A stretch of 41,367 nucleotides of DNA, taken from Nitriliruptoraceae bacterium (GTDB lineage: Bacteria > Actinomycetota > Nitriliruptoria > Nitriliruptorales > Nitriliruptoraceae). The stretch covers positions 1 to 41,367 of the forward strand of contig SKTN01000138.1 in the NCBI GenBank assembly GCA_007117945.1, written 5' to 3'. Positions 1-41,367 of the stretch are shown piece after piece. Under the pieces are notes generated by a model. It made no database searches and had not been told where the DNA came from. It worked only from the letters and a program-made list of their open reading frames with translations. Position numbers and translations under genes: made by a program. How positions within the stretch are numbered: the first letter of the stretch is position 1; every line of letters starts with the position of its first letter.

Positions 1-59
1 CGCGGCGCCAGCCCGGCGTGGGCGGTGGCCCGACCGGGCGATGCGCACGCCGGCGAGGG

Positions 60-590
60 TTAGGGGTCCAGGAGCCGTGCCGCCGCGGCCATCGCCGCGC
101 GGGTGGAGGCGTCGGTGACCCGGGCGGCGTCCTCGGGCGCCAACCAGGCGACGTCGGGGGACTCCCCGGGAGCGGGGGACAGCGCCGCCTGGCCGTCGGC
201 CGACAGCAGGTAGCGCAGATCGAGGTGGACGTGCCCCCGGGGACCCTCGTGGACGTCGACGTGCACCAGCAACGGTGCGCCAGCGGGGTGCCGGGCGTCC
301 ACGCCCGTCTCCTCACGGGTCTCGCGTACCGCCGCCTGCCACGGGCGCTCCCCGGGCTCGAGGTGCCCACCGGGCTGCAACCAGCGACCGAGCCGCCGGT
401 GCCGGTGCAGGAGCACCCGGCCGTCACCGTCCTGGACGATGGCCGAGCCGGTGACGTGGGTGGGGTCGGCGTGCTGGTCCAGGGGCGCGGGCAGCCACGC
501 GATGAGCGCCCGGGTCCGCGCCAGGCTGCGGACCTCCACCGCGTCACCGGGCCGGTGGCCGGCGAGGTGGTCCAGCAGGTCCACGCTCAC
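60..590 (-). CDS. NUDIX hydrolase
   Basis: C-terminal part of ORF 60..1616(-) carries a Nudix box, GGHLEPGERPWQAAVRETREETG. Start trimmed to GTG (588-590), which overlaps the upstream hemQ stop (GTGA). The long N-terminal extension overlaps hemQ out of frame. Confidence 0.75.
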   Translation of the reverse strand: MSVDLLDHLAGHRPGDAVEVRSLARTRALIAWLPAPLDQHADPTHVTGSAIVQDGDGRVLLHRHRRLGRWLQPGGHLEPGERPWQAAVRETREETGVDARHPAGAPLLVHVDVHEGPRGHVHLDLRYLLSADGQAALSPAPGESPDVAWLAPEDAARVTDASTRAAMAAAARLLDP

Positions 591-1384
591 CCGGCCGAGG
601 CCAGACCGATCTCCTCCACGAGCTCGGCGGGGGAGCGGCGGATGCCGAGCACGAAGGGCCCGAACTCCGCGTAGCGGACCGAGGCCTCGTCGTACCGGAG
701 CGTGTAGACGATCGACTTGATGTCGGCGAGGTCGTGGGCGAAGAGGCTGACGGCGTACTCCCAGTCGTCCAGCCCCGTGGAGGCGCTGACCAGCTGCAGC
801 ACCCGGCCGGTGTAGGCGCGACCGGAGCGTCCGTGCTCGCCCATCAGGCGCTTGCGCTCCTCGTAGTCGAGGGCGTACCAGTTGTCGTCGCCCTCGCGGC
901 GGTGGGACATGGGGTAGAAGCACAGCAGCTGCCAGTCGGGCATCTGCGGGTGCAGCTTGGACTCCGTGTAGGCGGCGATGCGCTCCGCGTACTGCTCCAC
1001 ACGCCGGTCGAGGTCCTCGCCGCTCACCCCCTTGGTCGCCATCTCCTCGCGGTAGCGCTCCGGGGTGTCGGTGTACTCGCTGCCCTCGGTGAGGGAGAGG
1101 TAGGAGTCGACCAGGGTCAGCGCCGGGGCCGCGGCGGTCGCGGACAGCTCGGTCTGGAGGGCACGCAGCTGGGTGAGGTCGTCGCTGAGCGCCATGGCGA
1201 TCACGTCCGCCTTGTGGCCGAGGCCCGTGAACAGGTGCAGCTGCACCCGGTCCTGCCAGGCCTCCAGGGTGGCGACCACCTCCTTGGCGGCGTGCGGCGG
1301 GAGGTGGGGTACGGCCGCGTGGTCCACGCGCAGGAACAGGTGCAGCACCCCCCAGCCGGTGCCGGGGCGGGCGGGCTCGGGCAT
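587..1384 (-). CDS. hemQ: Chlorite-dismutase-family coproheme decarboxylase (HemQ/ChdC)
   Basis: Translation resembles actinobacterial HemQ: GWGVLHLFLRV..., LSLTEGSEYT, LLCFYPMSHRR, RSGRAYTG..LQLVSASTGLDDWEYAVSLFA, IVYTLRYDEAS. Start moved to ATG at 1382-1384 (MPEPARPG...). Confidence 0.75.
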   Translation of the reverse strand: MPEPARPGTGWGVLHLFLRVDHAAVPHLPPHAAKEVVATLEAWQDRVQLHLFTGLGHKADVIAMALSDDLTQLRALQTELSATAAAPALTLVDSYLSLTEGSEYTDTPERYREEMATKGVSGEDLDRRVEQYAERIAAYTESKLHPQMPDWQLLCFYPMSHRREGDDNWYALDYEERKRLMGEHGRSGRAYTGRVLQLVSASTGLDDWEYAVSLFAHDLADIKSIVYTLRYDEASVRYAEFGPFVLGIRRSPAELVEEIGLASAG

Positions 1385-1506
1385 GACGACGCTCCTCGAC
1401 GCTTCGACCGGCAGCGTACCCCTGCCCTCTGTCACCCCCGGGCACGGCAGCGGGGCGGCCGCAGCCGCCCCGCCGTCCTCGCGTCCGGCCCGCAGCGGGG
1501 CCGGTG

Positions 1507-2115
1507 TCACTCCAGGATGGTCTTCCCCCGGACGGTGCCGTCCTCGGCGAGGTCGTAGACCAGGGGCACGCCCGTGCCGAGCTCCAGCGACAGCACGCCC
1601 TCCTCGTCCAGCTCATCGAGCTGCATCACGATCGAGCGGTTGGAGTTGCCGTGGGCGACGACCAGCACGTCCTTGCCCTGCTTGATGTCGCCGAGGATGG
1701 CCCGGTCGAAGAAGGGCAGGGTGCGCTCCGCGGTGTTCTTCAACGCCTCACCGTTCGGCGGCGGGGTGGCGTAGGAGCGGCGCCAGGTGTGGACCTGCTC
1801 CTTGCCGTAGCGCTCGGCGGTCTCCGCCTTGTTCAGCCCCTGCAGGTCGCCGTAGTGGCGCTCGTTGAGCGCCTGGTCACGGATCACGGGCAGGTCGTCG
1901 AAACCCGCGACCTCCATGATGATCCGGAGCGTCTCCTGGGCGCGGGTCAACGACGAGGTGTAGGCCACGTCGAAGTGCTGGCCCCGCAGGCGCTCACCGC
2001 CCTTGGCGGCCTCCTCCTCACCCTTGGCGGTGAGGGGGACGTCCACCCACCCGGTGAAGCGGTTCTCGAGGTTCCACAGGGACTGGCCGTGTCGGACGAG
2101 GGCGAGGGTTGGCAT
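1507..2115 (-). CDS. gpmA: 2,3-bisphosphoglycerate-dependent phosphoglycerate mutase (short form)
   Basis: LVRHGQSLWNLENRFTGWVDVPLTAKGEEEA with the catalytic RHG motif, and later VVAHGNSNR. ATG at 2113-2115 is preceded by GAAGGG with a 6-nt spacer. Confidence 0.85.
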   Translation of the reverse strand: MPTLALVRHGQSLWNLENRFTGWVDVPLTAKGEEEAAKGGERLRGQHFDVAYTSSLTRAQETLRIIMEVAGFDDLPVIRDQALNERHYGDLQGLNKAETAERYGKEQVHTWRRSYATPPPNGEALKNTAERTLPFFDRAILGDIKQGKDVLVVAHGNSNRSIVMQLDELDEEGVLSLELGTGVPLVYDLAEDGTVRGKTILE

Positions 2116-2221
2116 CGGTGACCCTTCCATGAGGTGGGGTGCGCGTGGTGGTCCGCGTCGGCGGGCGTGCGCCCGTCGCGGCTCGGCGTGGCTGCGCCGA
2201 GGTGGTCATCCACCCTCGAGC

Positions 2222-3007
2222 CTAGAGGCCGTCCGCACCGCTGGCCGGTGTCCGGCTGGCCCCCTGCAGTTCCAGCAGGGCCCGGTGCAGGGCCAGGCTG
2301 CCGCGGACCCGGATCCGCCGCGCGATCGCGGGCTGGGACACCCCCAGCGCCGCGGCGACGTCGACCTGGCGCTCACCGTCCAGCAGGCCCATCAGCGCCC
2401 GCCGGTCCCGGGCGTCGAGGCGCGCCAGCAGCTGGTCCTGGAGGAGCAGGTGGGCGTTGATGGCACCCTCGAGCACGGGATCGTCCGCACGGCACCGGCT
2501 GCGCAGGGAGGCGGGCCAGCGCCGCGAGGCGGGCAGCTCCTCGGCCTCGGCCAGGGCGGCCCGGGCCAGGCTCGTGGCGGTGGCGAGCTCCGGGGTGTCG
2601 GGACCGGCAGTGGACCGAGGCGTGGGGGCTGGGCCCTCGGGGTCACCCGGGGCCGGGGGCCCCAGGCCGATCCCCAGGCGGAGCTCGACGGCCTCCCGGG
2701 TCCCGGAGCGGGTGGTGAGCACCAGCCCGTCGGTGCCCAGCCGCAGCCGCAACGCGGCGGCGGCCGCGGCACCGATGTCGGCGTAGGCGCCGAGGAACAC
2801 GTCCCGGTCGGTGCGGCGCAGGGCGAGCAGGCTGTCACCCGCGGCCTCGACCGTGGCCAGGGCGGCATCGAGGCCCGCCAGCAGCTGCGCGGTGTCGAGG
2901 TAGCGGCGTGAGGTCACCACATCCCCGGTGACCACCACCGGTCCCCGTACCTCCGCAGCCCCGCCGGACGTGAGCTGTGGGGGAGGGGCTGCCCCCGTGC
3001 TGGCCAT
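2222..3007 (-). CDS. Transcriptional regulator with C-terminal HTH (possibly SatD-like)
   Basis: C-terminus ERQVDVAAALGVSQPAIARRIRVRGSLALHRAL looks like an HTH. The N-terminal VVVTGDVVTSRRYLD... resembles the cyclase-like SatD N-domain (tentative). ATG at 3005-3007 is preceded by GAGGAGG with a 5-nt spacer. Confidence 0.55.
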   Translation of the reverse strand: MASTGAAPPPQLTSGGAAEVRGPVVVTGDVVTSRRYLDTAQLLAGLDAALATVEAAGDSLLALRRTDRDVFLGAYADIGAAAAAALRLRLGTDGLVLTTRSGTREAVELRLGIGLGPPAPGDPEGPAPTPRSTAGPDTPELATATSLARAALAEAEELPASRRWPASLRSRCRADDPVLEGAINAHLLLQDQLLARLDARDRRALMGLLDGERQVDVAAALGVSQPAIARRIRVRGSLALHRALLELQGASRTPASGADGL

Positions 3008-3082
3008 GTGGACCTCCTCGACCTGCCGCGTCGCCGACCGTGGGGACGCGGCGCCGATGACGACCCCACCCGACGGGAGATG

Positions 3083-3113
3083 CATAACGCATACGGTTAT
3101 GATACACGTACGG
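3083..3113. promoter_or_regulatory. AT-richer inverted repeat CATAAC-N7-GTTATG plus ACGCATACGG/ACACGTACGG direct half-repeats; candidate operator
   Basis: Lies in the 287-nt divergent intergenic region between the HTH regulator (start 3007, -) and acnA (start 3294, +). It is the most AT-rich patch of the region. Confidence 0.3.
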
Positions 3114-3293
3114 ACGTCAGCGAGCCCAGGGCCGCGTCCAGCGCCGCCGCACCGTACGGCGGAGGCGGGCGCCGGCGCCGCGCTCGACTAGGTTCGCCCC
3201 CCCGCCCGGTGGCCCCACCCACCTGCCTGGGCACGGTCACCGCGGACCTGCCACCAGCTCCGTTCCACCCCGTACCGATCCGGGAGCCCGCCG

Positions 3294-6101
<2,808 letters not shown>

Positions 6102-6167
6102 GCGTCCGTGGGTGTGCGCCGCGACGAACCTGGCGCACACCCACATCCCCACCCTCCGGAGGCCACG

Positions 6168-6800
6168 ATGCTGTTCGCCCGCCCACCGGCCACCGTGATC
6201 GACGCTGAGGACGCCCTCCCCGGGCGCGACACCCCGGTGTCGGTTCCCGAGGCGCACCACGTCCACGGCCGCCCCATCACCCCGCCCTGGCCCGATGGCC
6301 ACGCCGTACTGGTGGTGGGCATGGGCTGCTTCTGGGGCGCGGAGCGCATCTACTGGTCCCTCGACGGGGTGTGGACCACCTTCGTGGGCTACGCGGGGGG
6401 TCACACCCCCAACCCGACCTACCGGGAGGTCTGCACGGGCCGCACCGGCCACGCGGAGATCGCGGGTGTCGTCTACGACCCCGAGGTGGTCGGCCTCGGC
6501 ACCCTGCTCGGTGCCTTCTGGGAGCAGCACGACCCCACCCAGAGCATGCGCCAGGGCAACGACGTCGGCACCCAGTACCGCTCGATCCTGCTCACCACCT
6601 CCGACGAGCAGGTCACCGCCGCCGCCGCGAGCCGCGACCGCTACCAGGCGCGCCTGCGCGACGCGGGTGTGACGGCGCCGATCACCACCACGATCGAGCC
6701 GCTGGGCGAGGTCTACTGGGCGGAGGCCGAGCACCAGCAGTACCTGTCCAAGCACCCCGGTGGGTACTGCAACCACGGGTTCTGCCAGGCGGCCTACTGA
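6168..6800 (+). CDS. msrA: Peptide-methionine (S)-S-oxide reductase
   Basis: GMGCFWGAE motif, VGYAGGHTPNPTYREVCTGRTGHAE, HDPTQSMRQGNDVGTQYRS. ATG at 6168 is preceded by GGAGG with a 5-nt spacer. Confidence 0.9.
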   Translation: MLFARPPATVIDAEDALPGRDTPVSVPEAHHVHGRPITPPWPDGHAVLVVGMGCFWGAERIYWSLDGVWTTFVGYAGGHTPNPTYREVCTGRTGHAEIAGVVYDPEVVGLGTLLGAFWEQHDPTQSMRQGNDVGTQYRSILLTTSDEQVTAAAASRDRYQARLRDAGVTAPITTTIEPLGEVYWAEAEHQQYLSKHPGGYCNHGFCQAAY

Positions 6801-6932
6801 CGGACACCGCTGGCCGGCGCACCACGGTCCGGCTCCACGCGGCGGCGCCCAGGCGCGTGTAGCGTGGGAGCACACCTCCGGGTGCGCAGCAGCGTGCCCA
6901 CGCCCCGCCCGCCCCGCCTCGAGGTCGACCCG

Positions 6933-9332
6933 ATGATCCCCCGCGAGCTCCGCCTGCCACCCGAGCACCTGTTCCCACCCGATGAGTGGCGGCTGGTCGA
7001 GCGGGGCTACTCCGACCGCTGGATGGGCAACGCGGAGACGGTGTTCGCGCTGGGCAACGGCTTCCTCGGGATGCGCGGCACCTTCGAGGAGGGCCGGCCC
7101 GCGATCGAGCCGGGGACCTTCGTCAACGGCTTCCACGAGACCTGGCCGATCGTGCACGCCGAGGAGGCCTTCGGCTTCGCCCGCACGGGTCAGACCATCG
7201 TCAACTGCCCCGACGCCACCCTACTGAAGCTCTACGTCGACGACGAGCCCCTGTTCCTGCCCACCGCCCGCCTCGTCGAGTACGAGCGCACCCTGGACTT
7301 CCGCGAGGGCGTGCTGCGCAGGAACCTGACCTGGTCCACGCCCTCGGGCAAGAAGGTGACGCTCACGACCTCGCGGCTGGTGTCCTTCGTGCACCGCCAC
7401 CTCGGTGCCATCTCCTACGAGCTCGAGGTGGATGCGGACGCGCCCGTGGTGGTGTCCTCCCAGCTGCTCAACCGGCAGGACGCCCGGGCGGAGGACGAAC
7501 CCCGCACCAACAACGGCAGCGACCCGCGCCGCTCCCGGGGGTTCGGGCACCGGGTGCTCAACTCCAAGGGCATCTCCCAGGACGGGCACCGCATCGTCAA
7601 CGGGTACCGCACCACGAACTCCCGCATGACCCTGGGCGTCGGCGTCGACCACGTCATGGAGACCGACAACCCGTGGCGTGCGCAGCGCACCGCCGACGAC
7701 GACCTCGGCAAGGTCGTGTTCACCGTGGACGCGCGCGCCGGTGTGCCGATCCGCATCACCAAGTTCATGACCTACCACAGCTCACGCAACGTGCCCGCGA
7801 TGGAGCTGGTGGACCGTGGCTGGCGCACCCTGGACCGCGCCATGACCGAGGGCTACGGGGCCCTCGAGGCCGCGCAGCGCGACTTCCTCACCGACTTCTG
7901 GGAGCGGTCCGACGTCCAGGTGGAGGGTCCGGCGCGGGTCCAGCAGGCCATCCGCTGGAACCTCTACCAGCTGGCTCAGGCCTCGGCCCGGGCGGAGACC
8001 ACGGGCATCCCCGCCAAGGGGCTGACAGGGCAGGCCTACGAGGGCCACTACTTCTGGGACACCGAGGTCTACGTCGCGCCCTTCCTGACCTACACCGAGC
8101 CCCGGGTGACCCGCAACCTCCTGCGTTTCCGCCACTCCATGCTGCCCCTGGCGCGGGAGCGGGCCCGCGAGCTCAGCGAGGACGGGGCGCTGTTCCCCTG
8201 GCGCACCATCAACGGCGAGGAGGCCTCCTCCTACTACGCCGCGGGCACGGCGCAGTACCACATCGACGCCGACATCGCCCACGCGATCCGCCACTACGTC
8301 AACGCCCGCGGCGACAAGCAGCTGCTCAAGGAGGTGGGTGCGGAGATCCTGGTGGAGACCGCGCGGATGTGGTCGGGGCTGGGGTTCTTCAGCCCCGAGG
8401 ACGCCGCCTTCCACATCCACGGTGTGACCGGGCCCGACGAGTACACCACCGTGGTCAACGACAACGCCTTCACCAACATGATGGCGCGGGCGAACCTGCG
8501 CTACGCCGCCGAGGCGGTGCTGTGGCTCAAGGAGGAGGAGCCCGAGGCCTACGCCGCCCTGGAGCACGCCACCGGCCTGGCCAGCGAGGAGGTGCTGCGC
8601 TGGCAGCGGGCCGCCGACGCGATGTACGTGCCCTACGACGCCGACCGCGGCATCCACCCCCAGGACGCGAACTTCCTCGAGAAGGAGCGGTGGGACTTCC
8701 AGCACACCCCCACCGACCAGTACCCCCTGCTGCTGCACTACCACCCCCTGGTCATCTACCGCCACCAGGTGATCAAGCAGGCCGACGTGGTGCTCGCGAT
8801 GGTGCTCCTCGGTGACGAGTTCTCCCTCGAGCAGAAGCGCCGCAACTTCGACTACTACGACCCGCTGACCACGGGTGACTCCTCCCTGTCCGCCTGCGTG
8901 CAGTCGATCCTGGCCGCCGAGGTCGGTTACGAGCGCAAGGCCCTGGAGTACTTCCAGTACGCCCTGCTGATGGACCTCGCCGACGTGGCCGGCAACGTCG
9001 TGGACGGGGTCCACGTCGCCTCCGTGGGTGGGGTGTGGATGACCCTGGTCTACGGCTTCGGCGGCCTGCGCGACTACAACGGCGAGCTGTCCTTCGATCC
9101 GCGCCTGCCCCGCCCCTGGAACCGGCTGCGCTTCCCCCTGCGCTTCCACGACCGGCAGCTGGTGATCGACCTGACCCACGACACCTACACCTTCGAGGTG
9201 GTGTCCGGTGAGGGCGAGGTGACCATCGACGTCCGCGGTGAGGAGGTCATCCTGCGCCCGGGGGAGCCCGTGGAGCTGCCCGCCTCCGTCGGGACCACCC
9301 CGACCCCGGTGCTGGCCTCCGAGGACGCCTGA
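6933..9332 (+). CDS. Glycoside hydrolase family 65 protein (kojibiose/trehalose/maltose phosphorylase-like)
   Basis: About 800 aa. ETVFALGNGFLGMRGTFEE, GLTGQAYEGHYFWDTEVYVAPF, DYYDPLTTGDSSLS are typical GH65 N-terminal, catalytic and C-terminal features. Start set at MIPRELRLPPEHLF. Confidence 0.8.
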   Translation: MIPRELRLPPEHLFPPDEWRLVERGYSDRWMGNAETVFALGNGFLGMRGTFEEGRPAIEPGTFVNGFHETWPIVHAEEAFGFARTGQTIVNCPDATLLKLYVDDEPLFLPTARLVEYERTLDFREGVLRRNLTWSTPSGKKVTLTTSRLVSFVHRHLGAISYELEVDADAPVVVSSQLLNRQDARAEDEPRTNNGSDPRRSRGFGHRVLNSKGISQDGHRIVNGYRTTNSRMTLGVGVDHVMETDNPWRAQRTADDDLGKVVFTVDARAGVPIRITKFMTYHSSRNVPAMELVDRGWRTLDRAMTEGYGALEAAQRDFLTDFWERSDVQVEGPARVQQAIRWNLYQLAQASARAETTGIPAKGLTGQAYEGHYFWDTEVYVAPFLTYTEPRVTRNLLRFRHSMLPLARERARELSEDGALFPWRTINGEEASSYYAAGTAQYHIDADIAHAIRHYVNARGDKQLLKEVGAEILVETARMWSGLGFFSPEDAAFHIHGVTGPDEYTTVVNDNAFTNMMARANLRYAAEAVLWLKEEEPEAYAALEHATGLASEEVLRWQRAADAMYVPYDADRGIHPQDANFLEKERWDFQHTPTDQYPLLLHYHPLVIYRHQVIKQADVVLAMVLLGDEFSLEQKRRNFDYYDPLTTGDSSLSACVQSILAAEVGYERKALEYFQYALLMDLADVAGNVVDGVHVASVGGVWMTLVYGFGGLRDYNGELSFDPRLPRPWNRLRFPLRFHDRQLVIDLTHDTYTFEVVSGEGEVTIDVRGEEVILRPGEPVELPASVGTTPTPVLASEDA

Positions 9333-9386
9333 CCCCGGCCCACCACCGCGACCAACCCCACGATGCACCCCGAGGGAGGTGTCCCC

Positions 9387-10541
9387 ATGCGTGTCCGTCT
9401 CCGCAACCCCGACCGCACCGTCGAGGTCGAGGGACCCTGCACCGTGGCCGAGCTCCTCGACCACCTCGACGTCCTGCCCCACACCGTGCTGGTCCTCAAC
9501 GACCGCGCCCTGGTCACCGCCGACCACCTGCTCCCGGCGGACGCCGAGGTGGAGGTCCGCCCCGTCATCAGCGGCGGGGCGGAGGGTGCCCCGCGCTGCG
9601 CGGTGTGCCGTGCGCCGGCGGTGCTGGAGGAACGGCGGCACCGTGCCGCGTGGTGCGCGGACCACCTCGCCGACCACGTGCAGAACCAGATCCGCAAGGC
9701 GATCGACCACCCGCCCGGGCTGCCGGCGGGGGAGCGGATGTGCTCCTACGCCGACCGGCTCCTGGTCGCGGTCAGCGGTGGCAAGGACTCCCTGGCGCTG
9801 TGGGACGCCCTGACGGAGATGGGCTACCGGGTCGACGGGCTGTACGTGGGGCTCGGCATCGGGGGCTACTCGGAGCGCAGCCGCGAGGTGTGTGCGGCCT
9901 TCGCTGCCGAGCGGGGCCTCGACCTGCACGTGGTCGAGCTCGCCGAGGAGTACGGCTACACCACACCCTCGGGTGCGGGGGCCGCGGGGCGCTCCACCTG
10001 CGGGGTGTGCGGGCTGTCGAAGCGCTACGCCTTCAACCGCGTGGCCGTGGACCACGGCTACGACGTGCTGGCCACCGGCCACAACCTCGACGACGAGGCC
10101 GCGACCCTGCTGGGCAACGTGCTGCGCTGGCAGGAGTCCTTCCTCGCCCGGCAGCACCCTGTCCTGCCCGCCACCGGCGCCAACCAGGTCCGCAAGATCA
10201 AGCCGATGTACCGGCTCTCCGAGCGGGAGAGCGCCGCCTACTGCGTGGTGCGGGGCATCGACTACGTGGTGGAGGAGTGCCCCCTGGTGGACGGCAATAC
10301 CGGCCACGAGCTCAAGGCCGCCTTCGACCTGCTGGAGGCGGCGTCGCCGGGCCTCAAGGCCCAGTTCCTGTTCGGGTTCTACGACCGTCAGGACCGCCTC
10401 GTGGACCCGCGCGCCGAGGAGGAGGTCGAGCTCGCCGAGTGCGGCAGCTGCGGCATGCCGACCACGGGTGCGGTGTGCGCCTTCTGCCGGCAGCGCGAGC
10501 TGATCGTCCAGGCCCTGCCCGTGCGCACGGGTGCCAGCTGA
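9387..10541 (+). CDS. Fusion protein: ThiS/MoaD/TtuB-like beta-grasp domain (ends ...VISGG) + TtuA-type tRNA 2-thiolase (PP-loop ATPase with two zinc fingers)
   Basis: The first ~64 aa are beta-grasp-like and end in GG (codons 9573-9578), with no stop. Then follow CAVC..CADH, the PP-loop SGGKDS (9774-9791), CGVCGLSKRY, ATGHNLDDEAA and CGSC..CAFC (10440-10487). GGGAGG lies 7 nt before the ATG at 9387. Confidence 0.8.
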   Translation: MRVRLRNPDRTVEVEGPCTVAELLDHLDVLPHTVLVLNDRALVTADHLLPADAEVEVRPVISGGAEGAPRCAVCRAPAVLEERRHRAAWCADHLADHVQNQIRKAIDHPPGLPAGERMCSYADRLLVAVSGGKDSLALWDALTEMGYRVDGLYVGLGIGGYSERSREVCAAFAAERGLDLHVVELAEEYGYTTPSGAGAAGRSTCGVCGLSKRYAFNRVAVDHGYDVLATGHNLDDEAATLLGNVLRWQESFLARQHPVLPATGANQVRKIKPMYRLSERESAAYCVVRGIDYVVEECPLVDGNTGHELKAAFDLLEAASPGLKAQFLFGFYDRQDRLVDPRAEEEVELAECGSCGMPTTGAVCAFCRQRELIVQALPVRTGAS

Positions 10542-11515
10542 TGGACACTGACCCGCACGCCGCTCCGGAGCACGCGGGCGGTCCGGTCCTGCCCGGTACC
10601 GATGCGCCCCTGGCTCCGGGTGAGCTGGTCCTGCTCCTCGACCGCAAGGGGCGGCGCTACCTCGTCGAGCTCGAGCCCGGTGCCCAGTGGCACAGCCACG
10701 GTGGACTGGTCGAGCACGACGCCATCATCGGCAGCAGCGAGGGCACCGCGATCCGCACCAGCAAGGCGATGGAGGTCCTGGCGCTGCGGCCCACCCGCGA
10801 GGACTACGTGCTCAAGATGCGGCGCGGCGCCCAGGTGGTGTACGCCAAGGACCAGGCGATGATCGTCGCCCTGGCCGACGTGCGCCCCGGGGCCACGGTG
10901 ATCGAGGCCGGTGCGGGCTCCGGCGCCCTGACCCTGGCGTTGCTGGCGGCCGTGGGGCCCACGGGGCGGGTCGTGTCCTTCGAGCGCCGCGAGGACCACG
11001 CCCGGATCGCGCGCCGCAACGTCGAGCGTTTCCACGGGCAGCTGCCCGACAACTGGGACCTCGAGGTCGACGACGTCGTCACGGGGCTGGCGGGGCGGCG
11101 CGCCCACCGGGTGGTGCTGGACCTGCTGGAGCCCTGGTCGGCCGTGGCGGCGGTCACCGAGGTGCTGCCGCCGGGCGGGATCGTGTGCGCCTACACCCCC
11201 GGCGTGCCCCAGGTGATGCGCCTCACCGACGAGCTGTGGGCTTCGGGGCGGTTCACCGAGGTCCGCACCAGCGAGACCCTGGTGCGGCCCTGGGACGTCG
11301 ATGGTCTGGCGGTGCGTCCCGCGCACCGGATGGTGGCCCACACCGCCTTCCTGACCACGGCCCGCAGGGTCCCCGCGCGTGAGGAGGGCGGCCCGGCCCG
11401 CCGTCGCCGCAAGGCCGACACCGGGGGCACCGTGGACTGGGCGGCGGGCGACCGTGCCCGGGACGCCGCCGGGGCGCCCCCTGCCGGCGAGGCTCGGGAG
11501 GGATCGCGCGGATGA
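10541..11515 (+). CDS. trmI: tRNA (adenine58-N1)-methyltransferase
   Basis: Gcd14/TrmI-like: RGAQVVYAKDQAMIVALADVRPGATVIEAGAGSGALTLALL, then VRPAHRMVAHTAFL. The ATG overlaps the upstream TGA (TGATG, 10539-10543). The position upstream of arc matches Rv2118c-Rv2115c synteny in mycobacteria. Confidence 0.85.
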   Translation: MDTDPHAAPEHAGGPVLPGTDAPLAPGELVLLLDRKGRRYLVELEPGAQWHSHGGLVEHDAIIGSSEGTAIRTSKAMEVLALRPTREDYVLKMRRGAQVVYAKDQAMIVALADVRPGATVIEAGAGSGALTLALLAAVGPTGRVVSFERREDHARIARRNVERFHGQLPDNWDLEVDDVVTGLAGRRAHRVVLDLLEPWSAVAAVTEVLPPGGIVCAYTPGVPQVMRLTDELWASGRFTEVRTSETLVRPWDVDGLAVRPAHRMVAHTAFLTTARRVPAREEGGPARRRRKADTGGTVDWAAGDRARDAAGAPPAGEAREGSRG

Positions 11516-11535
11516 TGCGTGGGCCCGTACCGGCG

Positions 11536-11691
11536 TCAGGCGCGCCGGCCCGAGGCCACCGTGGCGATCAACGCGACGGCCAGGACACCGGGGATCGCGA
11601 GCAGCAGGCTGGCACCGATGGCCGTCACCGCGAGCAGCGCGCCCACCGCCCCGGCACCGATCGTCGTCAGTAGCTCCGCGGTACGGCTCAC
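11536..11691 (-). CDS. Small hydrophobic membrane protein (51 aa), hypothetical
   Basis: VSRTAELLTTIGAGAVGALLAVTAIGASLLLAIPGVLAVALIATVASGRRA. GTG is preceded by GGAGG with a 7-nt spacer. The rest of ORF 11536..11895 looks non-coding. Confidence 0.4.
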   Translation of the reverse strand: MSRTAELLTTIGAGAVGALLAVTAIGASLLLAIPGVLAVALIATVASGRRA

Positions 11692-11967
11692 GGGGTGTCC
11701 TCCGGCTGCGGGCGGAGCGCAACGCGCTCTCCTCGAGCATGCCGCACCGCCCGCCGCCGCGCGTGCGCACCACCCCGTCCGTACGGCAGGGACATGGGCC
11801 CGGGGAGCGCGACGGCACGGTGGCGTGACCGGTGCGGCCCCGACGCGCGCGCGACGACGCGCGCAGCCTCCCACGGATCGGTCCGGCTCGTACACTCGCC
11901 GTCGCGGCGACGCGAGACCGCCCCGCGGGGCGGGACCGGGTCAGCCACCCCGACGCGAGGAGGCCAC

Positions 11968-13827
11968 GTGGTGGGTCCACAGCGGGACGGCGAGGACCGG
12001 GAGCAGGCTGCGGGTGACCGGGGCTTCGACCCGCCTGGCCTCGATCCGGATCCCCTGGCCTCGGGCGGCGGCGCCTTCGACCAGCTACCGGTCCCGCAGG
12101 CCGAGCCGGCGGACGAGAACGACCCCGACGCCGTGCTCGCGGAGCTCAAGGTGCTGCGCGAGGAGGCTGAGCTCCTGCGTCGTCGCCTGGCCAGCGCCCC
12201 GACCCGGATCCGGGTACTCGAGGAGCGCCTGCTGGAGACCTAGGGCCAGCTGCATTCGGCCACGGCCCAGAACGCGAAGCTCGCCGAGACCCTGCGCAGC
12301 GCCCGCGACCAGCTCACCACGCTGAAGGAGGAGGTCGAGCGCCTCTCCGCCCCACCCCAGACCTACGGCACCTACCTCGGTGTCGGTGCGGACGAGGACA
12401 CCCTCACGGTGATGGTCTCGGGCCGCAAGCTCGAGGTCTCCACCAGCCCCGAGGTCGAGGTGGCCGACCTCGAACCCGGCCAGGAGGTCCGGCTCAACGA
12501 CGCCATGAACGTCGTGGCGGTCGGCGGGTTCGAGGACCGCGGCGAGGTGGTGACCATCGCCGAACTGCTCGGCGACGGCCGGGTGCTGGTGGTGGGCCGC
12601 ACCGACGACGAGCGGGTGGTCACCCTCGCCACGCCGCTGCGGGAGCTGCCCCTGAAGGCCGGGGACTCCCTGCTCCTCGACCCCCGCGCGAACACCGCCC
12701 TGGAGCGCATCCCCAAGGCCGAGGTGGAGCAGCTGATCCTCGAGCAGGTCCCCGACGTCACCTACGAGCAGATCGGCGGCCTCGGCGACCAGGTCGAGGC
12801 GATCCGTGACGCCGTCGAGCTGCCCTACCTCCACGCGGAGCTGTTCGTCGAGCACGAGCTGCGCGCACCGAAGGGGATCCTGCTCTACGGCCCGCCCGGC
12901 TGCGGCAAGACCATGATCGCCAAGGCCGTGGCCAACTCCCTGGCGCAGCGCGTGGCGGAGCGCACGGGTCGCACCGACGTGACCAGCTACTTCCTCAACG
13001 TCAAGGGTCCGGAGCTGCTCAACAAGTACGTCGGCGAGACCGAGCGCCAGATCCGGCTGATCTTCCAGCGGGCCCGGGAGAAGTCGGCCCAGGGCTTCCC
13101 CGTCATCGTGTTCTTCGACGAGATGGAGTCGCTGTTCCGCACCCGCGGCTCCGGGGTGTCCTCCGACGTGGAGACCACGATCGTGCCCCAGCTGCTCGCG
13201 GAGATCGACGGGGTGGAGAGCCTCAAGGACGTGGTGGTGATCGGCGCCTCCAACCGCGAGGACATGATCGACCCCGCGATCCTGCGCCCCGGGCGGCTCG
13301 ACGTGAAGATCAAGGTGGACCGCCCGGGCGCGGACGCCGCCCGCGAGGTGTTCGCGATCTACCTCCACGAGCGCCTGCCCCTGGCCGAGGAGGAGGTGCG
13401 CACCGCCGGCGACCCGGCACGGGCGATCGCGGCGATGATCGACCGCACCGTGGAGAAGATGTACGCCACCGACCCGGACAACGAGTTCCTCGAGGTCACC
13501 TACGCCAACGGGGAGAAGGAGGTCCTGTACTTCAAGGACTTCAACTCCGGGGCGATGATCGAGAACGTGGTGGCCCGCGCCAAGAAGCTCGCGATCAAGC
13601 GGCTGCTGGACACCGGCGACCGGGGCCTGCGCACCCGGGACCTGCTCACCGCGATCCGCGACGAGTTCCGTGAGAACGAGGACCTGCCCAACACCACCAA
13701 CCCCGACGACTGGGCGCGGATCAGCGGCAAGAAGGGCGAGCGGATCGTCTACGTGCGCACGTTGCTGTCGGGCCAGGACACGCCGGGCCGCTCGATCGAG
13801 AACGTCAACCCCGGGCAGTACCTGTGA
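11968..13827 (+). pseudogene. arc: Full-length ARC/Mpa proteasomal AAA+ ATPase reading frame, interrupted by in-frame TAG at 12241-12243
   Basis: GAGGAGG SD followed by GTG at 11968 or 11971. Frame-1 translation gives an acidic N-terminus and a coiled coil (AELKVLREEAELLRRRL...[48 protein letters not shown]), continuous with the OB and AAA domains. About 619 codons, similar to Mpa (609 aa). Confidence 0.7.
12409..13827 (+). CDS. arc: ARC/Mpa AAA+ ATPase, uninterrupted downstream ORF (OB domains + AAA module)
   Basis: Walker A GPPGCGKT, Walker [36 protein letters not shown], and a C-terminal ...PGQYL proteasome-docking tail. The first canonical starts after the TAG are GTG 12406 and ATG 12409. 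Confidence 0.85.
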
Positions 13828-13837
13828 ACGGCAGGCG

Positions 13838-15325
13838 ATGAGCACGCCCAAGTACGTCGGTGTGGAGACCGAGTACGGCATCACCGTCGACGGTCCGAAC
13901 CCCGTGAACCCGGTCCTGGCCTCCTCGATGGTGGTGGGGGCCTACCGCGCCGCCGGGGACGACGACGTGCGCTGGGACCACACCGACGAGTCGCCCCAGC
14001 GTGACGCCCGGGTGGGCACGGTGCCGGAACCGGGCGAGCCGATGATCGACGACGAGCTCGGGCTGGCCAACACCGTGCTCACCAACGGCGCACGCTTCTA
14101 CGTCGACCACGCCCACCCGGAGTACGCCACCCCGGAGTGCACCAACGCCCGCGACCTGGTGGTGTGGGACCGGGCCGGTGAGCTGATCCTGGCCGACGCC
14201 GCCGAGCGGGCGGCGGCCAGCCTGCCGGCGGGCAGCCGGGTGCTGATCCACAAGAACAACACCGACGGCAAGGGGGCGGCCTACGGCACCCACGAGAACT
14301 ACCTCGTGCCCCGTACCGTGCCCTTCGGGCGCCTGACCCGCCAGCTCCTGCCCTTCTTCGTCAGCCGGCCGCTGTACACCGGTGCCGGCCGCATCGGCAG
14401 CGAACTGGACGGGCGCGTGGGCTTCCAGCTCACCCAGCGCGCCGACTTCTTCGAGGTGGAGGTGGGGCTCGAGACCACCCTCAAGCGCCCGCTGATGAAC
14501 ACCCGGGACGAGCCCCACGCCGACCCGGAGCGCTACCGCCGTCTCCACGTGATCAACGGCGACGCGAACCTGTGCGAGGTGGCGACCTTCCTCAAGGTCG
14601 GCACGATGCTGCTCCTGCTCGACGCGATCGAGGACGACGCGCTGCCGGCGGTGCCCGTGCTCGCCGAGCCCGTGGCCGCCTTCCACGCCGTCAGCCACGA
14701 CCTGACCGCTCGGGTGGAGCTGCCTCTGGAGGACGGGGGCACGATCACCCCCCTGGCGCTGCAACGCTGGTACCTCGATGCCGTCCGCCGCTACGTCAAG
14801 GACCGTGACCAGCCCCTGGACGCCACCGGTGAGGAGGTGCTGACCCGCTGGGAGGCCGTGCTGGCCACCGCGGAGGAGGACCCCCGTCTGCTGGCGGGCC
14901 AGGTGGACTGGGCCACCAAGCTGGAACTGCTCGAGGGCTACCGGGCTCGCCACGGGCTCGAGTGGACCAGCGACCGGCTCAAGATGGTCGACCTGCAGTA
15001 CCACGACGTGCGGCGGGACAAGGGGCTCTACCACCGCCTGGCCGCCCGGGGACGCATCGAGCGGCTGGTCGGTGACGACGAGGTGGCGGCCGCGGTACGC
15101 ACCCCGCCCGAGGACACCCGCGCCTGGTTCCGCGGCGAGTGCATCCGCCGGTTCCGGTCCCAGGTGGTCGCCGCGGGCTGGGACGCGTTGATCCTGGACC
15201 CGGGGCAGGACAGCCTGCAGCGCGTGCCGATGATGGAGCCCGGCCGGGGGACCCGGGTGCAGGTCGGCGCGCTCCTCGACGAGGTGGAGGACGTCGCCGG
15301 CCTCCTCGCACGCCTCCGGGCGTGA
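13838..15325 (+). CDS. dop: Pup deamidase/depupylase
   Basis: [32 protein letters not shown]. Has a Dop-type loop insertion (RWDHTDESPQRDARVGTVPEPGEPMIDDELG) that is absent from the pafA paralogue. Located between arc and pup. Confidence 0.9.
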   Translation: MSTPKYVGVETEYGITVDGPNPVNPVLASSMVVGAYRAAGDDDVRWDHTDESPQRDARVGTVPEPGEPMIDDELGLANTVLTNGARFYVDHAHPEYATPECTNARDLVVWDRAGELILADAAERAAASLPAGSRVLIHKNNTDGKGAAYGTHENYLVPRTVPFGRLTRQLLPFFVSRPLYTGAGRIGSELDGRVGFQLTQRADFFEVEVGLETTLKRPLMNTRDEPHADPERYRRLHVINGDANLCEVATFLKVGTMLLLLDAIEDDALPAVPVLAEPVAAFHAVSHDLTARVELPLEDGGTITPLALQRWYLDAVRRYVKDRDQPLDATGEEVLTRWEAVLATAEEDPRLLAGQVDWATKLELLEGYRARHGLEWTSDRLKMVDLQYHDVRRDKGLYHRLAARGRIERLVGDDEVAAAVRTPPEDTRAWFRGECIRRFRSQVVAAGWDALILDPGQDSLQRVPMMEPGRGTRVQVGALLDEVEDVAGLLARLRA

Positions 15326-15393
15326 CCCGCGGGCGCAGGCCGGCGGTGGCCTACCCCGTGACGACAGGACCCTCGCCGGCGGCCGGGCGGGGG

Positions 15394-15399
15394 TAGGCT
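15394..15399 (+). promoter_or_regulatory. Putative -10 hexamer TAGGCT upstream of pup
   Basis: TANNNT-type box 30 nt before the pup ATG, in the 104-nt dop-pup spacer. The same hexamer recurs upstream of four other genes here. Confidence 0.3.
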
Positions 15400-15429
15400 G
15401 CGCCTCTCCGATCGTCAGGCGGACACACC

Positions 15430-15633
15430 ATGAGCGACGGCGGTCAGGCCCACCGGCGTAGCAGCGACCAGGCCGATACGCAGGCCGAGGAGCACGCGCC
15501 CGTCGAGGGCGAGGGTGCCACGGCCCGTGAGGTGGTCGACGACGTCGACGAACTCCTCGACGAGATCGACGACGTCCTCGAGGAGAACGCCGAGGAGTTC
15601 GTGCGCGGGTACGTCCAGAAGGGCGGCCAGTAG
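15430..15633 (+). CDS. pup: Prokaryotic ubiquitin-like protein Pup
   Basis: 67 aa, acidic and disordered-looking. C-terminus ...EEFVRGYVQKGGQ (a GGQ end, which requires Dop deamidation). Confidence 0.95.
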   Translation: MSDGGQAHRRSSDQADTQAEEHAPVEGEGATAREVVDDVDELLDEIDDVLEENAEEFVRGYVQKGGQ

Positions 15634-15711
15634 TCCCGCCGCCGTCGGAGCCACCCGGCGTGCTGCCGGTGGTGCTGGCATCCCGGGTGCCGCTGCCTAC
15701 CCTGGCTGGTC

Positions 15712-17847
15712 ATGGATCTCCCGGACGCCCTCGAGCGGCCGGCGGTGCGGTGGACGTTGCTCGCCGTCGGTGGACTGCTCCTCCTGCACCTGGTCGCCTG
15801 GGTGAGCCTGCTCGGCCTGCAACGCAGCCACACCGACGCGGTGCTGGCCGGCGTCGAGGTCGATGCGGTCGCGGTCGGCGGGATGGACCGGGCGGGCCTC
15901 GTGGCGGCGGTGGAGGACCGGGCCACACAGCGTCTCGCCCAGCCGGTGCGCGTGGTCACCAGCGCCACCACGGACACCGACGAGCCCCTGGCGGCACTGC
16001 AGGACGCCCGTGCCGCGCTCGGCCAGCGGGCCGACACGCCCTCCGCGGTCGAGGAGGCCTGGGCGAAGGGTCGACGCGGCCTGCGGCGGGCCCTGGCCGA
16101 TCAGCTGCGGGTCCGTACCGGTGACACCCTGCACGTGGTCCTGCCCGTCCACATCGACGGCGACGAGCTGGAGGCGTGGGCGTCGACGGCCGCCCTGGAG
16201 CTGTCCATCCCGCCACGGGACGGTGCCATCGCGCTCTCGGGCGACGACGGCGACGTGGACATCGAGGTGACCGACGCGCGACACGGCACCGAGGTGGAGG
16301 CGGCCGAGGTGCGCGAGCAGGTCCGCGAGGCCACGATCCGCTCCGTGGGCCCCGTACGGGTCGAGGTGGCTGCGGAGCAGCTCGAGCCGGACATCACGCA
16401 GGTGGACGTCGACGCGGCGCTGGCCGACACCGAGCTCGCCGTGTCCGCAGCCGTCGAGCTCGACCACCCCTCCACCGCCGGTGAGGACCTGGTCCTCGCG
16501 CCCACCGACCTCGCCGAGGTGCTCCACGTCATCGCGGACCGGGAGGCCGCCGAGGGCGCCCGCCTGCAGGTCACGACCGATCCCGACCGGCTCGCCGACC
16601 ACCTCGGTGAGGAGCAGCTCGCGGCCCTGTCACCCGAGCGGGTCGAGGCGTCCCTGGCACTGGTCGACGGCGCGGTCGAGCGCACCGAGAGCGCCCGCGG
16701 CTTCGAGCTCGACCTGGCAGCGACGACCGCCACCGTGCTGGACCTGGCGTCGCAGGATGCGGACCGCAGCGCCGAGCTCCCCGGCGAGATCTTCGAGCCG
16801 GAGATCACCACCGAGGACGTCGAGGCGGTGGCCGGCGAGGCCGAGGTGCTGGTCAGCGCCCCCGTGACCCTCACCAACCCCTCCGCCGCAGACGACCTGG
16901 AGCTGTCACCCACCGCCCTCTCCGAGGTGCTGGACGTCGAGGTGGTGGTCGACGATGACGGGCCGTCCCTGCGGGTGGGATCCTCGGCCGACCGGCTCAC
17001 GGGGTGGCTCGGCGAGGACGGCGTGGCAGCGTTGGAGAGGAGCCCCGCGCCTGCCGACGCCAACGTCGTCGGCGGCCAACTGGTCGTGGACGGCGGCACA
17101 CCAGGGTTCTCCGTGGACACCGATGCCACGGCCGAGGTGGTGGTCGACCGGGCGCGGGACCCCGACGACCGGTCCGCAGAGCTACCCGGCGACACCACCC
17201 ACGCGGACGTCTCCCCGCAGACCTACGAGGATCTCGGGATCACCGAGGTCGTGTCCCAGTTCACCACCGATCTGACCCCGGGGCAGTCGCGCAACACCAA
17301 CATCCGCCTGGCCGCCGACCACATCGACGGCGACCGCATCCTGCCGGGCGAGAGCTACTCGCTGAACCAGGGCATCGGTCAGCGCACCGCTGCACGGGGC
17401 TTCGTCGCGAACGGTTTCATCCAGGACGGCGAGCTGATCAGCGTCACCGGCGGTGGCGTCAGCCAGATGGGCACCACCTTCTTCAACGCCGCCTGGTTCG
17501 CCGGCATCCGGATCGATGAGTTCCACCCCCACTCCCTGTACTTCGCCCGCTACCCCGAGGGGCGCGAGGCGACCCTGTCCTGGGGCACCCTCGACGTCGT
17601 GGTGCACAACGACTCGCCCTACGCGATCGAGATCTTCACCTCGCACAGCGCCTCGCACGTGACGGTGTACCTCGCGAGCACCAGCTGGGCGGCGGTCGAC
17701 ACCTGGACCGGGGAGCGCTACGACCTCGTCGAGGGCGACGAACGGGACGGGTTCACCGTCGACTTCGGCCGCGAGATCACCTACCCCGACGGCTCCACCA
17801 CCTCCGAGAGCTACTCCCACACCTACCGCCCGGCGAACGGCGACTGA
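15712..17847 (+). CDS. VanW/YoaR-family membrane-anchored protein with repeated PG_binding_4-like modules
   Basis: N-terminal TM (WTLLAVGGLLLLHLVAWVSLLGL). Two or three internally similar ~125-aa modules end in D.DDRSAELPG(E/D). C-terminal VanW domain (NIRLAADHIDGDRILPGESYSLNQ..., GGGVSQMGTTFFNAAW). No SD; TACCCT (15698-15703) sits 8 nt before the ATG, so the mRNA may be leaderless. Confidence 0.75.
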   Translation: MDLPDALERPAVRWTLLAVGGLLLLHLVAWVSLLGLQRSHTDAVLAGVEVDAVAVGGMDRAGLVAAVEDRATQRLAQPVRVVTSATTDTDEPLAALQDARAALGQRADTPSAVEEAWAKGRRGLRRALADQLRVRTGDTLHVVLPVHIDGDELEAWASTAALELSIPPRDGAIALSGDDGDVDIEVTDARHGTEVEAAEVREQVREATIRSVGPVRVEVAAEQLEPDITQVDVDAALADTELAVSAAVELDHPSTAGEDLVLAPTDLAEVLHVIADREAAEGARLQVTTDPDRLADHLGEEQLAALSPERVEASLALVDGAVERTESARGFELDLAATTATVLDLASQDADRSAELPGEIFEPEITTEDVEAVAGEAEVLVSAPVTLTNPSAADDLELSPTALSEVLDVEVVVDDDGPSLRVGSSADRLTGWLGEDGVAALERSPAPADANVVGGQLVVDGGTPGFSVDTDATAEVVVDRARDPDDRSAELPGDTTHADVSPQTYEDLGITEVVSQFTTDLTPGQSRNTNIRLAADHIDGDRILPGESYSLNQGIGQRTAARGFVANGFIQDGELISVTGGGVSQMGTTFFNAAWFAGIRIDEFHPHSLYFARYPEGREATLSWGTLDVVVHNDSPYAIEIFTSHSASHVTVYLASTSWAAVDTWTGERYDLVEGDERDGFTVDFGREITYPDGSTTSESYSHTYRPANGD

Positions 17848-17899
17848 CCCGCGCGCGGCGCCGCCGACGCCACGGGGTGCACCACGCCGTGCCCGCCGG

Positions 17900-19060
17900 T
17901 CAGGCCACCGGCGGGGCGAACCGGAGCCAGCTGCCGTGCGCCTGCACCCGGCCCAGCGCCGCGTCGTGGCGCTGCCCGTCGACCCAGCGGGTGGTCGCGA
18001 TCACGAAGCCCGGCTGGTCGGGATCGGGCGGGCCGAGCTGCCGGGCGACGAGCTCCGCGAAGGGCGCCAGGAAGTGGCCCTCGAGCCCGACCCGCCACAG
18101 CGCCCGCCGGGCACCGATGCGATCGAGGAGCGCCTCGAAGTGCTCCCGGTCCCCGGGGGCGAGGTAGGCCAGGGTGGCACTGTGCAGCACGACGACCTGG
18201 AGGTCCGGCTCGATCGCGGTGACGACGGGCTCGAGGAGCTCGAGCAGGTCACCCTGGTGCAGTTCGATGTCGTCGTGCGCGGCCGCCAGGGTCAGTGCCG
18301 CGTCGAGCCGGGCCAGCCGGTCGACGTGCTCGGGCCAGACGCAGGCGCGCAGCCACGCACGGTCGTCCGGATCGCCGACCCGCAGCGGCGTGCGGTCGAT
18401 GCCGATCCGTCGCGCCACCGGTGCCAGGTCCGTGCCCGGCACCTGGTCCAGGCAGCGCGTCTCGAGCACCACCGGCGGCGGGGATCCCGCACCGGGGACC
18501 GACGCGGTCGCTGACCGGGTCACGGCGTCGCCGGCAGCGGCCACGAGACGGTGGACGTAGCGATCGAGGTGCAACAGCAGCCCGGCGCTGGTCCCGACCT
18601 CGACCAGGGCGAGTCGGCGGGTGGGCGCTGCACCACGCTCCGGGCCCGCTCGGCGCTGGAGCCACGACACGGCCGCGCGCTGGCCGGCGGTGCGACCCGG
18701 TTCGTTGGTCTGGGTCGAGCGGGCCTGGAGCCGATCCACGATCGCGTCACGATGGCGGTCCAACACCGCGAGGAACGCGGCCGTGGCCGCGGCATCGGGC
18801 GCCCGGTCACCCCCGACGGAGGGGTAGTAGGCCGCCAGCGCGCCCTGCTCGACCCCGCGGAGCAGCAGGTCGTGCACCGCCGCGAAGACCAGCGTCGCCC
18901 GCCGTTGCGCGAGCGGCGCCAGGTCGAGGATGCCGGCGGCGTCCTCGTCGCCTGCCAGCGCACCGCTGAGGTGGGCGTACAGCGGCGAGGTGGGACGGGC
19001 CTCCTGCGCGAAGGTGGCGAAGCGCAGGGCCGCCGTGGTGTCGTCCTGGGTGGGATGCAT
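17900..19060 (-). CDS. DUF2332-family protein (function unknown)
   Basis: N-terminus LRFATFAQEARPTSPLYAHLSGALAGDEDAAGILDLAPLAQRRATLVFAAVHDLLL is typical of DUF2332 (recognised from memory). GGGAGG lies 8 nt before the ATG. Confidence 0.6.
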   Translation of the reverse strand: MHPTQDDTTAALRFATFAQEARPTSPLYAHLSGALAGDEDAAGILDLAPLAQRRATLVFAAVHDLLLRGVEQGALAAYYPSVGGDRAPDAAATAAFLAVLDRHRDAIVDRLQARSTQTNEPGRTAGQRAAVSWLQRRAGPERGAAPTRRLALVEVGTSAGLLLHLDRYVHRLVAAAGDAVTRSATASVPGAGSPPPVVLETRCLDQVPGTDLAPVARRIGIDRTPLRVGDPDDRAWLRACVWPEHVDRLARLDAALTLAAAHDDIELHQGDLLELLEPVVTAIEPDLQVVVLHSATLAYLAPGDREHFEALLDRIGARRALWRVGLEGHFLAPFAELVARQLGPPDPDQPGFVIATTRWVDGQRHDAALGRVQAHGSWLRFAPPVA

Positions 19061-19327
19061 CCGTGCGACCTCCCGGTCGCGCAGCGTAGGCGTGGACCTC
19101 GCGGCAGCCGCCCGTCACCCCACGTCCCCGTGACATCGATGCACCCGGTTCGGCGGCGGTGCCCGCACATCGATGCTTGCATCGTGCCGGGAGGCCGCTA
19201 GCGTTCCGCCGGTACTACCGCGGTAGGTGGTTGGGAGGCCCGGCCGGGGGGTCCCGTCGCCGGTCCTGAGTACCTACCGATCGTCGTGGCCGCACGGTCA
19301 CGGAGACGGAACGATCAAGGAGTCAGC

Positions 19328-20335
19328 ATGACCGTGTTCAAGCGCAAGCGCAGCCGCACGCTTCGTCTTGCGGCAGCGGTGGCAGCGGGTGCCATGATCC
19401 TCGCCGCGTGCAACGGCGACGAGGACGTAGCCGACGACGACAACGGGGAGGCGGCGGCCGAGGACCGCGTCTTCCTGACGATGGCCACGGGCTCGACCGG
19501 TGGGACCTACTTCCCGCTCGGTGGCGCGATGGCCGGGGTGTGGAACGACAACATCGACGAGGTCCGGGTCAACACCCAGTCCTCCGGTGCCTCCGTGGAG
19601 AACCTGCGCCTGCTGCAGTCGGGCGAGGTCGACATGGTCCTCGCGGTCAACGGTGTCGCTGCCGACGCCATCGCCGGTGAGGGGGAGTTCGAGGGCGAGG
19701 ACTACGACTTCGTCACCATCGGCAACATCTACGGTGAGGTCACCCAGATCGTCGCCACCGCGGAGTCCGGCATCACCTCGATCGCCGACCTCGAGGGTGC
19801 CCGCGTCGCGCTCGGCCCCCCGGGATCCGGCACCGAGGTGATCGCCCGCTTCATCCTCGAGACCCAGGGCATCGATCCCGACAGCGACATCGAGGCGTTC
19901 AACGACACCTTCGGTGAGGCCGCCGACGGTCTGCGTGACGGCCGCCTCGACGCCGCCTTCGCCATCCTCGCGCTGCCGGCAGGTTCCATCGAGGAGGTCG
20001 CGACCTCCGTGGACATCAACATCGTCTCCATCGAGGGTGACCTCATGGACACCCTGCTGGACGCCGATCCGACCCTGTCCTCCCTGGACATCCCGGCCGG
20101 GACCTACCCCGGTCAGGACGACGACGCGGTCACCGTGACCAACTGGGCGACGCTCTACGCCCCGGCGGATCTCGACGAGGACCTCGTCTACGAGATGACC
20201 CGGGTGCTGTTCACGGAGACGGAGTCGATCGCCAACGCGATCGCCGTCGGTGAGCAGATCCAGATCGACACCGCCCTGGACGGCAACGACATCGACGTGC
20301 ACCCCGGTGCACAGCGCTTCTACGACGAGAACTAG
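19328..20335 (+). CDS. TAXI-family TRAP transporter solute-binding lipoprotein
   Basis: Signal peptide plus lipobox (AMILAAC). TGSTGGTYFPLGGAMAGVWN and LQSGEVDMVL are TAXI hallmarks. AAGGAG lies 5 nt before the ATG. The mature protein is very acidic. Confidence 0.85.
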   Translation: MTVFKRKRSRTLRLAAAVAAGAMILAACNGDEDVADDDNGEAAAEDRVFLTMATGSTGGTYFPLGGAMAGVWNDNIDEVRVNTQSSGASVENLRLLQSGEVDMVLAVNGVAADAIAGEGEFEGEDYDFVTIGNIYGEVTQIVATAESGITSIADLEGARVALGPPGSGTEVIARFILETQGIDPDSDIEAFNDTFGEAADGLRDGRLDAAFAILALPAGSIEEVATSVDINIVSIEGDLMDTLLDADPTLSSLDIPAGTYPGQDDDAVTVTNWATLYAPADLDEDLVYEMTRVLFTETESIANAIAVGEQIQIDTALDGNDIDVHPGAQRFYDEN

Positions 20336-20904
20336 TGCCAGACACCGGCGCAGCGGGTGGGACGCGGCTCACGCCGTCGTCCCCACCTGCGCGCCGTCGC
20401 AGCATCCCGGTGGTGGCCGTCACGCTCGTGGCGGCCACCACCGTCGTCGTGGCCCTGGTCCTCGTCGGACGCGGGGGCGGGGAGCGGCCGGTACTGGAGC
20501 TCGGCGATCCCTCCACCGGCGAGCTGCTCTACGAGCGACCCGTCGAGGTGGGGGAGGAGCTCGTGCTCACCCACACCCACTCGGTCACCCGTCGACCGGT
20601 GATCGAGCGGTTCTCCGTGGACGACGACCACGGCCTGACCCTCGAGTCGATGGAGTTCGACGAGCCCGGGCCCAACCTGCCCACGGGCCCGGAGCGGTTC
20701 GGGGAGCAGATGACCTCGTTCGAGACGGTGGATGGCGTCTATCGTGTCGACCACCACGGGTACCCGATCGGGAGCGTGACGCTGCGCACGGGAGGCGCGG
20801 ATGTCGACCACACGCTCACCTTCGGTGACGGTGAGCAGGTCCGCCTGCTCGAACTGACCAGGGCCGGGGGACCGGTCGAGCTGCGGGTCGCAGGGGAGAG
20901 GTGA
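20335..20904 (+). CDS. DUF1850 domain protein (TAXI-TRAP associated)
   Basis: Single N-terminal TM followed by ...LVLTHTHSVTRRPVIERFSVDDDHGLTLESMEFD... Located between the TAXI SBP and the fused permease, as is usual for DUF1850. The GTG overlaps the SBP stop (TAGTG). Confidence 0.65.
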   Translation: MPDTGAAGGTRLTPSSPPARRRSIPVVAVTLVAATTVVVALVLVGRGGGERPVLELGDPSTGELLYERPVEVGEELVLTHTHSVTRRPVIERFSVDDDHGLTLESMEFDEPGPNLPTGPERFGEQMTSFETVDGVYRVDHHGYPIGSVTLRTGGADVDHTLTFGDGEQVRLLELTRAGGPVELRVAGER

Positions 20905-20965
20905 GCACCGCAGCACCGCCGAGGTGTCCGAGCGCCCTGCACGGGGTGGCAGTGGGAGGAGCGAG

Positions 20966-23350
20966 ATGAGCGAGTCCAGGGACCAGGCCCGTTCCGGCGA
21001 GGGCGCGCCCGAGGAGCCGGCGAAGCAGCGCAAGAGCTCCAGCGCCTTCGATGAGGCCAGGGGACAGGTCGCCGACCTGCCCGACGAGCTCCGTGAGGAG
21101 CTCGAGGCCGACATCGCCGAGCTCGAGGAGCTCAGCTTCGCCGACGTCTCCGGTGGGACCCGCGAGGACATGCGCCCCACCTGGCGCTTCATCGTCTTCG
21201 GTGCCGCGCTGATCCTGAGCCTCTTCCACCTCTACACGGCCATGTTCGGCGTGCTCCCCGGCCTGCAGCAGCGCTCGTTCCACCTCGGCATGGGCCTCGC
21301 CCTGGTGTACCTGCTCTACCCGGGTCGGCAGGACCTCGAGGGTCGGGACCTGCTGCGCAGCTGGGTCACCATGGCGGCTGCCGGCGGCGTCCTCGCCCTG
21401 ATGTACGTACGCGAGGTGGCCGACTGGTACATCGTGGTCGGTGGGGCCATCGTCGTGCTGGCCGTCTTCGCCTCGCGGCACCTGCCGCTGCGGATCGGGG
21501 GGATCCCCCTCGGTGACGTGGCGCTGGCGGGGCTGTCGGTGGGTGCCGGCGGCTACATCTTCAACAACTGGAACGAGATCGGCCGCGCCGTCGGCGCGGA
21601 GACCGACTTCACCGTCGGGCTCGCGGCCGTCGGAGTGCTGCTGGTGCTGGTGGCCACCCAGCGGGTGATCGGCACGCCGTTGACCGTGGTGGCCTCCGCC
21701 GCCCTGCTGTTCGCCTACTTCGGCCAGTCCATGCCCGGCTTCCTGGCGCACGCCGGGTTCTCCGTGCGCCGCATCGTCTCCACGATGTTCCTCGGCACCG
21801 AGGCGGTGTTCGGCACCCCGATCCAGGTGTCGTCGACCTTCATCTACATCTTCATGATCTTCGCCGCCCTCCTGCAGCGCACGGGGATGGAGCGCTTCTT
21901 CACCCAACTGGCCTTCGGGCTCACGGGGTGGATGACCGGTGGCACCGCGAAGGTCGGCGTGCTGACCTCCGCCTTCTCGGGCACGATCACCGGCAGCTCG
22001 GTGGCCAACACGGTGTCCAACGGTGCCTTCACCATCCCGATGATGAAGAAGTCGGGGTACAAGGGGGAGTTCGCCGGCGCCGTCGAGGCGGCCTCCTCCA
22101 CCGGTGGGCAGCTCGCCCCACCCATCATGGGCGCCGCGGCCTTCATCATGATCGAGCTGACCGGCCTGCCCTACTCCACGATCATCCGGGCGGCGGCGAT
22201 CCCCGCGATCCTGTTCTTCACCGCCCAGTTCATCGTGATCCACTTCGAGTCCAAGCGGCTGGGCATCATGGGGCTGCCCAAGCACAAGCTGCCCCAGCCG
22301 CGGCAGCTGATGCTCACCAAGGGCTACCTGCTGATCCCCATCGGGGTCATCTTCTTCCTCCTGGCCCAGGGACGCTCGGCGATCCGCTCCGCGCTCTACG
22401 CGGTGTTCGCCGTGGTGATCATCAACATCGTGGTGCAGCTGATCTCCGCGGTCTTCGGCCGCTGGAAGGACATGGAGGACCGGCTCAGCTTCCTCGGCCT
22501 GCTCGACGCCCTGGTCGACGCGGCGCGCATCGCCCTGCCGATCATCGTCGCCTGTGCCGCCGCCGGGATGGTCGCGGGGGTGATCACCCTCACCGGGGTC
22601 GGCCTGCAGCTGGTCAGCGGGCTGCTGTCCCTGGCCGGTCAGACCCTGATCCTGACGATGTTCTTCTCCATGATCGCCTGCCTGGTGCTGGGCATCGGCC
22701 TGCCCACCACGGCGAACTACGTGATCACGGCGACCCTGGTGGCGCCGGCGCTGCTGTTCTTCGACGCCGTGCCGGTGATCGCGGCCCACATGTTCGTGTA
22801 CTACTTCGGCATCATGGCCGACATCACCCCGCCGGTGTGCCTGGCCTCCTACGCGGCCTCGGGGATCGCCCAGTCGAACCCCCTGAAGACCGGCGTGCAG
22901 TCGGTGAAGATCGCCATCGGTGGCTTCCTCCTGCCCTACATGTTCGTGCTCTCGCCCCAGCTGCTGCTGGAGGAGGCCACGATCGCCCAGGGCGTCCTGG
23001 CGGCGATCAGTGCGCTGATCGGTATCACCGCCGTGGGACTGGCGGTGGTGGGCTATATCGATCGTCGCATCAACTGGCTGATCCGTGCCGTGCTGCTCGC
23101 CTCGGGGCTGTCGCTGCTGAGCGCCGACCCGCTGCTCGACGCCGCCGGCCTGATCACCTTCATCGCGATCTACCTGTGGCAGCGGGTCACGGGCGACATC
23201 GGCCGACGGCGGGAGCAGCAGGCTGCAGCGGCGGGGGCAGCCGGCACGGCCGACGGTGGCGACCAACGCGCCGGTGAGGAACCAACCGCCGAGACGACGC
23301 AGCGCGGCGACAGCGACAGCACACGTGCGGACGACGACGAACAGAGGTGA
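20966..23350 (+). CDS. TRAP transporter fused permease (4TM/12TM, TAXI type)
   Basis: About 790 aa, polytopic. FHLYTAMFG, GTAKVGVLTSAFSGTITGSSVANTVSNGAFTIPMMKKSGY, ATLVAPAL. ATG at 20966 is preceded by GGGAGGAG. Acidic low-complexity N- and C-terminal tails. Confidence 0.85.
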   Translation: MSESRDQARSGEGAPEEPAKQRKSSSAFDEARGQVADLPDELREELEADIAELEELSFADVSGGTREDMRPTWRFIVFGAALILSLFHLYTAMFGVLPGLQQRSFHLGMGLALVYLLYPGRQDLEGRDLLRSWVTMAAAGGVLALMYVREVADWYIVVGGAIVVLAVFASRHLPLRIGGIPLGDVALAGLSVGAGGYIFNNWNEIGRAVGAETDFTVGLAAVGVLLVLVATQRVIGTPLTVVASAALLFAYFGQSMPGFLAHAGFSVRRIVSTMFLGTEAVFGTPIQVSSTFIYIFMIFAALLQRTGMERFFTQLAFGLTGWMTGGTAKVGVLTSAFSGTITGSSVANTVSNGAFTIPMMKKSGYKGEFAGAVEAASSTGGQLAPPIMGAAAFIMIELTGLPYSTIIRAAAIPAILFFTAQFIVIHFESKRLGIMGLPKHKLPQPRQLMLTKGYLLIPIGVIFFLLAQGRSAIRSALYAVFAVVIINIVVQLISAVFGRWKDMEDRLSFLGLLDALVDAARIALPIIVACAAAGMVAGVITLTGVGLQLVSGLLSLAGQTLILTMFFSMIACLVLGIGLPTTANYVITATLVAPALLFFDAVPVIAAHMFVYYFGIMADITPPVCLASYAASGIAQSNPLKTGVQSVKIAIGGFLLPYMFVLSPQLLLEEATIAQGVLAAISALIGITAVGLAVVGYIDRRINWLIRAVLLASGLSLLSADPLLDAAGLITFIAIYLWQRVTGDIGRRREQQAAAAGAAGTADGGDQRAGEEPTAETTQRGDSDSTRADDDEQR

Positions 23351-23790
23351 GCCAAGTGCGGATCCTGGTCGGCTACAACGCATCGAAGGAGAGCGAGGGG
23401 GCGGTGATCGAGGGGGCGGTCGCCGCCCGCGCCCGGGGGGTGCCCCTCCACCTGCTGTGGGTCCACATCCACGAGCCGGGTGACTCCTTCCAGCAGGTCG
23501 AACGCGACACCCACGAGGGCGTCGATCTCCAGGAGGCCCTCGACGAACTGGCCGAGAAGCTGCGCGCCAGCGGGGTGGAGGTCTTCACCGACCTGCGCCA
23601 CGGCCTCAAGACCCAGGCGGCGGACACCATCCTGGATGTGGCCGAGGAGGTCGACGCGCAACTCATCGTGCTCGGGTGGCGACCCCGCTCGCGGGTCACC
23701 GAGGCCGTGCTCGGTGGTGTGGCGCGCGAGGTGCTGCGTCGGACCACCCGGCCGGTGCTCTCCGTGCCCATCGAGGCCCACGACGGCTGA
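23347..23790 (+). CDS. Universal stress protein (UspA family)
   Basis: ILVGYNASKES..., AEEVDAQLIVLGWRPRSRVTEAVLGGVAREVLRRTTRPVLSVP. The GTG overlaps the permease stop (GTGA); an alternative GTG is at 23356. Confidence 0.8.
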   Translation: MSQVRILVGYNASKESEGAVIEGAVAARARGVPLHLLWVHIHEPGDSFQQVERDTHEGVDLQEALDELAEKLRASGVEVFTDLRHGLKTQAADTILDVAEEVDAQLIVLGWRPRSRVTEAVLGGVAREVLRRTTRPVLSVPIEAHDG

Positions 23791-23874
23791 ACGCACCGCG
23801 CGTCCCGCGGGGCGACCGCCGGGTCGTACGCCGGAGGGCACCGGGTGGTGGCGCCGGTCCCAGCCCGTGCGGGT

Positions 23875-23880
23875 TACGCT
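23875..23880 (+). promoter_or_regulatory. Putative -10 hexamer TACGCT upstream of prcB
   Basis: TANNNT box 24 nt before the prcB GTG, in the 114-nt USP-prcB spacer. Confidence 0.25.
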
Positions 23881-23904
23881 CGGCCGCCCCACCGGAGGTC
23901 CTGC

Positions 23905-24717
23905 GTGCGCATCCCGGACGACGCCCTGCCCTCGGCGCTGCCCACCCCCTTCGACCTGCAGCCCGCGTCCTTCTCCCACGTCCTGCGCCAGCTGGCACCC
24001 GAGGCGCTGGCCGGAGGACGCGAGCTGCCCGAGGAGCTGCGCCACCGACTGGTCGACGGCACCACGGTGCTGGCGGTGATCGCCCGCGACGGCGTCGTCG
24101 TGGCCGGTGACCGCCGGGCCACGGCCGGCAACCAGATCTCCCGGGGGGACATGCGCAAGGTGTTCCCCGCCGATGACACCTCGGCGGTGGCGATCTCCGG
24201 GGTGGCCGGGCCCGCGATGGAGCTCGCCAAGGTGTTCGCCACGGAGCTCGAGCACTACGAGAAGGTCGAGGGCGAGCCCCTGTCGCTGGAGGGCAAGTCC
24301 AACAAGCTCGCCGGCCTGCTGCGCGCCCACCTGCCCATGGCGATGCAGGGCCTGGTGGTGGTGCCCCTGTTCGCCGGGGTGGACCCCCGCACCCACACCC
24401 CGCGGATCTTCGAGTACGACCCCGTGGGTGGGCGCTATGTCGCCACCGCCCAGGCCGCCACGGGATCGGGCTCCCTGGCGGCGCGAGCGACCCTCAAGCG
24501 GCTCGTGGACGCCGACGCCGACCTCGACGCCGCCGTCCACACCGCCCTGGAGGCCCTGGCCGATGCCGCCGAGGAGGACAGCGCCACGGGCGGACCGGAC
24601 CTGATCCGCCGGATCTTCCCGATCGTCGCGGTGATCGACGCCGACGGCTACCGCGAGCTCGACGACGACGAGGTGGCGGGCCACGTCGAGACCGTGCTGG
24701 CCCACCGCCGGCGCTGA
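23905..24717 (+). CDS. prcB: Proteasome beta subunit
   Basis: Propeptide, then the processing site ...RLVDG/TTVLAVIARDGVVVAGDRRAT. GGAGG lies 6 nt before the GTG at 23905. Confidence 0.9.
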   Translation: MRIPDDALPSALPTPFDLQPASFSHVLRQLAPEALAGGRELPEELRHRLVDGTTVLAVIARDGVVVAGDRRATAGNQISRGDMRKVFPADDTSAVAISGVAGPAMELAKVFATELEHYEKVEGEPLSLEGKSNKLAGLLRAHLPMAMQGLVVVPLFAGVDPRTHTPRIFEYDPVGGRYVATAQAATGSGSLAARATLKRLVDADADLDAAVHTALEALADAAEEDSATGGPDLIRRIFPIVAVIDADGYRELDDDEVAGHVETVLAHRRR

Positions 24718-24803
24718 CCGCCTGACCCCGCCCACCGGACCCACCACCACCCGTCACACCCGCCACCCCCGCCCGCCGCACGACACCCGCCGAGGAGCCC
24801 CGC

Positions 24804-25517
24804 GTGGCCGCCAACTTCTACGTCGCGCCCGAGCAGCTGATGAAGGACCGGGCGGAGTACGCCCGCAAGGGCATCGCCCGGGGGCGCGCCCTGCTCGCCG
24901 TCGCCTTCGACCACGGGGTGGTGTTCGTGGGCGAGAACCCCTCCGCGTCGCTGCACAAGACCTCGGAGATCTACGACGCCATCGCCTTCGCCGCCGTGGG
25001 CCGCTACAACGAGTTCGAGGCCCTGCGGGTGGCCGGCATCCGTCTCGCTGATGTCAAGGGCTACCAGTACGCCCGGGAGGACGTCACGGCCAAGCCACTG
25101 GCCAACGCCTACTCCCAGGCGCTCGGCGCGAGCTTCATGGGGGACTCCAAGCCCTTCGAGGTGGAGCTGCTGATCGCCCAGGTCGGCCCCCACGGTGCCG
25201 ACGCGCAGGAGGACGCCCCCACCGGCGGTGGCCTCGAGCTGTTCCACATCCTCTACGACGGTTCCATCGTCGACGAGCACCGCTTCGTGGTCATCGGTGG
25301 GGAGACCGAGCCCCTGCGCGAGGAGCTCGAGCGCACCTACCGCGACGACCTGGACCGCGACGCCGCGGTGCGGGTGGCCGTGGGCGCGCTGTCGAGCGTG
25401 GGGGGGCGCGAGCTCACACCGGAGGTGCTGGAGGTCTCCGGTCTGGACGACCGCCGGCCGCGCCGCCGGTTCTTCCGCCTCAGGGGCGCGGAGCTCGCCG
25501 CGGTGCTCGACGCGTGA
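24804..25517 (+). CDS. prcA: Proteasome alpha subunit
   Basis: [29 protein letters not shown]..., [29 protein letters not shown] lies 6 nt before the GTG. Confidence 0.9.
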
Positions 25518-26872
25518 GACGACGCATCTTCGGCATCGAGACGGAGTACGGGGTCACCTGCACCGTCGACGGCCAGCGCCGCCTCAGCCCCGACGAGGTC
25601 GCCCGCTACCTCTTCCGACGGGTGGTGTCCTGGGGGCGCTCCTCGAACGTGTTCCTGGAGAACGGTGCCCGGCTCTACCTCGACGTGGGCTCCCACCCGG
25701 AGTACGCCACACCGGAGTGCGACGCACCCCTGCAGGTCACCACCCACGACCGCGCGGGGGAGCGGGTGGTGGAGGCCCTGGTCCTGGCCGCGGAGCAGCG
25801 CCTGGCCGAGGAGGGCGTGGAGGGTCGGATCTCGCTGTTCAAGAACAACACCGACTCCGCGGGCAACTCCTACGGCTGCCACGAGAACTACCTCGTGGCC
25901 CGGGTGGGGGAGTTCCAGCGCCTGGCCGAGGCCCTGATCCCCTTCCTGGTGACCCGCCAGATCTTCGCGGGTGCCGGCAAGGTCCTGCCGACCCCCCGGG
26001 GCACGATCTTCGCCCTCGCCCAGCGGGCCGAGCACATCTGGGAGGGGGTCTCCTCGGCCACCACCCGGTCCCGGCCCATCATCAACACCCGCGACGAGCC
26101 CCACGCCGACGCGGAGCGCTTCCGGCGCCTGCACGTGATCGTGGGTGACTCGAACATGAGCGAGTACACCACCTGGCTGAAGGTGGCGACCTGCGACCTG
26201 GTCCTGCGGATGCTGGAGCGGCAGGCGGTCCTCAGGGAGATGAGCCTGGACAACCCGATCCGCTCGATCCGCGACATCAGCCACGACCTGACCGGCACCC
26301 GGCCGGTGCGCCTGGCCAACGGCCGCGAGCTCAGCGCCCAGCAGATCCAGCAGACCTACCTCGAGCGCGTGGAGCGGTTCGTGGCCACCGACCCCGAGTC
26401 CAGCGACGAGGACCGCCACGTGGTGGCCGAGTGGCGGGACGTGCTCCACCGCCTCACCGAGGATCCCGTGTCCCTGTCACGCCGGCTCGACTGGGTGGCC
26501 AAACACCAGCTCGTGGAGGCCTACCGGGCCAAACACGACCTCGCCCTCTCCGACCCGCGGGTGGCGATGCTGGACCTCGCCTACCACGAGGTGGTCCGCG
26601 ACCGGGGCCTGTACCACCTCCTGGATCGGCAGGGCCGCGTGCACCGCCTCCTCGACGACGCCGAGGTGGAGCGGGCCCGCACGGAGCCACCGGCCACCAC
26701 CCGGGCGGCGCTGCGGGGCCGTTTCGTGCGGGAGGCCAAGGCCAAGCGACGGGACTACACCGTCGACTGGGTGCACCTGAAGCTCAACGACCAGGCGCAG
26801 CGCACGGTGCTGTGCAAGGACCCCTTCCGCTCCCAGGACGAGCGCGTCGACCGCCTCATCGAGGCGATGTAG
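25514..26872 (+). CDS. pafA: Pup--protein ligase
   Basis: [32 protein letters not shown]. No Dop loop. The GTG overlaps the prcA stop (GTGA). Confidence 0.9.
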
Positions 26873-27413
26873 CTGCCGCACACCACCGTCCGAAACGCCG
26901 CCAGAACACGGTGTTGCCCCCCCGCCAGGCGGCGATCAGGGGCGTGCGGACCACCCCTTCGCTGGTGACCGTGATCCGCGTGCGGGCCCCGGCGGGGTCG
27001 GTCTCCAGGTCGAAGGCCAGGCGCACCGGCCGCAGCAGCCGGGGGCTGGCGACGAAGGCGCCGTAGAGGTAGATCAGCTCGCGGTGGCGGGGTGGGTGCA
27101 CCGCACCGACCACCGCGGGCAGCTGCAGCCCCGGTCCGTGGTGGCTGTTGCGCACCCCGGGCCGGAAGGCGTCGGTGCCGGGCGGGTGGTGGAACTCGAC
27201 GGCGTAGGGCCACACCTGCCCCTCGACGAAGGTCGCGGGGTCGTCGAGCCAGTCCCACACCGTCGTCACCGGCCGGTCGACGACCACGCGGGTCTGCACC
27301 ACGTCGTGCACGAAGCCCTCGGGCACCACCTGACCCACGGCTTCGCGCAGGGTCGGCGTGCCGACGGGCGCCGCGGGGGAGCGGGGTCCGTCGTCTTCCA
27401 CCGGCGTGGCCAT
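26856..27413 (-). CDS. SRPBCC/START-like superfamily protein (tentative)
   Basis: 185 aa; [27 protein letters not shown] resembles the SRPBCC N-terminal strand-helix. GGGAG lies 5 nt before the ATG. The 3' end overlaps the pafA 3' end by 17 nt (convergent). Confidence 0.5.
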
Positions 27414-27454
27414 GCTGACTCCCGGTCGGGGAGGCCAACCCTAGCCACGCCACC

Positions 27455-29464
27455 TCATGCGACCGGCGCGGTGGGCGCAGCCCCCGGTCCGCTCCCGCTG
27501 GTCTCGAGGACGGTCACATCCACCACCCGGGTGGTGGCCTGGTGTCCGAGCAGCCGCTCGAGGTGCGAGCGCTGCGCGGCGGCCCAGAGGGGGCGCAACG
27601 AGGGGTCGACGCGCGCCCAGCTGCGCAACGCCGGACTGTGGCGCAGGGCGCGCTCCAGGTACAGCAGGGCCCGGTCGTGGTCCTCCAGCGTGACGAAACA
27701 GCACGCCACGGTGTAGGCGTCACGGTGATCGAGCCGGGGGTTCTGCAGGAGCGCCCACAGCAGCTGGCGTCCGCGGGTCGAACTCGGCGCGATCTCCCGG
27801 GTGGCACCACCGGGGGCAGGGGCGGGCGGCTGCTGCGCCACGGGCATCTCGCCCTCGCACGCCCCGCGCGTGAGCAGGATGCCCGCCAGCAGCAGCTGCG
27901 TGGAGGGCTCCATCATCTGCGCGAACGCACGGACCGGTTGGGGCACCCCGGGGTCACCCTCGGCGCACAGCGCTGCGAGGTCGGCCTCCAGCTGCCGGAC
28001 GGTCCGTTCCGCATCGTCGAGGTCAGCGGTGGCGGCCGTCGACCCGTCCGGGAGGCAGAGGAGGTGGCGGTTGAGCTCCGCGGCGGCCAGGGCGTACGCC
28101 GCACGGAGCTGGATCGGCCGCGGCCGGTCGGTGGAACGCGTCGCGAGCCGGCGCAGCTGCGCGACCGCCTCGTCGTAGCGCAGTCGGTCGAGGTTGCCGG
28201 TCGACATCGAACGGAACATGTCGGCCATGGCCCGGCCCAGGATCGCCCCACCGTTGTCCGGGTCGAGCTCCAGTGCACGGTCGTGGAGCCGGATGCCGTC
28301 GGCCACCAGGCCGGTGTCCACCAGTCGTCCGGCGGCGACCTGCAGGGCGACGCTGACGGGGTCGCTGGCGCCCCACGCGACCCGCTGCAGCCGCTCGCTG
28401 CCGAAGTGGTGACAGGTGACCACGGCCAGCACCCACGCGGCGGCGGCGTCCAACGACGCCTGGAACCACGCCTGTGCCGTGGCGTCGTCCCCTGACGCGT
28501 GTGCGCTCGGTGCCTGGTCGGCCGCTGGCGCGGGCGTACGGAGCTCCTCGGCGAGCAGCGGACGGTGCCAGTGGTCCGCCGAGAGGCTCCCGAGCAGGCT
28601 CCGGTTGTGCCGAACCGTCAGCTCGAAGCGGCCGTCCTCGCCGACACGGAGGTGGCCGGCCACCCGGTAGCGCTCGCGGGGCAGCAGCGGGCGGACCAGG
28701 GCGAGGGCGGCCCGGAGCACCGGGTTGGGGGCCAGCTCCTCGACCCCCGAACCCGTGAGCGCCTCGTTGTCGAGGCCGTCGACCAGTCGGAGCCCATCCG
28801 GGCGCTTGGCCGCAGCCTCGGCGATCGCCACCCGCAACCGCGCACTGACCCCACCCCCGTCCATGCCACTGGCAGCGGTCAGCTCCGTCACCTCGATCTG
28901 CGGGTCGCGCACCACCGCCAGTGCGACGAGCAGGTGCACACCCAGCAGCAGGACCAGCGCGGTCCACAGGTGGAAGCGGACGGCAGGGGTGTCGGTCGGG
29001 GGCACCGGGAGACGGCGCAGGGACCACAGCAGACAGGTGACCGCGACGGCCAGGATCACGGGCGGCAGCACCCGCCACCCACCGCCTCGCTCCTCGAGGA
29101 GCAGCCACCGCACGCGGAGCCGCTGCGTGTGGCTGCCGATCGGCACCGTCGCTGCCAGGGTGCGCACCCCGAGGAGCGCCACGGCGAGCGCGACGGCCAG
29201 CTCACCCAGCAGGCGGAGCAGCGGCTGGAGTACCGCGTCGAGCAGTTGCCGCCAGGCGGTCGTGAGCACGTCGAGCGCCGCAGGTGGGTCGTGCTCCACA
29301 CCCTCCGGGCTGAGCAGGTCCTGCTGGACCTCGCCGCTGCCGTCACCGGGCCCCGTGACCGCCCCGGCCGGCACGACCGCCAGCACCAGCGCGAGGGCGG
29401 TCAGCAGGACGAGCGGCGCCCACGCCGGCTGCCGGCGGGAGCGATCCTGACCGCGTGCGCCCAC
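27455..29464 (-). CDS. Uncharacterised polytopic membrane protein with C-terminal TPR-like repeats
   Basis: 669 aa. GTG is preceded by GGGAGG with a 6-nt spacer. About 4-5 hydrophobic segments fall in the first ~200 aa. TPR-like stretches include RLHDRALELDPDN and AYTVACCFVTLEDHDRALLYLERALRHSPALRSWARVDPSLRPL. High GC3 throughout. Confidence 0.6.
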   Translation of the reverse strand: MGARGQDRSRRQPAWAPLVLLTALALVLAVVPAGAVTGPGDGSGEVQQDLLSPEGVEHDPPAALDVLTTAWRQLLDAVLQPLLRLLGELAVALAVALLGVRTLAATVPIGSHTQRLRVRWLLLEERGGGWRVLPPVILAVAVTCLLWSLRRLPVPPTDTPAVRFHLWTALVLLLGVHLLVALAVVRDPQIEVTELTAASGMDGGGVSARLRVAIAEAAAKRPDGLRLVDGLDNEALTGSGVEELAPNPVLRAALALVRPLLPRERYRVAGHLRVGEDGRFELTVRHNRSLLGSLSADHWHRPLLAEELRTPAPAADQAPSAHASGDDATAQAWFQASLDAAAAWVLAVVTCHHFGSERLQRVAWGASDPVSVALQVAAGRLVDTGLVADGIRLHDRALELDPDNGGAILGRAMADMFRSMSTGNLDRLRYDEAVAQLRRLATRSTDRPRPIQLRAAYALAAAELNRHLLCLPDGSTAATADLDDAERTVRQLEADLAALCAEGDPGVPQPVRAFAQMMEPSTQLLLAGILLTRGACEGEMPVAQQPPAPAPGGATREIAPSSTRGRQLLWALLQNPRLDHRDAYTVACCFVTLEDHDRALLYLERALRHSPALRSWARVDPSLRPLWAAAQRSHLERLLGHQATTRVVDVTVLETSGSGPGAAPTAPVA

Positions 29465-29557
29465 CGCCGGCCTCCCACGCGTCGACGACCATCACTATGC
29501 GCCGTCCTGCGCGATCGCGCCAGCCCCGCCCTGCGGGTGGACCGTGCCCCGGCTCAG

Positions 29558-29563
29558 TAGGCT
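29558..29563 (+). promoter_or_regulatory. Putative -10 hexamer TAGGCT upstream of pafB
   Basis: 24 nt before the pafB GTG, in the 123-nt divergent spacer. Confidence 0.3.
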
Positions 29564-29587
29564 CCGTCGGCAGGATGAGGAGGCGGT

Positions 29588-30670
29588 GTGGCGGAGAAGG
29601 TCGAGCGCCTGGTCAACCTCACGATCGCCCTGCTGGAGGCGCCGGGGGCGCTGAGCCTGGCGGAGCTGCGCCGCCGCACGGGCTACTACACCGACGGCAC
29701 CCCGGCGTCGACCCGGCGCCGCTTCGAGCGGGACAAGGACGAGCTGCGCCACCTCGGCGTCCCCATCGAGACCGTCACCCTGCCCCACAGCGAGGAGGTC
29801 GGCTACCGCATCCCCCGCCGCAGCTACGAGCTCCCCGACGTGGAGCTGACGGCCGAGGAGGTGGCCGCACTGGCCCTGGCGGTACGGCTGACGGGCGCCG
29901 AGGGCACACCCCTGGCCCTGGCCAAGCTGGCCGCCCGGGCCCCCGATCCCGCGCAGCTGGAGCTGGGGGCCGACACCCGCGTGGAGCTGCCCCCCGGACC
30001 CGTGGACGCGGTCGCCCGGGCCGTGCTCGGACGCCAGCGCCTGGCCTTCACCTACCGGCGGGCCGACGGCAGCACGGCCCAGCGCACCGTCGACCCCTAC
30101 GGCGTGGTGCAGCGCCGCTCCGCCTGGTACCTCGTCGGCCGCGATCACGACCGTGACGCCCTGCGCGCCTTCCGCCTGGACCGCCTCGCCAGCGAGCCCC
30201 GCCCCGTGGGGGAGCCGGACGCCTTCGAGCCACCCCCCGACCTGGACCTCGCCGCGGCCGTCAGCGGACCGGCCCAGCCGGGCGTCGAGGTGACCCTCGC
30301 TGTGACCGAGGAGGCGCGCTGGGCCGTGGAGCTGCGCGGCGGGCGGGACACCGGACGTCGTCACGAGGACGGGCGCGCCGTACTCACCCTGGAGGAGCTG
30401 CACCCCGTGCGGGACCGGGCGTGGATCCTCGGTCTGGCCGGCGCGGTGGAGGTCCTGGCCCCCGAGCAGCTGCGTGCGGAGGTCGCCGCGGGCTTCGCTG
30501 CGGTGCTCGCGGCCCACGATGGTGCCGCTACAGGCACCGACGGCGACACAGGGGCGCCCGACGGCGACACACCAGCGCCCGACGGCGACACACCAGCGCC
30601 CGACGGCGACACAGGGGCGCCCGACGGCGACACACCAGCGCCCGACGGCGACGGGGGAGGGAGCTCGTGA
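29588..30670 (+). CDS. pafB: HTH/WYL-domain transcriptional regulator PafB
   Basis: N-terminal wHTH (VERLVNLTIALLEAPGALSLAELRRRTG), WYL region (VDPYGVVQRRSAWYLVGRDHDRDALRAFRLDRL). First of two paralogues after pafA. Unusual repeat tail. Confidence 0.8.
   Translation: MAEKVERLVNLTIALLEAPGALSLAELRRRTGYYTDGTPASTRRRFERDKDELRHLGVPIETVTLPHSEEVGYRIPRRSYELPDVELTAEEVAALALAVRLTGAEGTPLALAKLAARAPDPAQLELGADTRVELPPGPVDAVARAVLGRQRLAFTYRRADGSTAQRTVDPYGVVQRRSAWYLVGRDHDRDALRAFRLDRLASEPRPVGEPDAFEPPPDLDLAAAVSGPAQPGVEVTLAVTEEARWAVELRGGRDTGRRHEDGRAVLTLEELHPVRDRAWILGLAGAVEVLAPEQLRAEVAAGFAAVLAAHDGAATGTDGDTGAPDGDTPAPDGDTPAPDGDTGAPDGDTPAPDGDGGGSS
30539..30655 (+). repeat. 21-bp tandem repeat, 5.5 copies (gacggcgacaca[ggg/cca]gcgccc), encoding (DGDT[G/P]AP)n at the PafB C-terminus
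   Basis: Units at 30539, 30560, 30581, 30602 and 30623, plus a partial copy at 30644. Two variants occur in the order A-B-B-A-B. Confidence 0.9.
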
Positions 30671-31578
30671 GCGCCGCCCAGGACGTCGCCCGGATGCTGA
30701 CCCTGGTCCCCTGGCTGCTCGAGCGGCCCGGGGCGAGCCTCGCGGAGGCAGCGGCGGTGTTCGGCGTCGACGAGGACACGATCCGCGACGACCTCGGCCA
30801 CCTCGACTTCTGCGGTCTGCCCGGGCTCGGTGGGGGAGCGCTGTTCGAGGTCACCCTGGTCGAGGACCGGGTGGTGCTGACCATGGCCGACGAGCTGCGC
30901 CGGCCCGTGCGACCCACCGCCGAGGAGGCCCTGCGCCTGGTGGTCAGTGTGGACGCTGTCGCCGAGGCGCTGGGTGACGAACTCCCCGCGCTGCGCAGCG
31001 CCGTGGACCGGGTCCGGGCAGCCCTGGGCATCCCGGAACGCTCCGCCGACGTGCTCGAGCCCGACGGGGTGGCGGCGCTGCCCCTGCTCCGCAGGGCCGT
31101 GCGCGAGGGCCGCCGCGTGGAGCTCGACTACCAGGGCCGCGGTGACGAGCGTCCCGCCACCCGCCACGTCGATCCCTGGGCCCTGCACGTGGTCGACGGC
31201 ACCTGGTACCTGCAGGGCCACGACCGCTCCGCGCAGCAGCGGCGGGTCTTCCGCCTTGACCGCGTCGCCGCCGCCCGGCTCACCGACGCGGCCCGTGAGG
31301 TCCCACCCCCCGCCGACCTCCCACCCCCGCGCTACGTGCCCGGACCGGAGGACCTGGCCGTCACCCTGGAACTCAGCCCCCGGGGGCGCTGGGTGGAGGA
31401 GGCCGTCACCGCCGACGAGGTGGTCGTGCACCCCGATGGCAGCGCCACCCTGCACCTGCGCACCGACGCGCCCACCTGGGTGGCACGCCTGGTGCTGATG
31501 GCCGCGGGTGAGGCCGTGGTCACCGCGCCCGAGGACCTGATCGCCACGGTCGTGCGCTTGGCCCGGGCCGCCGTCTGA
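30667..31578 (+). CDS. pafC: HTH/WYL-domain transcriptional regulator PafC
   Basis: ARMLTLVPWLLERPGASLAEAAAVFGV..., VDPWALHVVDGTWYLQGHDRSAQQRRVFRLDRV. The GTG overlaps the pafB stop (GTGA) and is preceded by GGGGGAGGGAG. Confidence 0.8.
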   Translation: MSAAQDVARMLTLVPWLLERPGASLAEAAAVFGVDEDTIRDDLGHLDFCGLPGLGGGALFEVTLVEDRVVLTMADELRRPVRPTAEEALRLVVSVDAVAEALGDELPALRSAVDRVRAALGIPERSADVLEPDGVAALPLLRRAVREGRRVELDYQGRGDERPATRHVDPWALHVVDGTWYLQGHDRSAQQRRVFRLDRVAAARLTDAAREVPPPADLPPPRYVPGPEDLAVTLELSPRGRWVEEAVTADEVVVHPDGSATLHLRTDAPTWVARLVLMAAGEAVVTAPEDLIATVVRLARAAV

Positions 31579-31659
31579 CGACCACGCGCCCTCCGGCTTG
31601 AGCGCTGCGCGCCCGTGTGTGCGCCGAGCGTGCACCCGCGCCTGCCCCGGCAGACCCGC

Positions 31660-31686
31660 TGGCACGGGACCTACAGGCCCGTGCCA
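31660..31686 (+). other. 9-bp perfect hairpin TGGCACGGG-N9-CCCGTGCCA
   Basis: Lies between the pafC stop (31578) and the next GTG (31733). No U-tract. Could be a terminator or a 5'-UTR element. Confidence 0.25.
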
Positions 31687-31732
31687 CGGGGGCCGACACC
31701 TCGGGTGCAACCCCACACGAGGAGGTCACGAG

Positions 31733-32083
31733 GTGACCCGCATCCGAGCCAGCTGCCCCGCCTGCGGCGAGGTGGACCTGCGTCCCGACGACGTCGTGCT
31801 CCACGTGGTGCGGGCCGACGACGGCCTGGTGTCCGACGGCAGCGAGTACCGCTTCCGCTGCCCGTCCTGCGCGGACGAGGTCGCCAAGCCGGCGGATGAG
31901 CGCATCGCGCAGCTGCTCACCACCGGTGGTGTTCCCGTCGCGGAGCTCGCGCCGCAGCTGCCGCCCCACCCCGAGTTCCCCCCCGGTGGCCCCGCCTTCG
32001 ACCACGACGATCTCCTCGACCTGCACCTGCTGCTGGCCCGTGCGGACTGGTTCCGCGACCTGGTCCGCGGCACGCCCGTCTGA
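31733..32083 (+). CDS. Small zinc-ribbon protein (CPAC...CPSC), hypothetical
   Basis: 116 aa. GAGGAGG lies 8 nt before the GTG. Two CxxC pairs (SCPACGEV..., FRCPSCADEV). High GC3. Confidence 0.55.
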   Translation: MTRIRASCPACGEVDLRPDDVVLHVVRADDGLVSDGSEYRFRCPSCADEVAKPADERIAQLLTTGGVPVAELAPQLPPHPEFPPGGPAFDHDDLLDLHLLLARADWFRDLVRGTPV

Positions 32084-32113
32084 GCCCGTACCCCCCGTCT
32101 GAGCCCGTACCCC
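32076..32113 (+). repeat. Perfect 19-bp tandem duplication (ccgtctgagcccgtacccc x2) spanning the stop codon of the zinc-ribbon ORF
   Basis: Copies at 32076-32094 and 32095-32113. Confidence 0.9.
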
Positions 32114-32148
32114 CCGGATGGGGTCCGGTGGCGCCGCGAGGACGCCCC

Positions 32149-32169
32149 TGTCGGGCACCGCGGTAGGCT
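32149..32169 (+). promoter_or_regulatory. TGTCGG-N9-TAGGCT: putative promoter with a RecA-NDp-like upstream element
   Basis: TGTCGG at 32149-32154 and TAGGCT at 32164-32169, 28 nt before the GTG at 32198. The spacing is 1 nt shorter than the mycobacterial tTGTCRgtg-N8-TAnnnT motif. Confidence 0.3.
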
Positions 32170-32197
32170 CCGCGGCCACCCGGTAGAGGACGTCCAC

Positions 32198-32440
32198 GTG
32201 AGCAACGGCGCGGTCATCGCCATCGTGCTCGGTGCCCTGCTGACGGTGTTGACCATCGCCGGTGTGACGGCGATCGTGGTGCAGCGCGTGTCCCGCGCGG
32301 TGACCGATGCCACCCGCGCCACGGAGCGGCTCACCGCGGTGGCCGCGGAGATCGGCGACCACCAGGCCGTCACCCGTGCGGAGCTCGACCGGCTGTCCGC
32401 CTCGGTCGACGCCCTGCGCACCGAACGGGAGCCGCGCTGA
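32198..32440 (+). CDS. Small membrane-anchored coiled-coil protein (DUF948-like, tentative)
   Basis: 80 aa. N-terminal TM AVIAIVLGALLTVLTIAGVTAIVV followed by helical ...TERLTAVAAEIGDHQAVTRAELDRLSASVDALR. High GC3. Confidence 0.5.
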   Translation: MSNGAVIAIVLGALLTVLTIAGVTAIVVQRVSRAVTDATRATERLTAVAAEIGDHQAVTRAELDRLSASVDALRTEREPR

Positions 32441-32448
32441 CCCGCTGA

Positions 32449-32454
32449 TAGGCT
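32449..32454 (+). promoter_or_regulatory. Putative -10 hexamer TAGGCT upstream of tatA
   Basis: 27 nt before the tatA ATG. Confidence 0.3.
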
Positions 32455-32481
32455 GCACATCTGCCGACGAGGAGTAGCGCG

Positions 32482-32706
32482 ATGAGGATGGGTCCGACGG
32501 AGCTCGTCATCATCCTGTTGATCGTCCTGTTGCTGTTCGGCGCCAAGCGGCTGCCTGACCTCGCCGGCTCCATCGGCTCATCGCTGAAGGAGTTCCGCAA
32601 GGCCACCAAGGACAGCCTCGACGGTGACGACGAGGACGCCGACGACGGAGACGGCGAGGACAGCTCCCCGCGAGCCTCCGATCCGGACTCCGACGCCGGT
32701 CGCTGA
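32482..32706 (+). CDS. tatA: Sec-independent translocase TatA/E
   Basis: [39 protein letters not shown] followed by an acidic tail. GAGGAG lies 7 nt before the ATG. Confidence 0.9.
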
Positions 32707-32711
32707 GCCCC

Positions 32712-33482
32712 TTGGCCACGGACGAGGACGTTCCCCCGCGTCTCGCGGGGGAGATGACCCTCACCGAGCACCTGCGGGAGCTGCGTACCCGGCTGTTCCG
32801 TGCGGTCATCGCGCTGGCGGTCGGGACCATCGTGGGCTACGCGGTGTTCCCCTTCCTGCTCGATCTGCTCATCGAGCCCTACTGCCAGGTGCTCGACGGC
32901 GGGCGTGAGAACTGCAACCTGATCGCCCTGCGGCCCCTGGAGCCCTTCTCCGTCCGGATCCGCGCCTCGCTGATGGTGGGGCTGTTCCTGGGCGGTCCCG
33001 TGATCTTCTACCAGCTGTGGCGGTTCATCACGCCGGGGCTGACCGCGCGGGAGCGGCGCTTCACCCTGCCCTTCGTGGTGCTCAGCCAGGTCATGCTGGC
33101 TGCGGGTATCGCCTTCGCCTACCTGATCATCCCCCAGGCGCTCCGGGTGCTGCTGGTGCTCGGTGGCCCTCGGATCGAGGCCTTCCTCTCCGCCACGGAG
33201 TACCTCTCCTTCTTCCTCCGGCTGTGCCTGGCCTTCGCGATCGTGTTCGAGCTTCCCCTGGTGCTGATCGCCCTGGTCCTGGTCGGGGTGCTGCGGGCCT
33301 CCAGCCTGCGCTCCGCCCGCCCCTACGCCGTGGTGGCCATGGCCGTCCTCGCCGCCCTCATCACGCCCACCACCGACGCGATCACCCTGCTGCTGGTCAC
33401 GGTCCCCATGTGGCTGTTCTACGAGCTGTCGGTGCTCGTCGCCTACATCATCGAGAAGCGGCGGGCGCGGCGGGCGCGATGA
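32712..33482 (+). CDS. tatC: Sec-independent translocase TatC
   Basis: MTLTEHLRELRTRLFRAVIALAVG..., six TM segments. The annotated start is TTG at 32712; an alternative ATG is at 32754. Confidence 0.9.
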   Translation: MATDEDVPPRLAGEMTLTEHLRELRTRLFRAVIALAVGTIVGYAVFPFLLDLLIEPYCQVLDGGRENCNLIALRPLEPFSVRIRASLMVGLFLGGPVIFYQLWRFITPGLTARERRFTLPFVVLSQVMLAAGIAFAYLIIPQALRVLLVLGGPRIEAFLSATEYLSFFLRLCLAFAIVFELPLVLIALVLVGVLRASSLRSARPYAVVAMAVLAALITPTTDAITLLLVTVPMWLFYELSVLVAYIIEKRRARRAR

Positions 33483-34141
33483 CCGCCACCCCGGCACCGG
33501 CGCCGGACGACGGCCAACCACGCGATCGGCAGGCGCGCCGGCGCCGCCGTCGCGCACGGCTCGCCCTGCTGGCGCGCCGTTGGAACCTGGGTGCCCTGAC
33601 CACGGTGGCCGTCGTCGCGCTGCTGCTGGGGGGCCTGGTCGGACGGGCCACCGATCCCGGTACCGGACCCGAGGCCCGCAACGCCGTGGAGGCCACGGTG
33701 CTGCCCGTGGCCCTGGATGCCGACGGCATCTGGACCTCCTCCACCGATGGCCGTGCCGCGGTCAGCGACGCGCTGGTCAGCCTGCGCCGCGACGGCGACC
33801 CGACCCTGGTGGAGGACAACCTCGAGGACTGGCTGACCGCCTACGACGCCGCGGTGGTCCGCCTGGCGGCCGCGGACATCCCGCCCGCGGCACGCCCCGT
33901 GCAGCGCCAGCTGATCGCCGCGGTCACCCTGTCACGGGACGCGGTGGAGGTGCTGGGCCACGCCGCCGAGGTGGAGGACGAGTCCCACCAGCGCGATCTG
34001 ACCACCGAGGTGGGTCGCCTGCGCACCCGCTCCGAGCAGCTCACCGCGAGCGCACGCGCCTCCACCAGCGATCTCGACGGCACCCGCACCGACGTCGCGC
34101 CCCTGCCGGCGCTGCGGGACTTCCTCGACGGTCGCAGCTGA
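33479..34141 (+). CDS. Membrane-anchored hypothetical protein, translationally coupled to tatC
   Basis: The ATG overlaps the tatC stop (ATGA). Arg-rich N-terminus (RQARRRRRRARLALLARR), one TM, and a ~170-aa helical extracytoplasmic part. Confidence 0.55.
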   Translation: MTATPAPAPDDGQPRDRQARRRRRRARLALLARRWNLGALTTVAVVALLLGGLVGRATDPGTGPEARNAVEATVLPVALDADGIWTSSTDGRAAVSDALVSLRRDGDPTLVEDNLEDWLTAYDAAVVRLAAADIPPAARPVQRQLIAAVTLSRDAVEVLGHAAEVEDESHQRDLTTEVGRLRTRSEQLTASARASTSDLDGTRTDVAPLPALRDFLDGRS

Positions 34142-34170
34142 GGCGACGCCGGGGGTGGGGTGCCAGGCCG

Positions 34171-34176
34171 TAGGCT
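34171..34176 (+). promoter_or_regulatory. Putative -10 hexamer TAGGCT upstream of helY
   Basis: 40 nt before the GTG at 34217. Confidence 0.25.
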
Positions 34177-34216
34177 CGCTGCCGCCAGCCACCCCACCTC
34201 CTTCCAGCGAGGCACC

Positions 34217-36964
34217 GTGGAGCTCACCGACGACGCCCGCAGCAGCGTGGACCGCTTCACCGCCACGCTCGGCTTCCCCCTCGACCCCTTCCAGGAGCAG
34301 GCCATCGGGGCCCTGGCACGGGGCCGCTCGGTGCTGGTGGCCGCACCGACGGGGGCGGGCAAGACCGTGGTGGGGGAGTTCGCCTGCCACGACGCGATCG
34401 AGCGCGGCGGCAAGGCCTTCTACACCACCCCCATCAAGGCCCTGTCCAACCAGAAGCACCGCGACCTCGTGCAGCGCTACGGCGTCGACCAGGTCGGGCT
34501 GCTCACCGGTGACCGGTCGGTCAACGGTGACGCCCCGGTGGTGGTGATGACCACCGAGGTGCTGCGCAACATGATCTACGAGGCCTCCCGGACCCTCGAG
34601 GGGCTGCGCCACGTCATCCTCGACGAGGTCCACTACCTCGCCGACCGCAGCCGCGGTGCGGTGTGGGAGGAGGTGATCGTCCAGCTGCCCGCCTCCGTGC
34701 AGCTGGCGTCGCTGTCGGCCACGGTCTCCAACGCCGAGCAGTTCGGCAGCTGGCTGGACCAGGTCCGCTCCAGCGCGGGGCCCGGTCGGGCGGGGGAGGG
34801 GTGCGAGCTGATCCTGGAGGAGTCGCGGCCCGTACCCCTGCGCCACCACTACTTCGTCAACGGGCGGATCTACGACACCTTCCGGGCCGGGCGCAAGGGC
34901 GGTGCCACCCGGGAGCACCGTGAGCGCGCCTCCCAGGCCCTGGCCGGGGTCCCCAACCCCGACGTGGTGCTGCTCGAACGCCGCTCCCAGCAGCGCAACC
35001 GTGTCTCCAACAAGGGCCGCCGCCAGGGGCCCGCCGTGCGGCTGCGGTGGCCGAGCCGCCCGGAGGTCGCAGAGGAGCTCGCGGCCCGCAGCTGGCTGCC
35101 GGCCATCCTGTTCGTGTTCTCCCGCAAGGGCTGCGAGGACGCCGCCGAGCAGCTCCAGCGCGCCGGTGTCCGCCTCACGAGCGCGGCGGAGCGGACGGAG
35201 ATCGCCGCACTGATCGACACCCTGCTGGGCGATCTGCCCGCCGCGGACCTCGAGGTGCTCGCCTTCGACGCCTTCCGCTCCCGGGCCATGGACGGGATCG
35301 CCGCCCACCACGCGGGGATGGTCCCCGCCTTCAAGGAGTGCGTGGAGGTGCTGTTCCAGCGGGGGCTGCTCAAGGTCGTCGCGGCCACGGAGACCCTGGC
35401 GCTGGGCATCAACATGCCGGCGCGCACCGTGGTGCTCGAACGTCTGGAGAAGTGGAACGGCGAGTCCCACGTGCTGCTCACCCCCGGGGAGTACACCCAG
35501 CTGACGGGCCGTGCGGGGCGGCGCGGCATCGACCGGGTCGGTCACGCCGTGGTGCTGCACCAGCGCGACCTCGACTTCCGCACCGTCGCGGGGTTGGTGG
35601 GCACCCGCACCTACCCCCTGCGCAGCTCCTTCGAGCCCTCCTACAACATGGCGGTCAACCTGCTGCGCCGCCACGATCTCACCCAGGCGGAGGAGCTGCT
35701 CGGGGCCTCCTTCGCGCAGTTCGAGGCCGACGCCCGGGTGGCCGCCAAGAGCGAGCGCCTCGCCGAGCTCGAGGAGGGCATCGCCGGCTACAGCCGCCAC
35801 CTGAGCTGCGAGCAGGGCGACTGGGCGGCCTACTGGGCGCTGCGTCGGGAGGTCTCCCGCCGGGAGAAGCAGGAGGCCAGACAGCGTCGCGACGCCGTGG
35901 ACCGGGCCCTGCGTGAGGGCATCGCGGGGCTGGAACCCGGCGACGTGCTCCACCTGCCCTGGGCGGGCCGCCGCGGGCTGGTGGCGGTGGTGGGGGTGCA
36001 CCTCACCCGCAAGGGCACCCCGATCGCCCAGGTCGTCACCGACGAGCGTGCGCTGACCAAGGTCGGGCCGCGGGAGCTGGACCGGGTCCCGGAGCCCGTG
36101 GAGCGCATCCGCCTGCCCAACCGCGGCAACCCCCGCCAGCAGGACTACCGCCGGGACATCGCCGGGCGGCTGCGCGCCCTCGATCCCCCCTGGATGGAGC
36201 CCGACGCCGAGCCACCCCTGCAGCAGCAGGTCCGCACCGGGCCCAGCGAGGAGGTGGTGGCCCTGCGCGAGGAGCTGCGCGCCCACCCCTGCCACCGCTG
36301 CCCGGACCGCACGGAGCACGAGCGGTGGCAGCACCGCGCCGACGAGCTGATCGACCAGGCCACGACCCTGCGCAGTGAGGTCACCCGCGCCACGGGCTCC
36401 CTGGTCCGCCAGCTGCACCGCATCCTGGCGGTGCTCACCGACCTCGGCTACGTCGACGAGCACCCGGCACCGACCCCCGAGGGGCTCAGGCTCGCGGGCA
36501 TCTACTGCGAGGTCGATCTGCTGGTCGCCGAGGCCCTGCGCCGCGGGCTCCTCGACGACCTCACCCCGGAGGAGCTCGCCGGCATCGCCGGGCTGCTGCT
36601 CTACGAGCCCCGCGGCGGCGACCCCACGGAGCACGCGGTGCTCCCGACCTTCGCCCTGGAGGAGGCCGCGGAGGCGATCCTCGACCTGGCCGAGGAGCTG
36701 CGCGCCCAGGAGCGCGCCGCGGGGCTGAGGACCACGCTGCGCGAGCTCGACGCGGGCTTCGTGGCGCCCGCCTACCGTTGGGCCTCGGGTGCCGATCTCG
36801 ACACGGCGCTCGGGACCCTCGACATCACCGGCGGGGACTTCGTGCGCATGGTCAAGCAGGTCGCCGACCTCACGGGTCAACTGCGTAGCGTCGGCCACGA
36901 TCCCGTGGGCGGCCGTGCCCACGAGGCCGTGGAGCTGCTGCGGCGCGGCATCGTGGAGGCATGA
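34217..36964 (+). CDS. helY: Ski2-like DEVH-box ATP-dependent RNA helicase HelY
   Basis: PFQEQAI, AAPTGAGKT, ILDEVHYL, SAT, ATETLALGINMPARTVV, QLTGRAGRRG, and a C-terminal DSHCT-like region. Synteny after tatC matches Rv2092c. Confidence 0.9.
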   Translation: MELTDDARSSVDRFTATLGFPLDPFQEQAIGALARGRSVLVAAPTGAGKTVVGEFACHDAIERGGKAFYTTPIKALSNQKHRDLVQRYGVDQVGLLTGDRSVNGDAPVVVMTTEVLRNMIYEASRTLEGLRHVILDEVHYLADRSRGAVWEEVIVQLPASVQLASLSATVSNAEQFGSWLDQVRSSAGPGRAGEGCELILEESRPVPLRHHYFVNGRIYDTFRAGRKGGATREHRERASQALAGVPNPDVVLLERRSQQRNRVSNKGRRQGPAVRLRWPSRPEVAEELAARSWLPAILFVFSRKGCEDAAEQLQRAGVRLTSAAERTEIAALIDTLLGDLPAADLEVLAFDAFRSRAMDGIAAHHAGMVPAFKECVEVLFQRGLLKVVAATETLALGINMPARTVVLERLEKWNGESHVLLTPGEYTQLTGRAGRRGIDRVGHAVVLHQRDLDFRTVAGLVGTRTYPLRSSFEPSYNMAVNLLRRHDLTQAEELLGASFAQFEADARVAAKSERLAELEEGIAGYSRHLSCEQGDWAAYWALRREVSRREKQEARQRRDAVDRALREGIAGLEPGDVLHLPWAGRRGLVAVVGVHLTRKGTPIAQVVTDERALTKVGPRELDRVPEPVERIRLPNRGNPRQQDYRRDIAGRLRALDPPWMEPDAEPPLQQQVRTGPSEEVVALREELRAHPCHRCPDRTEHERWQHRADELIDQATTLRSEVTRATGSLVRQLHRILAVLTDLGYVDEHPAPTPEGLRLAGIYCEVDLLVAEALRRGLLDDLTPEELAGIAGLLLYEPRGGDPTEHAVLPTFALEEAAEAILDLAEELRAQERAAGLRTTLRELDAGFVAPAYRWASGADLDTALGTLDITGGDFVRMVKQVADLTGQLRSVGHDPVGGRAHEAVELLRRGIVEA

Positions 36965-36965
36965 G

Positions 36966-37889
36966 GTGAGCGCCTTCGGCACCCCGCTGGTGATCGCCAA
37001 CCCCTCCGCGGGCCGGGCGGACGGCTCGGTGCTGGCCCGCCTGGTCAGCAGCCTGCGCACCCACGGCGTGGAGCCCGAGGTGGTGGCCACCGCCGCCCGA
37101 GGGCACGCCAGCGAGCTGGCCCGCCAGGCCGTGGAGGAGGGGCGGCGCTACCTGATCGCCGTGGGCGGGGACGGCACGGTGCACGAGGTCGTCAACGGCA
37201 TGGTCGACGCGGAGACCGGCACCCTGCGGGGTGACGATCCGGTCCTCGGCGTGGTGGGTGGGGGCAGCGGCTGCGACCTGTTGCGCACCTTCGGGCTGGA
37301 CCGCCACCCCGAGGTGCTGGCCCGCCATCTGGCCACCGACACCACCACCCGCATCGACCTCGGGCGTGTGCGCTGCACCGGGCCGGACGGCGCGCCGCGG
37401 GTGCGCGTCTTCGCCAACGTCGCCGAGGTCGGCTACGGCGGCAGCGTGGCCCGGCTGGCCAACCGGCTGCCCCGCCGGGTCGGCCAGGCCCGCTACGCCG
37501 CGGCGATCGTGGGCGCCGTACCCCACTTCCGTCGGGTCGACACCACCGTCGAGGTGGACGGGGGCACCACCCGGGAGGCGGTGTGCAACGTCGTGGTCGC
37601 CAACGGGCAGTTCTTCGGCAGCGGCCTGAAGGTCGCGCCCCGGGCCCTGCCCACCGACGGGTCCCTCAACGTCCAGTCCTGGGGAGGCCACCCCATCGAT
37701 GTGGTGCGCGCCCAGCCCCAGCTGCGCACCGGCGCCCACCTGGCCCGCGCGGACGTCCGGGAGTGGCGCTCGCAGCGGGTCGTGGTCACCACGGCACGCC
37801 CCGTGGACGTCGAGGCCGACGGGGAGCACCTCGGCACCGCGCCGGCGACCTTCGACGTGCTGCCCCACCTGCTGCGCTTCAAGCTGTGA
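36966..37889 (+). CDS. Diacylglycerol-kinase-family lipid kinase (YegS/BmrU-like)
   Basis: LVIANPSAGRADG, the catalytic motif LIAVGGDGTVHEVVNG, and GVVGGGSGCDL. The GTG lies 1 nt after the helY stop. Confidence 0.8.
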   Translation: MSAFGTPLVIANPSAGRADGSVLARLVSSLRTHGVEPEVVATAARGHASELARQAVEEGRRYLIAVGGDGTVHEVVNGMVDAETGTLRGDDPVLGVVGGGSGCDLLRTFGLDRHPEVLARHLATDTTTRIDLGRVRCTGPDGAPRVRVFANVAEVGYGGSVARLANRLPRRVGQARYAAAIVGAVPHFRRVDTTVEVDGGTTREAVCNVVVANGQFFGSGLKVAPRALPTDGSLNVQSWGGHPIDVVRAQPQLRTGAHLARADVREWRSQRVVVTTARPVDVEADGEHLGTAPATFDVLPHLLRFKL

Positions 37890-37918
37890 CCGTTAGCATC
37901 ACCGCCGAGGAGGCGACG

Positions 37919-39013
37919 ATGGAGCACGCACGCCTGACGGCCGCGCGGGAGGCCGTGCGCAGCGCCGGGCTGGACGCCCTGCTGGTGGGGCCCTCGGCGG
38001 ACCTGCGCTACCTGGTGGGCTACGACGCCCACGCCATGGAACGCCTCACCCTGCTGGTGGTGCCCGCGGCAGGTGACGCCTGGCTGCTGGTCCCGGCGCT
38101 GGAGGAGGCCGCCGCCCACGCCAGCGGGGCGGGCGAGCTGGTCGAGGTGCGCACCTGGGGGGAGACCGAGGACCCCGTGGCACGGGTGGTCGCGGCGCTG
38201 CAGGGGGACGGACCGCCCGGGGCCCTGGCCGTGGGCGACCGGTTGTTCTCCGTGTTCACCCTCGCCCTGCAGGAGGCCCTGCCCACCACCGCCTTCCGCC
38301 CCGCCGGGCCGGTGCTGCGCGCGCTGCGGATCCGCAAGGATCCGGCGGAGCTGGCGGCGCTGCGGGCGGTGGGCGCCGCCATCGACGCCGTCCACGCCCA
38401 GGTCCCCGGCCTGCTCCGCCCCGGTCGCACCGAGGCCGAGGTGGCCCGTGACCTCGGTGCGCTGATCCTGGCCGACCACGACGAGGTGGCCTTCATCATC
38501 GTCGGGTCCGGTCCCAACGGCGCCTCCCCGCACCACGCGGTCAGCGACCGTGTGCTGGCGCCGGGCGATGCCGTGGTGGTCGACATCGGTGGGGTCAGGG
38601 ACGGCTACTGCTCCGACATGACCCGCAACTACGCGGTGGAGTACCTGCCACCGGGCTACGCCGAACTGCACACGGTGCTCGAGCAGGCCCAGGACACCGC
38701 GGTGCAGCGGGTCGCGCCCGGTGTGCCCGCAGCGGAGATCGACGCGGCGGCCCGCGAGGTGATCAGCGCGGCGGGCTACGGCGAACGCTTCATCCACCGC
38801 ACCGGGCACGGCATCGGGGTGGACGTCCACGAACACCCCTACATCGTGGGCAGCAACCCCGAGCCTCTGGCTGCGGGGATGGCCTTCTCCGTGGAACCGG
38901 GGATCTACGTGCCCGGTCGGTACGGGGCCCGGATCGAGGACATCGTGCTGGTCACCGAGGACGGAGTGGAGCGGGTCAACCACCGTCCCCGCACGGTGCT
39001 GCTCGCGGGATGA
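37919..39013 (+). CDS. M24-family Xaa-Pro dipeptidase/aminopeptidase
   Basis: Pita-bread metal ligands in VVVDIGGVRDGYCSDMTRN, HRTGHGIGVDVHE, FSVEPGIY and ARIEDIV. GAGGAGG lies 6 nt before the ATG. Confidence 0.85.
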   Translation: MEHARLTAAREAVRSAGLDALLVGPSADLRYLVGYDAHAMERLTLLVVPAAGDAWLLVPALEEAAAHASGAGELVEVRTWGETEDPVARVVAALQGDGPPGALAVGDRLFSVFTLALQEALPTTAFRPAGPVLRALRIRKDPAELAALRAVGAAIDAVHAQVPGLLRPGRTEAEVARDLGALILADHDEVAFIIVGSGPNGASPHHAVSDRVLAPGDAVVVDIGGVRDGYCSDMTRNYAVEYLPPGYAELHTVLEQAQDTAVQRVAPGVPAAEIDAAAREVISAAGYGERFIHRTGHGIGVDVHEHPYIVGSNPEPLAAGMAFSVEPGIYVPGRYGARIEDIVLVTEDGVERVNHRPRTVLLAG

Positions 39014-39066
39014 GCCACCAGGGGTGAGAACCAGCAGGCCGGGGACGGCCGGGAGGGAGATCGAGG

Positions 39067-39522
39067 GTGAGCGAGGACCAGGCAGGCACGCAGGACCGGA
39101 TCACGGTCCGCCGGGCACGGATCGAGGAGATCCGGCCCCTGGCGGTGGAGTACCGCGCGGAGCAGGAGGGCGACCCGGAGGCGCTGCCCGATCCACCCCT
39201 GCCCCAGGGGGGGATCTTCTGGTTGGCCACGGACGAGCAGGGCATCCCCCTGGGCTACGCCGCGGGGACGCTCAGGCCCGCGGGGTGCACCATCGGGCCG
39301 GTGTTCTCCCGGCCGAGCGCCCGGCGGCGCGGCGCCGGTGAGGCCCTGATCTCCGCGATCCAGGAGTGGGCGGAGGACACCCGCGTGCCCGTGGTGGAGA
39401 TCTCCGTGGCCGCGGACAACGAGGGCGGTGTGCGCTTCCTGGAGGCGCTCGGCTACCGGCCCCGCCGCATCCTGATGTCCCTGACCCCCACCTCGGGGCG
39501 CGCCCCGGTCAGCGGCACGTGA
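39067..39522 (+). CDS. GNAT-family N-acetyltransferase
   Basis: 151 aa. Acetyl-CoA binding loop ...VFSRPSARRRGAGEALISAIQEWA..., VVEISVAADNEGGVRFLEALGY. Confidence 0.7.
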   Translation: MSEDQAGTQDRITVRRARIEEIRPLAVEYRAEQEGDPEALPDPPLPQGGIFWLATDEQGIPLGYAAGTLRPAGCTIGPVFSRPSARRRGAGEALISAIQEWAEDTRVPVVEISVAADNEGGVRFLEALGYRPRRILMSLTPTSGRAPVSGT

Positions 39523-40715
39523 GCCTGCACCCGGTCACCGAGGACGAGGCCGCCCTGCTCGAGGTGGTGGCCGCGGTGGGGCGTGAGCGCATCGCGCCCC
39601 GGGCCGCTGCCGACGAGGAGGCGGCCCGCTTCCCCCGTGAGGTGTTCGACCACCTCGCCGAGCTCGGCATCGCCGGGCTGCCCTTCGCCACCGACCTCGG
39701 GGGCGGTGGCGCGTCGGTGCGCCTGACCCTGCTGGTCCTCGAGGAGCTCGCCCGGGCCTCCCTGGCCGTCGGGATGGGCATGAGCGTCCACCACCTCGCC
39801 ACCTGGGCGGTGACGACCTTCGCCACCGAGCAGCAGCGCGCGGAGCTGGCCCAGGACCTGGTCTCCGGCCGGCTGCTGGGGGCCTATGCCCTCTCCGAAC
39901 CGGGCTCCGGTTCCGACGCCGCGGCCCTGGCCACCCGTGCCCGGTGGGACGGGCAGGGCTACCGCCTCACCGGCACCAAGGCCTGGGTCACCCACGCCGG
40001 TGTCGCCGACCGCTACGTGGTCATGGCCCGCACCGGTGCGCAGGGCGCCGGTGGGATCAGCGCCTTCGTGCTCGACGCCGACCAGCCGGGCCTGACCGTC
40101 GCCACCCCGGAACGCAAGATGGGGCTGGCCGCCTCGCCCACGGCCCAGCTCCACCTCGACGACGCCCCCGTCCCCGCCTCGCGGCTGCTGGGTGGTGCCG
40201 AGGGCCGCGGCTTCGCCATCGCCATGGCCGCCCTCGACGGCGGCCGGTTGGGCATCGCCGCCTGCGCGACCGGGCTCGCCCAGGCCGCCCTTGACCTCGC
40301 CCGCGACTACGCCGGGACCCGGCGGCAGTTCGGGCGCCCGATCGGTGACTTCCAGGGGGTCGGCTTCCTCCTGGCCGACATGGCCACCCGTACGGAGGCC
40401 GCGCGGCAGCTGACCCTGGCCGCCGCGGGGTTGCGGGACCGGGCGGCGGCCACCGGCGTGCGCGCCCCCCGGCTGGAGGGCCACCCCGACGCCGCCGCCA
40501 TCTCCCAGGCCGCCGCGATGAGCAAGCTCACCGCCACCGACGCCGCGATGCAGACCACCTCGGACGCCGTGCAGGTGCTCGGCGGGGTGGGCTACACCCG
40601 GGAGTTGGCCGCCGAGCGCTACCTGCGGGAGGCCAAGGTCCTGCAGATCCTGGAGGGCACCAACCAGATCCAGCGCGTGGTCATCGCCCGGCACCTGCTG
40701 GGTGGCAGGGGGTGA
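39519..40715 (+). CDS. Acyl-CoA dehydrogenase
   Basis: GAYALSEPGSGSDAAAL, GTKAWVTHAG, RRQFGRPIGDFQGVGFLLADM, EAKVLQILEGTNQIQRVVIARHLL. The GTG overlaps the GNAT stop (GTGA). Confidence 0.85.
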   Translation: MSLHPVTEDEAALLEVVAAVGRERIAPRAAADEEAARFPREVFDHLAELGIAGLPFATDLGGGGASVRLTLLVLEELARASLAVGMGMSVHHLATWAVTTFATEQQRAELAQDLVSGRLLGAYALSEPGSGSDAAALATRARWDGQGYRLTGTKAWVTHAGVADRYVVMARTGAQGAGGISAFVLDADQPGLTVATPERKMGLAASPTAQLHLDDAPVPASRLLGGAEGRGFAIAMAALDGGRLGIAACATGLAQAALDLARDYAGTRRQFGRPIGDFQGVGFLLADMATRTEAARQLTLAAAGLRDRAAATGVRAPRLEGHPDAAAISQAAAMSKLTATDAAMQTTSDAVQVLGGVGYTRELAAERYLREAKVLQILEGTNQIQRVVIARHLLGGRG

Positions 40716-41086
40716 GCCGGGAGGAGGGCCCCGGTGCCACGCCGCGGTCCGGGGGCGCGGCGCCCGACCGGCGCACCGTCACCGACCACGACCGCCGACG
40801 CCTGCGGGTGACGCGGCGGGTCGCCCTGGCCGGGCCGGTGCTCGGCGTGGTCGCCGTCGCTCTGCTGGTGCCCTCGGGCATCGGTGGCGCGGGTGGGCTG
40901 GCCGTGCTGCTGGTGCTCAGCGCCGCAGGCTGCGTGCTGGCGGCCTTCGTGACCGCGGTCCAGGCGATCGTGGACGAGTACCGCTACGTCCCCGTGGCGC
41001 GACGTCGGACCCTGACGGCGGTGGCGCTCTTCGGGGCCAGCTTCGTGCTGGTGCTGTTGAGCGCCGGCGTCTCCGCGACGGCATGA
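40712..41086 (+). CDS. Small membrane protein, hypothetical
   Basis: The GTG overlaps the ACAD stop (GTGA). Three hydrophobic segments (LAGPVLGVVAVALLV, LAVLLVLSAAGCVLAAFV, ALFGASFVLVLLSAGV). Confidence 0.45.
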   Translation: MSREEGPGATPRSGGAAPDRRTVTDHDRRRLRVTRRVALAGPVLGVVAVALLVPSGIGGAGGLAVLLVLSAAGCVLAAFVTAVQAIVDEYRYVPVARRRTLTAVALFGASFVLVLLSAGVSATA

Positions 41087-41129
41087 GACCGCCGGTGCAG
41101 CGCCGAGGCGAGGGTGGAGCCGGGGGTTG

Positions 41130-41157
41130 GGGGCCGGGTGGTGGTGTTCCCGGCCCC
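41130..41157 (+). terminator. Hairpin GGGGCCGGG-N10-CCCGGCCCC (9-bp perfect GC stem, no U-tract)
   Basis: 44 nt downstream of the stop at 41086, at the end of the co-directional gene string. Confidence 0.3.
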
Positions 41158-41367
41158 GAACTGGTAGACCCCTGCCTGCCGGCCGGGCGGGCAAGGAGCC
41201 GCACGGCGACACGCGACGAGGTGGGCGACGAGGTGGGTGCCGGCGGGTGCGCCGCAGGTCCGAGCGGGGGTCCGGGGAGCGCGGAGACCATCATGGCCGC
41301 GCGCAACAGCGCGCCGGGCACCGCCGCGGCGCCGGTGGTCCCCGCGATGGGGGGCGGCGCCGTGGAC

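Follow-up and report, generated by a model that had tools for sequence, protein, structure and literature searches.

A TtuB-type sulfur carrier fused in frame to the tRNA thiolase TtuA in Nitriliruptoria: a probable polyprotein precursor

Ubiquitin-like sulfur carriers depend on a free C-terminal carboxylate, which is the chemical requirement for their adenylation and thiocarboxylation (PMC3980101). In a Thermus JAMM mutant the conjugates of the carrier TtuB are aberrant and thiouridine is approximately 50% lower (PMC3980101). The methylated base m1A58 is a positive determinant of 2-thiolation at position 54 of the tRNA (PMC7912444, PMC6418473), and reports of 2-thiolated U54 are limited to thermophiles (PMC7912444). 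MoaX activity requires cleavage after Gly-Gly (PMC4326299), the Deinococcus MoaD-MoaE fusion is cleaved by the JAMM peptidase DR0402 (PMC8832034), and QbsE is trimmed by QbsD, a role proposed for CxnF with respect to CxnE in an actinomycete system for which activation by MoeZ has also been proposed (PMC5925218). E1 enzymes and carriers may each serve several pathways (PMC3980101, PMC11323500).

Here we describe a gene in which carrier and thiolase form a single polypeptide. It lies in a stretch of 41,367 nucleotides from a Nitriliruptoraceae bacterium (contig SKTN01000138.1; hereafter the window), and all features given below are on the forward strand. The ttuBA gene is a single uninterrupted open frame from the ATG at 9387 to a TGA ending at 10541, with a Shine-Dalgarno sequence, GGAGG, read directly at 9375..9379, 7 nt 5' of the ATG; a second ATG at 9363 would extend the fused protein by 8 residues, and its homologues begin MRVRL. 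The first-pass annotation had described the Gly-Gly of the carrier as internal, and this is borne out by the reading of 9387-10541: the codons for Gly63-Gly64 (9573-9578) are not followed by a stop and the frame runs on into TtuA. Neither a stop nor a frameshift was found after Gly-Gly, and the architecture is repeated in at least 119 further clusters (90% identity) of Nitriliruptoria, which cover 97-100% of the fused protein and derive from NCBI, JGI, ENA and Logan, with Egicoccus isolate genomes included. One additional cluster (P0105) is a partial sequence with 90% coverage, and two more contigs encode the same fused protein with identical architecture. The fusion is genuine, being neither a chance nor a sequencing artefact, and appears to be under selection. 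A free carboxylate on Gly-Gly is absent in the translation product and attainable only via proteolysis. Literature searches found no published description of the fusion, and JGI automated annotation assigns both domains to one homologue (P0018); it is a new architecture of an already known system.

Residues 1-64 (9387..9578), ending RPVISGG, were proposed from the sequence to be a ubiquitin-like beta-grasp of the TtuB/ThiS type, and profile and structure comparisons agree. Taken alone, they pass the cut-offs of Pfam ThiS (23.6 bits, cut-off 22.5) and Pfam SAMP2 (27.1 bits, cut-off 27). The matches to ThiS (Pfam) and SAMP2 (NCBIfam) reach the last profile column, and G63-G64 align with the final columns of both and of TtuB. 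Among PDB sequences, that of T. thermophilus TtuB scores best (5ztb_E, E 5e-4), in an alignment that spans residues 2-64 and in which ISGG terminates both proteins. An AF2 model has the secondary-structure order of a beta-grasp and superposes on TtuB chains in Foldseek (TM 0.82-0.90; rmsd 1.1-3.3 A). By these comparisons the domain is evidently an end-to-end orthologue of Thermus TtuB. Its tail, RPVxSGG, is invariant among fused homologues (R58, P59, V60, S62, G63 and G64 in 48 of them). Mean pairwise identity is 71% for the TtuB domain and 76% for TtuA.

The remainder of the protein (residues 71-384 plus stop; 9597..10541) was said to have a complete TtuA architecture, and every motif listed in that claim is present. 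Residues 71-374 match T. thermophilus TtuA (5gha_A) with E 3.9e-84 and 286 bits, query Cys71 corresponding to TtuA Cys3; scores for other proteins are 227 bits for Pyrococcus TtuA, 65 for NcsA and below 27 for TilS and MnmA, so that it stands nearer to characterised TtuA than to NcsA, TtcA, TilS or MnmA. An N-terminal zinc finger of invariant residues C71/C74/C90/H93 opens with CAVC (71-74) and is followed by the PP-loop SGGKDS (residues 130-135; 9774-9791), invariant in 48 homologues. Three invariant cysteines align with the Thermus cluster cysteines C130, C133 and C222, namely the [4Fe-4S] ligands C205 and C208 (9999-10010), in CGVCG (205-209), and C298 (10278-10280), in EECP (296-299). GHNLDDEA occupies residues 231-238, and a C-terminal zinc finger of invariant C352/C355/C364/C367 (10440-10487) comprises CGSC (352-355) and CAFC (364-367). 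Pfam ATP_bind_3 scores 43 bits (cut-off 27), and TtuA_LIM_N, at 26.4-26.7 bits, falls slightly below its cut-off of 27. The NCBIfam equivalog for Pyrococcus-type TtuA, NF049949, has a cut-off of 450 bits, which the protein, at 238 bits, does not reach; that model represents one subgroup, and the shortfall weakens the automatic name but not orthology to Thermus TtuA. [quoted passage not shown]

Between the two halves lies the linker AEGAPR (residues 65-70; 9579..9596), defined by codon reading, pLDDT and comparison of homologues, with a putative processing site predicted between Gly64 and Ala65. The AF2 pLDDT is below 50 at residues 61-66. Among fused homologues the linker varies in sequence, and in length by whole codons, such that Gly64 and the first zinc ligand are separated by 3-8 residues, mostly 4-6, with disorder predicted. 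Mean column identity is 93% for tail residues 56-64 and 68% for the linker. An invariant carrier tail followed by drifting residues is the pattern expected of a carrier released by cleavage. In the window, a separate TtuA made from an internal start was rejected because there is no ATG, GTG or TTG between V55 and C71, and a frameshift product because the other frames have no stop close by.

A survey of fused against split arrangements in 80 related genomes found 14 with in-frame ttuB-ttuA fusions, 52 with a separate ttuB encoding 1-19 residues beyond Gly-Gly, and 13 in which TtuB ends with Gly-Gly and a stop. These proportions indicate that post-Gly-Gly trimming is required in most of the clade. 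The typical extended form is GG-X-X-stop, because the TGA of ttuB overlaps the ATG of ttuA, and the fusion originated through merging of these two frames, which normally overlap by 4 nt. Since most split relatives are extended past Gly-Gly, the fusion stands at the far end of a tendency, seen throughout the lineage, to make TtuB in precursor form. The genes have fused at least twice independently: group A linkers contain no Met, and group B fusions, which are located among split relatives, retain the old Met-Lys/Arg-Cys start of TtuA. Group B thus keeps the old ttuA ATG, and free TtuB there still needs cleavage. The state switches between close relatives, which suggests that both forms should be functionally equivalent. 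An apparent fusion in all 80 loci, across many phyla, was discarded because tblastn had joined hits from different frames, the true fusions being the 14 given above. Candidate TtuB-TtuA-TrmI triple fusions (the long proteins P0216 of 687 aa, P0123, P0128 and P0132 from the set clustered at 50% identity, and a 1457-codon open frame at locus L006) were likewise dismissed as out-of-frame read-through in error-prone assemblies, with loss, for instance, of the C-terminal zinc finger.

Downstream, trmI (10541..11515) encodes a tRNA (m1A58) methyltransferase with Pfam GCD14 (PF08704; 6e-29, 102 bits) and TrmI-like_N (PF14801; 2e-16, 60 bits) domains. Its ATG overlaps the ttuBA TGA by 1 nt, and this TGATG junction upholds the translational coupling that had been suggested. 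Directly after trmI come the Pup-proteasome genes that the first-pass annotation had placed there, identified by Pfam: the proteasomal ATPase gene arc/mpa (11970..13827, start approximate; AAA and Prot_ATP_ID_OB), dop, for the Pup deamidase/depupylase (13838..15325; Pup_ligase 2e-169), and pup (15397..15633; Pup 1e-22), whose product has a C-terminal GGQ. The arc/mpa frame is interrupted by a TAG at 12241-12243. Adjacency of trmI and arc is the usual order in actinobacteria, and the link between ttuBA and the Pup genes is purely positional. The genes ttuB, ttuA and trmI are adjacent in 68 of the 80 related loci, with trmI directly 3' of ttuA. This conservation supports a probable operon for T-loop modification (position 54 and m1A58), an idea already advanced for the window and strengthened by the comparison.

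The absence of a nearby JAMM gene had also been pointed out, and a scan of the window, and of 10 kb on either side of ttuA at the 80 loci, for the motif H[STAC]H-x6-9-[ST]xxD gave no plausible candidate: its nine matches were all spurious and lay in frames that are Dop-like or non-coding. Genes for an E1, a rhodanese or a cysteine desulfurase are also absent from the window. Dop itself was dismissed as the processing enzyme as it acts on a different type of bond, its target being the side-chain amide or isopeptide bond of the Pup C-terminal Gln/Glu and not the backbone after Gly-Gly.

The choice originally posed, between cleavage after Gly-Gly and a non-carrier role in cis, proves to be the right one, and comparative data favour cleavage, in that extended split TtuB is common, the Gly-Gly tail is the most conserved part and fusion has arisen at least twice. 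We therefore think it likely that TtuB and TtuA are made together as a polyprotein precursor. The cut between Gly64 and Ala65 would be made by a peptidase whose gene lies elsewhere, most probably a JAMM/MPN+ enzyme like Mec, QbsD, CxnF or DR0402, and would leave TtuB as a 64-residue protein with its Gly-Gly carboxylate free, and TtuA with AEGAPRC as its new N-terminus. An E1-like enzyme of the TtuC or MoeZ type would then adenylate and thiocarboxylate free TtuB with sulfur from a cysteine desulfurase; both this E1 and the peptidase are assumed. TtuA would adenylate C2 of the T-loop base U54 (or m5U54) of the tRNA, with TtuB-COSH as sulfur donor, while co-translated TrmI would make m1A58, which in Thermus speeds thiolation. 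Fusion would ensure a 1:1 output of carrier and enzyme, and at no extra cost, because the lineage must already trim TtuB past Gly-Gly.

It is unlikely, in our judgement, that the protein instead remains uncleaved, with the beta-grasp domain attached and acting in cis without carrying sulfur (in folding or solubility, in dimer or tRNA contacts, or in gating the active site) and with the [4Fe-4S] cluster receiving sulfur as sulfide or from another donor. TtuA of Thermotoga and Pyrococcus (PDB 5mkp) is reportedly [4Fe-4S]-cluster-based without a dedicated carrier, and such carrier-independent enzymes are said to use cluster-bound sulfide (PDB 5mkp, 5mkq), so that a carrier would not be strictly needed for the chemistry; the failure to find a peptidase gene near ttuA (within 10 kb, at 80 loci) and the good conservation of the whole TtuB domain are also compatible with a lasting attachment. 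A structural role, however, would not need RPVISGG to be the most conserved stretch, nor a tail identical to that of free TtuB in split relatives and Thermus; the short linker, predicted to be disordered, and the switching between fused and split states among close relatives, from which equivalent function is expected, argue in the same direction.

Still less probable is a dead TtuB domain, with TtuA served by a free ThiS-, MoaD- or CysO-like carrier encoded elsewhere. Although E1s and carriers can be common to pathways (PMC3980101, PMC11323500), decay would then be expected, yet the domain is nearly as conserved as TtuA, purifying selection on it is already indicated, and its tail is invariant over at least 119 clusters and recurs in a second, independent fused clade. 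A lost stop codon or a frameshift that falsely merged two genes is effectively refuted: such errors do occur in metagenome assemblies, and locus L006 and several long 'representative' proteins are visibly full of frameshifts, but the same protein with the same architecture occurs on two further contigs, the fused clusters come from four sources and include Egicoccus isolates, and the 14 fused genome loci have linker lengths that differ by whole codons.

If the precursor is cleaved, it would be a natural bacterial ubiquitin-like protein made as a linear fusion to its own client enzyme, parallel to MoaX and to the fusions of ubiquitin with ribosomal proteins, and would suggest that tRNA thiolation includes a deubiquitinase-like maturation step. 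The post-Gly-Gly residues on most sampled actinobacterial TtuB proteins may outweigh the fusion itself in importance. Nitriliruptoria are apparently mesophilic haloalkaliphiles, and the ttuB-ttuA-trmI operon occurs widely among Acidimicrobiia, Nitriliruptoria and related groups, mostly non-thermophiles; this distribution predicts 2-thiolation of tRNA position 54, so far regarded as a thermophile adaptation, in many mesophilic actinobacteria, with a genetic link to m1A58. Both predictions are open to direct test in the cultured strains of Egicoccus and Nitriliruptor. A more speculative reading, which we hold to be improbable, is that the order ttuB-ttuA-trmI-arc-dop-pup, conserved across Actinomycetota, goes beyond synteny and that TtuB or thiolation is coordinated with the Pup-proteasome. 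Released TtuB would then be both sulfur carrier and ubiquitin-like modifier, as in Thermus, the peptidase responsible for maturing the fusion would double as the deconjugating enzyme for TtuB, and TtuB-modified proteins or T-loop thiolation would be coordinated with the Pup-proteasome machinery, giving actinobacteria two interacting ubiquitin-like systems and regulated s2U54 in mesophiles.

Among known systems, eukaryotic UBA52 and RPS27A carry ubiquitin N-terminal to a zinc-finger ribosomal protein and are cut after Gly-Gly, giving stoichiometric co-production; their partners are non-homologous to those of TtuB-TtuA and the function is different, so that the likeness is an analogy only. HcyS and HcyD pair a carrier extended past Gly-Gly with a trimming JAMM enzyme. 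QbsE/QbsD and CxnE/CxnF, of which CxnE is actinobacterial with activation by MoeZ proposed (PMC5925218), resemble the present system in having residues after Gly-Gly that have to be removed before E1 activation, as would apply to 52 of the 80 relatives. They differ in that their JAMM gene is clustered with that of the carrier, whereas the motif scan found none within 10 kb here, and in that the extension in the window is an entire enzyme, compared to 1-19 residues in split relatives.

MoaX of M. tuberculosis and DR2607 of Deinococcus share with TtuB-TtuA a carrier N-terminal to the enzyme that receives its sulfur, and a small residue next to the Gly-Gly at the junction; these fusions have been shown to depend on being cut behind the Gly-Gly, by JAMM DR0402 in Deinococcus (PMC4326299, PMC8832034), whereas here cleavage is inferred, the pathway is that of tRNA and not molybdopterin, and both the carrier branch and the partner fold are different. 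In contrast to Thermus TtuA/TtuB/TtuC, which makes m5s2U54 (PDB 5gha, 5ztb), there is one polypeptide with an internal Gly-Gly whose exposure needs proteolysis, the operon includes trmI and adjoins the Pup-proteasome genes, neither E1 nor JAMM is seen in the window (nor JAMM in the 10-kb flanks), and the host class is not known as thermophilic. Both halves of the window gene are nonetheless orthologous to the Thermus proteins by sequence comparison, and the two systems have in common the zinc fingers, the PP-loop, the three cluster cysteines, the ISGG tail, the position of ttuB immediately upstream of ttuA and a functional tie to TrmI and m1A58 (PMC3980101, PMC7912444).

The fusion of a sulfur-carrier domain to a TtuA-type thiolase, described in the first-pass annotation, is borne out by a single uninterrupted reading frame of 384 codons on the forward strand (9387–10541), in which the Gly63-Gly64 codons (9573–9578) are followed by GCG GAG GGT GCC CCG CGC TGC; read directly, these codons contain no stop after the Gly-Gly. 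GGAGG lies 7 nt 5' of the ATG at 9387, and homologues share the start MRVRL with this ATG, so that an alternative ATG upstream at 9363 is unlikely to be the real start. The predicted protein consists of a Thermus-type TtuB, a linker of six residues and a Thermus-type TtuA nearly from the first residue of that enzyme.

Against Pfam, residues 1–64 alone score 23.6 bits for ThiS and 27.1 bits for SAMP2, above the respective cut-offs of 22.5 and 27, and the ThiS (Pfam) and SAMP2 (NCBIfam) alignments reach the last profile column. Among PDB sequences they match TtuB best, the sulfur carrier of T. thermophilus (5ztb_E, E 5e-4), in an alignment over residues 2 to 64 with ISGG ending both sequences. 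An AlphaFold2 model computed from 48 homologues gives the strand and helix order of a beta-grasp (E2-6, E9-13, H20-26, E34-38, E41-43, E54-59), with low confidence confined to residues 61–66, and a Foldseek search with the whole model recovers TtuB chains at target-normalised TM-scores of 0.82–0.90. Profiles, model and structural matches agree with the ThiS-type beta-grasp first suggested for this domain, and predicted fold and sequence both mark the carrier half as a TtuB, although a defining feature of TtuB, the free C-terminal Gly-Gly, is missing from the primary product of the fusion.

Residues 71–374 match T. thermophilus TtuA (E 3.9e-84), Cys71 corresponding to TtuA Cys3, and score about 227 bits against Pyrococcus TtuA, compared with 65 bits against the U34 thiolase NcsA and <27 bits against TilS and MnmA; only the narrow NCBIfam cut-off for the Pyrococcus-type TtuA equivalog is missed. 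The complete TtuA architecture originally reported is present: the PP-loop, the [4Fe-4S] cysteines C205/C208/C298 and both zinc fingers are invariant in an alignment of 48 homologues, and sequence and motifs identify this half as a TtuA.

An identical protein is encoded on two more metagenome contigs, and at least 119 further clusters (90% identity) from NCBI, JGI, ENA and Logan, including isolate genomes of Egicoccus, cover 97–100% of the fused protein at 69–92% identity; one additional cluster (P0105) is a partial sequence with 90% coverage. Named hosts are Nitriliruptoraceae, Nitriliruptor and Egicoccus. The fusion is thus real, and given this conservation an assembly artefact is very unlikely. 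Within the 48-homologue alignment R58, P59, V60, S62, G63 and G64 are invariant and A65 nearly so, and the tail (residues 56–64) is the most conserved segment of all, at 93% mean column identity. Within the N-terminal half, constraint is weakest in the linker (68%), whose length differs among homologues by whole codons. Mean pairwise identity is 71% in the TtuB domain against 76% in TtuA, a degree of conservation at odds with the idea that the TtuB domain is a decaying remnant, which we regard as very unlikely.

Fused proteins are only a handful among 50%-identity representatives, nearly all of which are unfused, their second residue aligning with query residue 70 at the start of the match. 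Scanning a single genome for each species yielded 80 loci; its summary implied a fusion in every one, which frame reading exposed as an artefact of joined tblastn segments. Read frame by frame, the survey that the first-pass annotation had called for gives 14 in-frame fusions, one degenerate locus, 52 loci where a separate ttuB extends 1–19 residues past the Gly-Gly and 13 where it ends GG-stop. Since most split actinobacterial genes (L016–L082) extend past the Gly-Gly, TtuB in this clade would generally be made as a precursor. The commonest end is ISGG-X-X-stop, with the ttuB TGA overlapping the ttuA ATG (GGG GGC GCA CGA TGA AGT GT at L028, 10181–10206), and a one-base change in this overlap suffices to merge the frames. 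Fusions occupy two places in a neighbour-joining tree of the TtuA parts, computed without bootstrap. Every member of group A, a Nitriliruptoria clade, is fused through a Met-less linker of the form GGA-x(1-3)-C, most often ending P-R/T-C; group B, from unclassified Actinomycetota, is interleaved with split relatives (L020, L026) and retains the ancestral Met-Lys/Arg-Cys start, with Thr-Lys-Cys in one locus. Junctions and downstream synteny differ between the groups, as expected if fusion happened independently at least twice.

Two kinds of aberrant entry were encountered. In a Nitriliruptoraceae MAG (L018, about 9900–10100; ...LDLPARTVPVIEEPRHRAAWCA...) the TtuB domain has lost its second half and the GG tail, together with the first cysteines of the zinc finger, through an in-frame deletion that may mark a pseudogene or a misassembly. 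Giant TtuB-TtuA-TrmI 'fusions' (L006 7847–12217; P0123, P0128, P0132, P0216) were rejected as out-of-frame read-through in error-prone assemblies, with Arg/His-rich nonsense in place of the C-terminal zinc finger; they stand for clusters in the 50%-identity library and could mislead surveys of domain architecture.

The last base of the ttuBA stop (TGA, 10539–10541, forward strand) doubles as the first base of the following gene's ATG (TGATG); that gene carries GCD14 and TrmI-like_N domains (Pfam) and is therefore trmI, as initially read. A co-transcribed, translationally coupled pair would make functional sense because in Thermus the m1A58 made by TrmI speeds 2-thiolation at position 54, a statement of the first-pass annotation that the literature upholds (PMC7912444, PMC6418473). 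TrmI directly follows ttuA in 68 of 80 loci; the remaining 12 comprise one cut by a contig end and 11 from non-actinobacterial genomes (Nitrospirota, Dehalococcoidia, Bacillota, Rokubacteria, Acidobacteriota). One locus labelled Bacillota (L066, Centralia_MAG_45, 10204–11992) has an actinobacterial-style ttuB(GG+2)-ttuA-trmI arrangement that other non-actinobacterial loci lack, possibly through horizontal transfer or a mislabelled bin. The operon occurs widely among Acidimicrobiia of sea and soil and among Nitriliruptoria, groups most of which are not known to be thermophilic. As m5s2U54 has been described as a thermophile trait (PMC7912444), this spread predicts T-loop thiolation in mesophilic actinobacteria.

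At Actinomycetota loci arc and proteasome genes come next. Here arc/mpa, dop and pup follow trmI, placing the operon upstream of the Pup locus as noted at the outset, and beyond an 8-kb insert lie prcB, prcA, pafA, pafB, pafC, tatA, tatC and a helY-like helicase. This is a standard actinobacterial Pup-proteasome region; trmI beside arc is the normal actinobacterial order (Rv2118c–Rv2115c in M. tuberculosis), and the ttuBA-pup neighbourhood is, on present evidence, positional only. In actinobacteria pup, prcB and prcA are normally contiguous; here pup (15397–15633) and prcB (from 23845) are about 8 kb apart, and the insert (15634–23844) encodes a VanW/PG_binding_4 protein, DUF2332, a TRAP-type transporter set (NMT1_3, DUF1850, DctM) and a universal stress protein. 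An in-frame TAG in the N-terminal coiled coil of arc/mpa (12241–12243) is AAG (Lys) in the near-identical contig L001; the stop reflects either an assembly error of one base or a nonsense mutation particular to this strain in the gene for the proteasomal ATPase. TtuBA and TrmI of L001 are 100% identical to those of the window, ARC 94% and Dop only 60%; later genes differ (L001 4877–9039 against 13838 onward), with a polysaccharide deacetylase before the L001 pup. Downstream of arc this suggests a mosaic, recombination between strains or a chimeric assembly. A 669-residue ORF on the reverse strand between pafA and pafB (27458–29464) has no significant Pfam match, and a sub-threshold TPR only.

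Carriers of this family act through a C-terminal thiocarboxylate, the free Gly carboxylate being first adenylated by an E1-like enzyme (PMC3980101), which is consistent with the premise that a carrier needs a free GG carboxylate; an internal Gly-Gly cannot be adenylated. We argue that the carrier is probably released rather than retired, because its tail stays invariant while the residues past it drift, because most split relatives also need trimming past the Gly-Gly, so that the lineage must already be able to process it, and because close relatives switch between the fused and the split state. From these observations and the precedents for carrier cleavage we propose that a JAMM-type peptidase encoded elsewhere would cleave between Gly64 and Ala65, and the product would follow the canonical TtuC/MoeZ - TtuB-COSH - TtuA route. 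Orthology, architecture, the pattern of conservation and the continuum from split to fused genes are shown here; the cut itself, which peptidase and which E1 take part, and the tRNA position are inferred. Against this proposal, a motif search of the window and of 10 kb around ttuA at the 80 loci found no plausible JAMM match, the first reading having likewise seen none in the window, and no E1, rhodanese or desulfurase was found in the window. It could instead be that the fusion stays uncleaved and the beta-grasp serves a non-carrier role, a reading that some TtuA enzymes favour by using cluster-bound sulfide without a dedicated carrier, but which we consider improbable. The TtuA structures 5mkp and 5mkq, from studies that reportedly describe this mechanism, are among the Foldseek matches.

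Release of the carrier has precedents. In M. tuberculosis MoaX (MoaD-MoaE) the cut falls between Gly82 and Ser83, and the uncleaved protein is inactive (PMC4326299); a fusion of MoaD to MoaE in Deinococcus is a substrate of the JAMM peptidase DR0402 (PMC8832034), and QbsD trims QbsE, with trimming by CxnF and then activation by MoeZ both proposed for actinobacterial CxnE (GG plus 10 residues) (PMC5925218). In Thermus a JAMM homologue is already part of the TtuB system, since its deletion leads to aberrant TtuB conjugates and lowers thiouridine by about 50% (PMC3980101). Earlier work had remarked on the ThiS-PP-loop gene neighbourhood and on MoaD-MoaE fusions (PMC2948915); literature searches found no description of a TtuB-TtuA fusion, and at least one homologue already carries both domain labels in automated annotation. 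We rate the fusion as a new architecture of a known system, one well suited to testing whether a bacterial ubiquitin-like protein is matured by a deubiquitinase-like step. By analogy, the architecture may work like those of MoaX and DR2607, although it serves a different pathway.

Follow-up and report, generated by a model that had tools for sequence, protein, structure and literature searches.

The window, by which we mean the whole 41,367-nucleotide contig analysed (G+C ~72%), carries the Pup-proteasome genes of a Nitriliruptoraceae bacterium. A TrmI-like methyltransferase gene lies 5′ of arc/mpa, and arc is followed in order by dop, pup, prcB, prcA, pafA, pafB, pafC, tatC and a HelY-like helicase gene. 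The products of dop, pup, prcB, prcA and pafA score above curated cut-offs, pafB and pafC are also present, and all of these neighbours are intact, as an earlier note made from this DNA had stated for the Pup-proteasome genes. The features of arc and of the two genes that follow it are given below, where X1, X3 and X4 are public DNA runs, X2 is a metatranscriptome of the same sample as X1, and L100 is a contig of an independent ENA assembly.

11957–11963, forward strand: Shine-Dalgarno-like GAGGAGG 5′ of the arc start, read from the sequence
11968–13827, forward strand: arc/mpa, proteasome-associated AAA+ ATPase, 619 codons if read through and broken at codon 92 (7px9 and TIGR03689 matches)
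11968–12243, forward strand: N-terminal fragment ORF, 91 codons plus TAG
12036, forward strand: synonymous SNP, CCT in the window and CCC in X1–X4; the T of the window also occurs in L100, which makes it a real polymorphism
12121–12345, forward strand: coiled-coil region, placed by alignment to Mpa, orthologue alignment and coordinates
12241–12243, forward strand: in-frame TAG; the T at 12241 stands in place of the A (AAG, Lys) of all other copies
12253–12255, forward strand: second private change, 14 nt 3′ of 12241; the window has CAT (His), every other copy and most orthologues have CAG (Gln)
12409–13827, forward strand: longest ORF after the stop, 472 aa, from GTG 12409 / ATG 12412, lacking the coiled coil as well as the beginning of the first OB domain
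12889–12912, forward strand: Walker A, GPPGCGKT
13102–13128, forward strand: Walker B region, VIVFFDEME
13813–13824, forward strand: C-terminal GQYL, aligned with the C-terminus of M. tuberculosis Mpa
13838–15325, forward strand: dop (depupylase/deamidase), intact, 596.6 bits on TIGR03688 against a cut-off of 492.3
15430–15633, forward strand: pup, ending ...KGGQ and then TAG

The frame of arc is opened by a pair of GTG codons at 11968/11971 and runs through 91 sense codons, the TAG and a further 527 sense codons to a TGA at 13825–13827. GAGGAGG precedes this start, which is in frame with both the TAG and the downstream ORF, just as the earlier note had read it, and an independent gene call on the intact allele of L100 gives the identical start and end. 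Right after the TAG, G+C by codon position is 0.70/0.55/0.95 (positions 1/2/3); since the third-position value is 0.95, the coding signal runs on without pause and is unbroken across 12241–12243. When read through, the product of 619 aa aligns with M. tuberculosis Mpa (7px9, E 1e-212) from query residue 47 through to its end and reaches 788.6 bits on NCBIfam TIGR03689 (pup_AAA, proteasome ATPase), for which the cut-off is 504.75. The two OB domains (PF17758, PF16450) and the AAA+ module (PF00004) behind them are found as precomputed Pfam matches in the L100 gene and in P0068, the 472-aa truncated product of the window arc, and the protein ends in ...NPGQYL. The C-terminal GQYL motif docks Mpa to the 20S core. 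The gene thus has the score, coiled coil, OB and AAA+ domains, GQYL and synteny of the ARC/Mpa family; an uninterrupted reading frame is found in the L100 copy and in the Logan contigs of X1–X4 and is missing from the window arc alone among these.

M. tuberculosis Mpa (7px9, 7ljf, 5kwa, 5kzf) and the window arc align from the coiled coil to GQYL and share an architecture of N-terminal coiled coil, two OB domains and AAA+ module, as well as a neighbourhood of dop, pup, prcBA and pafABC. Compared with M. tuberculosis Mpa, the window arc has two peculiarities. First, ~50 residues encoded by 11968–12120 extend the protein N-terminally of the coiled coil; this extension is of low complexity, acidic and proline-rich, and both it and the GTG GTG start are common to the closest Nitriliruptoraceae orthologues, in which the sequence of the extension is poorly conserved. 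Second, codon 92 is the private TAG, which lies within the helix region of ~residues 52–126 aligned to the Mpa coiled coil, so that the earlier claim of an amber codon inside the coiled coil of arc/mpa is upheld. This N-terminal coiled coil is homologous to the Pup-binding helix and is conserved in 80 related loci. Mpa/ARC coiled coils are the direct recruitment domains for Pup (PMC8755798).

After the stop, in-frame start codons first occur at GTG 12409 and ATG 12412, 55 codons downstream and 3 nt away from the positions 12406 and 12409 given in the earlier note. A product restarted there would lose the Pup-docking coiled coil and be cut into its first OB domain, the consequence that the note had foreseen.

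No copy of the sequence outside this contig has the TAG at 12241. Logan contigs, a form of the 2019 runs that drops rare or minor variants, have A at 12241 in X1, X3, X4 and X2 at full depth (188.6/188.6, 17.1/17.1, 12.8/12.8 and 244/244, respectively) and G at 12255, and these contigs are otherwise identical to the window over hundreds of bases, with no differences, for example, in 12279–12926. L100, which differs from the window by 7 SNPs in 9066–12608 (~3.5 kb) and encodes a TrmI-like protein exactly identical to that of the window, has an uninterrupted arc of 619 aa, in which the two sites are AAG (Lys) and CAG (Gln). Among the Nitriliruptoraceae orthologues, L001 (88% amino-acid identity), P0001 (92%) and L100 (near-identical in the 5′ half) share with the window the GTG GTG after GAGGAGG, the length of 619 aa and the LEERLLET-K-GQLQS motif; they differ from it in having AAG and CAG where the window has TAG and CAT. 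Over 80 related genome loci, the stop column holds K in 40, R in 26, E in 7, Q in 4, S and A in one each and a gap in one, AAG is the commonest codon, and none of the 80 has a stop inside the coiled coil. All 17 JGI metagenome contigs that match the flanking 24 nt (a 29-nt pattern) also have AAG, these being only 75–79% identical and none of the same strain; a 36-nt pattern over the site had no match in JGI metagenomes. The orthologue alignment that the earlier note had proposed is thereby answered: the sense codon in this column is AAG (Lys), and the stop is not shared.

The broken products are likewise confined to this contig. P0068 forms a singleton cluster in a collection of 15 billion proteins and is known only from the window, while its 119 other best relatives are full length (558–658 aa). 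No record of the 91-aa fragment was found elsewhere by exact-protein look-up, no indexed public run holds the sampled 31-mers with the T alleles, and no raw RNA read of runs X21 or X22 matches the window allele perfectly at a depth of only ~4x. The X21/X22 reads are strand-specific and consistent with sense transcription of arc. Exact look-ups of the Pup, Dop and TtuA-like proteins led only to contigs missing the site or to L100. Sequence of the window occurs in public metagenomes of soda lakes or alkali sediments and in one metatranscriptome, and among genomes it comes closest to Nitriliruptoraceae MAGs of soda-lake sediments, with L001 as the best; no public run holding ~100% of the window was found, and the best, X1, holds 0.82–0.88 of its words. 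A study of soda-lake samples obtained 38 different Nitriliruptoraceae MAGs with MEGAHIT on Illumina reads (PMC6704655) and is probably the source of the window.

The TAG is a non-programmed point change, an A-to-T transversion from Lys AAG to TAG. We give an even chance to a nonsense allele that is real, though rare and of very recent origin in this haplotype, and that was captured by metagenome assembly, and we infer that the T is present in cells as well as in the assembly. Under this reading, an A-to-T transversion in the haplotype of the contig would have turned Lys AAG into TAG, translation would stop after 91 residues, and any product restarted at GTG 12409 / ATG 12412 would be without the Pup-docking coiled coil, so that the allele would probably amount to a loss of function in Pup-dependent degradation. 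The surrounding population encodes and transcribes intact arc. The contig is demonstrably a real sister haplotype. It differs from the populations in X1–X3 by about one SNP per kb, and synonymous changes predominate (13 against 4 non-synonymous in 20–40 kb, ~20 against 11 in the whole window), which argues that the differences are real variation under purifying selection and not assembly error. Some of the private alleles of the window recur elsewhere: L100 has the T at 12036, and X3 has those at 11389, at 29569 and at the pair 26469/26503. Close-set differences also occur at 11389/11404, 21326/21327 and 26469/26503, and the pair 12241/12255 is therefore not unusual. Beyond the Gln-to-His change close by, arc shows no additional decay, and the intactness of the rest of the gene and of all neighbouring Pup-proteasome genes fits a very recent event. 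An early impression that all private letters of the window are T (12036, 12241, 12255) was rejected, as private differences elsewhere are of all types.

Several observations count against a real allele and also favour an assembly or sequencing artefact, in which the codon of the organism is AAG and the consensus has a wrong T at 12241 and probably at 12255 too; we regard this as a serious prospect at somewhat below even chances. First, the T has no support outside the contig, being absent from the four runs X1–X4, the independent assembly with L100, the k-mer index of public runs, the X21/X22 reads and the protein collection; X3 even has the haplotype of the contig at other private sites and yet A at 12241. 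Second, both private arc changes are non-synonymous at conserved positions of a strongly conserved protein, unlike the pattern elsewhere in the window. Such an error could arise, for example, from low local coverage, from duplicated damaged templates or from a poor path through a tangled graph of co-occurring relatives, and the likely source community did yield 38 Nitriliruptoraceae MAGs (PMC6704655). The arc region is also an assembly trouble spot, fragmented or mosaic in other assemblies: contig L098 has its first base at 12999, the change of strain in L100 falls at ~12609, and breaks in Logan contigs lie at 12246/12258 and 12279. Against an artefact stands the behaviour of the other private differences of the contig, which act like real variation and are in part confirmed elsewhere. 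Two linked changes 14 nt apart would moreover be hard to obtain from independent read errors in a k-mer assembler (MEGAHIT in the likely source study, PMC6704655), where k-mer filtering would presumably discard two identical errors at this spacing unless two or more reads had them. Neither T occurs in any contig of a relative at ≥90% identity, so the contig is not a chimera of abundant relatives, and there are no frameshifts or other broken genes in the window.

Two features of the region were seen beside this question. Over 12668–12931, the Walker A region of arc, Logan word depth in X1 rises to 1,000–10,000, likely because many community members share the conserved AAA+ sequence, and this sharing helps to explain the assembly breaks in arc. 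The first 6568 nt of L100 (window 8948–15285) are a mosaic, with 7 SNPs in 9066–12608 and ~90% identity outside; the switch points lie inside a GH65 gene and inside arc, and past dop a polysaccharide deacetylase gene on the other strand takes the place of pup. This mosaic is either a chimeric assembly or the outcome of recombination between co-occurring relatives.

If the rare nonsense allele is real, it would presumably be null for Pup-dependent substrate recruitment while the genes for pupylation, depupylation and the 20S core are intact, and if it were also frequent, it would provide a small natural experiment on the dispensability of Mpa in a soda-lake actinobacterium. It is very unlikely that the TAG stands at appreciable frequency in one sediment layer, where it would mark an arc-null lineage with intact dop, pup, pafA and prcBA and with pupylation uncoupled from Mpa-dependent degradation in situ, or where a coiled-coil-less ATPase (12409/12412) would serve Pup-independent degradation.

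The earlier note had listed four origins for the stop. Two of these survive as set out above, an error of sequencing or assembly and a nonsense mutation of very recent date; a split gene and readthrough are unsupported because the stop is absent from every other copy and all orthologues, TAG is an ordinary terminator, and there is no start for 55 codons. A functional split gene, in which a 91-aa coiled-coil peptide and a 472-aa ATPase from 12409/12412 act jointly or separately, is very unlikely. GAGGA at 12394–12398 lies 10–13 nt 5′ of GTG 12409 / ATG 12412 and speaks for a split gene, but these letters simply encode Asp-Glu-Asp. Mpa constructs lacking the coiled coil have been solved (5kwa, 5kzf; aligned from query residues 128–130), and an ATPase without it can therefore fold; the restart, however, would lose ~18–20 residues beyond these solved constructs, cutting into the first OB domain, and it lies far enough past the stop to lose half of the coiled coil. 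The split recurs in no relative, with the 119 other best matches full length and 80 of 80 loci open across the coiled coil, and the second part has no start of its own beside the stop.

Programmed readthrough or recoding of the TAG to full-length Mpa by a suppressor tRNA, pyrrolysine or context is the least credible reading of all, because the coding signal and homology that run across the stop are equally expected for any fresh nonsense change, whereas the stop is conserved in none of the 80 loci, both the 17 JGI contigs and the near-identical copies have AAG, and the window has no tRNA gene. TAG ends 4 of the 29 genes in the window, including pafA and pup, whose C-terminal GGQ must be exposed; the ending of pup in ...KGGQ-TAG shows that TAG terminates translation in this organism, where it is an ordinary terminator. 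An evolved readthrough signal 3′ of the stop was not considered a sensible hypothesis for a stop without conservation. A window-wide pattern of recoding or error was also rejected: at each of the five other same-frame junctions of high-GC3 segments, one gene ends normally in TGA and a new start comes after an intergenic stretch, so that no gene in the window other than arc is interrupted. The evidence thus lends no support to readthrough, recoding or a conserved split gene.

The window arc is an ordinary arc/mpa with a contig-private substitution, which involves no new mechanism and is of a kind already known. Like other nonsense polymorphisms, pseudogenes and consensus errors of MAGs, it is a single-base premature stop in a conserved gene, with no further decay and in one assembly; nothing sets it apart from these except its location in the substrate-recruitment domain of a well-studied machine, and its biological weight is small. 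In annotation, arc of this record should carry a flag for a pseudogene or a possible error of sequence, not for recoding or a split gene. For the species, an intact Mpa and a complete Pup-proteasome system should be scored, since elsewhere this population encodes and transcribes an unbroken arc.

The neighbourhood has some further peculiarities. The usual pup-prcBA unit is interrupted, as pup (15430–15633) and prcB (23845–24717) lie ~8 kb apart; the insert at 15634–23844 encodes a VanW-like protein, DUF2332, a TAXI-family TRAP solute-binding protein, a fused TRAP permease and a small ORF, and this arrangement is borne out up to 20633 by the independent contig L098. Positions 21326–21327 in the TRAP permease, CG in the window and AA in X1–X3, are a clustered multi-nucleotide difference that makes an Arg to Lys difference. 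Between pafA and pafB, two ORFs of 185 aa and 669 aa without a Pfam match lie on the reverse strand (26856–29464). At 30537–30652, the C-terminal end of the pafB-like gene (29588–30670) contains 5.5 copies of a 21-nt (7-aa) tandem repeat, and the transcript contig of X2 is shorter there by 63 nt, or three units, which points to a copy-number polymorphism.
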